This document shows positions 1 through 64,000 of a stretch of 64,000 bases of DNA, piece by piece. Position numbers and translations under genes: made by a program. The stretch's first letter is position 1. Every line of letters starts with the position of its first letter. The notes beneath the pieces are model-generated. The model was not told the DNA's origin and searched no databases. It saw only the letters and a list, made by a program, of their open reading frames with translations. Source of the DNA: Planctomycetota bacterium (lineage in GTDB: Bacteria; Planctomycetota; UBA8108; SXIK01); NCBI GenBank assembly GCA_965223845.1, contig CBDCXR010000004.1, positions 3,787,334 to 3,851,333 on the forward strand, written 5' to 3'.

Positions 1-698
1 CTCGGGCGAATCTGCTCGCCATTATTCCGACGAGCGTTGGCGGCTCGAAGCCGAACGTACTCGCTAGCGGCGACGCGCTTCCGTCGCCGCAGCAGCGTCT
101 CCTCGACACCCTTCGGGCGGAGGTGGAGCGCGGCGAGCTCGAAGGCGCTTTCAGTATCCGCGGCATGCCTCCCGGCCCCCTGAGCGCCGTACTCGCCTGG
201 GGCGTCGCCGAACCCAGTCGCGTCGAGCAGGCGCTCGTCGACCTGTTCGAGTCCGCCAAGAAGTATGGCGCCGGCTCGTTCTCGTCCACCGTGACTCGCT
301 TCCGGGATCGACCCGTCCATCGCGTTCAGTTCGGAAACGAGGATCCCAAGGTCGAGCGAATCTTCGGGCGTGGAGCCGCCGTCCACTGGACGACGACGAA
401 GGACGCCGTGCTCTTCGCGTACGGAGCGAAGAGTCTCGAGGCTCTCAAATGGAGCCTCGAGAGGAAGTCAACTCCCCGACGCAGCAAGCATCTCTACGCG
501 CCGGCGTTGTTCACGACGCGCGTCCGCCCGTGGCTCGATATTTTCGGTCCGCTCGATCGACGCGTCGAAAGCATGAAGTCGGCGGTTCGGCCGACGGACC
601 GTCTGTTCATGGAATCCAGCCTGAACGGCGACGGGATGCTCACGCGGTTCGAGATCCCCACGGGACTCATCCGCGCGCTGGTGAAAGCCGCGAAGTAG
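1..698 (+). CDS. Hypothetical protein, 3' portion of a gene that starts upstream of the window
   Basis: Frame 3 is open from position 3 to the stop at 696-698 with no upstream stop. Composition is normal (K, F, Y, W, I present, not Arg-rich), unlike the shadow ORFs. I do not recognise a family. Confidence 0.5.
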   Translation, partial: RANLLAIIPTSVGGSKPNVLASGDALPSPQQRLLDTLRAEVERGELEGAFSIRGMPPGPLSAVLAWGVAEPSRVEQALVDLFESAKKYGAGSFSSTVTRFRDRPVHRVQFGNEDPKVERIFGRGAAVHWTTTKDAVLFAYGAKSLEALKWSLERKSTPRRSKHLYAPALFTTRVRPWLDIFGPLDRRVESMKSAVRPTDRLFMESSLNGDGMLTRFEIPTGLIRALVKAAK

Positions 699-748
699 CG
701 GGCTCGGAGCGCTCAGGGGTCGGAAAAGAGCTCGCGCGGTTCGATCCG

Positions 749-1912
749 TTATCGGGATTGGGCAGCGTCGGGCCCGTGAACGAGTGGGCCCGCACCCGCG
801 CCTTCGATCGAGTGCGCACCGGCGGGCGTCAGTCGAACGGCGGTCCTCACACGCTCGACGAGATTCCGCGCCGCGAGGCGACGCACGACGCGCTCGACGC
901 GCTTCGGGCTCCAGTTGAAGCGCGCCGCGAGCGAGGCGGGGTCGACCGCTTCGCTTCCGCCGCTCAAATGCAGCAGAAACAGTTGTTCGCGGAGACGCCG
1001 CGCCAGCCGGAGTCGAAACAGCGCTCGCGCCACGAGCCCGTACCGCGGCGAGAGGACGAGGGCGAGAAGGAAGAACACGCCCGCCATCGTCGCCATCGCA
1101 GCTGCGATCGAGCAGTCGATCGCGTAGGCGAGTGCGTATCCGGTCGCCGTGGATGCGATTCCGAACGCGACCGCGAGCGCGATCATGGAGCGCAGTCGAT
1201 CGGTGAGGAGGTACGCGGTCGCCGGAGGAACGACGAGCATCGCGACGACGAGGATCGCACCGACCGATTCGAACGAGCCGACGACGGTCACCGACACGGC
1301 GGACATGAGGAGGTAGTGAACGACGACGGGTGAGATTCCGAGCGCGGCGGCGAGCTGCGGATCGAAGCTGGCGACCTTGAGCTCCTTGTAGAACACGATG
1401 ACGACGAGCAGATCGAGGATGAGGATGGCGAGCGAAACCCAGATCGCCTTCGGGCCGAACTCGGGTCGCCCGGGGATCAAGGGATCGATCGGTGCGAGAC
1501 CGATCTCGCCGTAGAGAACGCAGTCGACATCGATGTGAACCGACGACAGATAGCGACTGAGAAGAATGACGCCGATCGAGAAGAGGGCCGGAAAAACGAC
1601 TCCGATCGAGGCATCCTCCTTGAGACGGCGGGTCCGAACGAGGAGCCCGACGAGAAAGACCGTCAAGACGCCGCACGCGCCGGCTCCGATGAGCGTCAGA
1701 ATCGGTGCGTGGGCTCCAGCGACGAGATACGCGATCGCGATCCCCGGCAGCACGGAGTGGCTGATCGCGTCCCCGAGAAGCGCCATGCGGCGGAGAACCA
1801 GGAACGAACCGACCAGCGCGCAACTCGACGCGACGGCGCTCCCGACGATGAGGATCACCCAGCGATCGGAGTCGAGGCCGAGGAACGAGCTGAGTCCGAG
1901 AACGAAGCTCAC
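749..1912 (-). CDS. Metal (Mn/Zn/Fe-type) ABC transporter permease, ABC-3 family, with a fused C-terminal winged-helix (DtxR-type HTH-like) domain
   Basis: A multi-TM ABC-3 core (about 280 aa) typical of MntB/ZnuB/TroD, followed by about 90 aa of soluble, helix-rich sequence (LREQLFLLHLSGG...VERVRTAVRLTPAG). Its start overlaps the upstream permease stop at 1909-1912 (ATGA). Confidence 0.8.
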   Translation of the reverse strand: MSFVLGLSSFLGLDSDRWVILIVGSAVASSCALVGSFLVLRRMALLGDAISHSVLPGIAIAYLVAGAHAPILTLIGAGACGVLTVFLVGLLVRTRRLKEDASIGVVFPALFSIGVILLSRYLSSVHIDVDCVLYGEIGLAPIDPLIPGRPEFGPKAIWVSLAILILDLLVVIVFYKELKVASFDPQLAAALGISPVVVHYLLMSAVSVTVVGSFESVGAILVVAMLVVPPATAYLLTDRLRSMIALAVAFGIASTATGYALAYAIDCSIAAAMATMAGVFFLLALVLSPRYGLVARALFRLRLARRLREQLFLLHLSGGSEAVDPASLAARFNWSPKRVERVVRRLAARNLVERVRTAVRLTPAGAHSIEGAGAGPLVHGPDAAQSR

Positions 1913-3228
1913 CTTGCACCTCGTCCACTCGTCGTCTCGGCGTCGTTTCCCTCCCCGTCGGGGTTCGGGATCGCTCGGCCGTGCGGGTCGTGCGTCGGAT
2001 GCCCCAGAATGCGCGCGAACTCACGCACGGCTTCGTCGCTGAGCGCGTGCTCCATCTCCTCGGCGTCGCGGTGGACGTGATCGGCGGGAAGGTCGAGTCT
2101 TCGCGTGAGATAGAGCTCCCAGAGCCGGTGCTTGCGGACGACGCGCTGCGCGGCAACGAGCCCGGAAGGAGTTAGGCGCAGTCCATCGGCAACGGTTTCG
2201 ACGAGCCTCCGCGCTGCGAGCGCCTGCGCGGTTCGATCGACGACGCCGCCTCTCTGTCCGCGAAATCCCATCAGAACGGAACGAGGTACGGCTTCCTCCC
2301 AACTGCCGGTGCTCTCACCGCAGCGGTAGAGGTCGTTGAGCAGGTTTTCGCGGCGGATGCGCCGGGCGAGGCGACGGTGGCGCACGAACGCCCAAACCAC
2401 CCCGCGCCGCGGCGCGAGCGCGGTCGAAAGCGCGAGAATCGCGCTCGCGACGACAACGATCGTGGGTCCCGTCGGCATGCGATCGATCGTTCCGCTCAGC
2501 GTCGCGCCGGCAGCGCTCGAAAACGCGCCGATGGTAGCGGCGAGAAGAAGCATGATGCTGAAACGGTCCGTCCACTGCCGCGCGGCCGCCGCCGGCGTGA
2601 CGAGGGCGGCGACGGTGAGGACGACGCCGACGGTTTGCAGTCCGACGACGACGACTGCGACGAGGACCACCGTGAGGAGGACCTCGAGAAAACGCGTCGG
2701 CAGACCGATGCTCGCGGCGAACTCGCGATCGAAGCAGAGGAGCTTGAGTTCCTTGTAGAAAAGGAGGATGCAGGCGAGGACGGCGGCGCCGACGACCGCG
2801 AAGAGTACGAGGTCGCTCCCGAGCAAGGTGACGGCCTGTCCGAACAGGAATCGATCGAGTCCCGCCTGATTTCCGTGCGCCGTCTTTTGAATGTACGTGA
2901 GAAGAACAATTCCCACGCCGAAGAACACCGAGAGCACGATGCCCATCGCGGAGTCTTCCTTGACCCGGCTCCCGCGAGCGACCGCGAGCATGACGAGCGC
3001 CCCCAGAAGTCCCGTGGCCGCCGCACCCGCGAGAATCGCCGGAGAGCTCTTCGCGCCGACGAGCAGATACGCGAGGCAGACCCCGGGGAGCGCCGCGTGA
3101 GCCAGAGCATCGCCGAGGAGGCTCTGCCGCCGAAGCACGGCGAAAACGCCCGTCGCACCACCGATCGTCCCGAGGAGGGACGTCCCGATGAGCACGTTTC
3201 GGAAAGTGGAAGATGTCAGCCAGTCCAT
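1909..3228 (-). CDS. Metal ABC transporter permease (ABC-3 family) fused to a DtxR/MntR-family regulator domain (HTH plus metal-binding dimerisation domain)
   Basis: An N-terminal ABC-3 permease core is followed by a C-terminal about 150 aa containing RKHRLWELYLTRRLDLPADHVHRDAEEMEHALSDEAVREFARILGHPTHDPHGRAIP. This closely matches the DtxR dimerisation/metal-site region (RHRLAERFL...HDEACRWEHVMSDEV...SPFGNPIP). Confidence 0.85.
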   Translation of the reverse strand: MDWLTSSTFRNVLIGTSLLGTIGGATGVFAVLRRQSLLGDALAHAALPGVCLAYLLVGAKSSPAILAGAAATGLLGALVMLAVARGSRVKEDSAMGIVLSVFFGVGIVLLTYIQKTAHGNQAGLDRFLFGQAVTLLGSDLVLFAVVGAAVLACILLFYKELKLLCFDREFAASIGLPTRFLEVLLTVVLVAVVVVGLQTVGVVLTVAALVTPAAAARQWTDRFSIMLLLAATIGAFSSAAGATLSGTIDRMPTGPTIVVVASAILALSTALAPRRGVVWAFVRHRRLARRIRRENLLNDLYRCGESTGSWEEAVPRSVLMGFRGQRGGVVDRTAQALAARRLVETVADGLRLTPSGLVAAQRVVRKHRLWELYLTRRLDLPADHVHRDAEEMEHALSDEAVREFARILGHPTHDPHGRAIPNPDGEGNDAETTSGRGAR

Positions 3229-3431
3229 CGCCTTCGCCCCGTCGCTCCCGCATCGTCCGAGCGACGGATCAACAGCCCGTTGAGAAAGTGCTTCGAGTCG
3301 ACAGCCGGCTCGTGTGCGTTCCGATCGGCCGCGGCAAATGCGGACGATCTTACGGGTTTTCGAGAATGGGCGCGGCCGATTGGAGCGTGAACGCGCCGGT
3401 CGTTCGGCCGAACGAGTTTTTGGGCGGACGG

Positions 3432-4322
3432 TTAACCCGAGCTTCGCGGCGGCCGCGCGCGAAGAAGAGATTCCGCCGCCTTCGACAGCGCGGTCAATCG
3501 GCCGCCGTACGTCATTTGGATGTTCTCTTCGTTGAACGTCGTCGGCACGGGTCCCGCCGCGACGAGTCGCATGTTGAGAAAGATCACGTCGTCGAAGTAC
3601 GCCGCGACGGTTTGTAGGTCGTGGTGGACGGCGACGACCGTCCGACCCTCCGCGCGCAGCTTCTTCAGCAGGCCGAGAACCGCCTCCTCGGTCGCGGCGT
3701 CGACGCCCGCGAACGGCTCGTCCATCAGATAGAGCCGCGCGTCCTGCGCAAGCGCGCGAGCGAGGAACACGCGCTGCTGCTGGCCGCCGGAGAGCTGGTT
3801 GATCTGCCGCCGGGCGAACTCCTCCATGCCGACCTCGGCGAGGCAGCGCATCGCACGGTCACGATGCCGGCGAGTCGGCCACCGAATCCATCCCAGCTCG
3901 CCGTAGAGTCCCATCGTAACGACGTCGAGCGCCGTGGTCGGAAAATCCCAGTCGACGGTCTCTCGCTGCGGCACGTACGCGACCCACGATCGCCGCTCGG
4001 CGTACGGCGCGCCGAACACCTTGACCCAACCGGTCAGCGGACGCACGAGTCCGAGGATTCCCTTGAGCAGCGTACTCTTTCCTGCTCCGTTCGGTCCGAC
4101 GATGGCGATGAGCCGCCCGGGAGGAAAGGTGACGTCGACGTCCCAGAGGACGGGGTGCACGCCGTACGCGACGGTCATGTCGTGCACTTCCACCGCTGCC
4201 GGTGCGTTCTCGTCGGAGGACGAGGACGCCGCTGCGGTCGGCGCCTCATCGGCGCTAGGCTCCGCGCGCACCAAGCGAGCTTCTGCGTTGGGGCGATTCT
4301 CCTCGCGCTCCGCGCCGCTCAT
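3432..4322 (-). CDS. Metal ABC transporter ATP-binding protein (ZnuC/MntA-like)
   Basis: Walker A GPNGAGKST, signature LSGGQQQR, Walker B LYLMDEP. I trimmed the 298-aa Arg-rich N-terminal extension of ORF 3432..5216. The chosen ATG overlaps the substrate-binding-protein stop (ATGA at 4319-4322). The low-complexity about 48-aa N-terminus suggests the true start may be the later MTVAYG Met near 4178. Confidence 0.8.
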   Translation of the reverse strand: MSGAEREENRPNAEARLVRAEPSADEAPTAAASSSSDENAPAAVEVHDMTVAYGVHPVLWDVDVTFPPGRLIAIVGPNGAGKSTLLKGILGLVRPLTGWVKVFGAPYAERRSWVAYVPQRETVDWDFPTTALDVVTMGLYGELGWIRWPTRRHRDRAMRCLAEVGMEEFARRQINQLSGGQQQRVFLARALAQDARLYLMDEPFAGVDAATEEAVLGLLKKLRAEGRTVVAVHHDLQTVAAYFDDVIFLNMRLVAAGPVPTTFNEENIQMTYGGRLTALSKAAESLLRARPPRSSG

Positions 4323-5275
4323 CGCAGCGACTCCACGAGCGTCGTCACGTTGTGGCGAACCATCGTCGCGTAGGTGTCGGCGCCGCTCTCGGCCGGCCCC
4401 AAGGAGTCCGAGTAGAGCTCGCCCCCGACGGCGACCTCGTGGCCGCGGTCGCGGCACGCGGCCTGTACGGCCTCGATGCTCTTTCGCGGCACGCTGCTTT
4501 CGACGAAGATCGCTTTCAATTGTCGATCGATGATCACCTCGGTGACGCGCGCGATGTCGCGTAGACCGGCCTCCGCCGCCGTGTTGATGCCCTGGAGTCC
4601 GACGACCTCGACGCCGTAACGGTCTCCGAAGTAGCCGAATGCGTCGTGCGCCGTGACGAGAACGCGCGAGGATTCGGGGATCTTCCCGATTTCCTCCTTC
4701 ACCCACGCGTCGAGAGCCAGCAACTCGGCCGCGACCGCGCGGTAGCGCTCGTCGATCGCTTCCGCGTCCTCCGGCGACAGGGCTTTCAACTCCGTAGCGA
4801 CCGCACCGCAGACGATCGTCCACAGGGAGACGTCGAACCACACGTGCGGATCGACCGCCCCGTCCTCTCGGCGGACGCGATCCTCCGGCAGCGTCTCGGC
4901 AACCGCGACGACACGCCGGCCGGCGCCGGCGATGCGCTCGAGCACCGAGCCCATCTTCCCCTCGAGATGGAAGCCGTTGTAGAGAACGAGATCCGCGGCG
5001 CCGAGCCGGCGCACGTCGCTCTCCGTCGGATTGTAGAGGTGAGGATCGATCCCCGGGCGCATCAAGCCGACCACCTCGACCCCGTCCGGTGCGAGACGCT
5101 CGGCGATCTCTGCGATCATTCCCGTCGTCGCGACGACAACCGGACCGATGCGTTCCGCCCCGGGGGAGCAAGCGACGCCCGCCGCGAGCGCGAGACCGGC
5201 GAGCGCGCCCCGCCACCAGCGCCCGCGCGCACGTTCCGTGGATGCACCGAGCCGTCGAGTTCGCGCGTCGATCAT
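4319..5275 (-). CDS. Metal ABC transporter substrate-binding protein (cluster A-I; ZnuA/MntC/TroA family)
   Basis: N-terminal signal sequence, conserved His/Asp/Glu positions (DPHLY, DPHVW, HDAFGYF) and overall TroA-like length. It is the first gene of the minus-strand operon SBP-ATPase-permease-permease. Confidence 0.85.
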   Translation of the reverse strand: MIDARTRRLGASTERARGRWWRGALAGLALAAGVACSPGAERIGPVVVATTGMIAEIAERLAPDGVEVVGLMRPGIDPHLYNPTESDVRRLGAADLVLYNGFHLEGKMGSVLERIAGAGRRVVAVAETLPEDRVRREDGAVDPHVWFDVSLWTIVCGAVATELKALSPEDAEAIDERYRAVAAELLALDAWVKEEIGKIPESSRVLVTAHDAFGYFGDRYGVEVVGLQGINTAAEAGLRDIARVTEVIIDRQLKAIFVESSVPRKSIEAVQAACRDRGHEVAVGGELYSDSLGPAESGADTYATMVRHNVTTLVESLR

Positions 5276-5391
5276 AGAGAAGACTCTAACCGAGACGCGA
5301 GCTCGAGAACATGCCGCGCCTTCGGCTCGACGTTAACGCAGCGCCCGATGGCCCCGAACCGAGAACGTGGTCCCAAACCTCTCGGCGATCC

Positions 5392-6684
5392 TCACGGAGT
5401 CTCGTTCGTGCTCGGCTCCGTTGGCGGGGACGAGCCACCGTCCGCGGGAGCATCGGGAGCCGACTCGGCCGCCGCCGATTCCTTCGTCTTTCGGGGGAAC
5501 CGGCCGTTCTGCAGGAAATGAAGCGTGCGGCGGATCACCTCCGGCTCCGACGCCATGAATGTGTGGCCCACCGGAAGGACGCAAAAGTCGCGCGCACCGG
5601 GAAGCCGCGTGTTGTCGACGCGGACGACTCCGTCGTTGTCGCCGAGAAGAAACGGGTTGTAGCCTCGGCCCCCGGTTCCCCCCGCGATGATCCCGAATTC
5701 GCAGTCGGGAACGGGACGTGCGTCGACTTCATCCGGGGTCAGCTCCGGTCCCGACGGGCCCGCGAGCGCCCGAAAGATCGGGAACGACTCGAGCCGATTC
5801 GCGATGACGCTCCCCTGGTTGGGCGGCCCGAGCATCACGAGACGATGAGTCTGGATTCGCTGCCGCCAAGCCGCTGGCCGCGCGAGCAGCTCACGAACGA
5901 CGATGCCGCCGAGACTGTGCGTGACGAAGGAGACTTCCCGAATCTCGGACGCGGCGTCGAGCACTCTCTCGATCCCGTCGGCGTGGTCGTCGATCGAGCG
6001 CCGCGTGCTCGGGTATCCGACCGCAGCAGTTTCGTAACCGGCGGCGGCGAGTGCTTCCTCAAACTGCCGGAACATTCCCCTCGTTCTCCCGAGGCCGTGA
6101 ACGAGGACGACGAGATGGTCGCTCCGAGGACAGAGATCGCGTTCGCGCGCCTCGCGTTCGAAGCTCGTTCGGCACGCAGCGAACGAGCCCCACGCGCGCC
6201 GCACGTTGCCCGCGTCGAGAAGACGAAAGTGACCGAAGTGAACGTGCTCCTGAATGCGCCAGCCGCGACGCACAAAGCGATCCGCCCAGAGCTGAGCTCC
6301 CCCGAGTGTGCGGATCGGAAGATTCGGTCTCCCGACTCCGTGACGGCGCACGAGCTCACGGCTTCGGGCGGCGGCACACTCGTCCCAGCTGCCCGCGGCG
6401 ACGACTCGGGCACCGCGGATGTCGACGACGCGGTACCTCTCCTCGTCCGGAACACGCTCGATGCGAAGATCGAGTACGAGGCGATCAGCGCAGCGATCCG
6501 AGTTCGCGCGGTTCGCCGGGCGGGGCGGGGCTTTCGGCTTCGTTTCCTGAGCTCCTGCCCCGGCGCAAGCGAGCAGAACCGAGACGAACGCCGCCGCGAT
6601 GCGAGCCGCTCCCCCCAACCGAAAGACAAACGCTCCGCGTGGCGGCTTCGAGTCGCCCCGCGACTCGGGTGGATCGTTCGGCAT
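5392..6684 (-). CDS. Secreted alpha/beta-hydrolase (lipase/esterase-like; GxSxG nucleophile HSLGG)
   Basis: Motifs VVLVHGLGR and THSLGG, plus a signal peptide after the chosen start MPNDPPESRGDSKPPRGAFVFRLGGAARIAAAFVSVLLACAGAGAQE. The upstream 105 aa of the ORF are Arg/Ser-rich and were trimmed. Confidence 0.65.
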   Translation of the reverse strand: MPNDPPESRGDSKPPRGAFVFRLGGAARIAAAFVSVLLACAGAGAQETKPKAPPRPANRANSDRCADRLVLDLRIERVPDEERYRVVDIRGARVVAAGSWDECAAARSRELVRRHGVGRPNLPIRTLGGAQLWADRFVRRGWRIQEHVHFGHFRLLDAGNVRRAWGSFAACRTSFEREARERDLCPRSDHLVVLVHGLGRTRGMFRQFEEALAAAGYETAAVGYPSTRRSIDDHADGIERVLDAASEIREVSFVTHSLGGIVVRELLARPAAWRQRIQTHRLVMLGPPNQGSVIANRLESFPIFRALAGPSGPELTPDEVDARPVPDCEFGIIAGGTGGRGYNPFLLGDNDGVVRVDNTRLPGARDFCVLPVGHTFMASEPEVIRRTLHFLQNGRFPRKTKESAAAESAPDAPADGGSSPPTEPSTNETP

Positions 6685-6982
6685 CGAGTCTTCCTCTCTG
6701 CGGCACGGACCGCTTCGAGCCAAAGTCCCGCGCCCGCCGTTCTCGTCTGAAGATGATTGTGGCGTGCTCGAGCGGGATCTCAAGCGTTCACCTCGAGGAA
6801 CGTCGACCCAAGTCCGGCGAGCGCCGCCGCGCGGAGAAGTCCGTTCCCTCGATGCCTCGATGTTCTCGCTTTGAGATCCCCGAGGAACCCAGTACATCTG
6901 GGAACTTCCGAAGGAAACGCCGGCGCGTCTTCTTCGCTCCGGTGTCCGCAGCCCGCTCCCGAGAGTACATCCGAGGAATGAG

Positions 6983-8458
6983 ATGAGACCAATCGCCAAG
7001 ATCTCCCTGCTGCTCCTAGCGCTTGCGTGTACCCCTCAGGCGATGTCCGCGCCGAAGAAGATTCTTCTCGTCGGCACGCATCCGAGTCACGGGTACAACC
7101 AGCACGAATACCTCCACGGGAATCGCATTCTCGCGCACTGCCTGCGGCAGAACGGCGTCGACGCCGTGTCCTACAACGGCTTTCCTCCGGCGGAGGAGAT
7201 CAATGAGGCGGCGCACTTCCACCTCTTCTGCTCCTGGGGCGGCGACTTCGTGCTAAAGGATGCGGACCGCCGGGCAATCTTCCTCGCAAACATTCGCCGC
7301 GGCATGGGCTTCTCGACGCTTCACTTTGCGTGCGATATCACCCCCGACCTCGAAGACAAGGGACTCGGCGACGTCTACATGGAGGCGCTCGGGGCGTTTT
7401 ACGACACCGGGTTCTCGCGCAACCCGCACAATACGGTCACTCTTCGTCCGGCGAACGTCGGGCATCCGATTCTGAGCGGCGTGAGCGAGCTGACGCAGCA
7501 CGACGAGATCTACTTCAACCTGCGGTTCATGCCGTACACGCGTCCGGTCCTCGTCGGACGAATCAAGGATCGCGACGGCGACTTCGATCGCTGGGTCTCG
7601 TGGTGTTACGAACGTCCCGACGGCGGGCGCTCGTTCGGCTACACGGGAGCGCACTTCCACAAGACCTTCGAAGCGGAGAGTTTCCGGCGCCACCTCGTAA
7701 ACGGGATTCTCTGGTCGGCGAAAGTCGAGCTTCCCGAAGGAGGGGCGAAGGTCGACTTCGATCCCGCGTGGCTCGTTCCGCCGCGCCGGAAGGCACCGGC
7801 TGGTCGCCCCCCCGCGGGAAAGCTCCTTCCGCTGGACCGGGCGGGAGGCGACGCGGAGTGGGTGAACATCCTCACGGCCGAATCCTTTCCGCGGTGGACG
7901 CAGAAAGGTAAGGCGAACTGGAAGCTCGAAGACGGAGTGCTCACCGGAACGGGGCCGGTCGGTCACGTCTTCAGCCCGCGCGGCGACTACGCCAACTTCG
8001 AGTACGAGGCCGAGGTGAAGATCAGCAACGATTCGAACAGCGGCATGTACTTTCGTGCGGAGCTCGGCGACTCGTGGCCGAATGGCTACGAAGCGCAGGT
8101 GAACGCCTCGCACGGCGATCCCGTACGCTCCGGCAGCCTCTATCACTTCGAGAAGGTGTTCGAGAAATATACGAAAAACGACGAGTGGTTCACGCAGCGC
8201 ATCGTCGCCGCCGGAAACCGGATCACCATTTCGATCAACGGTGCTCCCGTCGTCGACGTCGATATGGACGAGAAGCTCGCCCGAGTTCAGACTCAGCTCG
8301 CCGCGGAGACGGACGCGAGAAAGAAGCGTCAGCTCGGCCGGCTCGCACAGCAGATCGACAGCTTTCGCAAGCTCGAACGAGGCCACTTCGCGTTCCAGCA
8401 GCATCACGACGGTAGCGTGGTTCAGTACCGGAACGTCCGCGTGCGCGAATTGCCCTAG
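6983..8458 (+). CDS. Secreted ThuA-like (trehalose-utilisation/type-1 glutamine-amidotransferase-like) domain fused to a DUF1080 (3-keto-disaccharide hydrolase / LamG-like) domain
   Basis: Signal peptide MRPIAKISLLLLALACTPQA. The N-terminal ThuA-like part includes KKILLVGTHPSHGYNQHEY. The C-terminal part has the DUF1080 hallmark ending GHFAFQQHHDGSVVQYRNVRV. Confidence 0.75.
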   Translation: MRPIAKISLLLLALACTPQAMSAPKKILLVGTHPSHGYNQHEYLHGNRILAHCLRQNGVDAVSYNGFPPAEEINEAAHFHLFCSWGGDFVLKDADRRAIFLANIRRGMGFSTLHFACDITPDLEDKGLGDVYMEALGAFYDTGFSRNPHNTVTLRPANVGHPILSGVSELTQHDEIYFNLRFMPYTRPVLVGRIKDRDGDFDRWVSWCYERPDGGRSFGYTGAHFHKTFEAESFRRHLVNGILWSAKVELPEGGAKVDFDPAWLVPPRRKAPAGRPPAGKLLPLDRAGGDAEWVNILTAESFPRWTQKGKANWKLEDGVLTGTGPVGHVFSPRGDYANFEYEAEVKISNDSNSGMYFRAELGDSWPNGYEAQVNASHGDPVRSGSLYHFEKVFEKYTKNDEWFTQRIVAAGNRITISINGAPVVDVDMDEKLARVQTQLAAETDARKKRQLGRLAQQIDSFRKLERGHFAFQQHHDGSVVQYRNVRVRELP

Positions 8459-8508
8459 TCCTGCACGGGAAAACGAGGCGACGGCTCTCAAGCTCGAGTG
8501 CGTCGCCC

Positions 8509-9258
8509 CTAGTCTCGCCGCCGCAGATTCGAACGAACGAACTCGCGATTGAGTCGCGCGATGTTTTCGACGCGGATCGACTTCGGGCACGCGGCCTCGC
8601 ACTCGCTCTCGTTCGTGCAGTTGCCGAAGCCTTCATCGTCCATCGCTTCGATCATCGCGCGTGCACGGCGAGCTCGCTCCGGCTGTCCCTGCGGGAGAAG
8701 CGCGAGCTGCGAGACCTTCGCGGAAACGAACAGCATCGCAGAGGCGTTCTTGCACGAGGCCACGCAGGCGCCGCAACCGATGCACGCCGCTGCGTCCATC
8801 GCGAGGTCGGCGTTTTCCTTCGGAATCGCGATCGCGTTCGCGTCGGGAGCCGCCCCCGTCCGCACCGACACGTAGCCACCGGCGCGGATGATTCGGTCGA
8901 AGCTCGAACGGTCGACAACGAGATCCTTCACCACCGGGAACGCGCCCGCGCGCCACGGCTCGATCTCGATCGTGTCGCCGCTCCGAAAGTGCCGCATGTG
9001 GAGCTGACAGACCGTCGTCCCGCGCTCGGGTCCGTGGGCGCGCCCGTCGATGACGAGGCTGCACATTCCACAGATTCCTTCGCGGCAATCGTGGTCGAAT
9101 GCGACCGGATCCTCGCCGCGACGCTCGAGATCTTCGTTGAGGACGTCCAGCATTTCGAGGAACGACGCCTCTTCCGAGATCCCGCTCACCTCGTACGTGA
9201 CCATACGACCGGGATCTTGCGCGTTCTTCTGCCGCCAGATCTTGAGCGTCAACTCCAT
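8509..9258 (-). CDS. sdhB: Succinate dehydrogenase/fumarate reductase iron-sulfur subunit
   Basis: Cys clusters [16 protein letters not shown]...C and [12 protein letters not shown] typical of SdhB 2Fe-2S/4Fe-4S/3Fe-4S sites. I chose the start at MELTLKIW and trimmed 35 aa. Confidence 0.9.
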
Positions 9259-9269
9259 CGCGCCGCTCG

Positions 9270-11179
<1,910 letters not shown>

Positions 11180-11183
<4 letters not shown>

Positions 11184-11833
11184 TGCGCGCCCTCCGCGAA
11201 GAAGTACGCGTAGAGAGGAAGAGACGCGTACCCGACCGCCACGAAGATCGCGAACAGACGACCCGCGATGCGGACGAGCGCAACGCACTTCGGCTGCGAC
11301 AGGCCGAGACTTCGAAACGCGCTTTGAAACCCGTGGCTCACGTGGAGCGCGACGACGCAGGATGCGAAGACGTACCAAATCACGTAGTAGGACCCGTGGA
11401 ACTTGTCGATCACGAGATCGTACAGCGACGCGCCTTCTGCCTTCGCGAACCGGAAGTCCTTGAGGTGGAGAACGAGGAAAACGAGGACGATGATCCCCGA
11501 ATAGATCATGGTCGAGCTCGCGATCGTTCGCTCTCCGGCCGAGGCCCGAGCGACGTAGCGTACGGGGCGCGCACGACGGTTTTCGATCGTCACCCACACG
11601 GCGAAGACGATGTGGACGAGAAAGAGCGCGGCGAGGATCGCTTCCGCCGGGTAGTAGAAGAGGAGGTTCGACGTCATCGCCTCGGCGTAGGCGTCGAAGG
11701 CGTCCTTCCCGAAGAAGAGAAGAAAGTTCCCGAGGAGATGGAGAACCAAGAAGCCGCACAAGAGAAGGCCGCTCACCGCGACGCACTGCTTCTTGCCGAT
11801 GGACGAACAGAGCGTCCGAAACATCCAGGTCAT
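11180..11833 (-). CDS. sdhC: Succinate dehydrogenase cytochrome b558 membrane subunit (type B, single large subunit)
   Basis: A roughly 215-aa polytopic membrane protein with conserved His residues, lying immediately upstream of sdhA with a 4-nt overlap. I chose the start at MTWMFRTL; a nearby alternative Met lies 3 codons downstream. Confidence 0.75.
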
Positions 11834-12039
11834 GAAGGTGATCGAACCTCTCTCATCGTCACCGATTCGGGGTAGACGCCGAACAAGAGCGTTGCTGCCG
11901 AAGCGCGCGTGGGGAGCGGCATACGGGCGAACGCCGCGGGAAGAACCCAGATACTGTAGTCTTCGCATCCGCGCCATCAAGCCCCAACGTCGAGGCGATC
12001 GATCGCCGCCGCAAGCGCGGGCATTCGCCCGGTTGGAGG

Positions 12040-12954
12040 TCAGTTTTCAAGGATACTCTCGGCGGCGACGCTCTCGCGCGACGTGGGAGGCGTCGCGCCG
12101 GCTCGAGCGGCCACGTAGGCGCCGCAGCGACAGCTCCATTCGAGCCACTCGGCGGGAGGGACGCCCCGGAAGTACGCGTCGAGGAACCCAGCGAGAAACG
12201 CGTCGCCGGCGCCGACCGTATCTCCGACTCGAACGCGAAACCCCGGGTGCGCGAAAAATGACCCGGCATTGAGAAGGACGGCCCCGTGCGCTCCCCGAGT
12301 CACGCAGAGCGCAGCGAGCTCGAGCTGATCGGCGAGGCGCGCAAGAGCCGACCGAGCGGCGTCCGGATCCGCGAGATCCTTCGGCCCGGCCTCGCCGGTC
12401 GTCCATTCGTACACCCGCGCAAACTCGTCGTCGTTCATCTTCACGAAATCCGCGACGGCTAGCGAGTCCTTCACGATCGCCGCATCGTCGTACGGGGGGC
12501 GGAGATTGACGTCGAAACATCGGATCGCATCGCGCGCCCAAAGCTCCCGCACCGCGAGCCGCGAGCGCTCGGATCTCTGGGCGAGCGAACCGTAGAGAAC
12601 GAGATCCGCGGCGGGGAGGTCGGGGACGGCCATCCGATCCCACGCCGCGGGCGCCAAGATGTCGTAGGCGGGGATGCCGTCCTCGTCCGTCCGGACGAGG
12701 ACGCGCCCGGTCGGCAGCTCGGGGTGAACCGCGATCCCCGCGGTCGACATGCCGAACGCTTCCATGCGGGAGCGCAGCTCCTCGCCGAGCACGTCGTCGC
12801 CGACCGACGAGACGAGCGTCGCTCCGTGCCCGAGTGCGGTCAGGTGGTAACAGACGTTGAAGACCGCTCCTCCGGGGAAGAGGCCGGCCGGCAGCGAGTC
12901 CCAGAGAACCTCGCCGATCGCGACGATCTCCCCCCGACGCGGTGTCCCGCTCAA
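12040..12954 (-). CDS. PfkB-family carbohydrate kinase (ribokinase/fructokinase/KDG-kinase-like)
   Basis: PfkB signature DTVGAGDAF near the C-terminus and a glycine-rich N-terminal motif. ATGA overlap (12951-12954) with the upstream beta-propeller gene. Confidence 0.85.
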   Translation of the reverse strand: MSGTPRRGEIVAIGEVLWDSLPAGLFPGGAVFNVCYHLTALGHGATLVSSVGDDVLGEELRSRMEAFGMSTAGIAVHPELPTGRVLVRTDEDGIPAYDILAPAAWDRMAVPDLPAADLVLYGSLAQRSERSRLAVRELWARDAIRCFDVNLRPPYDDAAIVKDSLAVADFVKMNDDEFARVYEWTTGEAGPKDLADPDAARSALARLADQLELAALCVTRGAHGAVLLNAGSFFAHPGFRVRVGDTVGAGDAFLAGFLDAYFRGVPPAEWLEWSCRCGAYVAARAGATPPTSRESVAAESILEN

Positions 12955-14306
12955 CGCTGCCCTCCGTCCGTGCCCGATTCGCGCTCGGAGCGGGACGGCT
13001 TGGCCTCACCCCGCTTCGTCCGCAGATCGAACGCGATCAGCTTCCGCTCGTCGCGGACGTAGAGGCGACCGCCGGAAAACGTGGGGACCGCCCACGCCGG
13101 CCAATCGAGGACGTCCGGAACCTCCGCGACGATCTTGTGTCCCTCGGGAGTCAAGCGAAGGAGATAGAGCTGACCGCGCTCGCCGAGAGCGATGAAATGG
13201 CCGTCGCCGTAGATGAACGTTCCCCGGCCGAGCGGGCTCCGCCACCGCCACTTCACGCGGCCCGTCGCGAGCTCGACGCAGTGGAGCTGAGCTTGACCTT
13301 CGTGCCGCCCGGCGAATCCGTACACGTGATCGTCCACGCAAACGATCGTCGACCAGTGGCTGTCGAGGATCTTCTCGCGCGAGAGGAGGTCGTCTTTCCA
13401 CAAGACGTCGTAGTCGTCTGCTCGAAGCCGAAGCGCGACCGCGCCGGTACCGTAGGTCGCCGAGAACAGCAGCTTGTCGCCGACGACGAGCGGCGTCGAA
13501 GCATTGACGGATTCGTGCTTCCTCGAACGCCAGGGAAAGTCCCATTTTCGTCGCCCAGCGACCGGGTCGAAGCACGCCATTCCCCCGCGGTGAAAGACGA
13601 AGAGTCGATCGACGCCAGCGACGGGGACCACGCGCGCGGCGGCGTAGCTTCCGCCTGCGGTCTTCTCCTTCCACACCGTCTCCCCCGTCCGCGCCTCCAG
13701 CGCGAGAGTGAGACCCGAGACTCCCATCGTCCCGCCCAAGTTGACGTAAAGGCGCCCACCGTGAAGCGCCGGGGCGGCGCCGACGCCGAAAAAATTTTGC
13801 GTCAGCGAGTACTCGCCGAGGAGATCGCGCCTCCACGCTTTTCGCCCGCTCTCGAGCTCGATCGCGTGGAGGATTCCGTTCGGGCCCAGTGTGTAAACGA
13901 GCTTCTTCTCCGCTGTGACGTCGACCTGGGGGCAGCAACGCGGCCCCCCGCTATACCCCCACGCGTCGACGTAGTCGGTGTCGTAGCTAAACCTCCAGCG
14001 ACGATCGCCGGTCTCCGGGTCGAGGTCGTCCACGTGCATCTGACCGCGGACGCGATGGAAGAAGATCAGATGCTCGCCGACGACGATCACCGAGCTGTAT
14101 CCCTCGCCGCCAGGGATGCGGAAGAGCTCGGGCGGACCGGTCTCGGGCCAGTCCTTCAGCCAGCCCGTCTCATCGAACGTAGCATCTTGCCGAGGGCCGA
14201 GCCAAAGGGCCCAATCGGTCGCGCTCACGCGCGAAGGGAGCGCGGTTCCGACGATCGCCGCCAGCACTGCGAGCCAACGCCCGTCCCATCGAAGGTTTCG
14301 ACGCAT
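12951..14306 (-). CDS. Secreted PQQ-like / BamB-like beta-propeller repeat protein
   Basis: Repeated W/G-containing blade motifs (LYV..G.L.A.D..TG...W), and a signal peptide after the chosen start MRRNLRWDGRWLAVLAAIVGTALPSRVSA. The upstream 40 aa are Arg/Gly-rich and were trimmed. Confidence 0.7.
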   Translation of the reverse strand: MRRNLRWDGRWLAVLAAIVGTALPSRVSATDWALWLGPRQDATFDETGWLKDWPETGPPELFRIPGGEGYSSVIVVGEHLIFFHRVRGQMHVDDLDPETGDRRWRFSYDTDYVDAWGYSGGPRCCPQVDVTAEKKLVYTLGPNGILHAIELESGRKAWRRDLLGEYSLTQNFFGVGAAPALHGGRLYVNLGGTMGVSGLTLALEARTGETVWKEKTAGGSYAAARVVPVAGVDRLFVFHRGGMACFDPVAGRRKWDFPWRSRKHESVNASTPLVVGDKLLFSATYGTGAVALRLRADDYDVLWKDDLLSREKILDSHWSTIVCVDDHVYGFAGRHEGQAQLHCVELATGRVKWRWRSPLGRGTFIYGDGHFIALGERGQLYLLRLTPEGHKIVAEVPDVLDWPAWAVPTFSGGRLYVRDERKLIAFDLRTKRGEAKPSRSERESGTDGGQR

Positions 14307-14742
14307 CGATCTCTGCCTTTCCCCCGAGCGCGATCCACCACCGGCGACGAGACGCGCTCGCAGCGAGGTCATCGCGCGCGCACCTCGCCCGCGATCACGC
14401 GACGGCGTATTCTCCGCGGATGGCACGCGCCCCGCAACTTTCGTGCGGGTGTGCCCTCGTCCGCGGGACTCGCAGCTCCGGCTGAACGACGTCGCGCCCG
14501 GGAGGGCAAAAGGGAATCGGAAGGGGTCGACCTGGTCGCGTCGAGCGCGACTTCACTCTCGGGGTGCACACTTGGAACACCCCCACGTCCGCGGTCCAAA
14601 CGGTCCCCGGAGGCCGGTGACCACGAGAGCGCGCGGGCAGTCCGAGGTTCTTCTGTCCGCGTCTCGTCAAACCCCTTCCGAACCGATGAGCCTGTCTAGA
14701 CTCGCGCTCTACCATGCCTCAGAACAGTGCAAATGGCACGCG

Positions 14743-14795
14743 AAAAAAACCACCGAGGGGAAGACTTTCCGCCGAGCCTCACGGGCCCCGAACAT
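14743..14795 (-). terminator. Putative intrinsic terminator downstream of the nspC operon
   Basis: On the minus strand a GC-rich imperfect hairpin (GAGGCUCGGCGG...CCCCUCGGUGG) is followed by a 7-U run (plus-strand AAAAAAA at 14743-14749). It lies about 100 nt past the nspC stop. Confidence 0.35.
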
Positions 14796-14851
14796 CGCGG
14801 CTGAACCGCCCGCGAACTCGGAGAGCGGAGCGAGAAACACGGCGACTCGAC

Positions 14852-15997
14852 TCAAGAAAGTCGACGTCGATAGTCGTCGTAGTCGAATTCTCGGACGACG
14901 CGGAGACGATCGGTCTCGGGATCGAAGAGCGCGATCGAGGGGAGCCGAACGCCATTGAACGTCGTCGTCTTCACCATCGTGTAGTGGATCATGTCCTCGA
15001 AGACGACCCGATCTCCCACCCCGAGCGGCTCGTCGAACGAATAGTCGCCGATCACGTCTCCCGCGAGACAAGTCAGTCCGCCGAGACGATACGAGTACGG
15101 TTTCTCGCCCGGGCGTCCCGCGCCGCGAACCTCCGGTCGGTAGGGCATCTCGAGCACGTCCGGCATGTGCGCCGTCGCAGAAGTATCGAGAATCGCGATG
15201 TCGATGACGTTTCGAACGACGTCGAGAACCGACGCGACGAGAACGCCGGTCTCCCACCCGATGGCCTCCCCCGGCTCGAGGTAGACGTCGACTCCGTACC
15301 GCTCGCGAAAGCGGGAGATCAGTGCGCAGAGTCGCTCGACGTCGTACCCCGCGCGGGTAATGTGGTGACCGCCGCCGAAGTTCACCCACTCGACCCGCTC
15401 GAGCGCCGGGCCGAACCCTTCCTCGACTGCGACCAGAGCGCGCTCGAGAACGTCGGCGCCCTGACCGCAAAGCGCGTGGAAGTGGAGTCCCCGAATCGGC
15501 CCGAGAGCGTCCGCCGAGAAGTCGAACTCGCGGCGCGGAATTCCGAGCCGCGACTGCGGCGCGCACGGATCGTAGAGCGCGACCTCGACCTCGGAGTGCT
15601 CGGGATTGACGCGGAGGCCGGGAGACACGCGACCATCGGTCGCCTCTACGGCCCCGCGAAACCGCCGCCACTGCGCGAACGAGTTGAAGCTCACGTGATC
15701 GGCGATCTCGAGGATCGCCGGAAACTCCGCGTCCGAGTAGGCCGGGGCGTAGACGTGGAGCTCACCGCCGAACTCCTCGGCCCCGAGGCGCGCCTCGTGG
15801 AGGCTGCTCGCCGCCGTGCCCGCGAGATAGCGCGCGCAGAGCGGAGCCGCGGCGTGGAGCGCGAATCCCTTGAGCGCGAGAAGCACTCGCGCTCCGCTGG
15901 ACTCGCTGACTCCGCGCAAGACGCGTAGGTTTCGCTCGAGGCGCTTCTCGTTGCAGACGAAGCAGGGCGAGGGCGCCCGAGCGGGATCGAAGGTCAA
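14852..15997 (-). CDS. nspC: Carboxynorspermidine/carboxyspermidine decarboxylase
   Basis: Fold-III PLP decarboxylase motifs, with GGG.H, EPGEAIG and CLAGDVIGDY regions matching CANSDC. The start is a TTG (MTFDPARAPSPCFVCNEKRLERNL) preceded by GGAG, overlapping the upstream stop as TTGA. The 89-aa Arg-rich extension was trimmed. Confidence 0.8.
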   Translation of the reverse strand: MTFDPARAPSPCFVCNEKRLERNLRVLRGVSESSGARVLLALKGFALHAAAPLCARYLAGTAASSLHEARLGAEEFGGELHVYAPAYSDAEFPAILEIADHVSFNSFAQWRRFRGAVEATDGRVSPGLRVNPEHSEVEVALYDPCAPQSRLGIPRREFDFSADALGPIRGLHFHALCGQGADVLERALVAVEEGFGPALERVEWVNFGGGHHITRAGYDVERLCALISRFRERYGVDVYLEPGEAIGWETGVLVASVLDVVRNVIDIAILDTSATAHMPDVLEMPYRPEVRGAGRPGEKPYSYRLGGLTCLAGDVIGDYSFDEPLGVGDRVVFEDMIHYTMVKTTTFNGVRLPSIALFDPETDRLRVVREFDYDDYRRRLS

Positions 15998-17169
15998 AGA
16001 TCTCGCTCCACCCAGGGGAGCCCGTACGTCGGGAGAAGCTCCATGAACGGAGACGGGTCGAGTTGCTCGACATTGAACACGCCCTCGCCGCGCCAGATTC
16101 CGCGGAGCAGAAGCTGGGCCCCGATCATCGCCGGCACTCCCGTCGTGTACGAAACCGCCTGCGCGCCGACCTCGCGGTAGCACTCCGCGTGGTCGCACAC
16201 GTTGTAGATGTACATCTTCCGCGGACGCCCGCCCGAATCTCCCTCGACGATGCACCCGATGCACGTCTTCCCGGCGTAAGTCTCACCCAGACGCCCCGGA
16301 TCGGGGAGGACGGCCTTCAGAAACTGCAGCGGAACGATCGAGTGGCCCTCGTACTCGACTGGGTCGATGCGCGTCATGCCGACGTTCTGAAGGACGCGAA
16401 GATGCGTGAGGTACTCGTCGCCGAACGTCATCCAAAAGCGGATGCGTTCGACCCCCGGAATGAACTTCGCGAGCGACTCCAGCTCCTCGTGGTAGAGGAG
16501 ATACATCCGCCGCGGTCCGATCTCCGGAAAGTCGAACGTCTCTGAGACGGACAGCGGCTCCGTCTCGACCCAGGCGCCGTTCTCGTAGTACTTCCCTCGC
16601 TGCGTGATCTCCCGGACGTTGATCTCCGGATTGAAATTCGTCGCGAACGGGTGGCCGTGGTCGCCGCCGTTGCAGTCGAGGATATCGATGGTTCGAATGG
16701 AGTCGAAGCGCTCCTTCGCGAGGTGAGCACAGAAGATGCTCGTCACGCCGGGATCGAATCCGCAGCCGAGGAGCGCCATGATGCCGCGCTCGCGAAAGCG
16801 ATCGTGATACTCCCATTGCCAGCGATAGCAGAACTTCGCCTCGTCCGGCGGCTCGTAGTTCGCCGTGTCGAGGTAGTGGACGCCAGTCGCGAGGCACGCG
16901 TCCATGATCGCGAGATCTTGATAGGGAAGTGCGACGTTGACGACGAGGTCGGGACCGAAGTCTTCGATCAGGCTCACGGTCTCGTCGACGTGATCCGCGT
17001 TCACCTGGGCCGTACGGATCGGGCGGTCGATCGCCGCTGCGATGCGATCACACTTCTCGAGCGTACGGCTCGCGAGACAGATCTCCTCGAACACCTCCGG
17101 CACCGCCGCGCACTTCCGCGCGACGACGTTTCCCACTCCGCCCGCCCCGATGATGAGTACTCTCGGCAT
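15994..17169 (-). CDS. Carboxynorspermidine/carboxyspermidine dehydrogenase (saccharopine dehydrogenase-like)
   Basis: N-terminal Rossmann MPRVLIIGAGGVGNVVARK and overall CANSDH similarity. ATG at 17169 is preceded by GGAGG at spacing 6; the ORF-track start 5 codons upstream is a GTG without an RBS. Confidence 0.85.
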   Translation of the reverse strand: MPRVLIIGAGGVGNVVARKCAAVPEVFEEICLASRTLEKCDRIAAAIDRPIRTAQVNADHVDETVSLIEDFGPDLVVNVALPYQDLAIMDACLATGVHYLDTANYEPPDEAKFCYRWQWEYHDRFRERGIMALLGCGFDPGVTSIFCAHLAKERFDSIRTIDILDCNGGDHGHPFATNFNPEINVREITQRGKYYENGAWVETEPLSVSETFDFPEIGPRRMYLLYHEELESLAKFIPGVERIRFWMTFGDEYLTHLRVLQNVGMTRIDPVEYEGHSIVPLQFLKAVLPDPGRLGETYAGKTCIGCIVEGDSGGRPRKMYIYNVCDHAECYREVGAQAVSYTTGVPAMIGAQLLLRGIWRGEGVFNVEQLDPSPFMELLPTYGLPWVERDL

Positions 17170-17276
17170 CCCGACCTCCGGCACGGACCTCGCCGCGCCG
17201 AACGGATCGCGGGCGACAGCTCGGAGCCAGGATGTACCCGATGGACCGGGGCGGGAACAGAGCTAATTCACCGCGC

Positions 17277-17300
17277 GAAAACGCCTTCGCGGGCGTGTCG
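17277..17300 (-). terminator. Possible small intrinsic terminator after the dockerin-protein gene
   Basis: The minus strand reads ACGCC-CGCGAA-GGCGU followed by UUUU, about 30 nt after the stop. Confidence 0.3.
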
Positions 17301-17309
17301 ACGTCGGGG

Positions 17310-18500
17310 TCAACAAGAGCCGTAGACACACTCCGTGTGCTCGTCGTCGACGGTCGGGTCCGGGCCGCAAGTCTCGAGACCCGGCGGAGCCGGAGGCGCC
17401 TCACCCTGAAAGAGGCTCCCGAGAAGATGGAGCGGGTCGTTCAGATTGATCCCGCCGTCGTCGTTCACATCGGAGGCATCGGGACAGGGGGATGGATCCG
17501 CGCTCTTGAAGAGGTGGTTCAGGAGAGAAATCGCATCCGAAATATTGACCGATCCGTCGGTGTCGAAGTCGCCGCGGCGAAAGTCGACGGCCGGTGCGTC
17601 GCCGATGATCGCCGTACAGGTGAGGCTACCGTCCTCGCCGCAAGCGATGTCGCAGACGGACGCGACGAGCGTGTAGACATTCTCTCCGGCAACCGGCTCG
17701 GAATCGGTGTACCCCGTCGACGTGACGCGCGGTTGGTTCTCGAGCGGCACTCCGTTTCGCGAGAGCTCGATGCTCGTGTACGCGGTCCCCGCCGGACGCG
17801 TCCAGCGAACGCGAACCGAGCCGTTGTCGCGGACTTCGCAGGTGATCTCGGTCGGGCAGGGATCCGCATCGTCGACGAAAAGCTCCGGCTCGAGAACGAA
17901 ATCCGAGCTGTCGAGCGACGTATTGTGTCCCTGAATCGCGATGACGTTTTCGCCCGCTTGAAGCGAAGCGATCGCCTCGCAGTTGCTGATCACTATGCTC
18001 TGAAACTGATTCTCGCTCGCCCGATTCGTCGCCGTGGCGTCGAACGGAACTGGATCGCCGGGGTTCCCCGGGAGACCGACGCGCGCGGCCTCGATTCCGT
18101 TGATGTACGCCACGAAGCCGTCGTCGTAGCGAATGAAGAGCCTCAGCTTCGAGACCGCACTCGGATCGTCGATAGTAAAGATGCTGCGGATGTAGAGGCT
18201 CCAGAACCCGGTGTTGCCTCCACCGCCCTGCATCCCGTCGATCATGGTGTTGATCCAGGCCTCGCCGTACCCGAGCGCACTCGGACCGAGATCCCAGCGC
18301 CGATCGTCGTACTCGGCGGTGAACCAATCGGGATCGGGCTCTTCCACGCCGGGAAAGTACGTCCAGAGGTCACCGGATTGGATCAGCTGGACTTCTTCCG
18401 TCTTCGCCGGGGCCGCGAACACGAACGCGACGACGAACGGGACCGCAGACCGAGCGAAGCGCTTCGCTCCCACAAGCCTCTTCGGATGAACAGCGCGCAT
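17310..18500 (-). CDS. Secreted multi-domain protein with a C-terminal dockerin-like double Ca-binding repeat
   Basis: A signal peptide (AVPFVVAFVFAAPA), a beta-sandwich-like region, an Ig/Fn3-like stretch, then DFDTDGSVNISDAISLLNHLF...DVNDDGGINLNDPLHLLGSLF followed by PPAPPG..CG. Confidence 0.65.
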   Translation of the reverse strand: MRAVHPKRLVGAKRFARSAVPFVVAFVFAAPAKTEEVQLIQSGDLWTYFPGVEEPDPDWFTAEYDDRRWDLGPSALGYGEAWINTMIDGMQGGGGNTGFWSLYIRSIFTIDDPSAVSKLRLFIRYDDGFVAYINGIEAARVGLPGNPGDPVPFDATATNRASENQFQSIVISNCEAIASLQAGENVIAIQGHNTSLDSSDFVLEPELFVDDADPCPTEITCEVRDNGSVRVRWTRPAGTAYTSIELSRNGVPLENQPRVTSTGYTDSEPVAGENVYTLVASVCDIACGEDGSLTCTAIIGDAPAVDFRRGDFDTDGSVNISDAISLLNHLFKSADPSPCPDASDVNDDGGINLNDPLHLLGSLFQGEAPPAPPGLETCGPDPTVDDEHTECVYGSC

Positions 18501-18835
18501 CACACCCTCCCTCACGAACGTTCGCGACGCATCGGCCGCCGGATCGTAGCGAATCGAATCTCAAACCGGACGGCTTTGCGAGACCACAGTCGCGCCGCTC
18601 AGCGAGCGGCTCCGACCGAGCGGCGCCTCCGAGACCCCTGGAGATCCGCCGCAGGCAAGCGTCCGAGCGCCTTCCATTTAATGAGCGCTCGCCTCCCCTG
18701 TAAAGAACGGCGACGTGTCGACGCCGACTTCACTTGCCGCTCGGCGACGAATCGGTCAACATTCCCAGCCCGCGGGCGAGAGCCATCTACGATGAGGAGC
18801 CCGCCGCGAGTCCACTACCGCAAGGCGAACACCGC

Positions 18836-20140
18836 GTGAGCTCGACGCACAACACCTTCGTGGGATTCGGCTTCGGTGCAATTCAGGCCGGGCTCTTCGC
18901 GCTCGAGGCCCAGCGCTCCGGACGCTTCGAGCGGATCGTGCTGGTCGAGGTCATCCCGGAGCTGGTCCACGCCGTTCGAGCGGCCGAAGGACGCTTTCGC
19001 GTCAACGTCGCCCACCTCGACCGGGTCGAGGACGTCGGCGTCGGTCCCGTCGAGATCTACGATCCCGCCGACGCGAGCGATCGCAGCCGGATCGTTCGCG
19101 CGATCGGCGAGGCCGCCGAGCTCGCCACGGCCGTTCCGAGCGTCGGCGCCTACTCGACCGGCGAACCCTCGAGCATCGACCGGCTGCTCGCGGACGGACT
19201 CGCCGCGCGACACGGGTCGGATCGCTCCGCGCCGCCACTCGTCGTCTACGCCGCGGAAAACCAGCTCGAAGCCGCAGCGATCCTCCGCGGAAAAGTCGCG
19301 AGCGCACTCGCGGGGACACCGCACCGCGACGCGGTTCTCTCCGGCGCCTGCTTTCTCGATACGGTGATCGGGAAAATGAGCGCGGTCGTGAGTGATCCTC
19401 GCCGTATCGCGGCGGAAACGCTCGCTCCGATCGCTCCAGGGATCGACCGCGCGTTCCTCGTCGAAGCGTTTCGCCACATTCTCGTCTCGCGGGTAGAGCG
19501 CGCCGACGGAACGCGCATCGATCGCTGCCTCGACATCTTCGAGGAGAAGGTCGACCTCACGCCTTTCGAGGAAGCGAAGCTCTTCGGTCACAACGCGACG
19601 CACGCGCTCGCCGGCTACCTTGCGGCGGCGCTCGGAATCGGTCGGATGGCGGAAATCGCAAGCGTTCCGGGGGCAATCGAGTTTCTTCGCGACGCGTTCA
19701 CCACGGAGTCTTGGCCCGCGCTCGCAGCTCGTTGGGCGGACGTCGATCCGCTCTTCACCACGTCCGGCTACGCGCGCTACGGCGACGAGCTCATCGACCG
19801 GATGCTCAATCCGTTCCTCGGCGATCCGGTCGCCCGCATCACCCGCGATCCCGAGCGCAAGCTCGGCTGGGATGATCGACTCGTCGGCGTGGTGCGACGG
19901 GCGCGCGCAGCCGGGGTGCCCGCACGGCGCTACGCGCTCGGGACGGTCGCGGCTCTCGATGCGAATTCCCCGGCGCTCCTCTCGAGCTGGTCCGAAGCCG
20001 AGACGTTCCTCCGAAACCTCTGGCCCGCGAGCGCGCCCGCCGGCGAAGTCGAGGCGATCCTCGATCTCGTTCGCGACGCAACGGGGGCGTTTCTCCGGTG
20101 GCGGAGCTCGGCGAGCCGAACATTTCCCTCGGTCGAGTAG
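18836..20140 (+). CDS. Mannitol dehydrogenase family protein (mannitol-1-phosphate 5-dehydrogenase-like)
   Basis: N-terminal FVGFGFGAIQAGLF resembles MtlD HFGAGNIGRGF, and C-terminal EEAKLFGHNATHALAGYLAAALG resembles [22 protein letters not shown]. I chose the GTG start at 18836, which places the Rossmann motif 7 residues from the N-terminus as in MtlD; the ORF-track start is a TTG at 18734. Confidence 0.6.
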   Translation: MSSTHNTFVGFGFGAIQAGLFALEAQRSGRFERIVLVEVIPELVHAVRAAEGRFRVNVAHLDRVEDVGVGPVEIYDPADASDRSRIVRAIGEAAELATAVPSVGAYSTGEPSSIDRLLADGLAARHGSDRSAPPLVVYAAENQLEAAAILRGKVASALAGTPHRDAVLSGACFLDTVIGKMSAVVSDPRRIAAETLAPIAPGIDRAFLVEAFRHILVSRVERADGTRIDRCLDIFEEKVDLTPFEEAKLFGHNATHALAGYLAAALGIGRMAEIASVPGAIEFLRDAFTTESWPALAARWADVDPLFTTSGYARYGDELIDRMLNPFLGDPVARITRDPERKLGWDDRLVGVVRRARAAGVPARRYALGTVAALDANSPALLSSWSEAETFLRNLWPASAPAGEVEAILDLVRDATGAFLRWRSSASRTFPSVE

Positions 20141-20358
20141 CGGGACCGCGCCGCCCGTCCGGTGAGCGGGGCCACGCGGCGGTCTCCCACCGTCCCGCTC
20201 GACGCCGCCGGCGCCCGGGCTCGATCGCGAGCGAAGGGCTGCCACGGAACGGTGAATTTGAGAGAATGGCCGGCCGGCTCCGCGCGCGACGCGGGTGGAC
20301 GCAGCGGACGGACGAGCAACGACACCGAACGACCGAGAGGAATCCCCAGAAGTCTACG

Positions 20359-22029
20359 ATGGCACACGCAATCCAGATGCCCCGAGCGGGACAGAGCATG
20401 ATCGAGGGCCGGGTCGTCGCGTGGCTCAAGAAGGAAGGCGAGGCCGTCGAGCGCGGCGAGCCTCTGCTCGAGATCGAGACCGACAAGGCGAATCTCGAAG
20501 TCGAAGCACTCGAGGCGGGCATCCTCCGCAAGGTGCTGGCGAAAGAAGGCGACGTCGTCCCCGTGCTGTCCGTGGTCGGCGTGATCGGCGCGGCGGACGA
20601 AGCGATCGACTACGATGCTCTCGTATCTGCCGCCGCCGAAGCGGCGGAGGAGTCTAAGCCGACCACCGACGCGGCGACGGAACCCTCGACGGAAGCGGCG
20701 ACGCCGCCGGCTGACGCGGAGCTCGTCGGCCACACGGTGCTCATGCCCCAGGCGGGACAGAGCATGACGGAAGGCCGAATCCTCTCGTGGCTGAAGAACG
20801 AAGGGGACGCGGTCGAGCGCGGCGAGCCGCTCGTAGAGATCGAAACGGACAAGGCGAATCTCGAGATCGAGGCTCTCGCCGCGGGACATCTGCGCAAGAT
20901 CTTCGCGAACGAAGGAGAGCTCGTCCCCGTGCTCGCCGCGGTCGCGGTGATCGGACCGAGAGACGCGGACATCGACTTCGACGAGCACGCGCGGCGCGCC
21001 GAGGCGGCGCGGGCGCAAGGGACCGCGCCGCCGCCCGCCGCGCCCACGGCGAGTCCGGCCCCCGCCCGCTCGCCCGCCGAGCCGGCGGCGGCGACGAATC
21101 CGCGGCGCCCGGCGCCCGCGGTGGCGAGCCCGACGGTGACCGCCGCCGCGTCGCGCCGTCTCGCCGCCTCGCCGCTAGCGCGGAGGGTCGCGAAGGAGCG
21201 CGGCGTCACGCTCTCCGCCGTCCGCGGCACCGGACCGAACGGGCGCATCCTCCGGCGCGACGTCGAGGCGGCGCCGGCCGGCGGCGGTCACGCAGCTGCG
21301 AATGGCGCGGGGATCGATCTCTCCGCGCTCGGTGCGAGCCGCCCGTACCCCGAACCGGCCGCGCGCCCGCCGGCCGAGGTTCCGCTGACCGGCATGCGGG
21401 GCGCGATCGCGTCGGCTCTCCAGCAGTCGAAGCAGACGCTCCCCCATTTCTACGAGGCGATCACCGCGGATGTGACGGCGCTTCTCGAGCGGAGGAGTGG
21501 GCTCGAGCAAGAAGGTGCCCGCGTTTCCGTGAACGACTTCGTCGTCCGGGCCGTCGCGATCGCACTAGCCGATGAACCTCGCGTCAACTGTCGCGTTGCG
21601 GACGATCGCATCGAATATCCTTCGGCGGTCAACATCGGCATCGCCGTCGGAACGGAAGACGGGCTCGTCGTCCCCGTCGTGCAGAACGCCGCGACGCTCG
21701 ATCTCGTCGGACTCTCCGCCGAGTCGAAGCGCATCATCGAAGCCGCGCGCTCCGGGAAGTTGATCGGAATGGGAACGGGCACCTTCACGATCTCGAATCT
21801 CGGCATGTTCGGCATCGAGAGCTTCAGCGCGATCATCAATCCGCCGGAAGGCGCGATCCTCGCCGTCGGCGCCGCTCGACCCGAGCTCCGGCCCTGGGCC
21901 GGCGGCTTCGCGCCGCGAGCGGTGATGACGCTCACGCTTTCTGCGGACCACCGCGCGATCGATGGCGTGCTCGCCGCTCGATTCCTCAGTCGTCTGCGTT
22001 CGCTGCTCGAAGAGCCGGATCGGTTGTAA
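20359..22029 (+). CDS. 2-oxo-acid dehydrogenase complex E2 component (dihydrolipoamide acyltransferase) with two lipoyl domains
   Basis: Two lipoyl domains each with ETDKA, an E3-binding region (RRLAASPLARRVAKERGV), and the catalytic DHRAIDG motif. The start at MAHAIQMPRAGQS; the upstream 87 aa of the ORF are Arg-rich and were trimmed. Confidence 0.9.
   Translation: MAHAIQMPRAGQSMIEGRVVAWLKKEGEAVERGEPLLEIETDKANLEVEALEAGILRKVLAKEGDVVPVLSVVGVIGAADEAIDYDALVSAAAEAAEESKPTTDAATEPSTEAATPPADAELVGHTVLMPQAGQSMTEGRILSWLKNEGDAVERGEPLVEIETDKANLEIEALAAGHLRKIFANEGELVPVLAAVAVIGPRDADIDFDEHARRAEAARAQGTAPPPAAPTASPAPARSPAEPAAATNPRRPAPAVASPTVTAAASRRLAASPLARRVAKERGVTLSAVRGTGPNGRILRRDVEAAPAGGGHAAANGAGIDLSALGASRPYPEPAARPPAEVPLTGMRGAIASALQQSKQTLPHFYEAITADVTALLERRSGLEQEGARVSVNDFVVRAVAIALADEPRVNCRVADDRIEYPSAVNIGIAVGTEDGLVVPVVQNAATLDLVGLSAESKRIIEAARSGKLIGMGTGTFTISNLGMFGIESFSAIINPPEGAILAVGAARPELRPWAGGFAPRAVMTLTLSADHRAIDGVLAARFLSRLRSLLEEPDRL
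20365..20960 (+). repeat. Intragenic tandem duplication encoding the two lipoyl domains of E2 (unit about 370 bp)
   Basis: Protein segments MPRAGQSMIEGRVVAWLKKEGEAVERGEPLLEIETDKANLEVEALEAGILRKV and MPQAGQSMTEGRILSWLKNEGDAVERGEPLVEIETDKANLEIEALAAGHLRKI are near-identical. Confidence 0.6.
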
Positions 22030-22043
22030 AACTCGCGGGGGAT

Positions 22044-22061
22044 CGACGCCTCGAGGCGTCG
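22044..22061. terminator. Perfect GC palindrome between convergent E2 and lipB genes (candidate bidirectional terminator hairpin)
   Basis: CGACGCC-TCGA-GGCGTCG. It lacks a flanking T-run on either side, so it may be Rho-dependent or simply a structural element. Confidence 0.35.
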
Positions 22062-22068
22062 GTTCGAG

Positions 22069-22779
22069 TCAACCGTTCGCGAGCGCTTCGGCCTCCGCCG
22101 CGACGAGTAGCCGGAGATTCCGATCGAACACGCTCGTGAACGACCGGTGAACCGCGCCGCAGAGCGCCGTCCACTCGGGAAGAGACCCGGCCGGCAACTC
22201 GCGCTCGAGGCTCGTTACTTCGGCGTCCGAGATCCCGCAGGGAACGATCGTATCGAAGCCGTCGAGATCTCTCTCGACGTTGAGAGCGAAGCCGTGTGAC
22301 GTCACCCACTGCTGCGCGCGGATGCCGATCGCCGCGATCTTGCGCGGAGCCGCGTCCGGACCGACCCACACTCCCGTGCGCCCGTCGACGCGTCGCCCGA
22401 CGATCTCGTAATCCGCGAGTACTCCGAGCAGAGCCTCCTCGACGCGCCGAAGATAGGCGTGGAGGTCCCGCTCGTCGCCCGAGAGCTGGACGATCGGATA
22501 TCCGACGAGTTGCCCCGGACGGTGAAACGTCACGTCGCCGCCGCGGCGCGACGGGACGATCGCGATGCCGCGCGAGGCGTACTCGGCTCGCGGGAGGCGG
22601 AGATGCTCATCGCCACCTCTCGTGCCCCACGTCACCGTAGGCGGGTGCTCGAGGAGCCACAGAAGATCCGGAATCTCGTCCGCTGCACGGCGTTTGACGA
22701 GACGCTCTTGCGTTCGCGTGGCGTCGTCGTAGCGGATCGGAGTTCGAGGTGTACGGACGTTCTCGGGGAGGAGATTCAC
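22069..22779 (-). CDS. lipB: Lipoyl(octanoyl) transferase
   Basis: LipB motifs: HPPTVTWG, a RGGDVTFHRPGQLVGYP-like segment, and the conserved K/C region GxRKIAAIGIR...HGFALNV with Cys CGI. GTG start. Confidence 0.85.
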   Translation of the reverse strand: MNLLPENVRTPRTPIRYDDATRTQERLVKRRAADEIPDLLWLLEHPPTVTWGTRGGDEHLRLPRAEYASRGIAIVPSRRGGDVTFHRPGQLVGYPIVQLSGDERDLHAYLRRVEEALLGVLADYEIVGRRVDGRTGVWVGPDAAPRKIAAIGIRAQQWVTSHGFALNVERDLDGFDTIVPCGISDAEVTSLERELPAGSLPEWTALCGAVHRSFTSVFDRNLRLLVAAEAEALANG

Positions 22780-22875
22780 ACGAAGTGCGCGAAGGATCGC
22801 GAAGGGAGAGAAGAAGTAAGAATAAGAGTAGGAATGAGAGCGAGAATAAAAGGAAGCGCGCCCGGGTGGGAAGGA

Positions 22876-22911
22876 AAACGCCCGGCGAACGGGGAACCGG
22901 TCGCCGGGCGT
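22876..22911 (-). terminator. Rho-independent terminator of amtB
   Basis: A 12-bp perfect stem AACGCCCGGCGA/TCGCCGGGCGTT with a 12-nt loop. On the minus strand it is followed by UUUUCC, about 25 nt after the amtB stop. Confidence 0.55.
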
Positions 22912-22935
22912 TTCGCTATTACCGACTGAAGCGAG

Positions 22936-24324
22936 TTACACGTCGTAGCCGACTTCGCCGTGCTGCGAGAGGTCGAGGCCCTGGAGCTCCTCGTCCTCGC
23001 TCGCGCGGAATCCCTTCGTGACCGCGTTCACGATTGCGTAGAGGATCGCCGTCACGACGGCGGAGTACACCATGGTGATGACGACGGCGAGAATCTGCGT
23101 GAGGATCAACCCGCCGCTCGGCACTCCGCCTACAGAGACGAAGACGCCCGTGAGGATCGCGCCGACGGTTCCACCGACTCCGTGGACGCCGAACGCGTCG
23201 AGCGAGTCATCGAATCCGAGGCGCGCCTTGAGGACGGCGACGCAGAAGTAGCACACCGCCGCGACGATGACGCCCATGATGAGAGCGGCTCCGGGCTGGA
23301 CGTATCCCGCCGCCGGGGTGATGCAGACGAGGCCCGCAACGAGTCCCGTGGCGACGCCGAGCACGGTGGCCTTTCCGTGGTGGACCCGCTCGATCACCGC
23401 CCACGCGAGAGCGGCCGATGCCGCGCAAACGTGAGTGACGGTGAACGCGAGAACGGCGGTCCCGTCGCTCGCGAGACCGCTCCCGCCGTTGAATCCGAAC
23501 CAGCCGAACCAGAGGAGACCGGCTCCGAGCACGGTGAGGGTCAGGTTATTCGGCGCCATTTTCTGCTGCGGGTAGCCGCGGCGCTTCCCGATGAGGATCG
23601 CGAGAACGAGCGCGGACACACCCGACGAGATGTGGACGACGGTTCCACCGGCGAAGTCGATCGCGCCGTAGCCGGTCACGCCTTCGAGCCACCCGTCACC
23701 ACCGAGCAGGCCACCACCCCAGACCCAGTGGCAGATCGGATCGTAGACGAGCGTCGCCCAGAGGAGCGTGAAGAGGACGTAGGGTCCGAACCGCACGCGT
23801 TCCGCGAACGCTCCGGCGATGAGGGCCGGCGTGATGATCGCGAACATCATCTGGAAGGTCATGAAGAGCATGTGCGGGATGACGTGTCCCGAGTTCGGTT
23901 GGGGCGCATCCCAAGCGACTCCGCTCAGCATGAAGTAGTCCATGCCGCCGATGAATCCGCCCACATCGGTCCCGAAGGCGAGACTGTAGCCGATCACCAC
24001 CCACTGCACGCTCACGAGTCCCATGCAGAACACGCTGTGCATCATCGTCCCGAGGACGTTCTTCGAGCGCACCATGCCCGCGTAGAAGAGGGCGAGGCCC
24101 GGCGTCATGAGGAGTACTAATGCGCACGAGGCGAGAATCCACGCGATCGATCCCGAATCGAGCGCCGACGCCACCTCGGCGGCGGCTTCGGCAGCGGCTT
24201 CGGTGGCAGCCTCGACGACTTCGGCGCCCTCGGCACCTTCACCCTGGCCGAAAGCGATCGCCGGCATCCCGGCACTGAGCAGGCCGGCGACCCAAGATCG
24301 CCGGCGTTTTGAGAAGGAAAACAT
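22936..24324 (-). CDS. amtB: Ammonium transporter
   Basis: Amt/MEP signature regions (DFAGGTVVHISSG, twin-His context) and a signal peptide MFSFSKRRRSWVAGLLSAGMPAIAFG. The 96-aa Arg/Ser-rich extension was trimmed. Confidence 0.9.
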   Translation of the reverse strand: MFSFSKRRRSWVAGLLSAGMPAIAFGQGEGAEGAEVVEAATEAAAEAAAEVASALDSGSIAWILASCALVLLMTPGLALFYAGMVRSKNVLGTMMHSVFCMGLVSVQWVVIGYSLAFGTDVGGFIGGMDYFMLSGVAWDAPQPNSGHVIPHMLFMTFQMMFAIITPALIAGAFAERVRFGPYVLFTLLWATLVYDPICHWVWGGGLLGGDGWLEGVTGYGAIDFAGGTVVHISSGVSALVLAILIGKRRGYPQQKMAPNNLTLTVLGAGLLWFGWFGFNGGSGLASDGTAVLAFTVTHVCAASAALAWAVIERVHHGKATVLGVATGLVAGLVCITPAAGYVQPGAALIMGVIVAAVCYFCVAVLKARLGFDDSLDAFGVHGVGGTVGAILTGVFVSVGGVPSGGLILTQILAVVITMVYSAVVTAILYAIVNAVTKGFRASEDEELQGLDLSQHGEVGYDV

Positions 24325-24451
24325 CTCGAATGACCTCAAACGAAGTTTGCTTGCGGAACGCGACGTCGGTGGGGACCCCTCCACCACGGAGTCGCACGCG
24401 CGAACAAACGCGAGGAATCGTCCTCCGGAAGCTGCCTCGACCGCGAGTGCG

Positions 24452-24799
24452 TTAGATCGCCTCGTTGCCGCGTTCGCCCGTGCGGATGCGCACGCAGTCT
24501 TCGAGCGGAAGGACGAAGATCTTGCCGTCTCCGATCTTCCCTTCCTCGCCGGTGCGACCGCCGCGGATGATCGCCTCGATCGTCGCCTCGACGAATTCGT
24601 CGTTGACCGCAATCTCGAGCCGAACTTTCGGGATGAGATTCACCTGGTACTCGTGACCGCGGTAAATCTCGGTGTGTCCCTTCTGGCGTCCGAGCCCCTG
24701 CGCGTCGCTAACGGTGAGGCGAAAGACCTCGACCGAGCTGAGCGCTTCTTTCACCGCCTCAAGTCGAGACGGCTGCACGACAGCGATGATGTACTTCAT
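24452..24799 (-). CDS. glnK: Nitrogen regulatory protein P-II
   Basis: MKYIIAVVQP...GRQKGHTEIYRGHEY (T-loop Tyr)...GKIGDGKIFV, and 115 aa long. It lies upstream of amtB on the same strand. The 35-aa extension was trimmed. Confidence 0.9.
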   Translation of the reverse strand: MKYIIAVVQPSRLEAVKEALSSVEVFRLTVSDAQGLGRQKGHTEIYRGHEYQVNLIPKVRLEIAVNDEFVEATIEAIIRGGRTGEEGKIGDGKIFVLPLEDCVRIRTGERGNEAI

Positions 24800-24952
24800 A
24801 GGAACCTCTCCGATGGGCTGTTCTCTCGACGGTGGAGCTCGGGCCGATTCGGCGCGAATCGGATCAGAAACAACCCTCCTCGCCGCACCGCGAGATTCGT
24901 TCATCCTCTCTAGTTTGAGCCGATCGCCCTCGACGACCGGCGCCGAAAGCTT

Positions 24953-27682
24953 TTACCCCACGCCTGTAGTCTCCGCACCACTCTCCTCGGGCTCCGCCGC
25001 GTCGCGGCCGCGCGCCCGAAGGAGCAGCTCTCTCTCGACACGACGTTGAATCTCCGGGTCACTCACCTTCAACCCGTCGGCTCCGAGCACGTAGAAGACG
25101 TCTCGAACTCGAGCGCCGAAGGTGGAAAGTTTTGCCGTGTGGACGCCGAGGCCGCGCTCGTGGAGACCCGACGCCACATCGAACAGGAGGCCGGGCCGGT
25201 CTCCCGCATTCACCTCGATCACCGTAAACCGTTCCGAGCTCACGTTGTTGATCGTCACCCGCGGCCCGTACAACGGACGGGGAGCTCGATGGCGCCCGAG
25301 TCTCGCGCGGTGCTCCTCCACGACGCTCGAAACTTCGATCGCTGACGATTCTAAAGACGCGAAGGAGCCGCGCAGGCGCTCGATTCGCGTCGAGACGGGG
25401 ATCCTCACGCCGTCGTCGACCTCGACGATGAACTGATCGATCGCGAAGCCATCGGCGTGCGAGTAGATGCGCGCCCCGAGAACGCTGAACCCCTGACAAA
25501 AGAGAAGCCCGGTCAACTCGGCAAATAGTCCGGGGCGATCGGGAGCGCAGATGCTCACCTCGTGGTAGTCGCCGAACGCCTCCGCGCTCACCCCGACCGA
25601 TCCGTGCTCGCGGACCCCGTCTAGCAACTCGACGTGACGGAGCATCGTCTCCGGGCGCACTTCGCGCCCGTAGTCGGAGCCCTCCATCGAACGGCAATGC
25701 TCCCGCAGTCTCGCGCGCTGCGCGTCGTCGAGGTCGGCGTCCTCGACGAGGGACCGCAGCTCGGTCCCCGCTGGCTCTCCCGTGCGCAGCCGCTCGAGTG
25801 TGTTCTCGTACACTTCCTTGAGCTGTGCGCCCTTCCACCCCGTCCAAGTGCCCGGGCCGACAGATTTGATGTCGAGGTGAGTCAGTAGGTAGAGCATCTT
25901 GAGCCGTTCCGCGGTTTCGCACGCTGTCGCGAGCCCCGCGATGACGTCGGGGTCCGAGTAGTTCCGCCGCTCGGAGACTCGGAAGAGTCGAAGATGCCGG
26001 TAGACGAGGAATTCGACCGCGGATGCGATCTCGCTCGTTAGCCCCAATCGCTCACAAACGATGGCCGAAATCGTCCAGCCGCTCACCGAATGATCGCCTT
26101 CGAATGCCTTTCCGACGTCGTGGAGAAGAAGCGCGAGGCGGAGCGGCAAAGGATCGCTGAGCTCGTCGTAGACGCGGCGGAACTCGCGCTCGGTCGAGTC
26201 GTCGCCCTCGGCGATGCGGTCGAGCTCACGGAGGGCACGAAGCGTGTGGGCATCGACGGTGAAATGGTGGTGTCCATCGAAGCTGACGAGACAATCGAGC
26301 TTCCGGAACTCCGGTAGAATCCGTGCGAGGAGCCCGGTCTCGTGCATCGCGGTCAACGCTTCCCCGACGCGTTGCTCGTGCCGCAGAATCGAGACGAACT
26401 TGCGCATCACCGGAGCCGAGTGCGTCAAGTCGCCCGGCTCGCGCGCGACGCGCTGGCGAATCCATTCGCGCAGCGTTTCGCTCGGTCGAATGTCTTTCTT
26501 CTGTGCGACGCGAAGGAAGTCGAGGATCTCCTCGGGCGTCCCTCCGTTCGGCGGATCACCCGCGAGGTAAAGACGTCCCCGGTACGAATTGAGGACCGGG
26601 TGGACGCGATCGGCGACGAATGTCCGCGTGACCCAACTGAACGAACGACGCCCGCGCGTTTCGCTTTCCACGTAGTAGCGAAGAAAGCAATCGACGGCGC
26701 GGGTGTGACGGTAGTAGTCGCCCATGAGCTCCTCGACCGCGGCACGCGGATCGGCATCGGATCCGTAGCCGAGGTGTCGAGCGACGGCGAACTGGGTATC
26801 GCGCTCGAGCACGTCGAGGCGACTCTCGCTCTCCAAGTGGAGGGCACAGCGAACGCGGAGAAGAAAGCGATACGCCGCGCGCCAAGCGGTGACGTGATCC
26901 ACGGAGAAGTCGCCCGTCTGGGAGAGGCTGCGCATGCCTCGTCCGGCGTGGCGGAGATTCTCGATCCACCGAACGCGCTGAAGATCACGGAGTCCGCAGA
27001 TGCCGTCTTTCGTGTCGGGTTCGATGACGTACAGAGTGCGGCGCGGATCCTCGAGAGACTCGCGGAGAAGTCGCACCTGCTCCGAGCAGAATCTCGCTCC
27101 CCGACGTCGCCGATACCGCCAGAGCGCTTTCTCGCGGAACGTCGAGTAGACTTCGTCGCTTCCCCAGAGGTGGCGGGCGTCGAGAAGAGCCGTCGCCGTG
27201 CTCAGATCGTCGTGCATCCACCCGAAGCACTCCCGCGGCGATCGCACCGAGTGACCGAGTTCGAGCCCCGCGTCCCAGAGAAGAGGGACGAGTCGCTCCA
27301 CGCGATCCGTCGCGGCGCCCCGGCGAATGAGCACCAGGAGATCGACATCGGAATGCGGGCATTGCTCCGCGCGACCGAATCCGCCCACCGCGGCCAAGCA
27401 AACGCTCGCGGGCTCGAGCTCCGCGGCCAGAGCGCGCTCGACGACGACGCGATCGATCGCGGTCGAAAACGAGCGACAGGCTTCGAACGCGTCGCGGCCG
27501 GACTGAATCTCGCGGCGGAGTTGAGCGAGCGCGGAGTCGACCGAGGCGCGCTTCGCGTCGAGTCCCTCCGAGGCGCGCGGCGACGATCCGCGCATTCGCT
27601 CGCCGGAGTCGAGTCTCGGCCCGCCCGACCGGGACGAGTCGCCGGAATCTAGCGCCGGGCTCTCTGAATTCATTCGGGCCAT
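24953..27682 (-). CDS. glnD: [Protein-PII] uridylyltransferase/uridylyl-removing enzyme
   Basis: N-terminal nucleotidyltransferase (GGFGRAE..SDVDLL), an HD domain (HHFTVDAHTL...LLLHDVGK) and two C-terminal ACT domains. The start is uncertain: M53 is used, and M82 (near 27595) is equally plausible. Confidence 0.85.
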   Translation of the reverse strand: MARMNSESPALDSGDSSRSGGPRLDSGERMRGSSPRASEGLDAKRASVDSALAQLRREIQSGRDAFEACRSFSTAIDRVVVERALAAELEPASVCLAAVGGFGRAEQCPHSDVDLLVLIRRGAATDRVERLVPLLWDAGLELGHSVRSPRECFGWMHDDLSTATALLDARHLWGSDEVYSTFREKALWRYRRRRGARFCSEQVRLLRESLEDPRRTLYVIEPDTKDGICGLRDLQRVRWIENLRHAGRGMRSLSQTGDFSVDHVTAWRAAYRFLLRVRCALHLESESRLDVLERDTQFAVARHLGYGSDADPRAAVEELMGDYYRHTRAVDCFLRYYVESETRGRRSFSWVTRTFVADRVHPVLNSYRGRLYLAGDPPNGGTPEEILDFLRVAQKKDIRPSETLREWIRQRVAREPGDLTHSAPVMRKFVSILRHEQRVGEALTAMHETGLLARILPEFRKLDCLVSFDGHHHFTVDAHTLRALRELDRIAEGDDSTEREFRRVYDELSDPLPLRLALLLHDVGKAFEGDHSVSGWTISAIVCERLGLTSEIASAVEFLVYRHLRLFRVSERRNYSDPDVIAGLATACETAERLKMLYLLTHLDIKSVGPGTWTGWKGAQLKEVYENTLERLRTGEPAGTELRSLVEDADLDDAQRARLREHCRSMEGSDYGREVRPETMLRHVELLDGVREHGSVGVSAEAFGDYHEVSICAPDRPGLFAELTGLLFCQGFSVLGARIYSHADGFAIDQFIVEVDDGVRIPVSTRIERLRGSFASLESSAIEVSSVVEEHRARLGRHRAPRPLYGPRVTINNVSSERFTVIEVNAGDRPGLLFDVASGLHERGLGVHTAKLSTFGARVRDVFYVLGADGLKVSDPEIQRRVERELLLRARGRDAAEPEESGAETTGVG

Positions 27683-27953
27683 ACAAGTCCATCGACCCAG
27701 GCGGAGCTCCGCCGAGTCGAGATCTGCCGCTTCGGCGATCCGGAGGGGCTCGGCAAACGCACGAGAGCTCGAGACGGTACCGTCCGATCTCGCGTTTCGT
27801 TCGCCGGCAGTCCAGGAGCGACGCGAGCGAGCGAGCAAGTCCTATCTTGAAACTGTATGGACCCCCAATGGTCGCGCGCATTGTGGCCGATGGGCGGGCA
27901 CGGCGCAAGCCCGCCGCCTCTCCCGCCTAAACGAGATCGACCGCGCGGCGAGA

Positions 27954-29081
27954 TCAGTAGGTCCAGGCGTCGCGTCCCGGCGAAAACACCCTTCGCTCAC
28001 CGGGGAGAGCGGCCGGCCGGAGCTCGAAAGCCGGAACGATCCCGCGAGGCCAGCCGCGGGTCTCGGCGCCTTCGTCGACGAAGACGTGATAGAGACGGGC
28101 GCCCGAGACGCGCAGCGGCTCATCGCGCTCGCGCTCGCGGCCGCGAATCGCGCGAAGCGGGATGAACCATCGCCCTCCCCGCGCCGTCACGCCCTCGACC
28201 GGCACGAGGATGTATCGCGTATCGCCGCGCGAACGAACCGCGTCGGGATCGAGCTCGACTTCGACGAGCCACTCCGGCTCGAGCGAGGCCGTGGTAGCGC
28301 GGGAACGCTCGAGATCCAAATCGAGAGTCTCGGCGCGTCCGTCCAGCGACTCGCCCAACCGGTGGCGAATCCCGACAAGGCGCGGATGGGGCCGCTCGCG
28401 GGAAGCCGGCTCGAGGTGCCACTGAAGCTCCGTCGAGATCTCCCGCTCGCCGTTCCATCGCGTCGAATGAGCCGTCGACGATCGATAGGCATCGGCGGCC
28501 TGAGGACGACTCCGATCCTGCGGCGCGGGGGACTCGGCGAGGCGCGTGGCGTTCCCGTCTACCCAAAGAGCGCCCGCGAAAACTCCGGCCACGCCGGCGA
28601 TCAAGACCGCGGCCGCGACTGCTTCGCGGTGCCGAACTCGGCGCGCGGGCATGCGCTGCACAGTAGCCGTCGCGCGATGGCTCGGATCGTCGGCGGTCTC
28701 GCCTTCGCGTCGCACGAGGCGCCGTTCGGTGCGCTCCGCCCTTTCGGCCAGTCCCACGACCGAGGTGCGCGGTGGACGACTTCGCTCGACCGTCCGTTCG
28801 CAGCGCCTACCGGGAAGCATCGAGAGAGCCTCGACGCGGGCGACGATCGCCCCGGCACGCTTTCGCCGCATCTCGGCAACGCGAGAACCGGTTCGCTCGA
28901 TCTCTGGCGCCGCCGACTCAAAGAGCGAACGCACATCCTCGTCGAACTCGTCCACCCACCTCGAGCAGTCGGCGCAGCGTCGGAGGTGCCGCCGCACGAG
29001 TTGAAGCGCGAAAGGATCAGCCAGCTCGCCTTCGCAGTAGAGCCAGAGGTCGTCGCGCAGTTGGCTACAGACGTCCTTCAT
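27954..29081 (-). CDS. Anti-sigma factor with N-terminal zinc-finger (HxxxCxxC) and one TM helix
   Basis: RRHLRRCADCSRW motif, a TM segment AVAAAVLIAGVAGVFAGALW, and a 17-nt overlap with the upstream ECF sigma gene. Confidence 0.7.
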   Translation of the reverse strand: MKDVCSQLRDDLWLYCEGELADPFALQLVRRHLRRCADCSRWVDEFDEDVRSLFESAAPEIERTGSRVAEMRRKRAGAIVARVEALSMLPGRRCERTVERSRPPRTSVVGLAERAERTERRLVRREGETADDPSHRATATVQRMPARRVRHREAVAAAVLIAGVAGVFAGALWVDGNATRLAESPAPQDRSRPQAADAYRSSTAHSTRWNGEREISTELQWHLEPASRERPHPRLVGIRHRLGESLDGRAETLDLDLERSRATTASLEPEWLVEVELDPDAVRSRGDTRYILVPVEGVTARGGRWFIPLRAIRGRERERDEPLRVSGARLYHVFVDEGAETRGWPRGIVPAFELRPAALPGERRVFSPGRDAWTY

Positions 29082-29688
29082 GGCTCAACCTCACTCGCGC
29101 GCGCCGCTCGAGCCGGGCGCGCGCCGTTCGAATCAAGTGGTCGACCTTGGAAAAGCTCACGTTCAAGCGCGTCGCCAGCTCGCGGTACGACAGCCCGTCG
29201 AAGTAGCGCAGGATCAGGATGTCGCGCTCCGCCGCCGGCAACTCGTCGAGGAGTCCGTTCAGATCTGCGCATTCGTTCTTCGGCTGCGACCATCCCTGCT
29301 GGAGCTCCTCGGCTCGCGCGGCCAGCGCCTTTCGCTCGGACCGATAACGCCGCCGGCGATCGCGACAGAGCGATCGCGCGATCTGGTAGAGCCACGGCGC
29401 GAATCGCCGCGCATCGTCCAGCTGCGCAAGGTGCGTGTACGCACGGATGAACGTCTCCTGCGCGATCTCTTCGGCGTCGGATCGATTCGACCCGAGCAGT
29501 CTGAAACAGAGCCCGAACACGGACGGCTCGTAGTGTTCAACCAACTCGCGAAACGCATCGCGGTCGCCGTCGAGCACACGCCGGACCGTCTCCCCTGCGT
29601 CGGAGATCGTCCCGGGCGGCTCAACCCGTTCGGGGTCGGGCCGGTCGGGATCGGTGCTGGCGTCTGGCCCGCGCTGCGGGTCGCGCAT
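29065..29688 (-). CDS. ECF (sigma-70 family, group IV) RNA polymerase sigma factor
   Basis: Region 2 (FRELVEHYEPSVFGLCFRLLGSNRSDAEEIAQETFIRAY) and region 4 (ERDILILRYFDGLSYRELATRLNVSFSKV). I chose the start at M59 of the ORF. Confidence 0.8.
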   Translation of the reverse strand: MRDPQRGPDASTDPDRPDPERVEPPGTISDAGETVRRVLDGDRDAFRELVEHYEPSVFGLCFRLLGSNRSDAEEIAQETFIRAYTHLAQLDDARRFAPWLYQIARSLCRDRRRRYRSERKALAARAEELQQGWSQPKNECADLNGLLDELPAAERDILILRYFDGLSYRELATRLNVSFSKVDHLIRTARARLERRARVRLSHEGRL

Positions 29689-29728
29689 CAAGCTGGATGA
29701 AGCTCGCACGTCGAAATCGCCCGAAAAA

Positions 29729-29748
29729 GGATCCTTTTTTTCGTCCCG
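29729..29748. promoter_or_regulatory. Perfect 16-nt AT-rich palindrome AAAAAGGATCCTTTTT upstream of the ECF sigma gene
   Basis: A strikingly AT-rich perfect palindrome in GC-rich DNA, about 40-60 nt upstream of the sigma start codon. Candidate operator, or a weak bidirectional terminator. Confidence 0.3.
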
Positions 29749-30025
29749 GGGAACGCGGACGGGTGCGCTGAGAGTCCCGAGGAGATCGCGAATCGAGGAT
29801 TCTAACGTGGATGCCGGGCGGGCTTCCACTCCGTCCGGGGCGCGCCGGGACGCTGCGTCCACACCTTCTCTGGTTCCCTCCCGAGGTCGGGTTTCGGAGC
29901 TCGTCTCGCCGTCCTTCCCCCACCTGCGGCTCTCTCCTGGCCCCCTCTCACCTCGCTCCTCTGCCGTGCTCTGCGCTCCCGCGTGAATCGCCTTCTCGAG
30001 CGAGCGAGAGCAACCGAGTCCGACG

Positions 30026-31039
30026 CTAGATCCCGAAGTCGTACTGATCGATGTTCTCGCGCGTGAACCGGATCGGCTCCGAAAGGATGACCACGCGATC
30101 GTCGCGCGGACTGAAGACTAGCTCGCCGTGACCGGGAACGCTTACGCCGGGCGCCACCGGCTCGCCGCCGACGAGCCGCGCCGCGAGCCGGACCGTGAGC
30201 GAGCCGAGAGCGCGCGGGTCCCAGAGGTAAAAGCTCTCGAGGACGCCCTCCTTCACGTAGGAGCGCATCTTGTTCGGCGTCGAATTGCCCACGAGAGCTA
30301 CCGCCCCAGCGCGCCCCGTACGCTTCAAGGCCTCCGCCGCACCCGGCACGGAGTTCGAGTCGAACGCGATGATCCCGCGGAGATCGGGAACGGCGTTGAG
30401 AAGGGTCGCCACCTTCTGTCGTGCTTCGTTCTCGTTCTCGTTCGTGACGACGGTCTCCGCGAGAACGAGCTCGGGGTAACGCTCCGCAGCCCGCGCCTCC
30501 GCGATGCGACGCCACGTGTTCAGGTTCGCTGCGTCGAGGCTGCCGATGACGACGGCCCACTTACCCTTCTCGCCCATCTGGCGCGCCAGATCGTCGATGA
30601 GGCGCTCGCCGAGAACTTGGTCGTCGATCTGATTCACCATGATCTCGCGCGTGCTCTCGGCGGCGTCCGTGTCCCACGTGAGAACCTTGATCCCGGCGGC
30701 CTGAGCTTTCGAGATGAACTTCGCCATCGATTTCGGCTGATTCGGAGCGACGCAGATCGCATCGACCCGCTGACGGATCCAGGTGTCGACAAAGCGCGTT
30801 TGCTCCGCGGCGCTCGCCGTCGTCGGACCGTCGTAGATCAACTGAACTCCGAGCTCTTCCGCCGCCTTTCGCGCCCCTCGCTCGCAGGCGTCGAAATAAT
30901 CGATGTTGATGAGCTTCGGCATCATGGCGATCACGACCCGATCGCTCGACGCCCCCGAATCGCAGGCCGAAAGCACCACGCCCAAGATAGCGACGAGCAC
31001 CGACCTCACACCCGCCTCCGCCCGCGTCGATCTGCGCAT
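30026..31039 (-). CDS. Sugar ABC transporter substrate-binding lipoprotein (CUT2; ribose/AI-2/LsrB-like periplasmic binding protein)
   Basis: Lipobox VLSAC after MRRSTRAEAGVRSVLVAILG, and a type-I periplasmic binding fold resembling RbsB/LsrB. Confidence 0.8.
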   Translation of the reverse strand: MRRSTRAEAGVRSVLVAILGVVLSACDSGASSDRVVIAMMPKLINIDYFDACERGARKAAEELGVQLIYDGPTTASAAEQTRFVDTWIRQRVDAICVAPNQPKSMAKFISKAQAAGIKVLTWDTDAAESTREIMVNQIDDQVLGERLIDDLARQMGEKGKWAVVIGSLDAANLNTWRRIAEARAAERYPELVLAETVVTNENENEARQKVATLLNAVPDLRGIIAFDSNSVPGAAEALKRTGRAGAVALVGNSTPNKMRSYVKEGVLESFYLWDPRALGSLTVRLAARLVGGEPVAPGVSVPGHGELVFSPRDDRVVILSEPIRFTRENIDQYDFGI

Positions 31040-31187
31040 TCCAAACTCCTTTCGATACTCCGCATCCAGAGGTTTGGTTCCCGTACCTGTCCCCTGCTCC
31101 GATAGGCGAACGATTTCACACTCCTGGCCCTCACACCTCAAACTCTCTCTTCTGGTCTCCCGTCGGAAACGAAGCTTGCGCGGACTC

Positions 31188-32144
31188 CTAGCGTTCGCGG
31201 TGAAGCCACACTCCGCTGATCAGAAGCAGGCCGAGAAGCACAGGATCGAGGTGACTGATCTTGAACGGAAGGTTCGCGTCGCCCCAGAGCGCCGCACTGC
31301 GAAGGCCCTCCTCGAGTGCCGCGATCACCAAAACTCCGAGAATCGAACCGCGGAGGGAGCCGAAGCCGCCGTCGACCCTCGTGCCTCCGAGGACGACGGC
31401 GACGATGACGCGGAGCTCGAGCCCCCCGAGCGCACTCGCACTCACCGAGCTGTTTCTCGCCGTGAACGCAATCGCGGCAAAGAAGGCGAGACCACCCATG
31501 AGGGCGTAGGTTTCGACGAGCCTTCGCTCGACGCGAATCCCGGCGTAGCGCGCGGCGACACGGTTCCCTCCGATGACGAGGAGCTCTCGCTGCCATCGCG
31601 CCGCGCGGAGCCAAGCCCCGCCGCCGAGAAAGAGGACGAGCGTGAACACGCCGACGAATCCGAGCTCACCGAGTGCCCCGTATCCCGGGACCGAGACGAA
31701 CGGAGCCCGCTCGGCGTCACCGAGAAGCACGAAGCACAGTCCACGGAAGAGAATCATCGTTCCGAGGGTCGCGATCAGCGGCGGCATGTGGAGCCGGGCG
31801 ACGAGCACTCCGTTCGCCAGGCCCGCGGTGAACCCGACGGCAAGCCCGAGCGGAAGCGCGGTCATCCAGAACCCCATCCCACCGTCGATGCAGGCCATCG
31901 CTGCGGCGACGAGCGCCACCATCGAACCGACGGAGAGGTCGATGCCACCGGTCTCGAGGACGAGCGTCATTCCGAACGCGAGGAAGAGGAGCGGCGCCGA
32001 TTGGACGATGAGATCCGACGAGTACGAAGCGAGGTAGCTCGCGACATCGCCGACGGATGCGAAACGAGCGCCGCTGATGGCCGTAAAGAGCACAACCTCG
32101 AGAACGAGCACTCCGGCGAGAATCCAGTGGCGCTTCGCGCTCAT
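31188..32144 (-). CDS. Sugar ABC transporter permease (CUT2; RbsC-like)
   Basis: Polytopic branched-chain/ribose permease fold. The start MSAKRHWILAGVL overlaps the upstream permease stop (ATGA). The 322-aa Arg-rich extension was trimmed. Confidence 0.85.
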   Translation of the reverse strand: MSAKRHWILAGVLVLEVVLFTAISGARFASVGDVASYLASYSSDLIVQSAPLLFLAFGMTLVLETGGIDLSVGSMVALVAAAMACIDGGMGFWMTALPLGLAVGFTAGLANGVLVARLHMPPLIATLGTMILFRGLCFVLLGDAERAPFVSVPGYGALGELGFVGVFTLVLFLGGGAWLRAARWQRELLVIGGNRVAARYAGIRVERRLVETYALMGGLAFFAAIAFTARNSSVSASALGGLELRVIVAVVLGGTRVDGGFGSLRGSILGVLVIAALEEGLRSAALWGDANLPFKISHLDPVLLGLLLISGVWLHRER

Positions 32145-33124
32145 CGCAGCTCCTCTTCGAGCTTCGCGCGGCGGCCGATCAAGCAATCCGCCCCGATGAC
32201 GAGCACGATCGCACCGCCGATGACGACCTCCCGCGCGTAGGGATTTACGCCGGAGTAGATCAGCGCCTGCTGCGCGAAATAGAGGAAGAACGCGCCCAGA
32301 ATCGTCCCGAGATAGCTGCCCTCTCCGCCGAAGATATTCGTTCCGCCGAGAACCACCGCGCCGACGACCGTCAATTCGAAGCCGCGCATCATGCGAGCCG
32401 GCTCGATCGCCTGGATCTGAGTGACGGCGACGAGCGCCGCGGCACCGAGGAACACGCCACCGACCGCGAACGCACTCAGAAGTATGCGGCCGGAATCGAG
32501 GCCTTGGAGTCGGCACGCCGCGGGCGAGTTGCCGCGCGCGAGCCAGCGGCGCGGAGTCTCCGCACTCGCCTCCCACACGATCGCCACCACCACCGCGACG
32601 AGCGCGATCGAGCCGGCGTAAAACTTTCCCGGGAGATGGAACGCGTCGTCGGGAACGGACACGTTGCCGCTGAACCCGTCGATCGTGAGGTCGGCGACGA
32701 TGAGAGCGAGGCCACGGTAGAGCGGGAGCGCGCCGAGGGTCACGATGATCGCGGGAATCCCCAGCGCGCGGACGAGCGCACCGTTGACGAACGAAAGTCC
32801 GCCGGCGGTGAGGAAGAGAACGGCGTAGCACGTCGCGGGCGACGCTCCGAGGTGGACGCAGACGCCGAAGAGCGTTCCGGCGAACGCGATCACGCTTCCG
32901 ACCGAGAGATCGATCGCACCGGAGCAGACGATCCCGGTCATCCCGAGTGACGCGAGCAGGACCGGCGCGCAATCCGGTCCGGCTTGCGCAAGGACGGCTC
33001 GAAACGAAGCCCCCTCTCGAAGCTGCGCCGCGATCCAGACGAGGAGGAGCGCGTTTCCGCCGAGGAGAACCCACACCCGCAAGCGAAGCGGTGCGGAGAG
33101 TCGAGACCACAACTCTTTCGTCAT
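32141..33124 (-). CDS. Sugar ABC transporter permease (CUT2; RbsC-like)
   Basis: Second permease of the operon; ATGA overlap with the ATPase stop at 33121-33124. Confidence 0.85.
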   Translation of the reverse strand: MTKELWSRLSAPLRLRVWVLLGGNALLLVWIAAQLREGASFRAVLAQAGPDCAPVLLASLGMTGIVCSGAIDLSVGSVIAFAGTLFGVCVHLGASPATCYAVLFLTAGGLSFVNGALVRALGIPAIIVTLGALPLYRGLALIVADLTIDGFSGNVSVPDDAFHLPGKFYAGSIALVAVVVAIVWEASAETPRRWLARGNSPAACRLQGLDSGRILLSAFAVGGVFLGAAALVAVTQIQAIEPARMMRGFELTVVGAVVLGGTNIFGGEGSYLGTILGAFFLYFAQQALIYSGVNPYAREVVIGGAIVLVIGADCLIGRRAKLEEELR

Positions 33125-34641
33125 CGCTCGTCGTCCTCGTCGCCGGCCCCGATCGCAGCCAGCAGCGCGTCCGCCGGAGTCCGCCGCGCTCCCGTGAGCT
33201 CGTCGACGATGCGTCCCTCCCGCACGACGAGGACTCGATCGCCGAGAGCGACGACCTCCGGCAAGTCGCTCGACACGACGAGCACCGCGACCCCGCGCGC
33301 CGCGAGGTCGCGCACCATCGCGTGGATCTCCGCCTTCGCTCCGACGTCGACGCCTCGCGTCGGCTCGTCGAGGATGAGGACGCTCGGCTCGCGCTCGAGC
33401 GCGCGCGCGAGTACTGCCTTCTGCTGGTTTCCCCCGCTGAGCGTGGCGATCGGCTGAGTCACGTCCGCCGTGACGATGCGGTAGTCGCGGACGAGTCGAC
33501 TCACCGTTTCCGCGACGCGACGCGGCGGCGCAACCCCCCAGCGCGTGATGAGATCGCTAAACCCCACGCTCAGGTTGTCCGCGAGCGAATGATCGAGGAC
33601 GAGCGCCTGACCCGCCCGCTCCTCGGGTACGAGCACCACCCCGCGAGCGAGGGCATCGTAGGCGCTCTTCGGCGACCAGGCTTTGCCGTGAAGACTCAGT
33701 GCTCCGGCACGGAGAGGCACGAGACCGAAGAGAGCGCGCGCGATCTCCGATCGACCGGCGCCGACGAGACCCGCGAGCGCGACGATCTCACCGCGGTGAA
33801 GTGAGAACGAAATGTCCTCGAACTCTCCGGAGCGAGAGATCCCGCTTACCTCGAGGACGGGCGGCCCCGGCTCCGATCGCGGACGAGGGGTTTTCTCCGC
33901 GAGCGTACGTCCGACCATCGCCCGCACGATGGTCGAGGCATCCACTTCCCGTGCAACATGCACCGCGACGAGCGCGCCGTCGCGAAGAACGGCGATGCGA
34001 TCGGCGATCGCGAGAACTTCCTCGAGGCGGTGCGAGACGTAGAGAGCCGAACGACCGCTCGCGCGGATGCGCCGGAGCTGGTCGAAAAGACGATCGACAT
34101 CGGGGCCGCTCAGACTCGCGGTCGGCTCGTCGAGAACGAGCAAGCGGGCGTCTCGTGCGACTTCCCTCGCGATCGCTACCTCCTGCTTCTCCGCCGCGCT
34201 CAGCCGGCCGAACGCCGTTCGCGGCTCGACGGCGACGCCCGATCGCGTCAGGCGGGCGAGAGCGAGCGCGTGGAGAGCCTCCCAGTCGACGGCGCCCCAC
34301 TTCCGCCGCGGCCACGGCTCGCCGAGGAGCAGATTCTCGCTGACGCTCAGCCGATCGAAGTACGTGAGCTCCTGGTGGATCGTCGCGATCCCGGCCGCGT
34401 GCGCGGCGCGGGGATCAGCGAAGTCGACGCGGGCGCCGGCGAGCGTGATCTCTCCGGCGTCGGGAGCGTGAACGCCGCTCAGGATCTTGATCAGCGTCGA
34501 TTTTCCCGCGCCGTTCTCACCGACGAGCGCGAGGACTTCGGCGCGGTGGACATCGAGGTCGATCGGATGCAGCGCCGGAACGCCGGAGTACGACTTCTCC
34601 ACTCCTCGAAGCGAACACAGCGGGCCGTCGCTCAAAGACAT
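33121..34641 (-). CDS. Sugar ABC transporter ATP-binding protein with duplicated ATPase domains (RbsA/MglA-like)
   Basis: Two Walker A (GENGAGKST, GLVGAGRSE), two signature motifs (LSAAEKQ, LSGGNQQK) and two Walker B motifs. 506 aa from MSLSDGPLCSL. Confidence 0.9.
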   Translation of the reverse strand: MSLSDGPLCSLRGVEKSYSGVPALHPIDLDVHRAEVLALVGENGAGKSTLIKILSGVHAPDAGEITLAGARVDFADPRAAHAAGIATIHQELTYFDRLSVSENLLLGEPWPRRKWGAVDWEALHALALARLTRSGVAVEPRTAFGRLSAAEKQEVAIAREVARDARLLVLDEPTASLSGPDVDRLFDQLRRIRASGRSALYVSHRLEEVLAIADRIAVLRDGALVAVHVAREVDASTIVRAMVGRTLAEKTPRPRSEPGPPVLEVSGISRSGEFEDISFSLHRGEIVALAGLVGAGRSEIARALFGLVPLRAGALSLHGKAWSPKSAYDALARGVVLVPEERAGQALVLDHSLADNLSVGFSDLITRWGVAPPRRVAETVSRLVRDYRIVTADVTQPIATLSGGNQQKAVLARALEREPSVLILDEPTRGVDVGAKAEIHAMVRDLAARGVAVLVVSSDLPEVVALGDRVLVVREGRIVDELTGARRTPADALLAAIGAGDEDDER

Positions 34642-35606
34642 CGCCAGAGCATGAACGCGCAGTAGCCGACGAGGAGCACGCCGCCCTCGGGACGACTGAT
34701 CCGCCGCGGTCCGACGACCGAGAAGCAGAGGACGAGCACCGAGAAGAGAGACGCGGCCGCGAAGTCCCACACCCCACCGGCCGGAACCTGCACGGAGCCG
34801 ATGGACGCCGTCACGCCGAGCACGAAGAGAAGATTGAAAATATTCGATCCGACGACGTTCCCGACCGCGATATCGGTCTCGCCGCGTCGGGCAGCGACGA
34901 TGGTGGCGACGAGCTCCGGGAGGCTCGTACCGAAGGCGACGAGCGTGAGTCCGATGATCGCTTCGGGAACGTCGAGCGCCCGTGCGATGGAAGCGGCGGA
35001 ATCGACGGTCAGCGTGGCGCCGCCGGCGAGACCAAAGGCTCCACCGACGACGAGGAAGAGATTCTTGACGAGCGATCGCGGCTCGACCGACGCGGTGCTG
35101 CGCTCGACGTCGTCGCGAAACCCACCCGCTGCCCGCTGACTGAGTGCGTCCCGCGCGGCGTTGTAGAGGAAGATGCAGAAGAGGAGAAGAAGAAGGACGC
35201 CGTCGGTGCGATCGAACTCGGAGACCTGACCGCGGAGGATCGTGTCGAGCGCCATCACGAACGCCGCCGCCGTGGCGAGGAGCATCGTCGGGATTTCCCG
35301 CGGTACGACCGAACCGGTGACCATGAGCGGACGGACGAGCGCTCCGCACGCGAGCACGAGACCGACGTTCGCGATGTTGGAGCCGACGACATTCCCAAAC
35401 GGAAGCTCGGCTCGCCCCTGGAGAATGGCGCTCACGTTGACGGCGAGTTCGGGCGCGCTGGTCCCGAAGGAAACGACGGTGAGGCCGACGACGAGTGGGG
35501 AGACTCCGAAGGATCGTGCGATTCCCGCCGCACCGCGAACGAGCCACTCTCCGCCGATGACCAGCACGACCAGTCCGGTCACCAACCATAGGAAGTCGTA
35601 AACCAA
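34632..35606 (-). CDS. Ca2+/cation antiporter (CaCA family; YrbG-like K+-dependent Na+/Ca2+ exchanger)
   Basis: Two alpha-repeats with GTSAPELAV/GNVVGSNI and GTSLPELVAT/GNVVGSNIFN. TTG start preceded by GGCGGGAG. The 73-aa extension was trimmed. Confidence 0.8.
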   Translation of the reverse strand: MVYDFLWLVTGLVVLVIGGEWLVRGAAGIARSFGVSPLVVGLTVVSFGTSAPELAVNVSAILQGRAELPFGNVVGSNIANVGLVLACGALVRPLMVTGSVVPREIPTMLLATAAAFVMALDTILRGQVSEFDRTDGVLLLLLFCIFLYNAARDALSQRAAGGFRDDVERSTASVEPRSLVKNLFLVVGGAFGLAGGATLTVDSAASIARALDVPEAIIGLTLVAFGTSLPELVATIVAARRGETDIAVGNVVGSNIFNLLFVLGVTASIGSVQVPAGGVWDFAAASLFSVLVLCFSVVGPRRISRPEGGVLLVGYCAFMLWRCL

Positions 35607-35826
35607 CGATGAACTCCCGCCTTCGGTCGAGCGCGACAAGTGACCGAGAGAGCCTACCGGAGGGGCGTTCGAGGATTCAAGCCCGGCGCACGAGTCAGGA
35701 CGAGCGGGGCCGGTTTGCGTTTCGATGCGATTCGCGATGCGCGGCGCGTTCGTTGGCGGCGGACGACGCATCCCGTATTCTGGTCGTTCCTCGTCAGACC
35801 CCATGCGATCCGAACTGGAGACCACG

Positions 35827-37062
35827 ATGAAGCCGCGCGTCGCCGTAGTGGCCTGCCTCGATACGAAAGGGCGCGAAACGGGCTTTCTCGCGGATCGACT
35901 GCGCGCCGAGGGCTGCGACGTTCACGTCGTCGACGTCGGGATTCAGGGAGAGCCGGCGTTCCCCGCGGAGACGACGCGGGAGCAAGTCGCGACCGCCGGT
36001 GGCACGACTCTGGGCGAGCTCCGCGCGCGCGGCGACCGCGGTCACGCGGTCGCGCACATGGCTCGCGGAGCAGCGGAAGTGGTCCGCGAGCTGTACGCGG
36101 ACGGACGGATCGACGGCATCATCGGTGCGGGTGGGTCCGCCAACACGACGATCGCCACGCGCGCGATGCAGACGCTTCCCGTCGGCGTTCCGAAACTCAT
36201 GGTGTCGACTCTGGCCTCCGGCGACGTCTCGCCGTACGTCGACACGAAGGACATCACGATGATGTACTCGGTTGTCGACATCGCCGGAATCAATCGCATC
36301 TCCCGGCGGATCCTCGACAACGCTGCACGCGCCATCGCGGCGATGACTCGCGCGGCGTCCGCGCCGGAGCCGGAGGAAACAGACCGTCCGCTCATCGCCG
36401 CGACGATGTTCGGCGTCACGACTCCGTGCGTCACCGCGGCGAAAGAGCACCTCGAAGCGCGCGGGTATGAAGTCTTAGTGTTCCACGCGACCGGAAGCGG
36501 CGGACGGGCGATGGAAGGACTGATCGCCGACGGATTCATCCGCGGTGTACTCGACATCACGACCACCGAGCTCGCCGACGAGCTCGTCGGCGGAATCCTG
36601 AGCGCGGGTCCCGACCGCCTCACGGCGGCCGCGCGGCACGGCGTTCCGCAGATCGTCTCCATCGGAGCGGTCGACATGTGCAACTTCGGCCCGCGAGACA
36701 GCGTGCCGAACGAGTTTGCCGCGCGAACGTTTTACGAGCACAATCCGACGGTGACGCTGATGCGCACCACCGCCGAGGAAAACGCGGAGATCGGACGACG
36801 CATCGCCGCGCGCGTCGGACGCTCGCGCGGTTCCTGCCGCGTCGTCGTGCCGCGACGAGGTGTTTCCGCAATCTCGACGGCGGGGCAGCCGTTTCACGAT
36901 CCACACGCGGACGCGGCGTGCATCGACGCCTTGAGGCGCGAGCTCCCGGACGGCATCCCCTGCGTCGAGCTGGACGAGGACATCAATGCACCCGCATTCG
37001 CGCTCGCGTGCGCTGACGCACTCCTCGAGCTGCTCGACGAAACGCACGAACGACCCTCGTGA
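35827..37062 (+). CDS. UPF0261 family protein (Tm-1-like N-terminal domain)
   Basis: MKPRVAVVACLDTKG...GAGGSANTTIA... matches the UPF0261/Tm-1 family. It is followed 52 nt later by its usual TIM-barrel partner. Confidence 0.8.
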   Translation: MKPRVAVVACLDTKGRETGFLADRLRAEGCDVHVVDVGIQGEPAFPAETTREQVATAGGTTLGELRARGDRGHAVAHMARGAAEVVRELYADGRIDGIIGAGGSANTTIATRAMQTLPVGVPKLMVSTLASGDVSPYVDTKDITMMYSVVDIAGINRISRRILDNAARAIAAMTRAASAPEPEETDRPLIAATMFGVTTPCVTAAKEHLEARGYEVLVFHATGSGGRAMEGLIADGFIRGVLDITTTELADELVGGILSAGPDRLTAAARHGVPQIVSIGAVDMCNFGPRDSVPNEFAARTFYEHNPTVTLMRTTAEENAEIGRRIAARVGRSRGSCRVVVPRRGVSAISTAGQPFHDPHADAACIDALRRELPDGIPCVELDEDINAPAFALACADALLELLDETHERPS

Positions 37063-37114
37063 CGTCGAGCGAGCCATCGCATTCGAGTATCGGCAACCCA
37101 TCTGAGGAAATCCC

Positions 37115-37945
37115 ATGGCGATTCCGCGTTCCGAAATCCTCCGGCGACTCCGCGATCAGATCGACCGTCGGCGACCGATCATCGGCGCCGGAGCGGGGAC
37201 GGGAATCACCGCGAAGTTCGCCGAGAAGGGCGGCGTCGATCTCATCATCATCTACAATTCGGGGCGATACCGGATGGCCGGGCGCGGCTCGCTCGCCGGC
37301 CTTCTTCCCTACGGCGACGCGAACGCGATCGTCGTCGACATGGCGCGCGAGGTCCTTCCCGTCGTCGACGACGTTCCCGTGCTCGCCGGCGTCTGCGGGA
37401 CGGATCCCTTTCGTGTCATGGACGTCTTTCTGCCGGAGCTCCAGCGCATCGGATTCTCCGGCGTGCAGAACTTTCCCACGGTCGGACTCTACGACGGCAA
37501 TCTACGCACGAATCTCGAAGAGACGGGGATGGGATACCGACTCGAGGTCGAGCTCGTCCGGAAGGCGCGCGCCCTCGATCTCTTCACCGCTCCGTACGTA
37601 TTCTCTCCCGAAGATGCGGTCGCGATGGCCGACGCCGGCGCGGACGTCCTCGTCCCTCACATGGGCCTCACGACGAAAGGGGCGATCGGAGCGCAGAGCG
37701 CTCGCTCTCTCGAGGAGTGTCCGGCCGTCATTCAAGAGATGGCAGACGCCGCCAAAGCAGTACGAGACGACGTCATCATCCTCTGCCACGGGGGACCGAT
37801 CAGCGAGCCGGCCGACGCGGAGTTCATACTCAAAAGGACGCGAGGCGTGGACGGGTTCTTCGGCGCCTCGTCGATCGAGCGGCTCGCGACGGAGCCCGCG
37901 ATCACACGGCAGACGGAAGCGTTCAAGTCGATCGCGATCGATTGA
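37115..37945 (+). CDS. TIM-barrel PEP-hydrolase-like protein (Tm-1 C-terminal-domain homologue; partner of UPF0261)
   Basis: [40 protein letters not shown]...VQNFPTVGL... is characteristic of this family. Confidence 0.8.
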
Positions 37946-37959
37946 TCCACGAGCAGCGC

Positions 37960-39678
37960 TCAATCGATCCCGAGCTCGATCTGAAGCCGCTCGAGGAGGA
38001 CGCGCTCGTACTCCGTCATGCTCGTCGCATCTGAACTCGCCGCTCTCGCCGCCTCGAGCGCTTCGTCGATGTTCCGAAGCTGTTGGTGAGCGATCGCGAG
38101 ATAGAGGAGGTTCGCACCGGCGGGAAAGAGCTCGGCGGCGCGCGTGAGATTTGCGATCGCCTCTTCCTCGTCCGCACCGAGGCGGAACTGAATCCAACCG
38201 AGGGTGTTGAGGACGATGCCTTCGAGTTCGGCGGGATCGATGGATCCACCGAAACTCTCCCAAAACTCCGGACGGCGCCCTCGAACGAGGCGCAGAGCTT
38301 CGGTCGCAATCCTCTCGGCAGTGACGAGTTCATCGTCGTCCATCGCCATGAACCAAGCGAGGTTGTTCGCGTCGTGCGCGCGAGCGAGCCACTGTGCCTG
38401 CGCCTTTTTTCCGGCCTCGTATCGGTGGCGGTAGATCTCTACGATGGTCGCGCGCACTTTGGCTGCGCGCGTCTCGAACCGAACCGCGCGAAGCATGTCG
38501 TGAAGCACGAATCCGACTTCCGCTTTTGCCGTGCTCCCGAAGGCGTCCCAGATTCTGATCGCTTGGTCGAGCATTCGTTCGACCGTGCCTTCGAGCGCCT
38601 CGACCTCTTCCGGCGCCGCGTTCTCTGCGAGCGCATCGCGCAGCTCCTTTCGGGCTCGAATGGCCCGGTAGAGGGAGTCGCGGACGAAGTATTCGACGTA
38701 CTCGGGAACTTCGGTCACATCGACGAGACGCCGCACCGACTCGAGATCCGCGTCGCCCCGGTGGAGCGCGGCCCGGAGAGGACGCCACTCGCGCCAAACC
38801 GGATGATGGACGGGAAAGACGGAGTAGGTTCCGAAGAGCACAAACGCCGCCCAAACGGCGACCGTCGCCGCGGCGCGTACGGGTCGAACGCTCGGGATCG
38901 CGCGAGCGAACGCGAGGAATCCGAGGACGGATCCCGTGACGAATCCCCCGAGGTGCGCGCTCGTCGCAATCCGAACCTCATCGCCCGCGAACGAACGTAT
39001 GAGTGCGCCGGTGATGAAGTGGTCGGCGATGAGAATCGTCGGGACGATCAGGAAGTACCGGCCACGAACGCGGAGTCGACCGTTCCGGACGTATCCGAAC
39101 ATGGCGACGAGCAACGCGCCGACGAGACCGTAGAGCGCACCCGACGCTCCGACTCCCAACCCCGAGGAAAACGCCTGGAACGCGAATCCGCCGCCGAGGG
39201 CACTCGCGAGGTAGAGCGTGAGGAATCGCGCGCGTCCGAGCCGAGGCTCGAGACGGATTCCGAACAGGTAGACGCCGAGCATGTTGAGGGCGATGTGCCC
39301 GAAGAACCCGTGCAGAAACGTCGCGGTGAGGATCCGCCAGTATTCGCCGTCCCAAACGCTGATCTGGAACTGCGCCCCGAGCTGCTCGATCGCCGGACTG
39401 CGCGCTTGGAGCCCGTAGACGATCACGTTCGCGAGGATGATCGCCATCGTGACCGGCGCGCGGCCGCGCCGGCGAGGCCTCTGCACGTCGCGACGCGGCG
39501 ACGCCTCCTCGGAGAACGTGTCGGCCGAGCCGTCCTCGCTCGTCGGCGGCGAGCGATCGGTTCCGAGCGGTCCCGACGCGCGCGGCGAATGGATCTCGTG
39601 ACTCTCGCGGCCGGGAACGGGCGGCGGAGTCGACGATCCCAGATGGAACTTCTCGTCCTCTCGCTCAGGCGCGGGCAT
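37960..39678 (-). CDS. Rhomboid-family intramembrane serine protease with a C-terminal TPR-like soluble extension
   Basis: Catalytic GASGALYGLVGA (Ser) and AHLGGFVTG (His) in a 6-7 TM core, then about 280 aa of helical repeats. Pro-rich N-terminus. Confidence 0.75.
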   Translation of the reverse strand: MPAPEREDEKFHLGSSTPPPVPGRESHEIHSPRASGPLGTDRSPPTSEDGSADTFSEEASPRRDVQRPRRRGRAPVTMAIILANVIVYGLQARSPAIEQLGAQFQISVWDGEYWRILTATFLHGFFGHIALNMLGVYLFGIRLEPRLGRARFLTLYLASALGGGFAFQAFSSGLGVGASGALYGLVGALLVAMFGYVRNGRLRVRGRYFLIVPTILIADHFITGALIRSFAGDEVRIATSAHLGGFVTGSVLGFLAFARAIPSVRPVRAAATVAVWAAFVLFGTYSVFPVHHPVWREWRPLRAALHRGDADLESVRRLVDVTEVPEYVEYFVRDSLYRAIRARKELRDALAENAAPEEVEALEGTVERMLDQAIRIWDAFGSTAKAEVGFVLHDMLRAVRFETRAAKVRATIVEIYRHRYEAGKKAQAQWLARAHDANNLAWFMAMDDDELVTAERIATEALRLVRGRRPEFWESFGGSIDPAELEGIVLNTLGWIQFRLGADEEEAIANLTRAAELFPAGANLLYLAIAHQQLRNIDEALEAARAASSDATSMTEYERVLLERLQIELGID

Positions 39679-41146
39679 GCGAAGTCTCGCTCAACGATCC
39701 GCGGAGCTGGAGCTTCCGCCACACGTCCGGATGAAGAAGCGCCAGCACGGCGACGATTTCGAGACGTCCGACCCACATCGCGCCGGTGAGGACGAGCTTG
39801 CTCGCCGTGGGCAGGTCGGCAAAGTTCCCCATCGGTCCGACGCTCTGAAACCCCGGTCCGATGTTCCCGAGACACGCGAGCGATGCGGAAAACCCGGTGA
39901 CGAGATCGCTCCCGAAGAGGACGAGGACCGATCCAACGAGAAGATAGCCGAGGAGGTAGAGTCCCCAGAGTGTGACCACCGCGCGCAGAATCTCCGTGGG
40001 AATCGTCCGCTCGCCGTAGCGGATCGGCAACACCGCACGAGGGTGCAGCACTCGCGTGAGCTCGCTCCAAAAAAGCTTGAGCACGAGAAGGAGTCGAATC
40101 GCTTTCGCACCGCCCGCCGCAGATCCAGCGCAGCCTCCCACGAGCATCACGAGCACGAGCAGCACCTTCGCCGAGTCGCCCCAGAGAGCGTAATCCGCGC
40201 TCGCGTAGCCGGTGCTTGAGATCAAGCTCGCCGACTGAAAGAGCCCTAGGCGCACGCGCTCCGCCATCGACCCGCCATCGACGAGTGCGGCGACACCGAG
40301 ACCGCCAAAGACCGCGACACCGATGTAGAAGAGAAACTCGCCATCGCGAAAGACGACGCTCGGGCGCTGCGTGAACGCTCGGTACTGGAGTGTAAAGCTC
40401 GCTCCCGCCAGCAACATAAAGACGATGATAATCCACTCTGCGGCGGGATTCTGGTATCCCGCGATCGACTGCCCGTTCGGAGAGAATCCGCCGGCCGCGA
40501 GCGTCGTCAGGCTGTGGACGAACGCGTCGTAGGGCGACATCCCCGCGATGATGAGCGCAACCGTCTCGATGCCGGTGAGGATCGAGTAGAGCGCCCAGAG
40601 CCGCTGAGCGGTCGAGCGAATCTGCGGCGTGAGCGGCTCCGAAGCAGCGCCCGACGCCTCGGCGAAAAAGAGCTGGCGCCCGGCGATCCCGAGGCGCGGG
40701 AGAACCACGACGAAGAGCGCGATGACACCCAAGCCGCCGAACCACTGCGTCATCGCACGCCAGAGAAAAAACGCGCGCCCGTAGCGCGGATCATCGAAAT
40801 CCCGCAGGATCGTCGCGCCCGTCGTCGTGAATCCCGACATCGACTCGAAGAACGCATCGACGATCGGGAGACCGGAAAAGATGAAGGGCAGAGAGCCGAT
40901 GAGAGCGACGACGAGCCAGGTCCCCGAGACGACTCCCATCGCCTCGCTGCGGCGAAAGACGGAGACTCTACGGTAGCCGAGACTGAACAGAACGCCGATC
41001 GTCAACGCCGCGGCGAGTGCGATGGCAAACTGACCGACCGACGCCCACTCGCGATCGTACGCCGCGAGTAGCATCGGAAGGACGAAGGCGACGCTGAAGT
41101 AGCGAAGAAGGTGACCGATGACGCCGAGAACGAGGAGGATGCGCAC
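39665..41146 (-). CDS. trkH: Trk-type K+ uptake membrane subunit
   Basis: Four MPM repeats with selectivity-filter-like TTTG/STGY/AGGF/GNIGPG segments, downstream of trkA. Confidence 0.85.
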   Translation of the reverse strand: MRILLVLGVIGHLLRYFSVAFVLPMLLAAYDREWASVGQFAIALAAALTIGVLFSLGYRRVSVFRRSEAMGVVSGTWLVVALIGSLPFIFSGLPIVDAFFESMSGFTTTGATILRDFDDPRYGRAFFLWRAMTQWFGGLGVIALFVVVLPRLGIAGRQLFFAEASGAASEPLTPQIRSTAQRLWALYSILTGIETVALIIAGMSPYDAFVHSLTTLAAGGFSPNGQSIAGYQNPAAEWIIIVFMLLAGASFTLQYRAFTQRPSVVFRDGEFLFYIGVAVFGGLGVAALVDGGSMAERVRLGLFQSASLISSTGYASADYALWGDSAKVLLVLVMLVGGCAGSAAGGAKAIRLLLVLKLFWSELTRVLHPRAVLPIRYGERTIPTEILRAVVTLWGLYLLGYLLVGSVLVLFGSDLVTGFSASLACLGNIGPGFQSVGPMGNFADLPTASKLVLTGAMWVGRLEIVAVLALLHPDVWRKLQLRGSLSETSHARA

Positions 41147-41319
41147 GGCTAGAAGCTCGCTCCACGGGCGCCCCGGGCCGGACGCCGGTGGATCCGCCGC
41201 GACGGTCGTCGCTGCGCGCGCGCGCCATCGCGACGACTCGCGAGACGGAGCGAGCTCGACGTGGAGGGGACCGACCGTCGTTCAATGCGAATCGATGGGC
41301 TCACCGTGCTCACGACTCC

Positions 41320-42663
41320 TCACACCGTCCGACTCAGGAAGAAATTCCGCGCTTCTTCCTCGAACTCGCGCGTGCAAAAGAGAAGAACTCGATCGTCCGC
41401 GAGGATCTCGTCGCTTCCCTTCGGAATGATGACGTCGGCACCGCGAAGGATCGCGCCGACGATCACGAACTCCGGGACCTTCAGCGAAAAGAGCGGGGTC
41501 CCCGGATAGTCGCTCGGGAGTCGCACCTCGAGCACCATCGCGTCGCCGTGCTCGAGCTCGGCGAGAAGCTCCGTGCCGGAATCGGAGATGCACTTGAGCA
41601 CACTCCGGATCGCCGCGCCGCCCGCCGAACGCACGACGTCGATGCCGACGCGCTCGAACAGGCGCTCGTTCGCTTGCGAACCCGCGCGCGTGACGATTCG
41701 AGGCACGTTGAGCTGCTTCGCGAGCAACGAGACGAGGAGATTCTTCTCGTCGTTCGACATCACCGCGATGAGGACGCTGGCGTCCGCGATGCGCTCCTCT
41801 TCGAGGAGATCGATGTCGGCCCCGTCGCCGTGGAGGACGAGAGAATTGAGCACGCGAGCCACTTCTTCGCAGCGCGTGCGATCCGACTCGATCAACTTCA
41901 CCTGCCAGCCGGCGTCTTCCATTCCCAGCGCGACCGCCAATCCGACCTCGCCCCCGCCGACGACGGTCGCCCGGCGCGCATCGCGCGAGCCGTTCTCCGA
42001 TTTCAAGTATTTGAAGAGGAGCCGGTTCATGTCACCGGGGTTTCCCATCGCGGTGATCTTGTCGCCGGGCTGGAACTCCGTGTTGCCCTTCGGGATGAAG
42101 ATCTCGTCGCCCCGACGAGCCATCACGAGGACGACTCCGCTCGGCACTCCGACTTCCATGAGCCGTCCGCGCGTGACCGGAGCGCCCTCCTCGACGGCGT
42201 GCCGGAACAACTTGACCTTTCCGCCGACGAACGCCTCGACGTCGAGTGCACCCGGGACCGCGACGATCCGCAGGATCTCCTTCGCGAGTTGCTCCGCCGG
42301 CCGGAGCACGTGATCGATGCCGAGCGATTCTGCGAGCGCGGCCGCGCTCCCGACCGCGCCGTGAAAGTCCGATCGGAAGAGGAGGCAGATCGTTTTCTCC
42401 ACGCCGAGCCGCTTCGCGACCACGCAGGCGACGAGATTCTGCTCGTCGTGAGCCGAACACGCGATGAAGACGTCCGCGCTCGCGATCCTCGCGCGGTGGA
42501 GAGTCTCCGTCGACGAGATCAGCCCCGGGACCGTCTCGACATCGAGTCGATCGAATCTCCCGCCGCTTTCCTTCGACGTGACGAGGACGACGCCGTGGTC
42601 GGTCATCGTCGCCTCCGCGATGCGGAAGGCGATCTCGTCGTCTCCAGCGATGACGATATTCAT
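41320..42663 (-). CDS. trkA: Trk system NAD-binding regulatory subunit (two RCK/TrkA-N and TrkA-C domains)
   Basis: Two Rossmann motifs, MNIVIAGDDEIAF and ATVVGGGEVG, and two TrkA_C regions. Confidence 0.9.
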   Translation of the reverse strand: MNIVIAGDDEIAFRIAEATMTDHGVVLVTSKESGGRFDRLDVETVPGLISSTETLHRARIASADVFIACSAHDEQNLVACVVAKRLGVEKTICLLFRSDFHGAVGSAAALAESLGIDHVLRPAEQLAKEILRIVAVPGALDVEAFVGGKVKLFRHAVEEGAPVTRGRLMEVGVPSGVVLVMARRGDEIFIPKGNTEFQPGDKITAMGNPGDMNRLLFKYLKSENGSRDARRATVVGGGEVGLAVALGMEDAGWQVKLIESDRTRCEEVARVLNSLVLHGDGADIDLLEEERIADASVLIAVMSNDEKNLLVSLLAKQLNVPRIVTRAGSQANERLFERVGIDVVRSAGGAAIRSVLKCISDSGTELLAELEHGDAMVLEVRLPSDYPGTPLFSLKVPEFVIVGAILRGADVIIPKGSDEILADDRVLLFCTREFEEEARNFFLSRTV

Positions 42664-42932
42664 GGGCTACGAATGCGCACGGTCGGTGCTCGGACTCGGC
42701 GGCGGGTTCCCGAACGGTCGGCTCTCGTCGCCCGGCGGGAGCGAGCGAGGGCTCGGGTACACGTGGCCCGTCACGTTTTCGGAACAGAGACGGTAGGAGA
42801 CGTCCCAAACCCTGTCAAGCGCCCTCGGCTCACGCCGGACCCGAGCACGGGAGTCCCACCCTCCTTCTTCGGCGGCCGCCATCTGCTCGCTTGAACCGAT
42901 CGTCGGGTCTCACCGCTTCGAACCGCACCCGA

Positions 42933-44372
42933 TCAAGCGAGGAAGCCGAGAGGAGCGAAGTACCCGTCGCGATCGTCGGCCGCGAGACGCCCGTAGCCGG
43001 GAATGATCTCGCCGATCCTGGACGCCGGATCCCCGAGATGTTGCGTGAGGATCTCGTGGTAGACCGCGCGAAAATCCGTGCGGTGCGCCAGATACCGGCC
43101 GTTTGCGGTGGAGAAGAGATCGCCGTTCTCCCAGCGGTCCGGAGAACAGTTGTAGACGCCCCCGCGCACTCCGCCTCCGAGGGCGAACAGACAGGCGGCC
43201 TCGCCGTGATCGGTCCCCCCGTTCGCGTTCTGGAGCGATGTGCGGCCGAATTCCGTCAGGGTGACGATCAGGACGTCGTTCCAGATCGGCTTCAAGTCGA
43301 AGTAGAGCGCCGTGAGCGCCGCGCCGAGATCGCGAAGAAGTCGAGGAAACGCGGTGACCTGATTCCCGTGCGTATCGTAGTTCCCTTGGTTGCAGCCCGT
43401 GATCTGCAGTCCGTCGACCTGCTTGAGGAGCCGCGCGCAGTCCGCTACGAATCCCGCAAACGCTCGGTCGCTGATGGCAGCGTAGTGCGGCACGGCGTTC
43501 GGCTCCGGATCGTACGGCGCCTCGCGGACGTGAGTCTCGAAGAACTCGAGACTCTCGAGCAGGGTACGCCCGGTCGAGTAGGCGAGCGTCTCGTATGGGA
43601 TCGTCCGCGTAAGACTTCGACCGTACGCGCCCTTGAGGCCGGATCCGATCGGCGGCGCAGCGTTCGGAAACTCGCCGAGCGGCACTCCGGCGGGGAGGGC
43701 GTAGTCGGCGACGGAGCGCAAGACCGGAACGAGGGTCGGTCCCTTCATGAGAACGACTTGGTTGCCGCTGAGTGTCGCGGCGCGCATCGGGTTCGCAGGA
43801 TCAGGATACGCCGTCAGGTAGCGGTTGAACACGCCGTCCTCGCGTGTCGTCTCGCCCGGGAGGCCATTCTCCCAAAACTGCTGGCTCGAAAAGTGCGAGC
43901 GGTTCTGCTCGGCGTAGCCGACGCGGTGAAGAACAGCGAGCTGCGGCCCGCGTTCGTCGAGCCGACCATGAAAGATATCAGCGAGCCGCGGTGCGCCGTC
44001 GCCCGACTCATCGACCGTCGGGTAGAAGTGAGCGAATCCGTTGAGATCGTGCGTCCGCGCCCGGTCCGGACGGAGCTGTGGACGTGCCTCCTCGAACGTC
44101 GGCGCACGCCCGGAGATCCCGGGGTCGCCGTAAGGAATCACCGCCTGGACGCCGTCGAGTCCTCCGCGAAGGAAGATGAAGAGGATCTTCTTCCGCCTCC
44201 CGGCGGGATCGACCGCCGCTGGCTCGCCCGCAAGAGCCGTACCGATCGTCCGGTGAAAAGGCGCCGGAACGCCGAAGCCCAACGCGGCGAGAGACGCCGC
44301 ACTCCAGCGGCAGAATCTGCGCCGACCGAATCGACGAAGCGGATTCCAGATTCGTTCTTCAGATGAATTCAT
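42933..44372 (-). CDS. DUF1501 domain protein (sulfatase-like, TAT-exported)
   Basis: Twin-arginine signal RRFGRRRFCRWSAASLAALGF and conserved DUF1501 regions (FLRGG.DG, GG.DHG). ATGA overlap with the DUF1800 gene stop at 44369-44372. Confidence 0.85.
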   Translation of the reverse strand: MNSSEERIWNPLRRFGRRRFCRWSAASLAALGFGVPAPFHRTIGTALAGEPAAVDPAGRRKKILFIFLRGGLDGVQAVIPYGDPGISGRAPTFEEARPQLRPDRARTHDLNGFAHFYPTVDESGDGAPRLADIFHGRLDERGPQLAVLHRVGYAEQNRSHFSSQQFWENGLPGETTREDGVFNRYLTAYPDPANPMRAATLSGNQVVLMKGPTLVPVLRSVADYALPAGVPLGEFPNAAPPIGSGLKGAYGRSLTRTIPYETLAYSTGRTLLESLEFFETHVREAPYDPEPNAVPHYAAISDRAFAGFVADCARLLKQVDGLQITGCNQGNYDTHGNQVTAFPRLLRDLGAALTALYFDLKPIWNDVLIVTLTEFGRTSLQNANGGTDHGEAACLFALGGGVRGGVYNCSPDRWENGDLFSTANGRYLAHRTDFRAVYHEILTQHLGDPASRIGEIIPGYGRLAADDRDGYFAPLGFLA

Positions 44373-46798
44373 TGGAGCTGAAATTGAGGCAAACTAGCGA
44401 GGAATGCGGTCACGGCGCGGACGCGATCGACGGCTCCCGCTTCGCGGTAGATCTCGAGCGCGAGCTCGCGATGCTCGACGGGGAGGGCTTGGCCGTGGAG
44501 GAGGAGCGCGAAAAACTCGACCACTCGCTCCCCGCTGTCGAGCGCCCACTGCCGCTGAAACGAGAGCGGATTCCACACGAACCGCCGATCGGCCGGAGAC
44601 CCGGGGTGGATTCCGCGGCTGAGATACTTGAGCCGCTCGAGGAGTCCGATCGTGTGCATCCAGTCGAAGCCGAGCTCCGACTCCCCCGTCGGATCGGCGA
44701 ACTCGAAGAGCTCCATTCCCGCGAGAGTGAGCTCTCGCGACGCGCGAATTCCGTCGTTGACGCTCAAGCCTCCGTCTAGCGCCCGTACCGCGCTCACAAT
44801 CGTCTCGAGCGGTGTCTTTACCTTGGCGCAGGCGTACTCGAGGCTCAGGAACTCGTCCGAGCGAAGGATCGTCCGCACGACCTCGCGCAAGTCTCCGTTC
44901 GAGTGCGCCCACGCGTCGATGACGTCGACGAGAAGATCCGGCTCTTGGTACTCGCGCGGAGAGATTCGCTCGTCCGCGTTCGTGTCGAGTCGGCGAAAGA
45001 CCGCGAGCGGTCTCCCATTCGGAAGAACGAGCGGGATCGGCATCTCCCACTCGTCGAGATCGAGCAATCCGTCACCATCGGAATCGACGCTCTCGAAGTG
45101 CGCAGCGAGCTCGGCGCGGAGAGGGTATGTGCGAGGAAGAGCGGAAAGATCGTCCGTCACGAAGAGCTGGATCAGCTTCGTTCCGACGAACTTCGCCGTG
45201 TCGCGGAAATGCGCGATTCGTCGCAAGACGAGGTCGAACTCCTCGACCGCCCGCTCCGGCGTCCGCTGATCTTCGTTGGCGGGAATCGTGAGCGCCGCCC
45301 GCGGCGGAACGGGGTTCCCGAGCGAGTCGACGCCCCCGTAGCGCGGGAGGAACAGATCTTTTCGCCCCCAATCGTGGCCGCCGTCTCGGAGTCCGGGATG
45401 GCCGAACGCGAAGGCCCACACGTACGTCCCGTCGTCCCAATTCGCCCGCGCCGGGAAGGCAAACGGCCGAGGCTCGCGCCCATCGATCGGGAATCGCGGG
45501 AGGTCGGGCTGGTCGTGAAAGCCGATGTCGTGCGGAAAAAAATGCCGCCGCTCGACCCACGCGACCGTCCAGCCCGTAAGGATGCGCGAGAGCTCCTCGA
45601 TGTCGCGCTGAGTGTACAGATGGTCCACGCCGAGCGTCGACAGCTCAAGCACTTCGCGCGCGTAGTTCTCATTCGGGGCTGCGGCGGTATTCTCGAAGCC
45701 GTTCAAGTAGATGAGCATCGCAACGCTCTTCGCCGAACCTTCGACGAGATCCGCAAAGCTCCCGAGCGCGTGACGCCGAAAGTACTCGTACTCTCGGCGC
45801 TCCATGTCCGCGGCGACAGCGAGCTGAGCGGCGCCGGTTCCGTACTTCCAGTACGCGACCGGAGCGAACTCGAACTCGGCGGGACTCAGCGTGCCGTCGG
45901 CCGTCGAGCGACCGAACTCCGCGAAGCTACGCACACCGGGATGCGCCGCGCGAAACTCACTCCACTCGCCGGCGTCGATCGTGCCGGAGCCGTCGCCATC
46001 GACGTGCCGAAACAGCTCCGCCGAACCGCGCGCGGCGACCCCCCCGCGTCGCATCCGTCCAAAAAAGAGGTCGCGGAGGGTCGTGATCTGAGTGTGAAAG
46101 TGGTTGTTCCAAAACAGCGCGAGGACGTGGAGCAGCTGCCACCGGCTCGAACGCGCGTTTTCGATCAGCATCGCTTCGAGGCGCTCGATGGGCGCGCCCG
46201 ACACCGGATCGCGAAAGCCGATGCGGAGACGATCGATGCGCTGCGCGAGCTCGGGTTCGTGGCCGACCGGATCGTAGTCGACCGGGGGGCGCAGCTGATC
46301 CTCGATATACCGCTCGAGATCGGCGCGCGTTTGAATCCGGGCGAGCAACTCCTCGTTTGGGCCGAACGTGATTCTTCTCAGTGCATGAGCGATGAGCGCG
46401 GTGTCGTCCGGGCACAGCTCGTACTTCGAGCAGCCTAGGTACCCAGAGTTGCGATCGACGCCGCAGGCGACCGGCCCCGGAGGAGCGGGCGGTGGCAGGT
46501 CGCCGAAGAGATGGCCGAGGAGATAGAGCGCATCGGAAATGTCGACGCCATCGTCGTCGTTCGCGTTGGCGGCTTCGACGCACGTCCCGCGACGGCTCTC
46601 CGCGAAGAGTGCGTTCAACACGAAGATCGGATCGGCGACGTTGACCGCACCGTCTGCGTTGGCGTCGCCGCGGCGAAACTGAACCCGGCGAACGAAGGAA
46701 TCTCCGAGCGTCGCGACCAACGGAAGGAGCGTCAAGCAGGTGACGCGCGCCGCGACCGCCAACCCTCCCCCGAACATCCTCTGTCGCTGCTCGCGCAT
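44369..46798 (-). CDS. DUF1800 domain protein with an N-terminal dockerin-like double Ca-binding repeat
   Basis: DUF1800 signature NENYAREVLELSTLGVDHLYTQRDIEELSRILTGWT. The N-terminus has RGDANADGAVNVADPIFVLNALF...ANDDDGVDISDALYLLGHLF followed by PPPAPPGPVACG. Start at MREQRQRMFGGGLAVAARVTCLTLLPLVA. Confidence 0.8.
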   Translation of the reverse strand: MREQRQRMFGGGLAVAARVTCLTLLPLVATLGDSFVRRVQFRRGDANADGAVNVADPIFVLNALFAESRRGTCVEAANANDDDGVDISDALYLLGHLFGDLPPPAPPGPVACGVDRNSGYLGCSKYELCPDDTALIAHALRRITFGPNEELLARIQTRADLERYIEDQLRPPVDYDPVGHEPELAQRIDRLRIGFRDPVSGAPIERLEAMLIENARSSRWQLLHVLALFWNNHFHTQITTLRDLFFGRMRRGGVAARGSAELFRHVDGDGSGTIDAGEWSEFRAAHPGVRSFAEFGRSTADGTLSPAEFEFAPVAYWKYGTGAAQLAVAADMERREYEYFRRHALGSFADLVEGSAKSVAMLIYLNGFENTAAAPNENYAREVLELSTLGVDHLYTQRDIEELSRILTGWTVAWVERRHFFPHDIGFHDQPDLPRFPIDGREPRPFAFPARANWDDGTYVWAFAFGHPGLRDGGHDWGRKDLFLPRYGGVDSLGNPVPPRAALTIPANEDQRTPERAVEEFDLVLRRIAHFRDTAKFVGTKLIQLFVTDDLSALPRTYPLRAELAAHFESVDSDGDGLLDLDEWEMPIPLVLPNGRPLAVFRRLDTNADERISPREYQEPDLLVDVIDAWAHSNGDLREVVRTILRSDEFLSLEYACAKVKTPLETIVSAVRALDGGLSVNDGIRASRELTLAGMELFEFADPTGESELGFDWMHTIGLLERLKYLSRGIHPGSPADRRFVWNPLSFQRQWALDSGERVVEFFALLLHGQALPVEHRELALEIYREAGAVDRVRAVTAFLASLPQFQLQ

Positions 46799-46975
46799 TC
46801 GAGTTTCGTCTCTCGCTTCGCCGGCCGATGGCACCGGTGATCTAACCGCGCATCCTCCGTCTTTCTTGTACCCGAGAACGATCTCTCGTGCGCCTCCGAA
46901 CCGCGCGCGACCTTGGCTCGGGTCGGAACTCGTGAGACGATGGCGAGAACGAAACGGCTCCGAGTTCCATCGACA

Positions 46976-48526
46976 ATGCGCTTCACCCTCGCGTTCTGCG
47001 CTCTAACTCTGGTCGTCGCGTTCTCGTCCATCGCGCGAGCCGAAGACTTCGTTCGCGGTGATGGGAACGGCGACGCGGCGGTCGACATCGCCGATCCGGT
47101 TTTCGTCTTTCTCGCCCTCTTCGGCAGCGAAGGTCCTCTACCCTGCGCCGACGCGGCGGACGCCAACGACGACGGCGCTGTCGACGTCGCGGACGTCGCC
47201 TATCTCCTCAACTATCTCTTCGGCGACGGGACCGCCCCGCCGCCGCCGGGTGACGGCCCATGCGGAGGCGTCGACCCGACGCTCGACGAGCTCGCGTGTT
47301 CGGAGCCGCTCGAACCGCCGCTCGCGAGCGGACCACCGAGGCTCCGCTGGACGGCGACGTACGCGCCGGCACGGGGACTGGAGCAGCGAACTCGGCTCCC
47401 TCTTTCGACGGAAAGCGACGACACGGTCCGCGCCGACCTCGGCGTCGCGTTTTCCCTGCTTCTCGAGGCTTCGGCACATCCGGACGGCCGCGCGCCCGTC
47501 GAGATTCTGCTCGACCCTCACACTGTCGATCCGGAAGTCCTCGCCGTACGCTGCGATCGCGATCTCCTCTCGCCCGAGGGGATCGTCCCGGCCGGCACCA
47601 ATCTCGCCCCGTGGTTCTCACGCGAGACCGAGGGCTGGATCGACCCGATCTACCTCACCCAGGAGGTCGCGCTCCGGGTCGATCGCCTCACCTCGGTAGG
47701 ACCGATCGATCCGGGTCGCCACGTGTTCACAGCGGAAGCGGTCGACACCGCTTGCGCTCGTGCGTCTCCTGCTGCGATCGCGATCGAGATCGTACCGTCG
47801 CTCGCCCCGCGGATCTCCATCGCCGCGATCGACGAGACCGGAGCTCCGCACCCCCACCACGCGGGGAGCGGCAACCTTCGCGTTTCGCCCGGAGCGGACG
47901 ACATCCTCCTCGAGATCGATGCCACCCCGAACGCCGCCGTTGAGGACGCGCCCATCGACGCGGAGAGTCTACACGTCTCGTCCTCGCCGCCGGTGGACGG
48001 CGCGGCCGATCTCACGGAACGATTCGAGCGCGTCGCACCGACTCTCTGCCGATGGCGGGGCCGCGTCCCCGTGCGCGAGCTCACGCCCGGGAACACGACG
48101 ATCACGGTTTCGCTTCGGTCGGCGAATGACGCCGCGGCGAGCAGCGTCCTCTTCACGATCGAGCTCGAGGTGTCGTACGCCCGCGACGTCCAGTCGATTT
48201 GGAACGCCAACTGCTCCGGCTGCCACGAGGGGCCGAACGCGGCGCGCGGACTCGAGCTCGTCGCGCCCGGAGAAGACCCGGAGGAAATTCGGCGCTCCTT
48301 CGTCAACGTGTTCGCTGCGGGGCCGTCGATCGAATCGGTCGCGCCGGTTCACGTCCGCCCGTTCTTTCCGCGCCGGAGCTACCTCTTTCACAAGCTCGAG
48401 GGCACGCACCTCGACGAGCCCGTCCGCGGCAGCGGCGAACGCATGCCGGCGGACGGTCCGCCGTACTTGAGTGAGGCTGCCATCCACACGGTCCGGAGCT
48501 GGATCGTCCAGGGCGCCGCTCCGTAA
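46976..48526 (+). CDS. Secreted protein with an N-terminal dockerin-like double repeat and a C-terminal PSCyt1-type (Planctomycete cytochrome c) heme-binding domain
   Basis: Signal peptide MRFTLAFCALTLVVAFSSIARA. Dockerin-like VRGDGNGDAAVDIADPVFVFLALF...DANDDGAVDVADVAYLLNYLF followed by PPPPGDGPCGG. C-terminal VQSIWNANCSGCHEG...MPADGPPYLSEAAIHTVRSWIVQGA carries CxxCH. Confidence 0.7.
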   Translation: MRFTLAFCALTLVVAFSSIARAEDFVRGDGNGDAAVDIADPVFVFLALFGSEGPLPCADAADANDDGAVDVADVAYLLNYLFGDGTAPPPPGDGPCGGVDPTLDELACSEPLEPPLASGPPRLRWTATYAPARGLEQRTRLPLSTESDDTVRADLGVAFSLLLEASAHPDGRAPVEILLDPHTVDPEVLAVRCDRDLLSPEGIVPAGTNLAPWFSRETEGWIDPIYLTQEVALRVDRLTSVGPIDPGRHVFTAEAVDTACARASPAAIAIEIVPSLAPRISIAAIDETGAPHPHHAGSGNLRVSPGADDILLEIDATPNAAVEDAPIDAESLHVSSSPPVDGAADLTERFERVAPTLCRWRGRVPVRELTPGNTTITVSLRSANDAAASSVLFTIELEVSYARDVQSIWNANCSGCHEGPNAARGLELVAPGEDPEEIRRSFVNVFAAGPSIESVAPVHVRPFFPRRSYLFHKLEGTHLDEPVRGSGERMPADGPPYLSEAAIHTVRSWIVQGAAP

Positions 48527-48705
48527 CGGTCGCTGGCGATCGCAGAGCTCGAATCCACCGGGACGCCGAGCAGAATCCGCAGTGACACGGATCTCGGGTA
48601 GGATCTGAAAGAGTAAGCGAGCAGAACTCCGCCGCGATTCGACCCGGAGAGTCCGCCTGCTCGCGGTGCGTCACGCGACTTCAACCAAGTTCATTCTCCG
48701 AGGAG

Positions 48706-49281
48706 TTGACCATGCGCCGAAAAACGTGGCTCGGCGGTGTGCTCTCTGTGCTCGCCCTCACGCTTCTCATCTCGCCCGACGGCCGCGCTCGTTCCCAGTC
48801 GGGGGACGCGGGTGACGACGGCCCGAAGAAACCCGAGACCGCGACCGTCGACCGCGCCGCGCTCGAAGCAGAGTTCGCCAAGACGCTCGAAAACGCCGTC
48901 CTCGTCGGCAAATTTCGGCTGATCTCGAACGACGAGATCGGCGACGAGAAGCCCGAGCGCTACGAGATTCGGTCGGCGAAGAAGCTCGCGGGCGATCGCT
49001 GGATCATCACCGCTCGCGTCAAGTACGGCACGCTCGACGTCGAGTTTCCGTTCCCGGTCGACGTCGTGTGGGCCGGCGATACACCGATCATCTCTGTCAC
49101 CGACGTGCGCTTTCTCACGTACGGTCCGTACACCGCTCGCGTCATGGTCTACCGCGGACTCTACACCGGAACCTGGTTCGGTCCCGGTCACGGCGGACTC
49201 ATGAGCGGCCGCGTCGAACGCGCCGCAGCGGACGCGAAGGACGCGAAAGACGCAGAACGCGCCGAGCCGAAATCGGAGTAG
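48706..49281 (+). CDS. Secreted hypothetical protein
   Basis: Signal peptide MRRKTWLGGVLSVLALTLLISP and normal amino-acid composition. I do not recognise a family. Confidence 0.6.
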   Translation: MTMRRKTWLGGVLSVLALTLLISPDGRARSQSGDAGDDGPKKPETATVDRAALEAEFAKTLENAVLVGKFRLISNDEIGDEKPERYEIRSAKKLAGDRWIITARVKYGTLDVEFPFPVDVVWAGDTPIISVTDVRFLTYGPYTARVMVYRGLYTGTWFGPGHGGLMSGRVERAAADAKDAKDAERAEPKSE

Positions 49282-49317
49282 GCTCCTCGTCCGAACGCGA
49301 GATCACGGACCGATGAC

Positions 49318-52300
49318 TCACGCCTTCGCGAGGTAGATCACAACTTCGGTTCCAGCGCCCGTGGCGGCCTTGAGGCGGAGGTCCCCTCCGTGTCCTCGCA
49401 CCGCGCCGTATGCGATCGAGAGCCCGATCCCTGAATTGCCGTCGGACAGCTTGGTCGTGAAGAACGGCTCGAGAGCGCGCTCGCGCTCGGGCTCGTTCAT
49501 CCCGGGGCCGCTGTCTCGGATGCGCACTTCAACGTACGCTCCGTCGAGAAGCCCCCCGGGATCGTCCACGAGACGAGTGTTCGACGTGCGAACGGTCAGC
49601 GTACCCGTCGTCGCCATCGCTTCTCGCGCGTTCCGAAGGATCGCCTCGAAGGCGGCGGACAGTCGATTCCGCTGCGCGCGAACCGGCCACAGTCCGACTT
49701 GCGCGCGAAAATCGACTCGCACGCCGCCCCGGCTCGCCGTCTCGGCATCGACGAGCGACTGGAGAAGAGCGTTGAGATCGATCTCCTCTTCCGGCTCCGA
49801 CGAATCGTTCGCGCTGCCGCAGAAGAGAGCCAGCCGATCGGTGAGCTCCTGGGCCTCGGTAAGACGTTCGAGCAGACGGTCGTCGACGCTGGGAGGATGT
49901 TCCTCGGAGCCGAGAAACGCGTCCAGGTGGTCGAGGATCCCGCGCAAGTCGCGAGAGAGTCGGCGCGAGAGTCCTTGGAGACTCTCGAGACGACGATCGC
50001 GCTCGCGAAGCGCCGCGACGCGCGCCTCCCGAGTCTCTTCGACGACGACGACGACACGGGTTCGTTGCCCACCCCCGATCGTGAATCCGCGCAAACGAAA
50101 GATCCGCTCGTCGGCGTCGTTCGGGCGGAACCCCTGAATCGAAAACGGTTCTCCCGCCGCGAGCATGCGAAGAGGAGCGTCGAGGTCGCGATGCGCGAAG
50201 AAGGGGAGGAGCGTGAGGGGCCGTCCGACGACATCGTCGAGTCGCGCCGGATCGATTCCGAGGCTCTCGGCGGCATTCCCGTTGAAGTCGATGACGCGGC
50301 CGCCGGCGTCGAGGACGAAAAGCGGATGGGGATAACTCGCGAACAGCGCGCGGTACCGCGTCTGTCGCCGGCGGTGCGCGAGCGACCACCGAAGCACGAT
50401 CGCCAGCGCAGCGAGCCCGACGATCGCCGCCACGGCGAGGAGCGCGCTCGTGACCCAGTCCCGCGACGGCGCGAAGCCTGCGACGGAAAACCGGTGCACG
50501 ATCGGCTCCCGGCAACTGTTGCCGTCGCGATCGCGCACCTCGACTTCGAGGACGTGATCCCCCGCGGCCAGCGGCCCCACACGAAGCGAGCTCTCGTGCG
50601 AGAACACGGACCACGGCTCGTTGTCGACGCGAGTGCGGTAGAGAAGCTCCCCGGGCGGCGTATCACCCCGGTGATCGTTCGCTCCCCACGAAAACGTGCC
50701 GACGCCGTCCTCATCGATCTCGTTCGGCAGGTCGCGGTGCGTGAAGCGAGGCGGGCGCCGCCCCTCGAGCGGTCGGTAGCGCCACACGCCTTGTCCATGA
50801 GTTCCGATGAGGAGAGTTCCCGGCTCCGAAACCGATGGAAAGACCGGCCAAACGCCGCTCCAACGATCGCCGGCCGAGCCGACGGGGACGTCGTAGAAAC
50901 ATTCGCCGTCGAAGCGGGTAAGCCCTCGATCCGTCCCGAACCAGAGATCGTCCCCGAGAGTCCTGATCGACCACACCGCGCTCGAAATCTCGCGAAAGCT
51001 CTCGACCTCGTCGCCACGGATGCGGCTCACCCCGGTGGCGGAGTCCGGGTAGCAGACCCAGATCGATCCGTCGGAACCTTCCGCGACCGACCACGTCGCG
51101 GACGAGAGCAGCCCGTCGTCGAGATCCCACTGCTGCTCCGGGACGAATCGCGGCTCGCCGACTTCCTCGCCGGAGAGAAACCGGCCACGAAAGACGCCGC
51201 GATCGGTAGCGAGCCAGAGCTCACCCGTCCGGAGGCGAAGGAGGTCGTTGACCGCGTACCGGCCGCCCTCGAGGCTCACCGTCTCGAATTGGGATCCGGT
51301 GAGCACCGAATGACGAAAGATCGCCGAGCTCGGGCCGTCGACGTCGCGGTGCGGGAGAAACCACAGCTCGCCGCGCCAATCCTTCACAATCCGGGCGATG
51401 CGGTGATCGCGAAGGCCCGGCGCGGTGACGCGGTGCCAATTGATCCCGTCGTAGACGTGCGCACCCAAGAACGCGTTCGAAGTGATCCAGACTCGTCCTT
51501 CGCCGTCTTCGGCGAGGCCGGTGACGCGCGGAAACGGAAACGACTGAATCCGTCCGCTGCGTTCGTGGAGCACGACGGCACTGTCCATGCCGGCGAAGAC
51601 GTCCCCGCCGCTGGTTTCGATGAGACTGAGAACACTCGGATGGACTCCCTCGTGCCCGGTCTCGACGTGCGACCAGCGACGCGACTCGGGATCGAAGACG
51701 GCGATTCCTCCCGGTCCCACGCGGAACCAGACGACGCCCGAGGTGTCGACGATCTCCGCCGCGAGCGCGACCGACCCGATGCCCAGCTCCGCCGCCGTCT
51801 CCCAATCGCGACCGTCCGGCGAGACGATGACTCGGCCGTCCTCGGTCGTCGCGACGTAGATGCCGTCGTGGAGGCGGAGGATCCTCGTCACGCTTCGATC
51901 CGGCGCACTCGCCGGACGCCAAACCTCGCCGTCGAGTCGAGCGAGAATGCCCGACGCCCCGGTCTCGGTGCTCGCATCGTCGCGCGGGACGAACCATCCC
52001 CACAGCTCGGCGCTCTCTTCCCCGCCGATCGGATCGCCCGCTGCTCGCCGCGGCGACGCTTCGTGCTCGACGCGGAAAAACCGCACGCAAACCTGGTCGC
52101 CGAGCCGCGGATCGACCTCCCGGCGTTCGACCCGTTTCCACCGCTTTCGACTGAGATCGCGCGTGAAGAGATCGAACGTCGTCGCGATCCAGTGGCGGCC
52201 GTCTCCGGCGACTGCGTACGCGCGGATCTCGCCGGTCACGTTGAGAAGAGGCTGATCCTCCGGGTCGAGAGGAGAGAGAGCCTCGCGGCGAATCTTGAAG

Positions 52301-52839
52301 TGACGGCGCTCCCCGCCGTCGAGAAGAAAGAGCTCGCCGAAACGTCCGCGCGCGAGAAAGAGACTCTGGCCTCGGTACACCGGTTCGAGGACGCCCTCGC
52401 CGAGGAGACGCCAGAGCACGCCCGCGCCGAGCGCGTAGATCTCCTTGAGCGACTCGGCGATCGTCGTGATGTCCGGCGCCGGATTCCCCGCCGGGAACGG
52501 AAACACGTCCCACTGCCACAGGTCGTAGCGGCACACACCGAGATTCGTCGCGGCGTAGACCTCGTTCGTGCTCGCTTGAAGGAGAGCCGTCACCGAGTTC
52601 GAGTTGAGTCCGTCCTCGCGCGAGTAGCTGTTCCAGCGCCACGCTTCGCCGAGCGCCGCTCGCAGCCGCAGAGCGCCGGCCGTCAACTCCGTCGCCGGGG
52701 CAGCTCTCGCCGGGATCGCCGGTTCGAACTGCCCCTGCGCCGGTACTACGGAGGCGCAGATGAGAGATGCACCCACACCAACCGCGGAGACCCTACGCCG
52801 AAGGCGAGCGGCAACGCAGACAGAGCGGCGTGCGTTCAA
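49318..52839 (-). CDS. Sensor histidine kinase with a periplasmic two-component-regulator beta-propeller and Y_Y_Y domain, a TM helix, PAS, HisKA and HATPase_c
   Basis: Repeated propeller blades, a Y_Y_Y-like segment, the TM helix WVTSALLAVAAIVGLAALAIVL, and a C-terminal HATPase (GPGMNEPERERALEPFFTTK, GIGLSIAYG). I chose a TTG start giving the signal MNARRSVCVAARLRRRVSAVGVGASLICASVVPAQG; the start is uncertain and the 79-aa extension was trimmed. Confidence 0.8.
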   Translation of the reverse strand: MNARRSVCVAARLRRRVSAVGVGASLICASVVPAQGQFEPAIPARAAPATELTAGALRLRAALGEAWRWNSYSREDGLNSNSVTALLQASTNEVYAATNLGVCRYDLWQWDVFPFPAGNPAPDITTIAESLKEIYALGAGVLWRLLGEGVLEPVYRGQSLFLARGRFGELFLLDGGERRHFKIRREALSPLDPEDQPLLNVTGEIRAYAVAGDGRHWIATTFDLFTRDLSRKRWKRVERREVDPRLGDQVCVRFFRVEHEASPRRAAGDPIGGEESAELWGWFVPRDDASTETGASGILARLDGEVWRPASAPDRSVTRILRLHDGIYVATTEDGRVIVSPDGRDWETAAELGIGSVALAAEIVDTSGVVWFRVGPGGIAVFDPESRRWSHVETGHEGVHPSVLSLIETSGGDVFAGMDSAVVLHERSGRIQSFPFPRVTGLAEDGEGRVWITSNAFLGAHVYDGINWHRVTAPGLRDHRIARIVKDWRGELWFLPHRDVDGPSSAIFRHSVLTGSQFETVSLEGGRYAVNDLLRLRTGELWLATDRGVFRGRFLSGEEVGEPRFVPEQQWDLDDGLLSSATWSVAEGSDGSIWVCYPDSATGVSRIRGDEVESFREISSAVWSIRTLGDDLWFGTDRGLTRFDGECFYDVPVGSAGDRWSGVWPVFPSVSEPGTLLIGTHGQGVWRYRPLEGRRPPRFTHRDLPNEIDEDGVGTFSWGANDHRGDTPPGELLYRTRVDNEPWSVFSHESSLRVGPLAAGDHVLEVEVRDRDGNSCREPIVHRFSVAGFAPSRDWVTSALLAVAAIVGLAALAIVLRWSLAHRRRQTRYRALFASYPHPLFVLDAGGRVIDFNGNAAESLGIDPARLDDVVGRPLTLLPFFAHRDLDAPLRMLAAGEPFSIQGFRPNDADERIFRLRGFTIGGGQRTRVVVVVEETREARVAALRERDRRLESLQGLSRRLSRDLRGILDHLDAFLGSEEHPPSVDDRLLERLTEAQELTDRLALFCGSANDSSEPEEEIDLNALLQSLVDAETASRGGVRVDFRAQVGLWPVRAQRNRLSAAFEAILRNAREAMATTGTLTVRTSNTRLVDDPGGLLDGAYVEVRIRDSGPGMNEPERERALEPFFTTKLSDGNSGIGLSIAYGAVRGHGGDLRLKAATGAGTEVVIYLAKA

Positions 52840-53150
52840 GGGCGGGCGGGCGGCGGATCTCCTGCAGCCGCGCTCCCCTGGGCGACCGCCGCGACTCCGG
52901 AGAGGCTCTCGGCGCGCGCGACGCGGGCGATGAATACCGCGAGCCCTGCGCCGATGCTGAGAACGACACCGAGCATAAAGAGGATGCTCCAGTAGAGGCC
53001 CGCCGCCAGACTCCCCTGCGAATCGCCGCCGTCCGATCGAGCGCTGTCCTCGACGGCCTCGCCGCACATCGCACACTGGGCGGTGAGCTCCGGTGCGAAC
53101 GCTGCAAAGGAGAGGGCGACGATGACGAACATGCGCGCGGGAGTGTTCAT
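52836..53150 (-). CDS. Small (104 aa) signal-peptide/TM protein with a CxxC motif, translationally coupled to the sensor kinase
   Basis: MNTPARMFVIVALSFAAFAPELTAQCAMCGE...LYWSILFMLGVVLSIGAGLAVFIARVA has non-Arg-rich composition. Its stop overlaps the proposed kinase TTG start (TTGA). Confidence 0.45.
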   Translation of the reverse strand: MNTPARMFVIVALSFAAFAPELTAQCAMCGEAVEDSARSDGGDSQGSLAAGLYWSILFMLGVVLSIGAGLAVFIARVARAESLSGVAAVAQGSAAAGDPPPARP

Positions 53151-53400
53151 GCTCTAATTCTATCCCGGACCGCGCGGGAGTTTCTACTCCGCCGCACGTT
53201 TCTCGGCGGACGCGGGCTGGGCCGGCTCGGTTTCGCGCGCGCCCCGGGCAGCGCGCCGCGATACGATGCGCTCGCGGTCGATTTCCGACCGATCATAGGC
53301 CCCACCCACTCGAAATCGACGAGCTCCCACGATGCCGTTTCTCCCTCGACGTCGACCCGACGAACGTGTGCGCAGAGATCGAACGCCGCACGCATACACG

Positions 53401-56085
53401 ATGTCTCCCTCCTCGATCGCGTTTCCACTCGTCGCCGGCGTGCTGGTCGCGAAACTCGCGTTCGGAGACCCGACCGCCCTCCCTCTGGACCGCGGCGCCG
53501 CGGGACTCGAGCGCGCGCTGAAGCAGCTCTCGACGACGGCGAGCGTTCTCCACGTCGTCGCCCACCCCGACGACGAAGACGGCCCGCTCCTCACCTACCT
53601 CGCGCGCGGGCGCGGTGTGCGTACGATGGCCCTCTCGCTCACACGCGGTGAAGGCGGCGCAAATCTCATCGCACCGTATTTCTTCGATGAGCTCGGCGTC
53701 CTTCGCACGCTCGAATACCTCGAGGCGAATCGCTACTACGGCGTCGAACAGTTCTTCACCCGCGCCGCAGACTACGGGTACTCGAAACAGCTCTCCGAAG
53801 CCCAGCGCAAGTGGAAGGGATCCGAGATCCTGCTCGAGGACATGGTTCGCGTGATCCGCCGCGAGCGCCCGGACGTCGTGATCTCGCGCTTCTGGGGCGG
53901 GCGGAGAGACGGTCACGGTCACCACACCCTCGCGGGTGTCCTCACGCCGGAGGCCTGCGCCGCCGCCGCGGATCCGGAACGCTTCCCCGATCAACTGCGC
54001 GAAGGGCTCTTTCCCTGGCGAGTGAAGAAGCTCTACCGCGGGAACATCCGCCCCGAGCGCCGCGCGGAGGACGCGGAGGCGTGGACGGTGAAGGTCGATG
54101 CGGGCGAGTACGATCCCCTCCTCGGGGCGTCGTACTACCAGATCGCGCGCCGGGGCTACGGTTTCCATCGCTCCCAGGGGATCCTCCATCACGACGGTCG
54201 CGCCGGCAGCCGCGTCAGCCACTACCAGCTCATTCCGGCCGACTCGGACGAGCGCGTCGTAGAGGAAAGCCTGTTCGACGGCCTCGATACGACCCTTCGC
54301 GGTCTCACCGAATACTGGAGTGGCGAGACTCCGGCTTGGCTCGTCGACGGACTCGATCGGACTGCGGACTGGATCGCCTCCGCCCGTTCAGAATTCCGCG
54401 CGGACGATCCGCCGCGTATCGTTCCCCCGCTCGCGAACGCGCTGCGCTCGGTGCGCTCGCTCTCGAGTCAACTCTTCGACACGAGCTCCGGCACGCCCGA
54501 AAGCCATCGCGAGATCGCACGGCACCTCGCGCGGAAGGAACACGAACTCGAGCGCGCGCTCAGCCTCGCGCTCGGAATCGATCTCGAGGCGGCCGCGGGG
54601 AGAGACTCGCTCACCGGTTCGTCGCCCTTCTCACGCTCGAGCACGTTCGCCCACGCGACCCCGGGACAGATGTTCGACGTCGGTGTACGCCTCGTGCATC
54701 GCAGCCGCGTCCCGGTCGAGTTTCTGAAGGCGACGCTGAGCCTACCTCCGGGTTGGAGCTCGATGCTTCGAGACGCGACTCCGCCCGACTCGAATCTCGC
54801 TTACAACGGCGAAGCCCGGGCGAAGTTCAGCGTCGCGGTACCTTCCGCAGCATCGCCCACCCGACCGTACTGGCGACGCGCATCGATTTCCGACGCGTTT
54901 TACGACGTCGTCGATTCGCTCGCGACGCTGCCGTTCGCCCCGCCGCCGGCGTCCTGCCGCGCGACGATTCGCGTCGCCGGCGTCGAGGTCTCGGTCGACA
55001 CTCCGGTCCGCCTCGTCCTTCGCGATCCGGGGCTCGGGACTCGCTATCCGCCGCTCGCCGTCGCGCCACCGGTCAGCGTTCGATTCGCCGAGGGCGCGGG
55101 GATCCTGCCGCGCGGCAGGACGCGCTACGAGCTCACCGTGACCGTCCGCGGCGACGTCGCGGGCGGCGCATCGGGCGACGTGCGCCTCCAGGTCCCCGCC
55201 GGCTGGTCCGTCGAACCGGCGAGTGCGCCGTTTCGATTCGATCGCGAGGGCGCCGAGTCGACGCTCCGCTTCACGCTCTCGGCGCCGACGGAGCCCGCCG
55301 GCGAACGGTACGAAATCCGCGCGATCGCACGCCACGCGGACCGTGAGTACTCCGAAGGCTACCGGACGATCGAAGCACGCGACGTCGGCCGCTACGATTA
55401 CTATCTACCCGCGATTCACCGAGTGCGCGTCGTCGACGTCAACCTCGCGAACGACCTCGCCATCGCTTACGTGACGGGTTCCGGAGACGACATTCCGCAG
55501 AGCCTCCGTTTCCTCGGAATCGCGCCGACGCTTCTCGATTCCGAGACGCTCCAGAGCGGTGACCTCGATCGCTTCGACGCGATCGTCGTCGGCGTTCGGG
55601 CCTACGCGGTCCGAGAAGACGTCCGCCGCGTCAACTCGCGCCTCCTCGGCTACGTCGAACGCGGCGGCGTCCTCGTCGTTCAGTACCAGACGCCCGAGTT
55701 CGATCGAAACTTCGGCCCGTATCCGTATTCGATGGGACGCGCCGAAGAAGTGAGCGAGGAAGACGCCGCGGTCCGCATCCTCGCCCCGGAACATCCGCTT
55801 TTCACACAGCCGAATGCGATCGCCGCCGCCGACTTCGACGACTGGGTTGAGCAGCGCGGCTCGAAGTTCTGGGCGACCTGGGATGAGCGATACACACCGC
55901 TTCTCGAATGCCACGACGAAGACCAGGAACCACAACGCGGCGGGATGCTCTACGCACGCTCCGGAAAGGGCGCATACATCTACAGCGCGTACGCATGGTA
56001 CCGCCAGCTTCCCGCGGGAGTTCCCGGTGCGTTCAGGATCTACGCCAACCTGCTGTCCCACCGGAGAACTCTCGAGTCTCGCTAG
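53401..56085 (+). CDS. PIG-L/LmbE-family N-acetylglucosaminyl deacetylase domain protein with a roughly 600-aa C-terminal extension
   Basis: HVVAHPDDEDG motif (zinc-binding HPDDE). The far C-terminus resembles a class-I glutamine-amidotransferase-like domain (DAIVVGVRAY...GGVLVVQYQ). Start at MSPSSIAFPLVAGVLVAKLAFG. Confidence 0.75.
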   Translation: MSPSSIAFPLVAGVLVAKLAFGDPTALPLDRGAAGLERALKQLSTTASVLHVVAHPDDEDGPLLTYLARGRGVRTMALSLTRGEGGANLIAPYFFDELGVLRTLEYLEANRYYGVEQFFTRAADYGYSKQLSEAQRKWKGSEILLEDMVRVIRRERPDVVISRFWGGRRDGHGHHTLAGVLTPEACAAAADPERFPDQLREGLFPWRVKKLYRGNIRPERRAEDAEAWTVKVDAGEYDPLLGASYYQIARRGYGFHRSQGILHHDGRAGSRVSHYQLIPADSDERVVEESLFDGLDTTLRGLTEYWSGETPAWLVDGLDRTADWIASARSEFRADDPPRIVPPLANALRSVRSLSSQLFDTSSGTPESHREIARHLARKEHELERALSLALGIDLEAAAGRDSLTGSSPFSRSSTFAHATPGQMFDVGVRLVHRSRVPVEFLKATLSLPPGWSSMLRDATPPDSNLAYNGEARAKFSVAVPSAASPTRPYWRRASISDAFYDVVDSLATLPFAPPPASCRATIRVAGVEVSVDTPVRLVLRDPGLGTRYPPLAVAPPVSVRFAEGAGILPRGRTRYELTVTVRGDVAGGASGDVRLQVPAGWSVEPASAPFRFDREGAESTLRFTLSAPTEPAGERYEIRAIARHADREYSEGYRTIEARDVGRYDYYLPAIHRVRVVDVNLANDLAIAYVTGSGDDIPQSLRFLGIAPTLLDSETLQSGDLDRFDAIVVGVRAYAVREDVRRVNSRLLGYVERGGVLVVQYQTPEFDRNFGPYPYSMGRAEEVSEEDAAVRILAPEHPLFTQPNAIAAADFDDWVEQRGSKFWATWDERYTPLLECHDEDQEPQRGGMLYARSGKGAYIYSAYAWYRQLPAGVPGAFRIYANLLSHRRTLESR

Positions 56086-56261
56086 CCTACTTTGGGGCCA
56101 ACGAGCCGGTCGGAGAACCGGTTCGACGACGCGGAACGAACCATCTCCGGCGGCATCGCGAGGTACGGGAAGAGTCGTCGCAGAGTCGCGAAGAGGAGAC
56201 CGCCCGAGATGGTTTCCGCTCGCGGTTTCTTGGACGGGTTCTCAGCTCGTGCGCACCGCTG

Positions 56262-58388
56262 TCACTCGCCCGCTTTGTCTTCGCTTCCCTCTTCGGACGA
56301 CTCGGAGTCCTCGTCCTTCTCCTTCTCCGGAGCGTACTCGAGCTCCGGAGCCGGCGGTTCACCGCCGTCGCCTTTCAAGTAGTGCTCGAACCACCGCAGC
56401 ATCCGCAGGTGGTAATCGAAGCGCGCCGCCGACTTCCGGTTGCCGTGGCCTTCTCCCGGATAGAGGACGAGGCGCACGGGTGTCTTCCCGAGATGGCGAA
56501 GGTGACGGTAGAGCTCCATCGACTGGCTCGGATGGACGCGGGTGTCCTCTTTACCGTGGAGAATGAGGAGTGGCGTGCGCGACTTCTCGACGTGGTAGAT
56601 GGGACTTCGTTCGAGGAACCATTCCCAATTGCCGTAGAGTTTCTTTCGCGCGTGGACGAGGAACATCTCGTTCGGGATGTCCGTCGTACCGAACTTCGAG
56701 ATTTGATCGCTGATACCGACGAACATCACGCCAGCCGCGAAGCGCTCGGAGTGATAGGTCGAGCACCACGCCGTCGCGAAGCCGCCGTAGGACCCGCCCG
56801 TGACACCGACTTTATCCTTGTCGACGAGTCCGATCGAAACGAGGTGATCGACGGTGTCGACGAGGTCGTCGAACTCCTTCCCCGCGTAGTCACTCTGGCC
56901 GAGCTTCGAGAACGCGACTCCGCGTCCCGTACTGCCGCGGTAGTTGGGGTGGAACACCGCAAAGCCGCGTGCCGAGGCGACCTGACCCGGTCCCGAGTAG
57001 AACGATGTCCACCCGTTTCGATCGTGAGCCTCGGGTCCACCGTGAACGCGAAGGATCAGCGGGTACCGTTCGCCCTCTTTCTCGTCGAGCGGTCGAATCA
57101 GGATCCCCTCGAGCTCGAGACCGTCGCGCGCTTTGTAGCGGACGATCTCCTGCTTCGCAAAGCGCATCGCGTCGAGCCAGTCGTTGCTCGTCGTCAAACG
57201 ACGCGGCGATTCTTCCGATGTCCGGAGCGCAAAGACCTCATTCGGGTACTCGGGATGACTCGAGAGGAACGCGATGCGCGAGCCGTCGCGCGAGATCGAG
57301 AGATCGGACGCGACGAGCGATCCCTTCTCGACGAGCACACGCGGCTTCTCGGCGTCGATGTGATACTCGCCGATCGAGCACGTCGCCCCGACCGAGGCGA
57401 TGTAGCTCACGGTGAAGTCGTCCTTCCAAACGATCGCGTCAAAGTCGCCCTCTCCCGGAAACGGAAGCTGCTTCGGCGCGCCGCCGACGGCGGGTACGAC
57501 CATGAGTCGCCCGGCGTTCGGATCGTGGATGTCCTCGGCCGAGAGAAACGCGAGCTTCGTTCCGCTCGGATTCCAGGCGAGGGGCCCGAGCTTCCCCGGC
57601 GTGTCGAAGACGGCGAAGACTTGCGCCGACTCGACGTCGACCACGTGGATCTTTCGCTTCATGAACCAGTCGTCGATGAGCGGGGTCGGCGCGATCGTGA
57701 GCGCGAGGCGGTCGCCGCGCGGCGACCAGTGAAGATCGGACGGGAATCCCTCGATCTCGAGCGCTCGCGGCTCATCGTCGCTGTTGATCGAGCCGACGAG
57801 GACGCGCGTCGGGCGAAACTCTTCTTCGTAGATCTGCTGATTGAAACCCTTCTCGACGAGAGACTTTCGATCGTCGGCGACCGGGTCGGTCGCGATGAAC
57901 GCGACGCGCTTCCCGTCCGGACTCCACGAGTAGGACGCTATGTCACTCTTATGAGAGAGAACCTTGCTCGCCTCACCACCGTCGATCGGGATGACGTAAA
58001 GACTTCGGTGAGCGTCTTTCCCGCGTTTCGCGAGAAACGAAATTCCGGTTCCGTCGGGCGTCCACTCGACTTGACCGACGCTCACTTCACCGCTCACGTA
58101 CGGTCGCGAAGTGCCGTCCGCGCCGATCACGTGAAGCTCGGCCCACGACGAGCCGGACGGCTCGGCGACCGGCGTTCTCGGGACGCGGAGAACGTACGCG
58201 ATGCGCTGCCCGTCCGGCGCGATCCGCGCGGACGAGACCATGCGGAGCTTCGCCACGTGCTCGGGAGTGAACACCTCGCCGGCGGAGTCGTTCGCGACCG
58301 GAGTGTCCGAGTCGTCCGCGGCGACGGCGAGAGTGGCGATGCTGGCGAAGAGCGCGGCGGACGCAACAAGCACAGTACGTTCGTTCAT
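56262..58388 (-). CDS. S9 family serine peptidase (prolyl oligopeptidase / acylaminoacyl-peptidase-like) with N-terminal beta-propeller
   Basis: GGSYGG nucleophile motif, catalytic Asp/His region (LILHGKEDTRV, EGHG), and a signal peptide MNERTVLVASAALFASIATLAVAADD. Confidence 0.9.
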   Translation of the reverse strand: MNERTVLVASAALFASIATLAVAADDSDTPVANDSAGEVFTPEHVAKLRMVSSARIAPDGQRIAYVLRVPRTPVAEPSGSSWAELHVIGADGTSRPYVSGEVSVGQVEWTPDGTGISFLAKRGKDAHRSLYVIPIDGGEASKVLSHKSDIASYSWSPDGKRVAFIATDPVADDRKSLVEKGFNQQIYEEEFRPTRVLVGSINSDDEPRALEIEGFPSDLHWSPRGDRLALTIAPTPLIDDWFMKRKIHVVDVESAQVFAVFDTPGKLGPLAWNPSGTKLAFLSAEDIHDPNAGRLMVVPAVGGAPKQLPFPGEGDFDAIVWKDDFTVSYIASVGATCSIGEYHIDAEKPRVLVEKGSLVASDLSISRDGSRIAFLSSHPEYPNEVFALRTSEESPRRLTTSNDWLDAMRFAKQEIVRYKARDGLELEGILIRPLDEKEGERYPLILRVHGGPEAHDRNGWTSFYSGPGQVASARGFAVFHPNYRGSTGRGVAFSKLGQSDYAGKEFDDLVDTVDHLVSIGLVDKDKVGVTGGSYGGFATAWCSTYHSERFAAGVMFVGISDQISKFGTTDIPNEMFLVHARKKLYGNWEWFLERSPIYHVEKSRTPLLILHGKEDTRVHPSQSMELYRHLRHLGKTPVRLVLYPGEGHGNRKSAARFDYHLRMLRWFEHYLKGDGGEPPAPELEYAPEKEKDEDSESSEEGSEDKAGE

Positions 58389-58734
58389 GACGATTCGTTT
58401 CCGTCGAAAGACAAGCACACCCGCAGAGCGGCGGACAAAACTCCCGCTCTGGTTGCTGGTGCGCGCAAGATCGGAGGCGCCGCCCGCATCGGAGGTCGGG
58501 TTCCGGCGCACGAAGACCATCGGATTTCGAGACCCACGGTCACGATGACCGCGCGCTTCTTCCGGGTCAACCGATTCCTAGCGTCGGCATCAGCGGGCGC
58601 GATCTTCGGCGCGGGAACGTCCAAAGCGCCGGGACGGGGTTTTCGGAACGAGCTCCACTCGTCCGGCCGCCCGCGCTTCAGCCGGACGGGGGCGCGGCGG
58701 AGAAACTGTCCGAAATCCCGACGAACGGGCCCTC

Positions 58735-59991
58735 TCAGTCCTTGGGGCGGAGCAGCGCCAGCGCACGCGCGGCCGCGGCGGCTCGAGCTCCGCCTCGCGC
58801 CGACTCCGCACGAAAGAGCGCGACGACGTCCGCTCGGTCGACGCCCTTCGTCCTCGGCTCGATACCGCCGAGGAGACGGACGACGTACGCGACTTCGTCG
58901 TCCGATTCACTCGCGCCGGCCAGCTCGAGGAGCCGAGCGATCGCGGGATCGTCGCCGCGCCGAGCGAGGACCCAGAGGATCCGCCGGCGCTCGTCCGCAT
59001 CCTTCGCCTCGCGAGAGCGCGCGACGAGCGCCGCGGTCATTCGCGGTCCGGGGAGCAGCACCGCCGCCTCGAGCGCGGCGCCGCGGATCTGGCGATTCGC
59101 ATCGCCCGTCGCCGCCGCGATGCGCGCGATCTCACTCTGGAGACCCGCGCGCGCGAACCCGATGAGCGCCGCGCAGTGCTCGGCGATCCCGAGGCTCGTC
59201 GCTCGATCGTAGATGCGACGCGCCGTCCCGCGCTCGGAGTTCGCCACGAGACTGTCGGCGAGCCGAAGATACGCCCGGCGAACGCGCAGGTGATCGATCC
59301 CCTCGGTCGTGCGGAGCGCCTCCTCGAGGACGCTAACGGACGAAATCTCACCGATGAGTGCGAGCGATTCGATCGCGACGAGGCGAACTTCCCGATCCTC
59401 GTCGCGCGCAGCTTCGAGCAGGTGCTGAACGGCCAGCGCGTCCTTGCGCAGTCCCATCGCTCGGAGGACGCCGAGTCGCAGATTCCCCGTCGCGCCCGAG
59501 AGCGCATCGCGGAGCGCCTTCTTCACGGTGACGACAGGGATCCGTTCGAGCGCACGCCGCGCGGCTTCGCGGACGGCCGCCTCGCCGTGCCCGCCGAGGA
59601 TCGACGCGAGCGGCCGCACGGATTCGTACTTTCCCAGTCGTCCGATCTCCTCGATGAGCGCGACGCGAGCCCGGAGCGGAAGCTCCGCCTCGAGGGCGGC
59701 GAGGGCGGACTTGACGAACTCACGCCTCGCGCCATCCGCACCGGGGCGTCCGCTCTCCGCACTCGCACGTTCCAGCCGGTCCGCACCGCGCGCAAACTCG
59801 CTCGGCTCTTCGCTCGCAAGCTGCGAGACGATCGCAGCGAACGGCGGCGGATCCTGGGCGCGAGCTCCGTCGGCGAGGAATGCAAGCGCGAACGGGATGA
59901 TCGACAAGAAGATCGGCAGCGCACGCGACGGCGCGAACGGTCTCGACCGGCGCGCCAGCGCGACGACAAGGAAACAGGCGTTCGAATTCAT
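58735..59991 (-). CDS. HEAT/PBS-lyase-like repeat protein (membrane-anchored or secreted)
   Basis: Repeated Ala/Leu/Arg-rich HEAT-like units (E.R..AA.AL..IG) and an N-terminal hydrophobic segment LPIFLSIIPFALAFLA. Confidence 0.6.
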   Translation of the reverse strand: MNSNACFLVVALARRSRPFAPSRALPIFLSIIPFALAFLADGARAQDPPPFAAIVSQLASEEPSEFARGADRLERASAESGRPGADGARREFVKSALAALEAELPLRARVALIEEIGRLGKYESVRPLASILGGHGEAAVREAARRALERIPVVTVKKALRDALSGATGNLRLGVLRAMGLRKDALAVQHLLEAARDEDREVRLVAIESLALIGEISSVSVLEEALRTTEGIDHLRVRRAYLRLADSLVANSERGTARRIYDRATSLGIAEHCAALIGFARAGLQSEIARIAAATGDANRQIRGAALEAAVLLPGPRMTAALVARSREAKDADERRRILWVLARRGDDPAIARLLELAGASESDDEVAYVVRLLGGIEPRTKGVDRADVVALFRAESARGGARAAAAARALALLRPKD

Positions 59992-60026
59992 GGTGACGAG
60001 CTTCTAGTGGCGAGAGCGATCGACGA

Positions 60027-61253
60027 CTATATCTGGTACGGAGCCCGCATCGGACGGTCGAGCCAACGCGAGGCCGCTTCGTCGTCGACGATTTCTTCCT
60101 TGGCCGGATCCCAGCGGATCGTGCGACCGAGCCAGATCGCGATGTTCGAGAGATGACACACCGTGACCGAGCGCGCGCCGATTTCGACGTCGGCGACCGG
60201 CTCGTCGCGCGTGGTCATGCAGTTCCACCAATCGCGATGGTGTCCGGGGCTCCGGTAGAGTTTCACCGCCGGACTCGCGAGCTCGGCTCCGAGCTCCGCG
60301 GGATCCGCCGCGAATTTGCCGCGGTTCACGGTGATCGAGCCGGCCGACCCGACGAACTTGACCCCGTCGGCCGCTACCTTGCCGCAGCGCACCGTGACAC
60401 CGTTCTCGTAAACGATCGTCACGTACTCTTTTCCAGATTCGGGCGGGCGAACCTCTACCGGTCCGCTGCGCTCGTACCCGAGACCCCATTGCGCGATGTC
60501 GAGATGGTGAGCTCCCCAATCGGTCATCGTGCCGCCGGAAAACTCGCGGTACGCCCGCCAGCTCCCGGGGTGGAGCTTCCGATTGTAGTCACGCCACGGC
60601 GCGGGTCCGATCCAGCGGTCCCAATCGAGTCCCGATGGTACCGGCTCGGCGGGGAGGCGACAGGGTCGCGACGATCCCCATACGCTCACGAGGACTTCCT
60701 TGACCGCTCCAATTCGACCATTTCGAACGAGCTCGCAGGCGCGATGGAACTCCGCGCCCGAGCGCTGCTGACTCCCGACTTGAACGACGCGAGCGTAGCG
60801 ACGCGCGGCGTCGACCATCTTTCGTGCCTCGACGACGGTGAGGCTGAGCGGCTTTTCGCAGTAGACGTCCTTCCCCGCTTCACACGAGTGGATCGCCGGA
60901 AGCGCGTGCCAGTGATCGGGCGTCGCGATGACGACCGCGTCGACGTCCTCCCGGTCGAGGAGCGCGCGATAGTCGTTCGTCTTGAAACACGCCGAGCCAA
61001 CGCGGGCGGCGGCGGCGTCACGCTTCGACGCGTCGACGTCGCAGACCGCGACCGACGGGTGGGACTTGCTCGTCGCATATCGGCCGAGGTGTCCGTTTCC
61101 CATGCCGCCGACACCGATGTGTCCGATTCCGACGCGCTCGTTCGCATCGGGACGAAACGCCGTCCCGATGGCCCCTGGACGAGCGATCGCCGGAGCGACG
61201 AGTCCGGCTCCGAGCGCGCCTAGGAACGAGCGACGACTGACGCGCCGAGACAT
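60027..61253 (-). CDS. Gfo/Idh/MocA-family NAD(P)-dependent oxidoreductase with a twin-arginine signal (GH109-like/inositol-dehydrogenase-like)
   Basis: TAT motif SRRSFLGALGAGLVAPAIA, Rossmann GIGHIGVGGMG, ATPDHWHA and EKPLSLT motifs. The 84-aa extension was trimmed. Confidence 0.85.
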   Translation of the reverse strand: MSRRVSRRSFLGALGAGLVAPAIARPGAIGTAFRPDANERVGIGHIGVGGMGNGHLGRYATSKSHPSVAVCDVDASKRDAAAARVGSACFKTNDYRALLDREDVDAVVIATPDHWHALPAIHSCEAGKDVYCEKPLSLTVVEARKMVDAARRYARVVQVGSQQRSGAEFHRACELVRNGRIGAVKEVLVSVWGSSRPCRLPAEPVPSGLDWDRWIGPAPWRDYNRKLHPGSWRAYREFSGGTMTDWGAHHLDIAQWGLGYERSGPVEVRPPESGKEYVTIVYENGVTVRCGKVAADGVKFVGSAGSITVNRGKFAADPAELGAELASPAVKLYRSPGHHRDWWNCMTTRDEPVADVEIGARSVTVCHLSNIAIWLGRTIRWDPAKEEIVDDEAASRWLDRPMRAPYQI

Positions 61254-61868
61254 CGCGATCCTCCGAGCTGGTTTCGGTCGAGATGAGCCGCGCCCGCGTC
61301 GCGTCACATCGCCATCGAGCTGAAGCGAGCCCCGCGCGCGGAGGAACCGAACGACCGCGAAGGCAGCAACAGCGGTAAATCGAGAACGTAATCCCAGGAA
61401 AGGATAGTCCACCGTGCGCGCGATGACAGCTCTCTCGTCCGTTCGATTTGTCGATTCCGGCGTGCTGAGACGGGCGCTGCGCTTGTGTTCGACGAGACTC
61501 GGCACGGGGCGATTCGATTTAGCCGGGAACTAGCGCGTTCGCTCTCCTCCGACAAACAACGGACGAATCCTCCCCGGCTCGAGACGCGAGGCGCGAACGG
61601 GACGACTCCCGATCGGGCGAGCCGTGAGACGGGATCGATACCGCTTTCGCCCACGGATGCTCTGTCGTGAATCCGCGACGATCGTCTGGAAACACGTGCC
61701 GTTCGGTTCGCGATGCCGACCGATGTCCCTCGTTTTCTGACGGCGAACCGATTCGCGCGCGGACCCCCAGCTCACGACTCGTGTTCAGGCGACCGAACTC
61801 TTAGCTCGATCGCGCTCCGAGGCCGGTAGAATGACGCGCAACGAGAATCCACTGAGCGAGGTATCAAG

Positions 61869-63143
61869 ATGGCAGAACGCTCGACCCGACGGCGGTTTCT
61901 AAAGCGCGCGGCGCAGATCGGAGCGGCCGCGAGCGCACCGGCGATTTTTCCGCACGGAATGCTCGGTGCGGCATCGCCGAACGAGCGCATCGTCACCGGT
62001 CATATCGGCGTCGGCGGCATGGGCACGGGACAGCTCCGCGGCTCGTTTCTTCAGAACGCGGGGGCGATTTGCGATGTCGACGAAAACCACCTCCGCCGCG
62101 CCGCTCGTCTCGTCGGTCGGTACGTCCCGCTCTACCGCGACTTTCGCGAGCTCCTCGACCAGCGTGACATCGACGGCGTCGTCGTCGCGACGCCCGATCA
62201 CTGGCACGCAGTGCAGACTGTCTACGCGTGCGAAGCGGGAAAGGACGTCTACTGTCAGAAGCCCCTCAGCCTCACCGTCGAAGAAGGGCTCAAGATGAAA
62301 GCCGCCGCGGATCGCTGCGGGCGCATCATCCAAGTCGGCTCGCAGGGACGCTCGACGCGCGCCGCGTACAAGGCCTGCGGTTACGTTCGGAACGGACAGA
62401 TCGGCCGCGTGAAGGAAGTGCGCTGCTGGCACTACGCCAATCCCGTCGGGGGCTTCAAACCCGACGAGCCGCCGCCTCCGCACCTCGACTGGGATCTCTG
62501 GCTCGGTCCGGTTCGCTACGTGCCCTACAACGTCGACCGCTGTCACTTCAATTTTCGTTGGTTCCTCGAGTTCGGTGGCGGACAGATCCGCGACCGCGGC
62601 GCGCACGTCATGTCCGTTGCGCTGTGGCTGCTCGGCGCCGACACGCAGCCGCTTCACTCGGTCGAAGCAACGGGAACGGCTCCCAAGGAGGGCATCTGGG
62701 ATTGTCCCGTCGACATGGAGGTGAAGTACGAGTTCAAGGACCCGGACTGGACGATGTACTGGCTCCAGCCCGGCGAGCCGCAGCGCGGTGCGGGCTACGG
62801 CGCGACGTACCTCGGGGAGAAGGGAAACCTCATCGTCACCGGAGGAGACGGCGGCTGCGGCACCGAGGAAAAAGCGATGCAGTACACTCCGCCCTCCGAT
62901 GGAGTTCAGCCGTACAAGAGTCCTGGTCACGAACGCGATTGGCTGAATTGCATGAAGACGCGGGAGAAGCCGATCATGCACATCGACGCGGGTCTCGCGG
63001 TCGCCAATCTGTGCATTCTGGGGAACATTTCGTACATCCTCGGACGCGAGCTCCGGTGGGATGCCGAGACGAATCGTGTGATCGGTGACGCGGAGGCGAA
63101 CCGGATGCTCGCTCGGCCAAATCGCACGCCGTGGCGGATTTGA
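61869..63143 (+). CDS. Gfo/Idh/MocA-family oxidoreductase with a twin-arginine signal (paralogue of 60027..61253)
   Basis: TAT motif TRRRFLKRAAQIGAAASAPA, Rossmann TGHIGVGGMG, ATPDHWHA and QKPLSLT motifs. Confidence 0.85.
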   Translation: MAERSTRRRFLKRAAQIGAAASAPAIFPHGMLGAASPNERIVTGHIGVGGMGTGQLRGSFLQNAGAICDVDENHLRRAARLVGRYVPLYRDFRELLDQRDIDGVVVATPDHWHAVQTVYACEAGKDVYCQKPLSLTVEEGLKMKAAADRCGRIIQVGSQGRSTRAAYKACGYVRNGQIGRVKEVRCWHYANPVGGFKPDEPPPPHLDWDLWLGPVRYVPYNVDRCHFNFRWFLEFGGGQIRDRGAHVMSVALWLLGADTQPLHSVEATGTAPKEGIWDCPVDMEVKYEFKDPDWTMYWLQPGEPQRGAGYGATYLGEKGNLIVTGGDGGCGTEEKAMQYTPPSDGVQPYKSPGHERDWLNCMKTREKPIMHIDAGLAVANLCILGNISYILGRELRWDAETNRVIGDAEANRMLARPNRTPWRI

Positions 63144-63147
63144 GGAG

Positions 63148-64000
63148 GGACGGACCATGAGATACCACGCACTCGCGATCGCGATCGCCACCTCGCTGCT
63201 CCTCGCCGCTGCCTCCCCGATCCGCGCGGAGACTCCCGCCACCGAAACCGTCCCCGATCCGGCGGCCGACCGCGCCGTCGCGAAGCTCGTCGAACAGGTC
63301 ACATCGGACGACAAGGACGTCCGCTACGCCGCTCGATCGGCGGCGCGTACGCTCGGGGCGCGGGCGATCAACCCGCTCGGCCGGCTGCTCGAGCACGAGA
63401 GCCGCGAAGTTCGGATCACGGCGCTCCGAGCGCTCGAGCAGATCGTGCATCACGCCGGTCGACCTGGTGCGGCTCGAGAGGCGCTCGCGGCGAGCCGGTC
63501 GTTGGCTCGGGTCGTCCGCTCGGACTCCCCGCAGTGGGTGAAGCTCGAGCTTCTCAGTCTCGTCGCGCACATTGGCGGGGACGCGATCGTTCCCCGCGTG
63601 AGCGGCTTCCTCCACGACCCCGATCCGCACGTCCGCGAGACGGCGCGCCTCGCCCTCGAGCGCATCCCAACGCGCGCGGCGAGCGGAGCTCTCATTCGCG
63701 CGGTGCGCGAATCGACCGGCGCAGATCGCGTCGCGTTTCTGTTCTCGCTCGGGAAGAAGCGTGACCCCGCGCTGACATCGTTTCTCCTCAGTCAGGCGTA
63801 CGACAGAGACGAAGAGGTCCGCCTCGCCGCACTCCGCGCGCTCGCGCACGCCGGTGCGCCGGAGGCTCAGCCGGCGTTTCGAGACGAGATCCAGCGCTCG
63901 GAGTCTCACGAGCGCGCTCAGCTGTTCGGAGAACTGCTCCGTCTCGCCGACGAGCTCGCAGACGCGGGTCGCTCGGGCGTCGCACGCCACCTGTTCGGCG
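63148..64000 (+). CDS. HEAT-repeat protein, 5' portion (runs off the window end; absent from the ORF track because it has no stop)
   Basis: ATG at 63148 preceded by GAGGAGGG. Signal-like MRYHALAIAIATSLLLAAASPIRA, then HEAT-like repeats (VRYAARSAARTLG, VRITALRALEQI, VRETARLALERI). Confidence 0.6.

Follow-up and report, generated by a model that had tools for sequence, protein, structure and literature searches.

The metal-importer operon analyzed here encodes a permease-repressor fusion of the YtgC type. Its first ABC-3 permease is assigned from sequence as continuing into a two-domain DtxR/MntR-type sensor module without an SH3 domain, and its second permease carries a winged helix only. The operon lies in a 64,000-nucleotide stretch of DNA from a Planctomycetota bacterium (the window). 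Permease-DtxR fusions of the chlamydial YtgC-YtgR type are already known. The new part is comparative: winged-helix-only permease tails are widespread and are undescribed in the literature searched. A role of the fused module as a YtgR-like negative-feedback sensor on metal uptake is the explanation favored here, and it is judged to fall just short of probable.

Organization of the importer operon

Open reading frames and domain searches delineated a troA-troB-permease-permease operon on the minus strand (5275..749). The two permease ORFs of the initial annotation are both present on this strand, permease 1 at 1909..3228 and permease 2 at 749..1912. Permease 1 is the third gene in a binding protein-ATPase-permease-permease order. 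The features of the operon are as follows.

4319..5275, minus strand: troA-like periplasmic metal-binding protein, 318 aa, first gene of the operon (PF01297 ZnuA, E 1.6e-74)
3432..4322, minus strand: troB-like ABC ATPase, 296 aa (Walker A GPNGAGKST, signature LSGGQQQR, Walker B LYLMDEP)
3229..3431, minus strand: 203-nt gap from the ATPase to permease 1, no recognizable element (Rfam, fold and promoter scans)
2413..3228, minus strand: permease 1 residues 1-272, ABC-3 transmembrane domain with nine TM helices (PF00950, PsaC fold, AF2)
2173..2412, minus strand: permease 1 residues 273-352, junction A-P273-R-R275-G276 and divergent DtxR-type winged helix (AF2; superposition on DR2539, IdeR and DtxR)
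1954..2172, minus strand: permease 1 residues 353-425, DtxR dimerisation and metal-binding domain (PF02742, DR2539 ligand map)
1909..1953, minus strand: permease 1 C-terminus, unconserved and disordered, and stop codon (pLDDT <50 for residues 425-439; columns gapped in the family)
1049..1912, minus strand: permease 2 residues 1-288, ABC-3 transmembrane domain (PF00950; PsaC is the best PDB fold match)
752..1048, minus strand: permease 2 residues 289-387, junction S288-P289..G292 and winged-helix-only tail (hhalign, AF2, PDB profile matches)

The best solved relative of the troA-like protein is TroA of Treponema pallidum (1toa, E 1.1e-80). In the alignment to 1toa, the DPH, DPHVWFD, AHDAFGYF and SD motifs pair with identical TroA residues; these motifs presumably contain TroA's metal ligands, three His and one Asp. 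The ATG of troB overlaps the troA stop by 4 nt (ATGA). The ATPase has a low-complexity N-terminal extension of ~45 aa, and its orthologues at two related loci (L093 and L094) match PF00005. The permease 1 stop overlaps the permease 2 start by 4 nt (GTGA). The operon encodes one ATPase and two distinct ABC-3 permeases; each permease profile scores ~415-440 bits against its own gene and ~125 bits against its partner.

No significant RNA structure (fold z-score -0.30), Rfam match or promoter-like site was detected in the 203-nt gap. It was barely alignable with the 187-nt gap of L093, with no conservation, and L094 has no gap. Rfam gave no match in the whole window and the tRNA scan found none; thus the operon has no RNA marker and no riboswitch. 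Scanning of positions 500-5600 yielded no promoter-like site and two terminator-like sites, below shuffle expectation. No soluble DtxR-family gene was found in the 64-kb window. Overall, the locus encodes an Mn/Fe/Zn ABC importer of the TroABCD/YtgABCD type.

Domain architecture of the two permeases

Permease 1 (439 aa) consists of an ABC-3 domain joined to a two-domain DtxR module. PF00950 matches residues 8-270 (E 1.6e-69), and fold comparison of the AF2 model with PsaC (7kyp) gave a TM score of 0.87 and an rmsd of 2.9 Å. The initial annotation had described the DtxR module as complete, and this was borne out. PF02742 (Fe_dep_repr_C) matches residues 353-422 (E 2.5e-26; cut-off 27 bits), and superposition on DNA-bound DR2539 of Deinococcus radiodurans (8pw0_A) gave a TM score of 0.88 and an rmsd of 1.6 Å over 135 columns with 40% identity. 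The NCBIfam DtxR and MntR models match residues 325-432. When phmmer was run against the PDB, residues 294-426 covered almost the whole two-domain DR2539 chain (E 2.7e-18). The Pfam check proposed for this protein held for PF00950 and PF02742 but failed for the DtxR winged helix model PF01325, which gave no match even at E<=1. AF2 predicts the winged helix (pLDDT 85-93) with helices at 277-307, 316-323 and 327-339 and a wing at 343-352.

The module follows TM9 through a 5-residue junction in which P273, R275 and G276 are each conserved in 120/120 of the best homologues. In the AF2 model one continuous helix follows the junction, with no flexible tether. The regulator domains are cytoplasmic, as had been supposed: the AF2 models have nine TM helices, and Arg-rich stretches follow TM1 and TM9 (positive-inside).

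The metal-site motif HxH...E..EH...HDPHGxxIP was located at H384-V-H386, E390, E393-H394 and H413-D414-P415-H416-G417..I420-P421. Candidate ligands of the module are H367, E371, H386, E390, E393, H394, D414 and H416, plus N295 in helix 1. N295 and seven of the eight other residues are conserved in 120/120 of the best homologues, E390 being E or D. The closest solved structure is DR2539, a Mn-dependent DtxR/MntR-family repressor, and 8/10 of its metal ligands are identical in the alignment. Its primary ligands E102, E105 and H106 and its ancillary ligands H79, E83, H98, D126 and H128 are all present in the window, and the ligand set common to both is of the acidic, Mn type. Unlike the fused module, DR2539 is a soluble protein that ends in a FeoA/SH3 domain. 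Its D11 and D130 correspond to N295 and R418 of the window, and its 'tertiary' metal site is Deinococcus-specific. The Mn/Fe-type metal sites of the permease 1 module appear intact and would be expected to bind metal.

The recognition helix of permease 1 is less conserved than the metal domain in the family alignment. Neither the recognition helix of DR2539 nor its wing residue Tyr59 is conserved in the window, and the 'VAPGTVT.MVK' motif and wing Tyr of the soluble paralogues are absent. Only the dimerisation domain of the fused module aligns with the soluble paralogues in BLAST (40-46% identity), and the winged helices are unrelated at this level. Arg is found at position 332 in 91/120 homologues and at position 335 in 100/120; position 332 aligns with Gln43 of DtxR in our own alignment to DtxR and DR2539. 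The module is DtxR-derived, but as encoded it is covalently tied to a nine-TM permease and is not a soluble cytoplasmic homodimer. It is thus no free-standing member of the DtxR/MntR family.

PF00950 matches residues 21-287 of permease 2 (387 aa; E 1.9e-50). The initial annotation had assigned its tail as a winged helix of the same type only, and the data agree. The tail aligned with the permease 1 tail at 97.8% in hhalign (E 7e-13), spanning the junction and the winged helix only, and with permease-2 tails from other phyla at 99.3%. The AF2 model (pLDDT ~90) has helices at 293-316, 325-331 and 336-348, a wing at 352-361 and a short helix at 363-371. Pfam gave only sub-threshold winged-helix matches on the tail (MarR_2, HVO_A0261_N; E ~3e-5; residues 313-368), and the PF02742 dimerisation domain had no match there. 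Against the PDB, the tail profile matched MarR-type proteins, SSO2273 and residues 20-71 of DtxR/IdeR (E 1e-3 to 0.05). H315, R331, F332, W334, G365 and L377 are invariant (120/120), and T362 and H379 are conserved in 118/120.

Permease 2 is classified as a TroD-type permease, whose tail is an old paralogue of the permease 1 winged helix without the dimerisation/metal domain. The term 'TroD-type permease with winged-helix-only tail' denotes a grouping made here and not a published family; it comprises proteins with an ABC-3 domain and a tail of ~90-110 aa homologous to DtxR domain 1 without PF02742, and permease 2 falls within it. Heterodimerisation of the two tails had been suggested. A canonical DtxR-type heterodimer is impossible here because permease 2 has no dimerisation domain. 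Both tails leave TM9, which is part of the PsaC dimer interface, so that some other pairing is conceivable.

A search of 1.84 billion representatives with the permease 2 tail profile gave 238 matches and no convincing free-standing version; most of the matches are gene fragments or complete permeases bearing the tail at the C-terminus. Some proteins with multiple winged-helix repeats, 600-900 aa long, also turned up.

Known systems, comparative survey and operator search

The initial annotation was aware of no functional description of such a fusion, and this has to be corrected: YtgC(CT069)-YtgR of C. trachomatis is of this kind and has been functionally described. According to the published accounts, the C-terminal domain is cleaved off and becomes a metal-(iron-)dependent repressor of the ytg promoter (Akers 2011, Thompson 2012, reviewed in PMC5599777; PMC7755916), and orthologous permease-DtxR fusions are reported in 11 phyla (PMC5599777; PMC7755916). 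The suggestion that the domain is released by proteolysis agrees with this work. A WWW tryptophan-sensing motif has also been described for YtgC (PMC7755916). The window resembles YtgABCD in the order of binding protein, ATPase, permease-DtxR fusion and second permease. It resembles YtgC-YtgR in that the ABC-3 domain precedes a DtxR module of two domains lacking SH3, with the metal ligands conserved. A Chlamydiae locus (L063) has the same gene order and aligns with permease 1 residues 1-421 at 34% identity; the tail of its second permease has 16 residues, in contrast to the 99-residue winged-helix tail in the window. Cleavage and DNA binding are experimental for YtgC-YtgR, whereas permease 1 is known from sequence and predicted structure.

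Treponema TroABCD is alike in its TroA-like binding protein (1toa) and its two different ABC-3 permeases. T. pallidum TroR, like the fused module, has two DtxR domains and lacks SH3. In Treponema, however, TroC is tailless and the regulator is encoded separately, behind troD, whereas in the window the module is fused to the TroC equivalent. Treponema TroD has 366-367 aa as against 298-304 aa for TroC (PMC2628430). The most frequent length in the permease-2 family, 368 aa, agrees with this, as do the short/winged-helix loci, among them a Spirochaetales MAG (L060), which suggests that Treponema TroD has a winged-helix tail.

An assembly or frameshift artefact joining a permease gene to a separate dtxR gene is refuted by the comparative data and retains practically no probability. 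The best 120 permease 1 homologues have 422-444 aa, ~60-65% overall identity and PF02742 in every case, and the best 120 permease 2 homologues have 368-397 aa; within each set, 120/120 share length and architecture. Independent genomes and metagenomes agree (L001, L002, L074-77, L093, L094). The relatives that bear a name, 60-64% identical, are MAGs of Acidobacteriota, Thermoanaerobaculia and Myxococcales.

Tail states were counted in 88 sampled loci in which both permeases could be classified. Winged-helix-only tails, without dimerisation domain or canonical metal sites, are the commonest state and occur on one or both permeases in 66/88 loci from many phyla; no description of them was found in the literature searched. 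Those found elsewhere have conserved His/Glu motifs of their own, which the tails in the window lack. Other lineages have full DtxR modules on both permeases, and at three loci the module sits between the two permeases in one polypeptide (permease-DtxR-TM-permease); the single-chain variant at L078 has 868 aa. DtxR-derived permease tails occur in free-living Acidobacteriota, Bacteroidota, Chloroflexota, Gemmatimonadota, Planctomycetota, Spirochaetota and a Nitrosopumilus MAG. The architecture search that had been proposed thus recovered the same fusion across several phyla, and the view that the arrangement is not canonical was overstated, tails being the rule and not the exception in the 88 loci. 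A soluble DtxR gene and operator often adjoin operons with winged-helix-only tails. A soluble three-domain DtxR adjoins the operon in 6/9 loci that have the architecture of the window and a readable upstream flank; none was found in the flanks of L001 and L002.

The search for operators in the window gave two weak candidates.

5274..5289, minus strand: candidate operator TTAGAG-TCTT-CTCTAT, 6-N4-6 with 1 mismatch, overlapping the troA start codon (palindrome scan; weak)
5324..5345, strand not assigned: candidate operator GGCGCTGCGTTAACGTCGAGCC, imperfect 22-bp palindrome, 50-70 nt upstream of troA (repeat search, 77% complementary; weak)

About one site like 5274..5289 is expected by chance in a region of that size, and the site is therefore no evidence by itself. 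The 5324..5345 palindrome is not conserved in the relatives, which have other boxes. TGTAGC-N4-GCTACA lies just upstream of the binding-protein gene in L083/88/89, L085 and L084, where only fused modules and no soluble DtxR gene are present in the flank. TTTTGR-N4-YCAAAA lies upstream in L074, L093 and L094, which have an adjoining soluble DtxR; upstream regions were read at 4/6 of the soluble-DtxR loci (L074, L093, L094; L076, L077). In the window, TTTTGR-N4-YCAAAA at 3 mismatches was found four times, less often than chance predicts and always far from the operon, and GTAG-N2-12-CTAC gave one match distant from the operon. A general 6-Nx-6 palindrome scan of the window gave chance-level sites only. 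'GGTTAG' near the start codon was considered by eye as a DtxR box and rejected, the remainder of the 19-mer being mismatched.

Possible roles of the permease tails

If the permease 1 module is a YtgR-like sensor, imported metal would load its sites and the loaded module would exert negative feedback on uptake. By analogy with Chlamydia, this would most likely occur by proteolytic release from the membrane, dimerisation and repression of the operon's own promoter; cleavage, DNA binding and an operator are each proposed on that analogy. The fold, domains, ligand conservation, operon order and TroA-like binding protein count for this reading, as do the alignment with the Chlamydiae locus, the published metal-dependent repression and cleavage of YtgR, and the lack of a soluble DtxR-family gene in the 64 kb. 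The TGTAGC-N4-GCTACA palindrome upstream of fused-only operons fits fused modules acting on DNA. Against it count the occurrence in the window of neither box type of the relatives and of chance-level palindromes only, the strong divergence of the winged helix (PF01325 silent, recognition helix altered), the short junction into a continuous helix, and the module placed between two permeases in one polypeptide. Where a soluble DtxR adjoins the operon (6/9 like loci, with the box in L074, L093 and L094), transcriptional control seems to be already provided.

Several of these points favor a different, less likely mechanism, in which the tails stay attached and cytoplasmic metal in the permease 1 DtxR sites locks the transporter without DNA binding (trans-inhibition). 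The tails would emerge from TM9 next to each other at the interface of the permease dimer and lie between the ATPase subunits, metal would stiffen the tail pair, and the winged helices would be structural or coupling elements and not DNA readers. PsaC has nine TM helices with TM9 in the dimer interface (PMC8346216), and the TM9-tail junction is short and invariant. The retention of winged-helix-only tails in most loci, with His/Glu motifs of their own and often beside a soluble DtxR gene and operator, is consistent with such an in-cis role, as is the lower conservation of the recognition helix; in the single-ORF fusions one cut could not free the module. E. coli ZnuBC, of the same ABC-3 importer class, has a built-in cytoplasmic metal-binding domain, the C-terminal Zn-sensing domain of its ATPase, which locks the transporter when Zn-bound at high metal (PMC12236471) and so provides a precedent, although this sensor is on ZnuC and not on the permease and is not DtxR-related. 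On the other side, YtgC-YtgR, the sole experimentally studied member, is cleaved and binds DNA, the module retains the full DtxR fold in DNA-bound geometry with Arg frequent at 332 and 335, and palindromic boxes lie upstream of operons with only fused modules nearby. A broader version of the in-cis idea is put forward as less likely than not: Tro-type tails would be built-in cytoplasmic sensors gating the importer. In the window the full permease 1 metal domain would pair, below the interface of the two TM9 helices, with the permease 2 winged helix. Most other phyla would use His/Glu-rich winged-helix tails on both permeases for this, and transcription would be left to soluble DtxR. YtgR-like release would then be a lineage-specific second use of an older allosteric device. 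It is improbable that the tethered dimerisation domain instead pairs with a soluble DtxR paralogue encoded elsewhere, which would be held at the membrane or released by the transporter or metal state, like Mlc capture by PtsG. The similarity of fused and soluble dimerisation domains beside unrelated winged helices, and the soluble paralogues at 6/9 loci, point that way, but none is encoded in the window or in the flanks of L001 and L002, and the permease-DtxR family offers no experimental precedent. Still less credible are tails that are relics of an old gene fusion with a role only in permease folding or stability. Divergence of the permease 1 winged helix beyond Pfam recognition and loss of the metal domain from permease 2 would suit a relic, but the near-invariance of the candidate ligands at ~60-65% identity, the conserved permease 2 tail residues, the high-confidence prediction of both tails and the persistence of the architecture across phyla argue against it.

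ABC-3 (cluster A-I) importers such as Tro, Ytg, Psa, Mnt and Znu act as virulence factors and are targets for drugs. Shut-off of activity, as opposed to transcription, is known among them only for ZnuBC, and work on the permease-DtxR fusion has been confined to Chlamydia, a difficult organism for genetics. What the window itself adds is modest, namely one further, free-living example of a fusion type already known, paired with a partner tail not previously described. Within a wide range of DtxR-derived permease tails, the fusion represents a single state. Natural variants, with the module between the permeases, full modules on both, or operons with or without a soluble paralogue, separate the two models and are testable material for the question whether a classic repressor fold is used as a transporter gate.

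The operon and its tailed permeases

Four closely spaced genes occupy 749..5275 (-) of the window.

Genes of the operon
5275..4319, minus strand: TroA-like binding protein (PF01297, E 1.6e-74); best solved relative Treponema pallidum TroA, E 1.1e-80
4322..3432, minus strand: ABC ATPase, with Walker A, signature and Walker B motifs legible in the sequence; its start overlaps the troA stop
between ATPase and permease 1: gap of 203 nt
3228..1909, minus strand: permease 1, 439 aa (PF00950, E 1.6e-69)
1912..749, minus strand: permease 2, 387 aa (PF00950, E 1.9e-50); starts with a GTG that overlaps the stop of permease 1

The manganese permease PsaC was matched by both permeases alike. The ATPase begins with a low-complexity, Ala/Glu/Ser/Pro-rich extension of ~45 residues ahead of the first beta strand (4188-4322, minus strand), most of which is missing from the ATPases of comparison loci L093 (277 aa) and L094 (274 aa). 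The ATPase/permease 1 gap contains, at 3400-3415, the perfect 16-bp palindrome TCGTTCGGCCGAACGA, which reads as a terminator-like hairpin with its T-run on the plus strand only, antisense to the operon. A 191-aa ORF without Pfam match (123-698, plus strand) converges on the permease 2 end. Upstream of the operon is an alpha/beta hydrolase gene (DUF676/DUF7379-like; 5392-6684, minus strand), divergent from a gene for a ThuA-like domain fused to a 3-keto-disaccharide hydrolase (DUF1080-type) domain with signal peptide (6983-8458, plus strand).

Nine TM helices were predicted in each permease (AF2), the number present in the PsaC structure (PMC8346216). Together with Arg-rich stretches after TM1 and after TM9, they place the N-terminus outside and both tails, by prediction, in the cytoplasm, where the initial annotation would have the regulator domain. 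Three metagenome loci carrying two permeases and a DtxR module in one reading frame provide a natural topology control. There an extra hydrophobic helix and a His/Pro-rich loop are inserted ahead of the second permease, as an N-out topology would demand.

That the tails arose from an assembly or frameshift artefact is improbable in the extreme. The best 120 homologues of permease 1 are all 422-444 aa long and all carry PF02742; those of permease 2 are all 368-397 aa. The best homologues of both are ~60-66% identical, and many pairs share a contig. The same pair recurs in Acidobacteriota and Thermoanaerobaculia MAGs, metagenome contigs and two large genomes.

Structure of the two tails

The initial annotation read a complete DtxR module on permease 1, and this reading holds. 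PF02742, the DtxR dimerisation and metal domain, covers residues 353-422 (E 2.5e-26), NCBIfam MntR and DtxR models cover 325-432, and residues 294-426 align by phmmer to almost the entire two-domain chain of DR2539, the Deinococcus radiodurans Mn repressor. Of the domain matches anticipated for this protein, PF02742 and PF00950 were obtained; PF01325, the Pfam DtxR winged-helix model, found no match, which marks the DNA-binding domain as the diverged part of the module. There is no SH3/FeoA domain. In the AF2 model (pLDDT 80.7 overall, 85-93 in the tail) TM9 (253-271) is followed by a five-residue turn and a single long helix (277-307), then by a helix-turn-helix (316-323/327-339), a beta wing (343-352) and three more helices (354-407). 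Overlaid on DNA-bound DR2539, the module gives TM 0.88 and an rmsd of 1.6 A across 135 columns (40% identity); it also superposes on IdeR, DtxR, SloR and ScaR.

Published DR2539 ligands were transferred to permease 1 through the phmmer alignment. At the primary site D11/E102/E105/H106 correspond to N295/E390/E393/H394, and at the binuclear ancillary site H79/E83/H98/D126/H128/D130 correspond to H367/E371/H386/D414/H416/R418, so that eight of ten ligands are identical. N295, H367, E371, H386, E393, H394, D414 and H416 are invariant among 120 homologues; E390 is E or D. Judged by its residues, the primary site, acidic and devoid of Met or Cys, is of the Mn/Fe type and not of the DtxR iron type.

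For permease 2 a winged helix alone had been proposed, and profile and fold bear this out. Pfam winged-helix matches to the tail were all sub-threshold. Set against the tail profile of permease 1, its own profile aligns to columns 1-92 (97.8% probability, E 7e-13), the stretch made up of junction and winged helix, and to nothing beyond. In the AF2 model (pLDDT ~90) the order helix, helix-turn-helix, wing recurs, and the protein ends after one more, short helix. Profile search of the PDB returned MarR proteins, SSO2273 and residues 20-71 of DtxR/IdeR (E 1e-3 to 0.05). H315, R331, F332, W334, G365 and L377 are invariant; T362 and H379 are conserved in 118/120. This tail is incapable of forming a DtxR-type dimer and begins beside that of permease 1. 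Among other proteins matching its profile, P0273, P0277, P0279, P0281, P0283 and similar ones (600-910 aa) do so at four to six places along the chain; these seem to be multi-repeat winged-helix proteins with no relation to permeases.

Tail states and regulators in related loci

Comparison loci were drawn from genomes (73, among the matches listed), metagenomes (19) and the surroundings of close homologues (3). ORFs were scored with profiles of the window's families, the winged-helix profile being iterated on the loci. Both permeases could be classified in 88 loci, the window included.

Tail states, permease 1 / permease 2 (full, winged helix plus DtxR dimerisation/metal domain). The peptide patterns that steered the scan bias the sample, and its counts should not be read as natural frequencies; in distant loci a winged helix was called from the iterated profile and checked by hhalign.
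winged helix / winged helix: 49 loci; Bacteroidota, Chloroflexota, Gemmatimonadota, Poribacteria, Fibrobacterota, Krumholzibacteriia, Planctomycetota, others
full / winged helix: 11 loci; state of the window
short / winged helix: 6 loci; Tro type, including Spirochaetales, Isosphaera and Nitrosopumilus MAGs
short / short: 5 loci
full / full: 5 loci
full / short: 3 loci; Ytg type, including a Chlamydiae MAG
short / full: 3 loci
single-ORF permease-module-TM-permease: 3 loci
other: 2 loci; L062 (short / 73-aa unclassified tail), L092 (206-aa unclassified tail / short, in a single ORF)
one permease cut by contig end: 2 loci, L012 and L095; second permease unclassified

Orthology between winged-helix-only tails and those of the window is confirmed, at the level of profiles, by independent hhalign comparison, with 99.3% for tails of the permease 2 type and 98.8% for those of the permease 1 type. 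Treponema TroD (366-367 aa) and TroC (298-304 aa; PMC2628430) fit the Tro-type state in length. L052 (6959-9005), from an archaeal MAG (Nitrosopumilus sp.), has a Tro-type pair, short permease 1 and winged-helix-tailed permease 2; unless its contig is mis-binned, such tails also occur outside the bacteria.

Winged-helix-only tails (49 loci, for example L010, 6986-8110 and 8123-9247, L004, L017 and L024) carry conserved His/Asp/Glu clusters between helices 1 and 2. The motifs, 'qH.d..HpH' in the permease 1 type and 'HL..HE...E....HL..H..W' in the permease 2 type, look like metal-binding motifs; the window's tails lack them, H315 excepted. In the single-frame loci (L078, 5905-8508; L079; L081, 5950-8487; 846-868 aa) permease 1, winged helix, truncated DtxR metal domain, hydrophobic helix, His/Pro-rich loop and permease 2 follow one another, the module having a membrane domain on either side. 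Divergent upstream is a soluble DtxR gene, and the promoter region contains the palindrome CGAACTT-N6-7-AAGTTCG. Both permeases of L080 and of L082, L083, L088 and L089 (permeases of these last four at ~5893-7236 and 7068-8576) bear full modules, and their flanks are without a soluble DtxR gene; a DtxR-type pair could form inside one such transporter.

Among nine loci with the window's architecture and a readable upstream flank, six have a soluble three-domain DtxR (PF01325, PF02742, FeoA) adjoining the operon, mostly divergently transcribed. Four upstream regions of these six were read, and three contain the 16-bp palindrome TTTTGR-N4-YCAAAA, whose half-site resembles the DR2539 box (TTTTAG...CTAAAA).

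TTTTGR-N4-YCAAAA boxes, all in the promoter of the binding-protein gene
L093, ~3000-3020: TTTTTTGACAAGTCAAAAAA
L094, ~3205-3220: TTTTGGTATGCCAAAA
L074, ~4162-4177: TTTTGATCACCCAAAA
L002, ~5021-5036: similar box TTTTGATTAGTCAAAA; window's architecture, flank without soluble DtxR gene
L090, ~3590-3605: similar box; short / short, soluble DtxR adjacent

The soluble gene is divergent or adjacent in all of these except L002. Its products have a canonical recognition helix, which the fused modules do not, and by BLAST the dimerisation domains alone align between the two (40-46% identity). Where fused modules are the sole nearby DtxR, another box, of the same geometry but with the sequence TGTAGC-N4-GCTACA, precedes the binding-protein gene; in L083 and L089 the element GCTACAGTAGC...GCTACAT is directly upstream of it. 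Neither box occurs in the window, where palindromes are at chance level, and no soluble DtxR-family gene is present within its 64 kb. The hydrolase gene also lies upstream of the L093 operon (1-879); there an HhH-GPD gene and soluble dtxR stand between it and troA. The absence of this segment from the window suggests, from gene order, its loss or gain between the two.

Proposed role of the fused module

Contrary to what had been supposed, such a fusion has a functional description. The review PMC5599777 describes Chlamydia trachomatis CT069 (YtgC-YtgR), encoded third in the ytgABCD operon. The DtxR-like domain at its C-terminus shows metal-dependent binding and repression of the ytg promoter (also PMC7755916) and is detected as a cleavage product, and orthologous permease-DtxR fusions are reported in 11 phyla. 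The Chlamydiae MAG locus L063 aligns to permease 1 residues 1-421. YtgR papers since 2021 found in the searchable literature concern Chlamydia only.

Conservation supports well a permease 1 module that would bind Mn/Fe-type metal in the cytoplasm and feed back negatively on uptake. As to its output, release of the module followed by YtgR-like repression is tentatively ranked first, since no other behaviour has been demonstrated by experiment in the family, no other DtxR is near in the window, and lineages whose modules are all fused have promoter palindromes. Gating of the transporter in cis by the tails is a possible but less probable second. It is favoured by winged-helix-only tails being the commonest state among loci sampled and carrying their own His/Glu motifs, by soluble paralogues and operators alongside the fusion, and by the module that can sit trapped between two permeases. 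The TM9-tail junction consists of five invariant residues, TM9 lies within the permease dimer interface (PsaC, PMC8346216), and a metal lock built into the transporter has a precedent in ZnuBC (PMC12236471). Sequestration of a soluble DtxR paralogue is unlikely, and tails that are a relic without function more unlikely still.

The initial observation is confirmed and its interpretation partly supported. No description of winged-helix-only tails was found in the searchable literature. The permease 1 fusion is a new, free-living member of the known YtgC-YtgR type; what is new here is the winged-helix tail paired with it, plus the wider tail series. The window itself is of moderate interest, the comparative question opened by these tails of more.

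Follow-up and report, generated by a model that had tools for sequence, protein, structure and literature searches.

A conserved Planctomycetota gene trio, a DUF1800-DUF1501 pair with a divergent dockerin-tagged cytochrome gene, as a possible extracytoplasmic redox assembly

The question raised by this planctomycete locus is whether a DUF1501 gene, the DUF1800 gene coupled to it and a divergently transcribed gene for a CxxCH protein form a system of their own or a rearranged version of a known one. Few protein families are as strongly multiplied in Planctomycetota and Verrucomicrobia as DUF1501, DUF1800-DUF1501 pairs are spread over many phyla, and no published function for either protein was found in the literature. 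A first-pass annotation had read the three genes as a shuffled variant of the PSCyt/DUF1501 module of planctomycetes. The features on which it relied, namely the DUF1501 and DUF1800 genes, their ATGA coupling and the divergent CxxCH protein, were all found in the window (the whole stretch of 64,000 nucleotides that was analysed) and are listed here with their parts.

42933-44372, minus strand: DUF1501 protein, 479 aa, Pfam PF07394 match
DUF1501 residues 17-32, minus strand: Tat (twin-arginine) signal motif RRRFCRWSAASLAALG, by motif match
44369-44372, minus strand: ATGA overlap, where DUF1800 stops and DUF1501 starts, read in the sequence as caATGAat
44369-46777, minus strand: DUF1800 protein (PF08811) containing EF-hand insertions, 802 aa in the public gene call
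44945-45112, minus strand: EF-hand pair DSDGDGLLDLDEW … DTNADERISPREY in the DUF1800 core, by Pfam, residues 575-630 of the maximal ORF
45953-46018, minus strand: first EF-hand loop DGDGSGTIDAGEW in the DUF1800 core, EF-hand_5 and EF-hand_1, residues 273-294 of the maximal ORF
46424-46699, minus strand: N-terminal dockerin-like module of the DUF1800 protein, Ca-binding loops DANADGAVNVAD and NANDDDGVDISD
46778-46975, no strand: intergenic region separating the divergent DUF1800 and cytochrome genes, with candidate promoters of both
46976-48526, plus strand: secreted cytochrome protein, 516 aa by translation and public gene call
47048-47299, plus strand: dockerin-like module of the secreted cytochrome, Ca loops DGNGDAAVDIAD and DANDDGAVDVAD
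47333-48175, plus strand: two tandem Ig-like beta-sandwich domains, AF2 pLDDT mostly >80 over residues 120-400
48161-48523, plus strand: predicted monohaem c-type cytochrome domain, Cytochrome_CBB3, with remote PSCyt1 likeness
48706-49281, plus strand: small secreted accessory protein of 191 aa, encoded 3' of the cytochrome gene

The known module of the PVC superphylum combines PSCyt1, PSCyt2 (DUF1549) and PSD1 (DUF1553) domains with DUF1501 (Kamneva et al. 2012, PMC3542564), and PVC four-gene clusters with a separate PSCyt1/WD40 protein have also been described (PMC3542564). The locus resembles this module in having a Tat-type DUF1501 protein, a CxxCH haem domain and protein-interaction domains, and in a role that is presumed to be redox. 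These shared proteins, the remote PSCyt1 likeness of the haem domain and the precedent of the four-gene clusters would all fit an origin in which DUF1800 replaced DUF1549/1553 while PSCyt1 moved to a separate protein. However, neither PSCyt2 nor PSD1 was found at the locus by Pfam, the haem domain, which misses the Pfam PSCyt1 profile, lies at the C-terminus of a protein of its own, and the DUF1501 protein is of another subfamily. Its match to PF07394 reaches 86.9 bits, above the cut-off of 27, and covers only profile positions 242-332 of 390, whereas canonical proteins partnered with PSCyt reach about 475 bits across positions 1-390; a quarter of the profile against the whole of it marks the window DUF1501 as a divergent subfamily. 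The protein aligns end-to-end with a DUF1800-partnered DUF1501 of the gammaproteobacterial family Rhodanobacteraceae (29% over 418 aa, E 5e-33), whereas alignment with a planctomycete PSCyt-partnered DUF1501 is limited to about 90-107 aa. Judged by its sequence, the window DUF1501 is a member of the DUF1800-partnered lineage, and the pairwise data point to DUF1800-partnered planctomycete proteins grouping with the proteobacterial DUF1800 partners. Furthermore, comparison of the DUF1800 profile with a PSCyt2/PSD1 protein revealed no similarity (probability 0.1%), which speaks against the earlier proposal that DUF1800 and DUF1549/1553 are interchangeable, and canonical modules were seen to share contigs with DUF1800 paralogues. 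Since the DUF1800-DUF1501 pair is also widespread and separately documented, we regard a shuffled PVC module as quite improbable.

The DUF1800-DUF1501 pair, with DUF1800 first, is old and widespread and includes Gammaproteobacteria. It has been documented for Proteobacteria and other phyla as an operon of two genes (PMC5122149). In the window and in 14 related loci, DUF1800 directly precedes DUF1501 on one strand, and the same order was found in one Rhodanobacteraceae genome and in other planctomycete lineages. The two genes also overlap in L007, and the ORFs lie about 20-90 nt apart in most of the other loci. Gene order, tight coupling and the Tat motif on DUF1501 are alike in the window and in the proteobacterial operon, and all the invariant DUF1501 motifs given below are shared with the Rhodanobacteraceae DUF1501 that aligns over the full length. 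Compared with the gammaproteobacterial locus, the planctomycete DUF1800 adds an N-terminal dockerin-like module and three core EF-hand loops, and the planctomycete pair adds a conserved divergent dockerin-cytochrome gene.

Within the pair, DUF1501 is likely the catalytic subunit. Its invariant motifs are RGGxD (D73), RSHF (S159), DxH (333-335), EFGR (374-377) and DH (388-389), and the invariant columns were observed to hold in the aligned gammaproteobacterial homologue as well. In Pfam, DUF1501 belongs to the clan of the alkaline-phosphatase/sulfatase-like superfamily, of which the window protein is a candidate member, and residues D73, S159, D333/H335 and D388/H389 could fit the metal/nucleophile site of that superfamily. 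Canonical DUF1501 proteins gave weak Sulfatase matches (E 3e-4); the profile of the window subfamily showed no similarity to a planctomycete sulfatase in hhalign (probability 0.3%), and a sequence search with DUF1501 found no match in the PDB. The RRxF(L/C)(K/R)xSA Tat motif is kept in 13 DUF1501 orthologues and, going by this motif match, the protein would be exported in folded form via the Tat pathway.

The DUF1800 protein has a Sec-type signal peptide, and its core is all-alpha. It matches PF08811 at 242.1 bits (cut-off 26.1) in three stretches split by insertions. The maximal ORF runs over 44369-46834; the start at 46777 follows from the public 802-aa call, and an ATG at 46798 and a GTG at 46834 are other possible starts. 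The AF2 model is of good quality (pLDDT 84.6, pTM 0.81). No solved structure matches the core, and a sequence search of the PDB with DUF1800 matched the EF-hands only. The EF-hand matches exceed the Pfam gathering scores and the first of the insertions is kept across the subfamily.

An N-terminal dockerin-like module was said to be common to the DUF1800 and cytochrome proteins, and the two modules do match each other. Both have the dockerin fold with two Ca-binding loops, and the profile of the cytochrome-family module matches cellulosomal dockerins in the PDB with E 2e-4 to 1e-3. On PF00404, both modules fall short of the gathering score of 22.9 (14.2-19.1 bits), with the cytochrome module reaching 19.1 bits as Dockerin_1. 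A third dockerin-like module in the window, at 17343-17624, passes PF00404 at 25.7 bits. The locus modules differ from cellulosomal type I dockerins (PF00404) in being N-terminal and followed by a conserved Pro-rich linker containing Cys, as seen in the DUF1800 protein, in sitting on a cytochrome and a DUF1800 protein instead of glycoside hydrolases, and in scoring below the Pfam cut-off with no cohesin domain among the scanned proteins of the 64-kb window. This kind of module is very common in such organisms, with at least 294 metagenome matches, and because it is so generic, sharing it is weak evidence for a specific partnership.

In the cytochrome protein, a Sec-type signal peptide is followed by the dockerin-like module and two Ig-like domains, and a monohaem c-type domain forms the C-terminus. 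The Ig-like region matches no Pfam family, and Foldseek matched the AF2 model to generic tandem Ig domains only in the PDB; we consider this pair of domains to be a spacer. The sole CxxCH is CSGCH at nt 48212-48226, about 100 residues before the C-terminus, and a candidate axial Met is found in an invariant RMP motif (48443-48445). Our alignments show that CxGCHE and the MP dipeptide are invariant across 21 loci of the cytochrome family. When isolated, the domain reaches Cytochrome_CBB3 (PF13442) with 28.6 bits (cut-off 27), in line with the earlier view that the CSGCH region would match a cytochrome c profile. The full-length protein stays below the Pfam cytochrome cut-offs (22.8-23 against 27 bits), and AF2 confidence is low at residues 414-495. 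Both observations would suit a protein that binds no haem, in which the Cys residues of CxxCH serve structure or metal binding and the whole is an Ig-domain adhesin or scaffold anchored by its dockerin. This is very improbable indeed, given the invariance of CxGCH and the distal MP and the score of the isolated domain. In addition, an exhaustive search found 943 relatives of the haem domain at E<=1e-3, and seven of ten non-family relatives hand-picked from the top of that search score as Cytochrome_CBB3, PSCyt1 or Cytochrom_C, while weak AF2 confidence is expected for an apo-cytochrome modelled from a 7-sequence alignment. Haem attachment to the 46976-48526 product is predicted from its motifs. 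Further relatives of the haem domain are labelled mono/dihaem cytochrome c by some sources.

The name PSCyt1, given to this domain in the first-pass annotation, was not confirmed by Pfam: the family (PF07635, gathering score 22 bits) gave no match at E<=10 to the isolated window domain or to any of 7 family members. With hhalign, the haem domain aligned to canonical PSCyt1 over 93 columns that include CxxCH, MP and WI..G (probability 42.6%, E 2.5e-4), and the probability rose to 98.6% when one bridging sequence was added. PSCyt1 of Pfam is also passed by six of the ten hand-picked relatives. The domain is thus best described, from these profile comparisons, as a probable remote relative of PSCyt1, and the cytochrome at most parallels the fused PSCyt1 domain in function.

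The divergent trio was observed in 16 Planctomycetota loci (the window, L007, L010-L018, L020, L025, L027, L030 and L036), where identity is 33-45% for the cytochrome and about 48-58% for DUF1800. When loci were sampled by the DUF1800 profile alone, without regard to the cytochrome, the cytochrome was present in 13 of the 14 that have an adjacent DUF1501 or group with such loci in the tree; L018, one of the 14, ends before DUF1501. The adjacency is conserved among relatives, with the haem protein consistently beside a DUF1501-containing pair. A first view from six cytochrome homologues of a word-index search, in which the adjacency seemed not to be conserved, was overturned by this sampling; the word-index search under-reported the cytochrome family. 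Every trio locus is divergent, with the starts of the aligned regions 177-837 nt apart. The promoters of the DUF1800 and cytochrome genes presumably lie within 46778-46975, a region in which no sigma-70-type consensus was found and where nothing exceeded shuffled controls in a scan for promoter and terminator consensus sequences.

The genes around the trio are different from locus to locus. As an example, TrkA/TrkH is found in the window and L025 only, the trio of L007 is followed by a DUF7133/HEAT/cytochrome protein, and loci of marine MAGs have other flanking genes. The 191-aa protein downstream of the cytochrome gene, which matches no Pfam family, was rejected as a fourth member: its homologues are confined to the closer relatives (L001, L002-4, L005, L006 and L025), where they follow the cytochrome gene or lie close to it, and none was found beside standalone cytochromes.

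The association is not obligatory in either direction. The cytochrome gene adjoins other genes, coding for a rhomboid, an LTD/CotH giant or CCP_MauG, in four distinct loci (L001, L002-4, L006 and L008), and the pair occurs without a cytochrome in L009 and, outside Planctomycetota, in the Rhodanobacteraceae locus. These cases, together with the generic nature of the dockerin-like module, favour a reading in which the genes are neighbours by descent, held together by inherited synteny in one planctomycete clade while the cytochrome works with other redox partners and is functionally unconnected to the pair. We consider this somewhat unlikely. The adjacency outlasts protein identities of 33-45% while all other flanking genes turn over, and such retention of the trio at low identity counts for a functional module; the divergent orientation is also constant and the spacer short. 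A derived clade of DUF1800 paralogues lacks both the cytochrome and the adjacent DUF1501, and their joint loss counts for a functional link. Furthermore, a second type of carrier with the same tag was found beside a different DUF1800/DUF1501 lineage. In this other planctomycete lineage (L123), a dockerin-DUF1800 gene and DUF1501 are followed by a dockerin-tagged plastocyanin-like cupredoxin with a C-x-P-H-x4-M ligand motif (Copper-bind 31.1 bits against a cut-off of 21.2; plastocyanin match E 9e-6). The cytochrome itself looks like a lineage-specific addition to a DUF1800-DUF1501 pair that was already in existence.

Our preferred reading, which we hold to be evenly poised, is a conserved module of three genes, particular to Planctomycetota, that probably encodes an extracytoplasmic assembly, in which the dockerin-tagged cytochrome would serve the DUF1800/DUF1501 enzyme in a Ca-dependent manner. 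The core would be the widespread pair, with DUF1501 as the likely catalytic protein and DUF1800 as its obligatory all-alpha partner. In the lineage of the window, DUF1800 would have gained the N-terminal dockerin-like module and the inserted EF-hands, and the divergent gene would supply a secreted monohaem cytochrome that has the same module and a two-Ig spacer. In dependence on Ca, the dockerin modules may bring the cytochrome and DUF1800/DUF1501 together, with either a cohesin-like partner or the cell envelope as the meeting place, and the cytochrome may pass electrons to or from the enzyme. Its role would then be the one presumed for the fused PSCyt1 domain in the separate modules of PSCyt/DUF1549/DUF1553 and DUF1501.

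The presence of the same dockerin-like tag on two of the three proteins suggests that the pair needs an electron carrier. CCP_MauG-class enzymes receive electrons from small cytochromes or cupredoxins, and the cytochrome gene of L008, which is divergent from a di-haem cytochrome c peroxidase (CCP_MauG), counts for the role of electron carrier. The L123 cupredoxin, in a similar position, offers an independent parallel from a single locus. Against the electron-carrier model, hydrolases of the alkaline-phosphatase superfamily to our knowledge normally need no electrons. Relatives of the haem domain that stand alone in Gemmatimonadota and Nannocystis, with no adjoining DUF1800/DUF1501, also count against it, as do the negative sulfatase comparison of the DUF1501 subfamily and the absence of cohesin from the scanned window proteins. 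A wider generalisation can be drawn, in which DUF1800/DUF1501 is a redox-dependent system whose carriers in Planctomycetota are interchangeable (haem c or type-1 copper) and whose parts are assembled by dockerins into a non-cellulosomal, Ca-dependent complex of the periplasm or cell surface; we rate it as rather unlikely.

The locus provides a compact test case, with one enzyme pair and one separate, small and easily assayed cytochrome, and it carries a built-in hypothesis for how the proteins meet, through dockerin modules and calcium. Should the cytochrome or the L123 cupredoxin indeed serve the pair, the chemistry of DUF1501 would be one of electron transfer and not simple hydrolysis. This would reframe both the DUF1800-DUF1501 pair and the PSCyt/DUF1501 modules, and dockerin-based assembly would reach beyond polysaccharide degradation.

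Three genes picked out by third-position G+C lie within positions 42933-48526 of the window, which has a G+C content of about 66% and otherwise carries ordinary chromosomal genes. They were found as the first-pass annotation had described them, with the stop of the DUF1800 gene overlapping the start of the DUF1501 gene in ATGA and a protein with a C-terminal CxxCH encoded divergently, and Pfam scans matched both DUF families.

42933-44372, minus strand: DUF1501 gene, 479 aa; Pfam DUF1501 score 86.9 bits, alignment limited to a quarter of the model
44369-46834 (maximal ORF), minus strand: DUF1800 gene; start at 46777 by the public gene call (802 aa); Pfam DUF1800 score 242 bits, divided among three segments
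46976-48526, plus strand: cytochrome gene, 516 aa, divergent from the other two
48706-49281, plus strand: 191-aa secreted protein downstream of the cytochrome gene

Regions matching EF-hand models, residues 273-294 and 575-630, split the DUF1800 match. TrkA, TrkH and rhomboid protease genes lie downstream of DUF1501, and on the cytochrome side the 191-aa ORF is accompanied by a Reg_prop/PAS histidine kinase. The 191-aa protein matches no Pfam family; among the related loci from other genomes and metagenomes (L numbers), homologues with 48-57% identity occur after or near the cytochrome gene in L001, L002-4, L005, L006 and L025 and are absent near it in marine MAG loci. Elsewhere in the window, two adjacent ABC-3 metal-transport permeases (1909-3228 and 749-1912, both minus strand) carry C-terminal regulator-like extensions, one matching Fe_dep_repr_C, the dimerisation domain of iron-dependent repressors, at 91.9 bits, and the other giving a weak MarR-type match, with a ZnuA-type binding protein nearby at 4319-5275. 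At 35725-37945 (plus strand), neighbouring UPF0261 and PEP_hydrolase-like genes both have very strong Pfam matches and are unrelated to the trio.

The cytochrome protein opens with a Sec-type signal peptide ending in ARA before ED, followed by a module with two D-x-N-x-D-G-type loops. This module is 51% identical over 84 residues to the N-terminal module of the DUF1800 protein, which bears out the shared dockerin-like module proposed at first. Both copies fall under the Pfam Dockerin_1 cut-off (14-19 bits) while a third, the C-terminal part of another ORF (17343-17624), lies above it (25.7 bits). As the cytochrome-family profile also matches cellulosomal dockerins of known structure (E 2e-4 to 1e-3), these scores and this match together justify, on sequence grounds, the label 'dockerin-like'. 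No cohesin domain was found in any window protein scanned. The module is very common across many kinds of Planctomycetota protein and therefore its sharing by itself indicates no specific link. The third copy belongs to a 401-aa ORF (17310-18515, minus strand) which is otherwise without a Pfam match.

The next ~280 residues of the cytochrome protein match no Pfam family and are predicted with high confidence, in a structure model, to form two Ig-like sandwiches. The C-terminal domain of ~120 residues carries the haem-binding signature, the sole CxxCH of the protein (CSGCH), and had been assigned to PSCyt1. It passes Cytochrome_CBB3 only if scanned alone (28.6 bits against a cut-off of 27), and Pfam PSCyt1 was not matched in any of seven family members even at E<=10. 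Profile comparison with a canonical PSCyt1 domain gave E 2.5e-4 and a probability of 42.6% over the whole domain. An exhaustive search returned 943 haem-domain relatives at E<=1e-3, with the full Ig-Ig-cytochrome architecture in only ~12 clusters at 50% identity; six of ten non-family relatives, hand-picked from the top of that list, pass PSCyt1, and several also pass Cytochrome_CBB3. All 21 loci compared keep CxGCHE and a distal MP unchanged, and a CxxCH that does not bind haem is highly improbable here. The domain is thus best read as a c-type cytochrome domain and a remote PSCyt1 relative that lies, by Pfam's test, outside that family. The haem-domain type extends far beyond proteins of the Ig-Ig-cytochrome architecture; giant proteins of 960-1830 aa (relatives P0237, P0239 and P0240) contain 5-9 copies of it, and of the two that were scanned P0237 also carries CHRD and P0239 carries fn3 and a purple-acid-phosphatase N-terminal domain.

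The proposal that the trio is a shuffled PSCyt/DUF1501 module, with DUF1800 in place of DUF1549/DUF1553, was not upheld. The window DUF1501 aligns over only 87-107 residues with canonical PSCyt-partnered DUF1501, whereas its alignment with a Rhodanobacteraceae DUF1501 that follows a DUF1800 spans 418 residues at 29% identity (E 5e-33). The DUF1800 profile showed no similarity to the canonical PSCyt2/PSD1 protein, DUF1800-DUF1501 is a predicted operon across Proteobacteria (PMC5122149), and a DUF1501 gene likewise lies downstream of other planctomycete DUF1800 variants, whose proteins also open with a dockerin-like module. Taken together, these observations argue that the pair is an independent and older unit, and shuffling appears improbable, even though PVC modules include clusters with a separate PSCyt1/WD40 protein (PMC3542564). 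The Tat motif of DUF1501 is kept in all orthologues, and its invariant residues, including RGGxD, RSHF, DxH, EFGR and DH, are common even to the gammaproteobacterial homologue. What sets the window lineage apart is its dockerin module, the EF-hands inserted in DUF1800 and the cytochrome that goes with the pair.

In a first sample of six full-length cytochrome homologues from a word-index search, the neighbours were a rhomboid gene, an LTD/CotH giant and a CCP_MauG peroxidase, with DUF1800/DUF1501 found once. The reading taken from it, that the adjacency is not conserved, was overturned once loci were sampled independently of the cytochrome: a search of species-representative genomes with a profile for the DUF1800 subfamily that bears EF-hands gave 27 loci, all Planctomycetota MAGs, and one extra cytochrome locus was drawn from metagenomes. 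By tblastn, the window shares the divergent trio with L007, L010-L018, L020, L025, L027, L030 and L036; some of these loci are close relatives, and on the DUF1800 tree they amount to about twelve lineages. The cytochrome occurs in 13 of the 14 profile-sampled loci in which DUF1501 adjoins DUF1800 or which cluster with such loci in the tree (L018, cut before DUF1501, is counted by tree position), L009 being the sole exception. The trio is always divergent, with aligned protein regions starting 177-837 nt apart, and only its three genes are widely common while the flanks differ. Its adjacency is conserved well beyond chance. The closest relative, L025 (a 9.18-Mb MAG chromosome), retains the whole order rhomboid-TrkH-TrkA-DUF1501-DUF1800 and then the cytochrome. 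TrkH, TrkA, DUF1501 and DUF1800 stand between the rhomboid and cytochrome genes in the window (37960-46834) and L025, but in L002 (1907-5360) and L006 (2661-6525) these two genes directly adjoin, so the intervening block appears to be lost or relocated in these two loci. The pattern resembles an insertion or deletion of four genes between anchors that are conserved.

A derived DUF1800 paralogue clade (L019, L021-L024, L026 and L028) is without the cytochrome and without an adjacent DUF1501. The EF-hand paralogue follows a 1458-1460-aa ORF in all four loci inspected upstream (L022:5903-12966, L023:5391-12451, L028:103-7166 and L032:5897-12982); that of L023, the sole one scanned, is a secreted LTD/CotH/Laminin_G_3/CHB_HEX_C protein. 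In L022 and L032 a canonical PSCyt1-PSCyt2-PSD1 and DUF1501 module, whose DUF1501 scores ~475 bits over the whole Pfam model, lies ~4 kb further downstream. In L001:1893-9614 the cytochrome gene is divergent beside a 1847-aa LTD/CotH/TIG protein ending in the same dockerin-like module; such dockerin-tagged CotH-type giants, DUF1800 proteins and the cytochrome recur in varying combinations.

Sequence signals predict export by Tat for DUF1501 and by Sec for the DUF1800 and cytochrome proteins. Each Sec protein has two calcium-binding dockerin loops and DUF1800 has three EF-hand loops in addition, while conserved cysteines in the linkers fit an oxidising compartment. Catalysis would fall to DUF1501, partnered by DUF1800, and the dockerin modules may bring cytochrome and enzyme to a common site, where the cytochrome could exchange electrons with the DUF1800/DUF1501 enzyme. 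A carrier role is supported by L123:2148-12391 (GCA_036125855.1, JAYZTT010000016.1), since two tandem dockerin-DUF1800 (1024 aa) and DUF1501 (457 aa) units are followed there by a 304-aa secreted protein with two cupredoxin-like domains and a C-terminal dockerin-like module. Its second cupredoxin-like domain has the full plastocyanin ligand motif (yfCipHvtfgM), and the protein is a predicted copper electron carrier whose place in the locus resembles that of the window's haem carrier. In L008:1-3540 the gene divergent from that of the cytochrome encodes a di-haem cytochrome c peroxidase of the CCP_MauG type, and the contig ends within it. Di-haem cytochrome c peroxidases are reduced by small cytochromes or cupredoxins. 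The L008 pairing also supports a carrier role, and the cytochrome could plausibly deliver its electrons to the peroxidase as an alternative acceptor.

Against this, the cupredoxin arrangement is known from a single locus, the cytochrome gene sometimes sits elsewhere, the DUF1800-DUF1501 pair functions without a cytochrome in other phyla, and an alkaline-phosphatase-type active site of DUF1501 was not confirmed, as the window subfamily profile showed no similarity to a planctomycete sulfatase. Inherited synteny without a functional tie is possible but rather unlikely, and we give an even chance to the trio being a module with its own electron carrier. Electron transport has been guessed at for PVC PSCyt/DUF1501 modules (PMC3542564, PMC5615132), and no paper giving a function was found in the literature on PSCyt/DUF1501 and DUF1800-DUF1501. 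The first interpretation is, as a whole, partly supported: the trio is a previously undescribed, lineage-specific elaboration of the known, uncharacterised DUF1800-DUF1501 pair, and it would gain interest if the electron-carrier link generalises.

What the first reader, a model, noticed from the sequence alone, without database searches (positions are those of the whole stretch)
52836..53150. Small CxxC membrane protein translationally coupled to a giant propeller/Y_Y_Y sensor kinase
A 104-aa ORF with realistic (non-Arg-rich) composition has a signal peptide, a CAMCGE motif and one TM helix. It ends in a TGA that overlaps the best candidate TTG start of the 1170-aa sensor kinase. No response regulator is encoded nearby. 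A co-translated periplasmic Cys-containing mini-protein could be an accessory or signal-modulating subunit of the kinase, for example redox- or metal-sensing.
Basis: partly seen in the sequence, partly recalled or inferred. Interest (0 to 1): 0.5.

Follow-up and report, generated by a model that had tools for sequence, protein, structure and literature searches.

The report
Small CxxC/selenocysteine membrane protein paired with sensor
The 104-residue ORF is a real gene for an unannotated family of tiny membrane-anchored proteins whose periplasmic Cys-x-x-Cys pair is replaced by selenocysteine in some relatives. Most members sit in cytochrome oxidase copper-assembly clusters, but this one belongs to a subfamily that travels as a two-gene unit with the giant propeller sensor next to it.

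Summary
Window 52836..53150 (minus strand) encodes a 104-aa protein with a signal peptide, CAMCGE, one TM helix and a TGA that overlaps a TTG in the downstream gene's frame (cTTGA).

- **Real gene.** GC3 is 0.80, like its neighbours. It has no Pfam or NCBIfam match. It belongs to a family of at least 557 small proteins (Planctomycetota, Bacteroidota) with both Cys invariant.
- **Selenocysteine forms.** In eight related loci, one of the two Cys codons is an in-frame TGA followed by a hairpin with GGU in or at its loop. This marks the pair as redox- or metal-active. The family matches none of the Pfam or NCBIfam models cited for families in a 2026 inventory of 119 prokaryotic selenoprotein families.
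- **Main context.** Most members lie directly after sco1/senC and DUF420 (ctaM) in aa3 cytochrome oxidase clusters.
- **This subfamily.** The window gene's TM helix lacks the Pro seen in oxidase-linked members. It sits directly upstream of orthologues of the giant sensor in 9 of 12 assessable loci, 8 of 11 if two near-identical loci count once. It is the only neighbour conserved across these loci.
- **Limits.** The start/stop overlap is not conserved, so translational coupling is unproven. The "kinase" has no conserved phospho-acceptor His.

The accessory-subunit idea is partly supported and still inferred.

The parts
52836..53150 (-). Small gene (104 aa plus TGA stop). It is the Cys form of a CxxC/CxxU/UxxC small membrane protein family, in the sensor-linked subfamily.
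   Evidence: ORF list and sequence. Homologues found. GC3 0.80 and dN/dS below 0.4.
53079..53150 (-). Predicted cleavable signal peptide, residues 1-24 (MNTPARMFVIVALSFAAFAPELTA|Q).
   Evidence: Read from the sequence. The pattern (A/G)-x-A|(Q)C recurs across the family alignment. The cleavage site is inferred and has not been tested.
53064..53075 (-). CAMC motif (Cys26, Cys29), at positions 2 and 5 of the predicted mature protein, followed by G-E.
   Evidence: Both Cys are invariant in 28 aligned homologues. In 8 related loci one of the two codons is an in-frame TGA.
52926..53000 (-). Single transmembrane helix (about residues 51-75, GLYWSILFMLGVVLSIGAGLAVFIA) with small-xxx-small motifs. It is followed by a basic stretch (ARVAR).
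   Evidence: After the CxxC pair this is the best-conserved block in the family alignment (consensus GFxWSILFMLG..F.L.GGLV; G51 conserved in at least 90%). AF2 helix 49-95 with pLDDT about 95. Subfamily signature without Pro.
52836..52839 (-). TTGA: the stop of the small gene overlaps a candidate TTG start of the sensor gene.
   Evidence: Sequence. The overlap is not conserved in orthologous loci.
49318..52839 (-). Giant sensor protein, 1173 aa from the TTG or 1152 aa from the GTG at 52776. Architecture: signal/anchor, periplasmic Reg_prop beta-propeller region, TM, PAS, helix without conserved His, HATPase_c.
   Evidence: Pfam results. Orthologues. Alignment of 11 orthologues.
49915..50007 (-). 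DHp-like helix (about residues 945-975, RERDRRLESLQGLSRRLSRDLRGILDHL). It lacks a conserved phospho-acceptor His.
   Evidence: the column where a His is expected is variable (R/A/P/A/S/E/R/T/C/Q). There is no invariant cytoplasmic His. No HisKA-type Pfam hit even at E<=10.
49327..49671 (-). HATPase_c (GHKL ATP-binding) domain of the sensor.
   Evidence: Pfam PF02518, E 6.9e-15, residues 1057-1171.
53157..53186 (-). Sigma-70-like promoter match TAGAAA-18-TAGAAT. It ends 7 nt before the small gene's ATG, so the transcript may be leaderless or nearly so.
   Evidence: Consensus scan only: 1 found against 0.3 expected. This is weak evidence.

Best explanation
**Shown**
- The ORF is a genuine gene. 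It encodes the Cys form of an unannotated family of small bitopic membrane proteins. The architecture is: cleavable signal peptide, mature N-terminus (Q)C-x-x-C-x-E facing the periplasm, a 15-25 residue Gly/acidic linker, one strongly conserved TM helix, and a short basic cytoplasmic tail.
- The Cys pair is the functional centre. It is invariant, and in eight relatives either the first or the second Cys codon is an in-frame TGA. A hairpin with GGU in or at its apical loop follows 11-17 nt downstream, which resembles a bacterial SECIS element.
- Most members sit directly after sco1/senC and ctaM (DUF420) in aa3-type cytochrome c oxidase clusters.
- The window gene belongs to a distinct subfamily. 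Its TM helix lacks the Pro of the oxidase-linked type and is rich in GxxxG-like motifs. This subfamily is inherited together with orthologues of the adjacent giant propeller/PAS/HATPase sensor as a two-gene unit.

**Inferred**
- After export and signal-peptide cleavage, the mini-protein docks through its TM helix onto the sensor's membrane-spanning region.
- It presents a membrane-proximal dithiol/disulfide (or Cu(I)-binding) centre whose state modulates the sensor. This would resemble the way MgrB, a small membrane protein with periplasmic Cys, modulates PhoQ.
- The sensor lacks a conserved phospho-acceptor His. Output is therefore probably not a classical His-Asp phosphorelay.
- The 4-nt stop/start overlap in this genome would at most add translational coupling to co-transcription. 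It is not a conserved feature of the module.
For: **Gene reality and family**
- Searches give at least 557 homologues with both Cys invariant.
- One search gives GC3 of 0.80, like the neighbours, and dN/dS of 0.29-0.39.
- No Pfam or NCBIfam model matches.

**Sec forms**
- CxxU: L003, L011, L012, L013, L022, L039.
- UxxC: L021, L024.
- In each, the reading frame continues through the conserved TM helix.
- TGA also serves as the ordinary stop of the small gene in seven of the eight loci (all but L013). This argues against a recoded genetic code.

**SECIS-like hairpins**
- A perfect 6-8 bp stem with a GGUC or GGUUC loop starts 11-14 nt after the TGA in 5 of 8 Sec forms. None of about 24 Cys forms has one.
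- L011 and L012 have imperfect versions and L013 a weak one.

**Oxidase context**
- sco1-DUF420-small adjacency holds in at least 17 of 24 genome loci. It also holds in L005-L009, L047 and L048.
- CtaM/DUF420 has been proposed as a copper exporter that hands copper to Sco. The same paper notes Sco-CtaM fusions in planctomycetes (PMC13344008).

**Sensor pairing**
- The small gene is directly upstream on the same strand in the window, L003, L010, L035, L036, L037, L038, L039 and L044.
- It is the only neighbour conserved across these loci, whose sensors are 34-54% identical.
- Small-protein clusters mirror the sensor clades, and the oxidase-linked proteins cluster apart.

**TM helix**
- After the CxxC pair, the TM helix is the best-conserved block. 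This fits a specific intramembrane partner.
Against: - No direct evidence of interaction or of any effect on the sensor.
- Two sensor orthologues (L001, L004) have no small gene upstream. In L022 the small gene is 3.7 kb away on the other strand.
- Residual synteny exists between the window and L001 (the S9 peptidase), so some co-location could reflect shared ancestry.
- A small protein without the TM Pro also stands alone in L045/L046, with no sensor nearby.
- The overlap depends on an unverified TTG start. The public record uses a GTG 63 nt downstream.
- The family's dominant context points to copper or oxidase biogenesis, not signalling.
- Sec decoding rests on sequence signatures only. Whether the MAGs carry selA/selB/selC/selD could not be checked.
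Confidence: 0.55

Rival explanations
1. The protein is a copper-handling or thiol-reducing factor for haem-copper oxidase assembly, like the rest of its family. It would work with Sco and CtaM/DUF420. Its position upstream of the sensor would then be a co-expression arrangement at most, for example the sensor regulating it. It would not be a subunit or input device of the sensor.
For: - Most family members lie directly after sco1-DUF420 in cytochrome oxidase clusters in two phyla.
- L011 and L012 place Sec forms beside a COX3-like gene, a multihaem cytochrome c and a cytochrome b.
- CtaM has been proposed to export copper to Sco (PMC13344008).
- N-terminal CxxC-x-E is plausible as a Cu(I) site. 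Sec occurs in metal-transport CxxC motifs of other listed selenoprotein families (PMC13188914, Table 1).
Against: - No oxidase, sco or DUF420 gene is present in the 64-kb window or in the other sensor-linked loci.
- The sensor-linked proteins form their own sequence clusters with a different TM helix.
- The pairing persists while every other neighbour changes.
Confidence: 0.25
2. The mini-protein is a dedicated maturation or repair factor for the sensor. As a tethered thiol/selenol-disulfide exchanger, it would keep a periplasmic cysteine of the propeller domain (invariant Cys251) in the correct redox state. It would not convey a signal.
For: - Exactly one Cys in the sensor's periplasmic domain is invariant across 11 orthologues (C251).
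- CxxC/CxxU motifs are typical of thiol-disulfide exchange (PMC13188914).
- The operon arrangement is conserved.
Against: - L001 and L004 keep Cys251 but have no small gene upstream.
- A periplasmic segment of about 25 residues has no thioredoxin fold.
- There is no evidence that Cys251 is redox-active.
Confidence: 0.15
3. The ORF is a chance open frame in GC-rich DNA, or the sensor gene starts upstream and the region belongs to the sensor.
For: - Long spurious ORFs are common here. One search lists several Arg-rich ones overlapping the same stretch.
- The sensor's frame is open as far upstream as 53076.
Against: - Protein-level homologues come from hundreds of unrelated contigs.
- Codon-position GC is typical of genes.
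- The small ORF is in a different frame from the sensor.
- The upstream extension of the sensor frame is Arg-rich and is not conserved in orthologues, whose N-termini start 38-52 residues before the AWRW motif.
Confidence: 0.01

Closest known systems
MgrB-PhoQ (also SafA-PhoQ, MzrA-EnvZ): small single-pass membrane proteins that modulate sensor kinases
   Same: Both are tiny bitopic proteins with functionally important periplasmic cysteines, thought to act on a large membrane sensor through TM and periplasmic contacts (PMC8404706, PMC10576120). That is the working model proposed here.
   Different: - There is no sequence relationship.
- MgrB (47 aa) is not known to have a cleaved signal peptide, a CxxC motif or Sec forms. 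(The signal-peptide and CxxC points are from my own knowledge, not checked here.)
- MgrB is a regulon member, not an operon partner (PMC8404706).
- Here the partner lacks the phospho-acceptor His, and the interaction is untested.
Sco1/SenC, TlpA, PCuAC/CtaK and CtaM (DUF420): copper delivery and thiol reduction for haem-copper oxidase assembly
   Same: Most family members are encoded directly after sco1 and DUF420. Like Sco and TlpA, they expose a Cys pair at the periplasmic face of the membrane.
   Different: - The exposed part is a peptide of about 25 residues, not a thioredoxin or cupredoxin fold.
- There is no homology (Pfam and NCBIfam negative).
- The window gene is not near any oxidase gene.
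CxxU/UxxC redox selenoproteins with Cys homologues (for example SelW-like, thioredoxin- and DsbA-like families)
   Same: - The Sec/Cys pair sits at a CxxC motif.
- Cys forms far outnumber Sec forms. PMC1794560 describes this pattern for Cys-to-Sec conversions in thiol oxidoreductases.
   Different: - There is no thioredoxin-like fold.
- The protein is membrane-tethered at the N-terminus of the mature chain.
- Either Cys can be the Sec position.
- It matches none of the Pfam or NCBIfam models cited for families in PMC13188914. The cd and PTHR models cited there were not tested.
CcmH/NrfF (cytochrome c maturation thiol reductant)
   Same: Both have a signal peptide, a periplasmic CxxC and a membrane anchor, and both have a respiratory-biogenesis context. 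(The CcmH architecture is from my own knowledge.)
   Different: - No Pfam CcmH hit at E<=0.1.
- The protein is much shorter.
- The motif is QCAMC or ACPxC rather than LRCxxC.
- It sits next to sco/ctaM or the sensor, not next to ccm genes.
Reg_prop/Y_Y_Y periplasmic sensors of Bacteroides hybrid two-component systems
   Same: The partner protein has Reg_prop propeller repeats (PF07494, E 8e-12). Weak relatives P0007 and P0008 carry PF07495.
   Different: - It has no receiver or HTH domain.
- Pfam detects no HisKA and no Y_Y_Y in the window protein.
- No His is conserved in the DHp-like helix.

Membership tests
Selenoprotein family with Cys homologues (the window protein being a Cys form) | An in-frame TGA aligns with a conserved Cys of the homologues. 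| tested here: met
   Eight loci have one. CxxU: L003, L011, L012, L013, L022, L039. UxxC: L021, L024. The TGA lies exactly at one of the two invariant Cys columns. The window gene itself has TGT and TGC there.
Selenoprotein family with Cys homologues (the window protein being a Cys form) | Protein-level conservation continues downstream of the TGA in the same frame. | tested here: met
   The conserved G(F)YWSILFML TM helix follows in frame in all eight loci, with no other internal stop.
Selenoprotein family with Cys homologues (the window protein being a Cys form) | A bacterial SECIS-type stem-loop with G in the apical loop lies shortly after the TGA. | tested here: met
   A 6-8 bp stem with a GGUC or GGUUC loop starts 11-14 nt after the TGA in L003, L039, L021, L024 and L022. 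L011 and L012 have imperfect versions and L013 a weak 4-bp stem. None of about 24 Cys forms has the strict version. bSECISearch was not available, and Rfam gave no hit.
Selenoprotein family with Cys homologues (the window protein being a Cys form) | The Sec-decoding machinery (selA, selB, selC, selD) is present in the same genomes, and selenium incorporation has been demonstrated. | not testable with these tools
   Only 5-14 kb of each MAG is held. There are no experimental data.
Cytochrome c oxidase assembly cluster component (the sco1-ctaM-small module) | The gene lies directly downstream of sco1/senC and DUF420 within a cluster encoding COX subunits, CtaA and CtaB. | tested here: not met
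   This is met by most relatives. It is not met by the window gene: tblastn found no COX, Sco, DUF420, CtaA or CtaB anywhere in the 64 kb.
Conserved small-protein/sensor two-gene module | The small gene lies directly upstream, on the same strand, of an orthologue of the propeller/PAS/HATPase protein. | tested here: met
   This holds in 9 of 12 assessable loci (8 of 11 if the near-identical L035 and L036 count once), with gaps from -4 to about +70 nt, up to about 280 nt in L010. It is the only neighbour conserved across these loci.
Translationally coupled gene pair (overlapping stop/start) | Stop/start overlap, with the overlapping codon used as the real start, conserved among orthologues. | tested here: inconclusive
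   TTGA is present in the window. The TTG gives a better signal peptide than the annotated GTG, but its use is unverified. No orthologous locus shows an overlap.
Classical two-component sensor histidine kinase (for the partner protein) | A DHp/HisKA domain with a conserved phospho-acceptor His. | tested here: not met
   No HisKA-type Pfam hit at E<=10. No cytoplasmic His is invariant in 11 orthologues, and the expected column is variable.
Classical two-component sensor histidine kinase (for the partner protein) | A HATPase_c catalytic domain. | tested here: met
   PF02518, E 6.9e-15. N, G1 and G2 box-like motifs are visible in the sequence.
Classical two-component sensor histidine kinase (for the partner protein) | A cognate response regulator. 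| tested here: not met
   No receiver domain was found in the window. None is conserved beside the orthologues. One elsewhere in the genome cannot be excluded.
Reg_prop/Y_Y_Y periplasmic sensor architecture (for the partner protein) | Reg_prop repeats plus a Y_Y_Y (PF07495) domain before the TM helix. | tested here: inconclusive
   Reg_prop PF07494 is found at E 8.4e-12. PF07495 is not reported at E<=0.1 for the window protein. Only the distant hits P0007 and P0008 carry it.
MgrB family | Sequence homology to MgrB, and inhibition of PhoQ. | tested here: not met
   No Pfam or NCBIfam hit of any kind. The resemblance is functional analogy only.
CcmH/NrfF | A Pfam CcmH domain with the LRCxxC motif. 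| tested here: not met
   No Pfam hit at E<=0.1. The motif is QCAMC.

The most novel reading that the evidence does not exclude
The family is a so far undescribed prokaryotic selenoprotein family: a membrane-tethered CxxC/CxxU/UxxC peptide of about 80-110 residues. It has two lives. One subfamily works with Sco and CtaM in copper delivery to haem-copper oxidases. A second subfamily is the thiol/selenol (redox or copper) input subunit of a His-less, histidine-kinase-like propeller receptor. That pairing would be a new kind of two-protein signalling module in Planctomycetota.
Probability: 0.3. Interest if true: 0.8.

Novelty: new variant of a known kind. Interest (0 to 1): 0.62.

Why it matters
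- **Selenoproteins.** It adds a candidate selenoprotein family that current annotation misses. Gene callers split the Sec forms into fragments of about 30 aa, as in L003. The Cys forms are all labelled 'hypothetical'.
- **Oxidase assembly.** It points to a missing component of haem-copper oxidase biogenesis in Planctomycetota and Bacteroidota. The gene sits next to Sco and CtaM/DUF420, whose own role in copper export is only now being worked out (PMC13344008).
- **Signalling.** It gives a conserved example outside enterobacteria of a small membrane protein encoded together with a giant sensor. The Sec/Cys exchange marks which residues are likely to matter. This makes the question of how small proteins feed signals into sensors directly testable.
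- **The sensor itself.** Its missing phospho-acceptor His suggests a non-canonical output. This would also explain why no response regulator is nearby.

Tried and rejected
- **Word-index search with the single protein.** It found only the protein itself. Homologues appeared only with exhaustive phmmer and then a profile search.
- **Exact look-up of P0001 and cluster look-up.** These gave no record name, so the source organism is unknown. It has a 7.87-Mb contig, and its relatives are Planctomycetota.
- **First genome scan with the 28-sequence alignment.** It failed because no stretch was conserved enough. A 7-sequence alignment worked.
- **The 1233-aa kinase after the small gene in Cecembia and Algoriphagus.** I tested whether it is related to the window sensor. 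It is not: only the ATPase domain aligns, and it does have HisKA. In another Bacteroidota contig the small gene is followed by unrelated genes. I rejected this as evidence for a general small-protein/kinase link.
- **Upstream regions of L001 and L004, translated in three frames with TGA read-through.** No small homologue was found.
- **Rfam.** It gave no SECIS hit, only RNase P RNA elsewhere in two loci.
- **Known-family checks.** The PDB profile search and NCBIfam scans of the Sec forms with U replaced by C found nothing.
- **AlphaFold2 of the small protein.** It gave only two helices, so no fold search was run.
- **Alternative readings rejected.**
  - Lipoprotein: a Gln precedes the Cys in this subfamily, which does not fit a lipobox.
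  - Recoded TGA: TGA is also the ordinary stop of the same genes.
  - Pseudogenes: eight independent loci are hit only at the two Cys codons.
- **Could not test.**
  - Whether the window genome also has an oxidase-linked paralogue.
  - Whether the MAGs with TGA forms carry the Sec machinery.
Full report
**1. The observation**

Window 52836..53150 holds a 104-codon ORF on the minus strand, with ATG at 53150 and TGA at 52838-52836. The product has these features:
- An N-terminus typical of a signal peptide (MNTPAR, hydrophobic core, LTA|Q).
- CAMC at residues 26-29, followed by G-E.
- A Gly/Asp/Ser-rich linker.
- One hydrophobic helix at about residues 51-75, followed by ARVAR.
- An Ala/Pro-rich tail.

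AlphaFold2 with a 28-sequence alignment gives two helices (3-39 and 49-95). pLDDT is about 95 over the TM helix.

The sequence cTTGA places a TTG, in frame with the downstream gene, over the TGA stop. From that TTG the downstream protein is 1173 aa. The public record starts it at the GTG 63 nt further on (1152 aa).
- The TTG start gives a proper signal or anchor sequence: MNARRSVCVAARLRRRVSAVGVGASLICASVVPA.
- The GTG start gives a poor one.

Codon-position GC of the small ORF is 0.71/0.58/0.80. This matches the sensor (0.72/0.51/0.79) and other neighbours. The overlapping alternative ORFs do not match.

**2. It is a conserved protein**

Pfam and NCBIfam give nothing. A word-index search finds only the protein itself.

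An exhaustive phmmer search of 1.84 billion representatives finds about 30 small proteins of the same build, with E from 9e-10 to 8e-4. The shared build is:
- a signal peptide;
- (A)QCAMCxE or ACPxC;
- a short linker;
- G(F)YWSILFMLG... as the TM helix;
- a basic tail.

Both Cys are the only invariant columns. A profile search returns at least 557 members. Where a source names them, they are 'hypothetical protein' from Planctomycetota or Bacteroidota (Cecembia, Algoriphagus, Aquiflexum, Roseivirga).

Pairwise dN/dS is 0.29-0.39 where dS is not saturated. The gene is real.

**3. Selenocysteine forms**

In the first orthologous locus examined (L003), gene callers had split the upstream frame into two genes of about 30 aa each. 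Read through, it gives MSQ...AAQCAL[TGA]SES...TM helix...DD*. The TGA lies exactly at the second Cys of the motif.

Translating all fetched loci with TGA read as U shows eight such cases:
- CxxU: L003, L011, L012, L013, L022, L039.
- UxxC: L021, L024.

In each case there is no other internal stop and the conserved TM helix follows in frame. TGA is also the ordinary stop of the small gene in seven of the eight loci (all but L013), so a recoded genetic code is unlikely.

Downstream of the TGA there is a hairpin with GGU in or at the apical loop:
- In L003, L039, L021, L024 and L022 it has a perfect 6-8 bp stem and a GGUC or GGUUC loop, starting 11-14 nt after the TGA.
- L011 and L012 have imperfect versions. 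L013 has a weak one.
- None of about 24 Cys forms has the strict version at either Cys codon.

[quoted passage not shown] The GGUC loop is also that of E. coli fdhF, from my own knowledge.

A 2026 review lists 119 prokaryotic selenoprotein families or subfamilies with their Pfam, NCBIfam, cd or PTHR identifiers (PMC13188914). The present family, including the Sec forms with U replaced by C, matches no Pfam or NCBIfam model. The cd and PTHR models cited there were not tested. As far as I could check, this is an undescribed selenoprotein family, and the window protein is a Cys form of it.

The Sec machinery in the MAGs could not be examined.

**4. Where the family lives**

In Planctomycetota MAGs the order is sco1/senC - DUF420 - small gene - cytochrome c - COX2 - COX1 - ctaA - ctaB - COX3 (L005-L007).

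In Bacteroidota the order is COX1 - ctaA - ctaB - COX3 - COX3 - COX4 - sco1 - DUF420 - small gene (L008, L009, L047, L048).

Of 24 Planctomycetota genome loci found with a family pattern, at least 17 have sco1-DUF420 directly upstream of the small gene.

DUF420 is CtaM, which is needed for aa3 and caa3 oxidase activity (PMC9145763). It was recently proposed to export copper that Sco then inserts. The same paper notes Sco-CtaM fusions in planctomycetes (PMC13344008). The family's main role is therefore most likely in copper or thiol handling for oxidase assembly. This is an inference from context.

**5. The window gene is different: a sensor-linked subfamily**

The window has no oxidase, sco or DUF420 gene. 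Its neighbours are:
- a divergent PIG-L/NPCBM_assoc protein;
- an S9 peptidase;
- DUF1800/DUF1501 proteins;
- TrkA and TrkH.

Orthologues of the downstream sensor came from a protein search, the genome scan (L010, L022), a metagenome scan with the periplasmic domain (L034-L041) and L044.

| Group | Loci |
|---|---|
| Small gene directly upstream, same strand (9) | window, L003 (Sec), L010, L035, L036 (near-identical to L035), L037, L038, L039 (Sec), L044 |
| No small gene upstream (2) | L001, L004 |
| Small gene 3.7 kb away, opposite strand (1) | L022 (Sec) |
| Contig ends too close to tell | L002, L034 |

The nine make 8 of 11 if L035 and L036 count once.

An all-against-all comparison of the flanks shows that the small gene is the only neighbour conserved across loci whose sensors are 34-54% identical. 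An S9 peptidase is shared only by the window and L001.

Clustering of the mature parts puts all oxidase-linked proteins in one group, with a Pro in the TM helix (ILFMLSxP). The sensor-linked proteins form two groups without Pro (LG..F.L.GGLVG..VY.AR.E). These two groups mirror the two sensor clades.

Gaps between the small gene's stop and the sensor's start are:
- -4 nt in the window, if the TTG is used;
- +9 nt in L003;
- +23 to +50 nt in L035 and L036;
- +34 nt in L039;
- +46 nt in L037 and L038;
- +69 nt in L044;
- +30 to about +280 nt in L010.

Co-transcription is therefore the conserved feature. The overlap is not.

**6. The partner is not a textbook histidine kinase**

Pfam finds Reg_prop repeats, PAS and HATPase_c, but no HisKA-type domain even at E<=10.

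In an alignment of 11 orthologues, the invariant His residues (180, 216, 762, 782) all lie in the periplasmic part. The helix RERDRRLxSLRxLAxR... has a variable residue where the phospho-acceptor His is expected.

No receiver domain is found in the window, and none is conserved beside the orthologues. The protein is best described as a His-less, histidine-kinase-like propeller receptor with an intact-looking ATP-binding domain. One periplasmic Cys (C251) is invariant.

**7. Most likely mechanism**

Shown:
- The gene is real and the Cys/Sec pair is conserved.
- There are two subfamilies.
- The operon pairing with the sensor is conserved.

Inferred:
- The mature protein is tethered by its TM helix, with (Q)CxxCxE at the periplasmic membrane surface.
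- The Cys pair is a dithiol/disulfide or Cu(I) site.
- The TM helix, the best-conserved block after the CxxC pair, docks onto a specific partner. For the oxidase-linked type that partner would be CtaM, Sco or the oxidase. For the window's type it would be the sensor's TM region.
- The state of the Cys pair then modulates the sensor. This is comparable to MgrB and PhoQ (PMC8404706, PMC10576120).

I put this at about 0.55. The rivals are:
- an oxidase or copper factor merely co-expressed with the sensor (0.25);
- a dedicated redox maturation factor for the sensor's Cys251 (0.15);
- a non-gene (0.01 or less).

**8. Comparison with what is known, and novelty**

The protein works like two known kinds of system: small-protein modulators of sensors, and CxxC/CxxU redox or metal sites. 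It is a member of none of the families tested (MgrB, CcmH, Sco/TlpA, and the selenoprotein families whose models could be scanned).

I rate it a new variant of a known kind. It is an unannotated Sec/Cys small-protein family with a conserved sensor-linked subfamily.

**9. Verdict**

- The partnership and an active Cys pair are supported.
- Conserved translational coupling is not.
- 'Kinase' needs qualification.

Interest is 0.62.

Noticed in passing
window 49318..52839 (-), especially about 49915..50007: The 'sensor kinase' and its 10 aligned orthologues have no conserved His in the cytoplasmic part and no HisKA-type Pfam domain. The column where the phospho-acceptor His is expected is variable. 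The protein looks like a His-less, HK-like receptor, which would explain the missing response regulator. One periplasmic Cys (C251) is invariant.
   Followed up: partly
window 53157..53186 (-): A sigma-70-like match TAGAAA-18-TAGAAT ends 7 nt before the small gene's ATG, so the transcript could be leaderless or nearly so. This is a consensus match only, in a 180-nt divergent intergenic region shared with the PIG-L gene.
   Followed up: no
L003 322..582, and the other Sec loci (L011, L012, L013, L021, L022, L024, L039): Gene callers split the Sec form in L003 into two genes of 30 and 33 aa. In the other Sec loci the full-length reading likewise depends on reading through the TGA. The Sec members of this family are therefore likely missed by standard annotation.
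   Followed up: yes
L011 1586..6148 and L012 3194..9530: Two CxxU forms with long acidic linkers lie next to a COX3-like gene. In L012 a 1188-aa multihaem cytochrome c and a cytochrome b-like gene follow on the opposite strand. This is a third, respiratory but non-aa3-cluster context.
   Followed up: partly
L008 6322..10023 and L047 6320..10024: In Cyclobacteriaceae (Cecembia, Algoriphagus) the oxidase-linked small gene is followed about 55 nt later by a 1233-1234-aa HisKA/HATPase kinase. Its sensor part is unrelated to the window's sensor and has no Pfam hit. It is unclear whether this is chance synteny within one family or a second small-protein/kinase link. Another Bacteroidota contig (L048) lacks it.
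   Followed up: partly
window 56262..58520 (-) and L001 286..2358: An S9 prolyl-oligopeptidase-family gene (64% identical between the two) lies near the sensor in both the window and L001. In L001 it directly precedes the sensor and no small gene is present. In the window a divergent 917-aa PIG-L/NPCBM_assoc gene (53332..56085, +) lies between them.
   Followed up: no
window 42933..46834 (-): A DUF1501/DUF1800 gene pair lies here. The DUF1800 protein carries several EF-hand motifs. A 537-aa ORF at 46913..48526 (+) has a weak cytochrome c motif.
   Followed up: no
L021 12325..12738 (-) and L024 7144..7664 (-): An RNase P RNA (bacterial class A) gene lies about 5 kb downstream of the oxidase cluster in both loci that carry UxxC forms. 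This indicates shared synteny between these two MAGs.
   Followed up: no
L045/L046 6001..6351: A small protein without the TM Pro (P0046, 116 aa, recorded on many contigs: the index lists it in 44 blocks of the collection) stands alone between an isochorismatase gene and an enolase-superfamily gene followed by sarcosine oxidase-like genes. No sensor or oxidase is nearby, so not every Pro-less member is sensor-linked.
   Followed up: no
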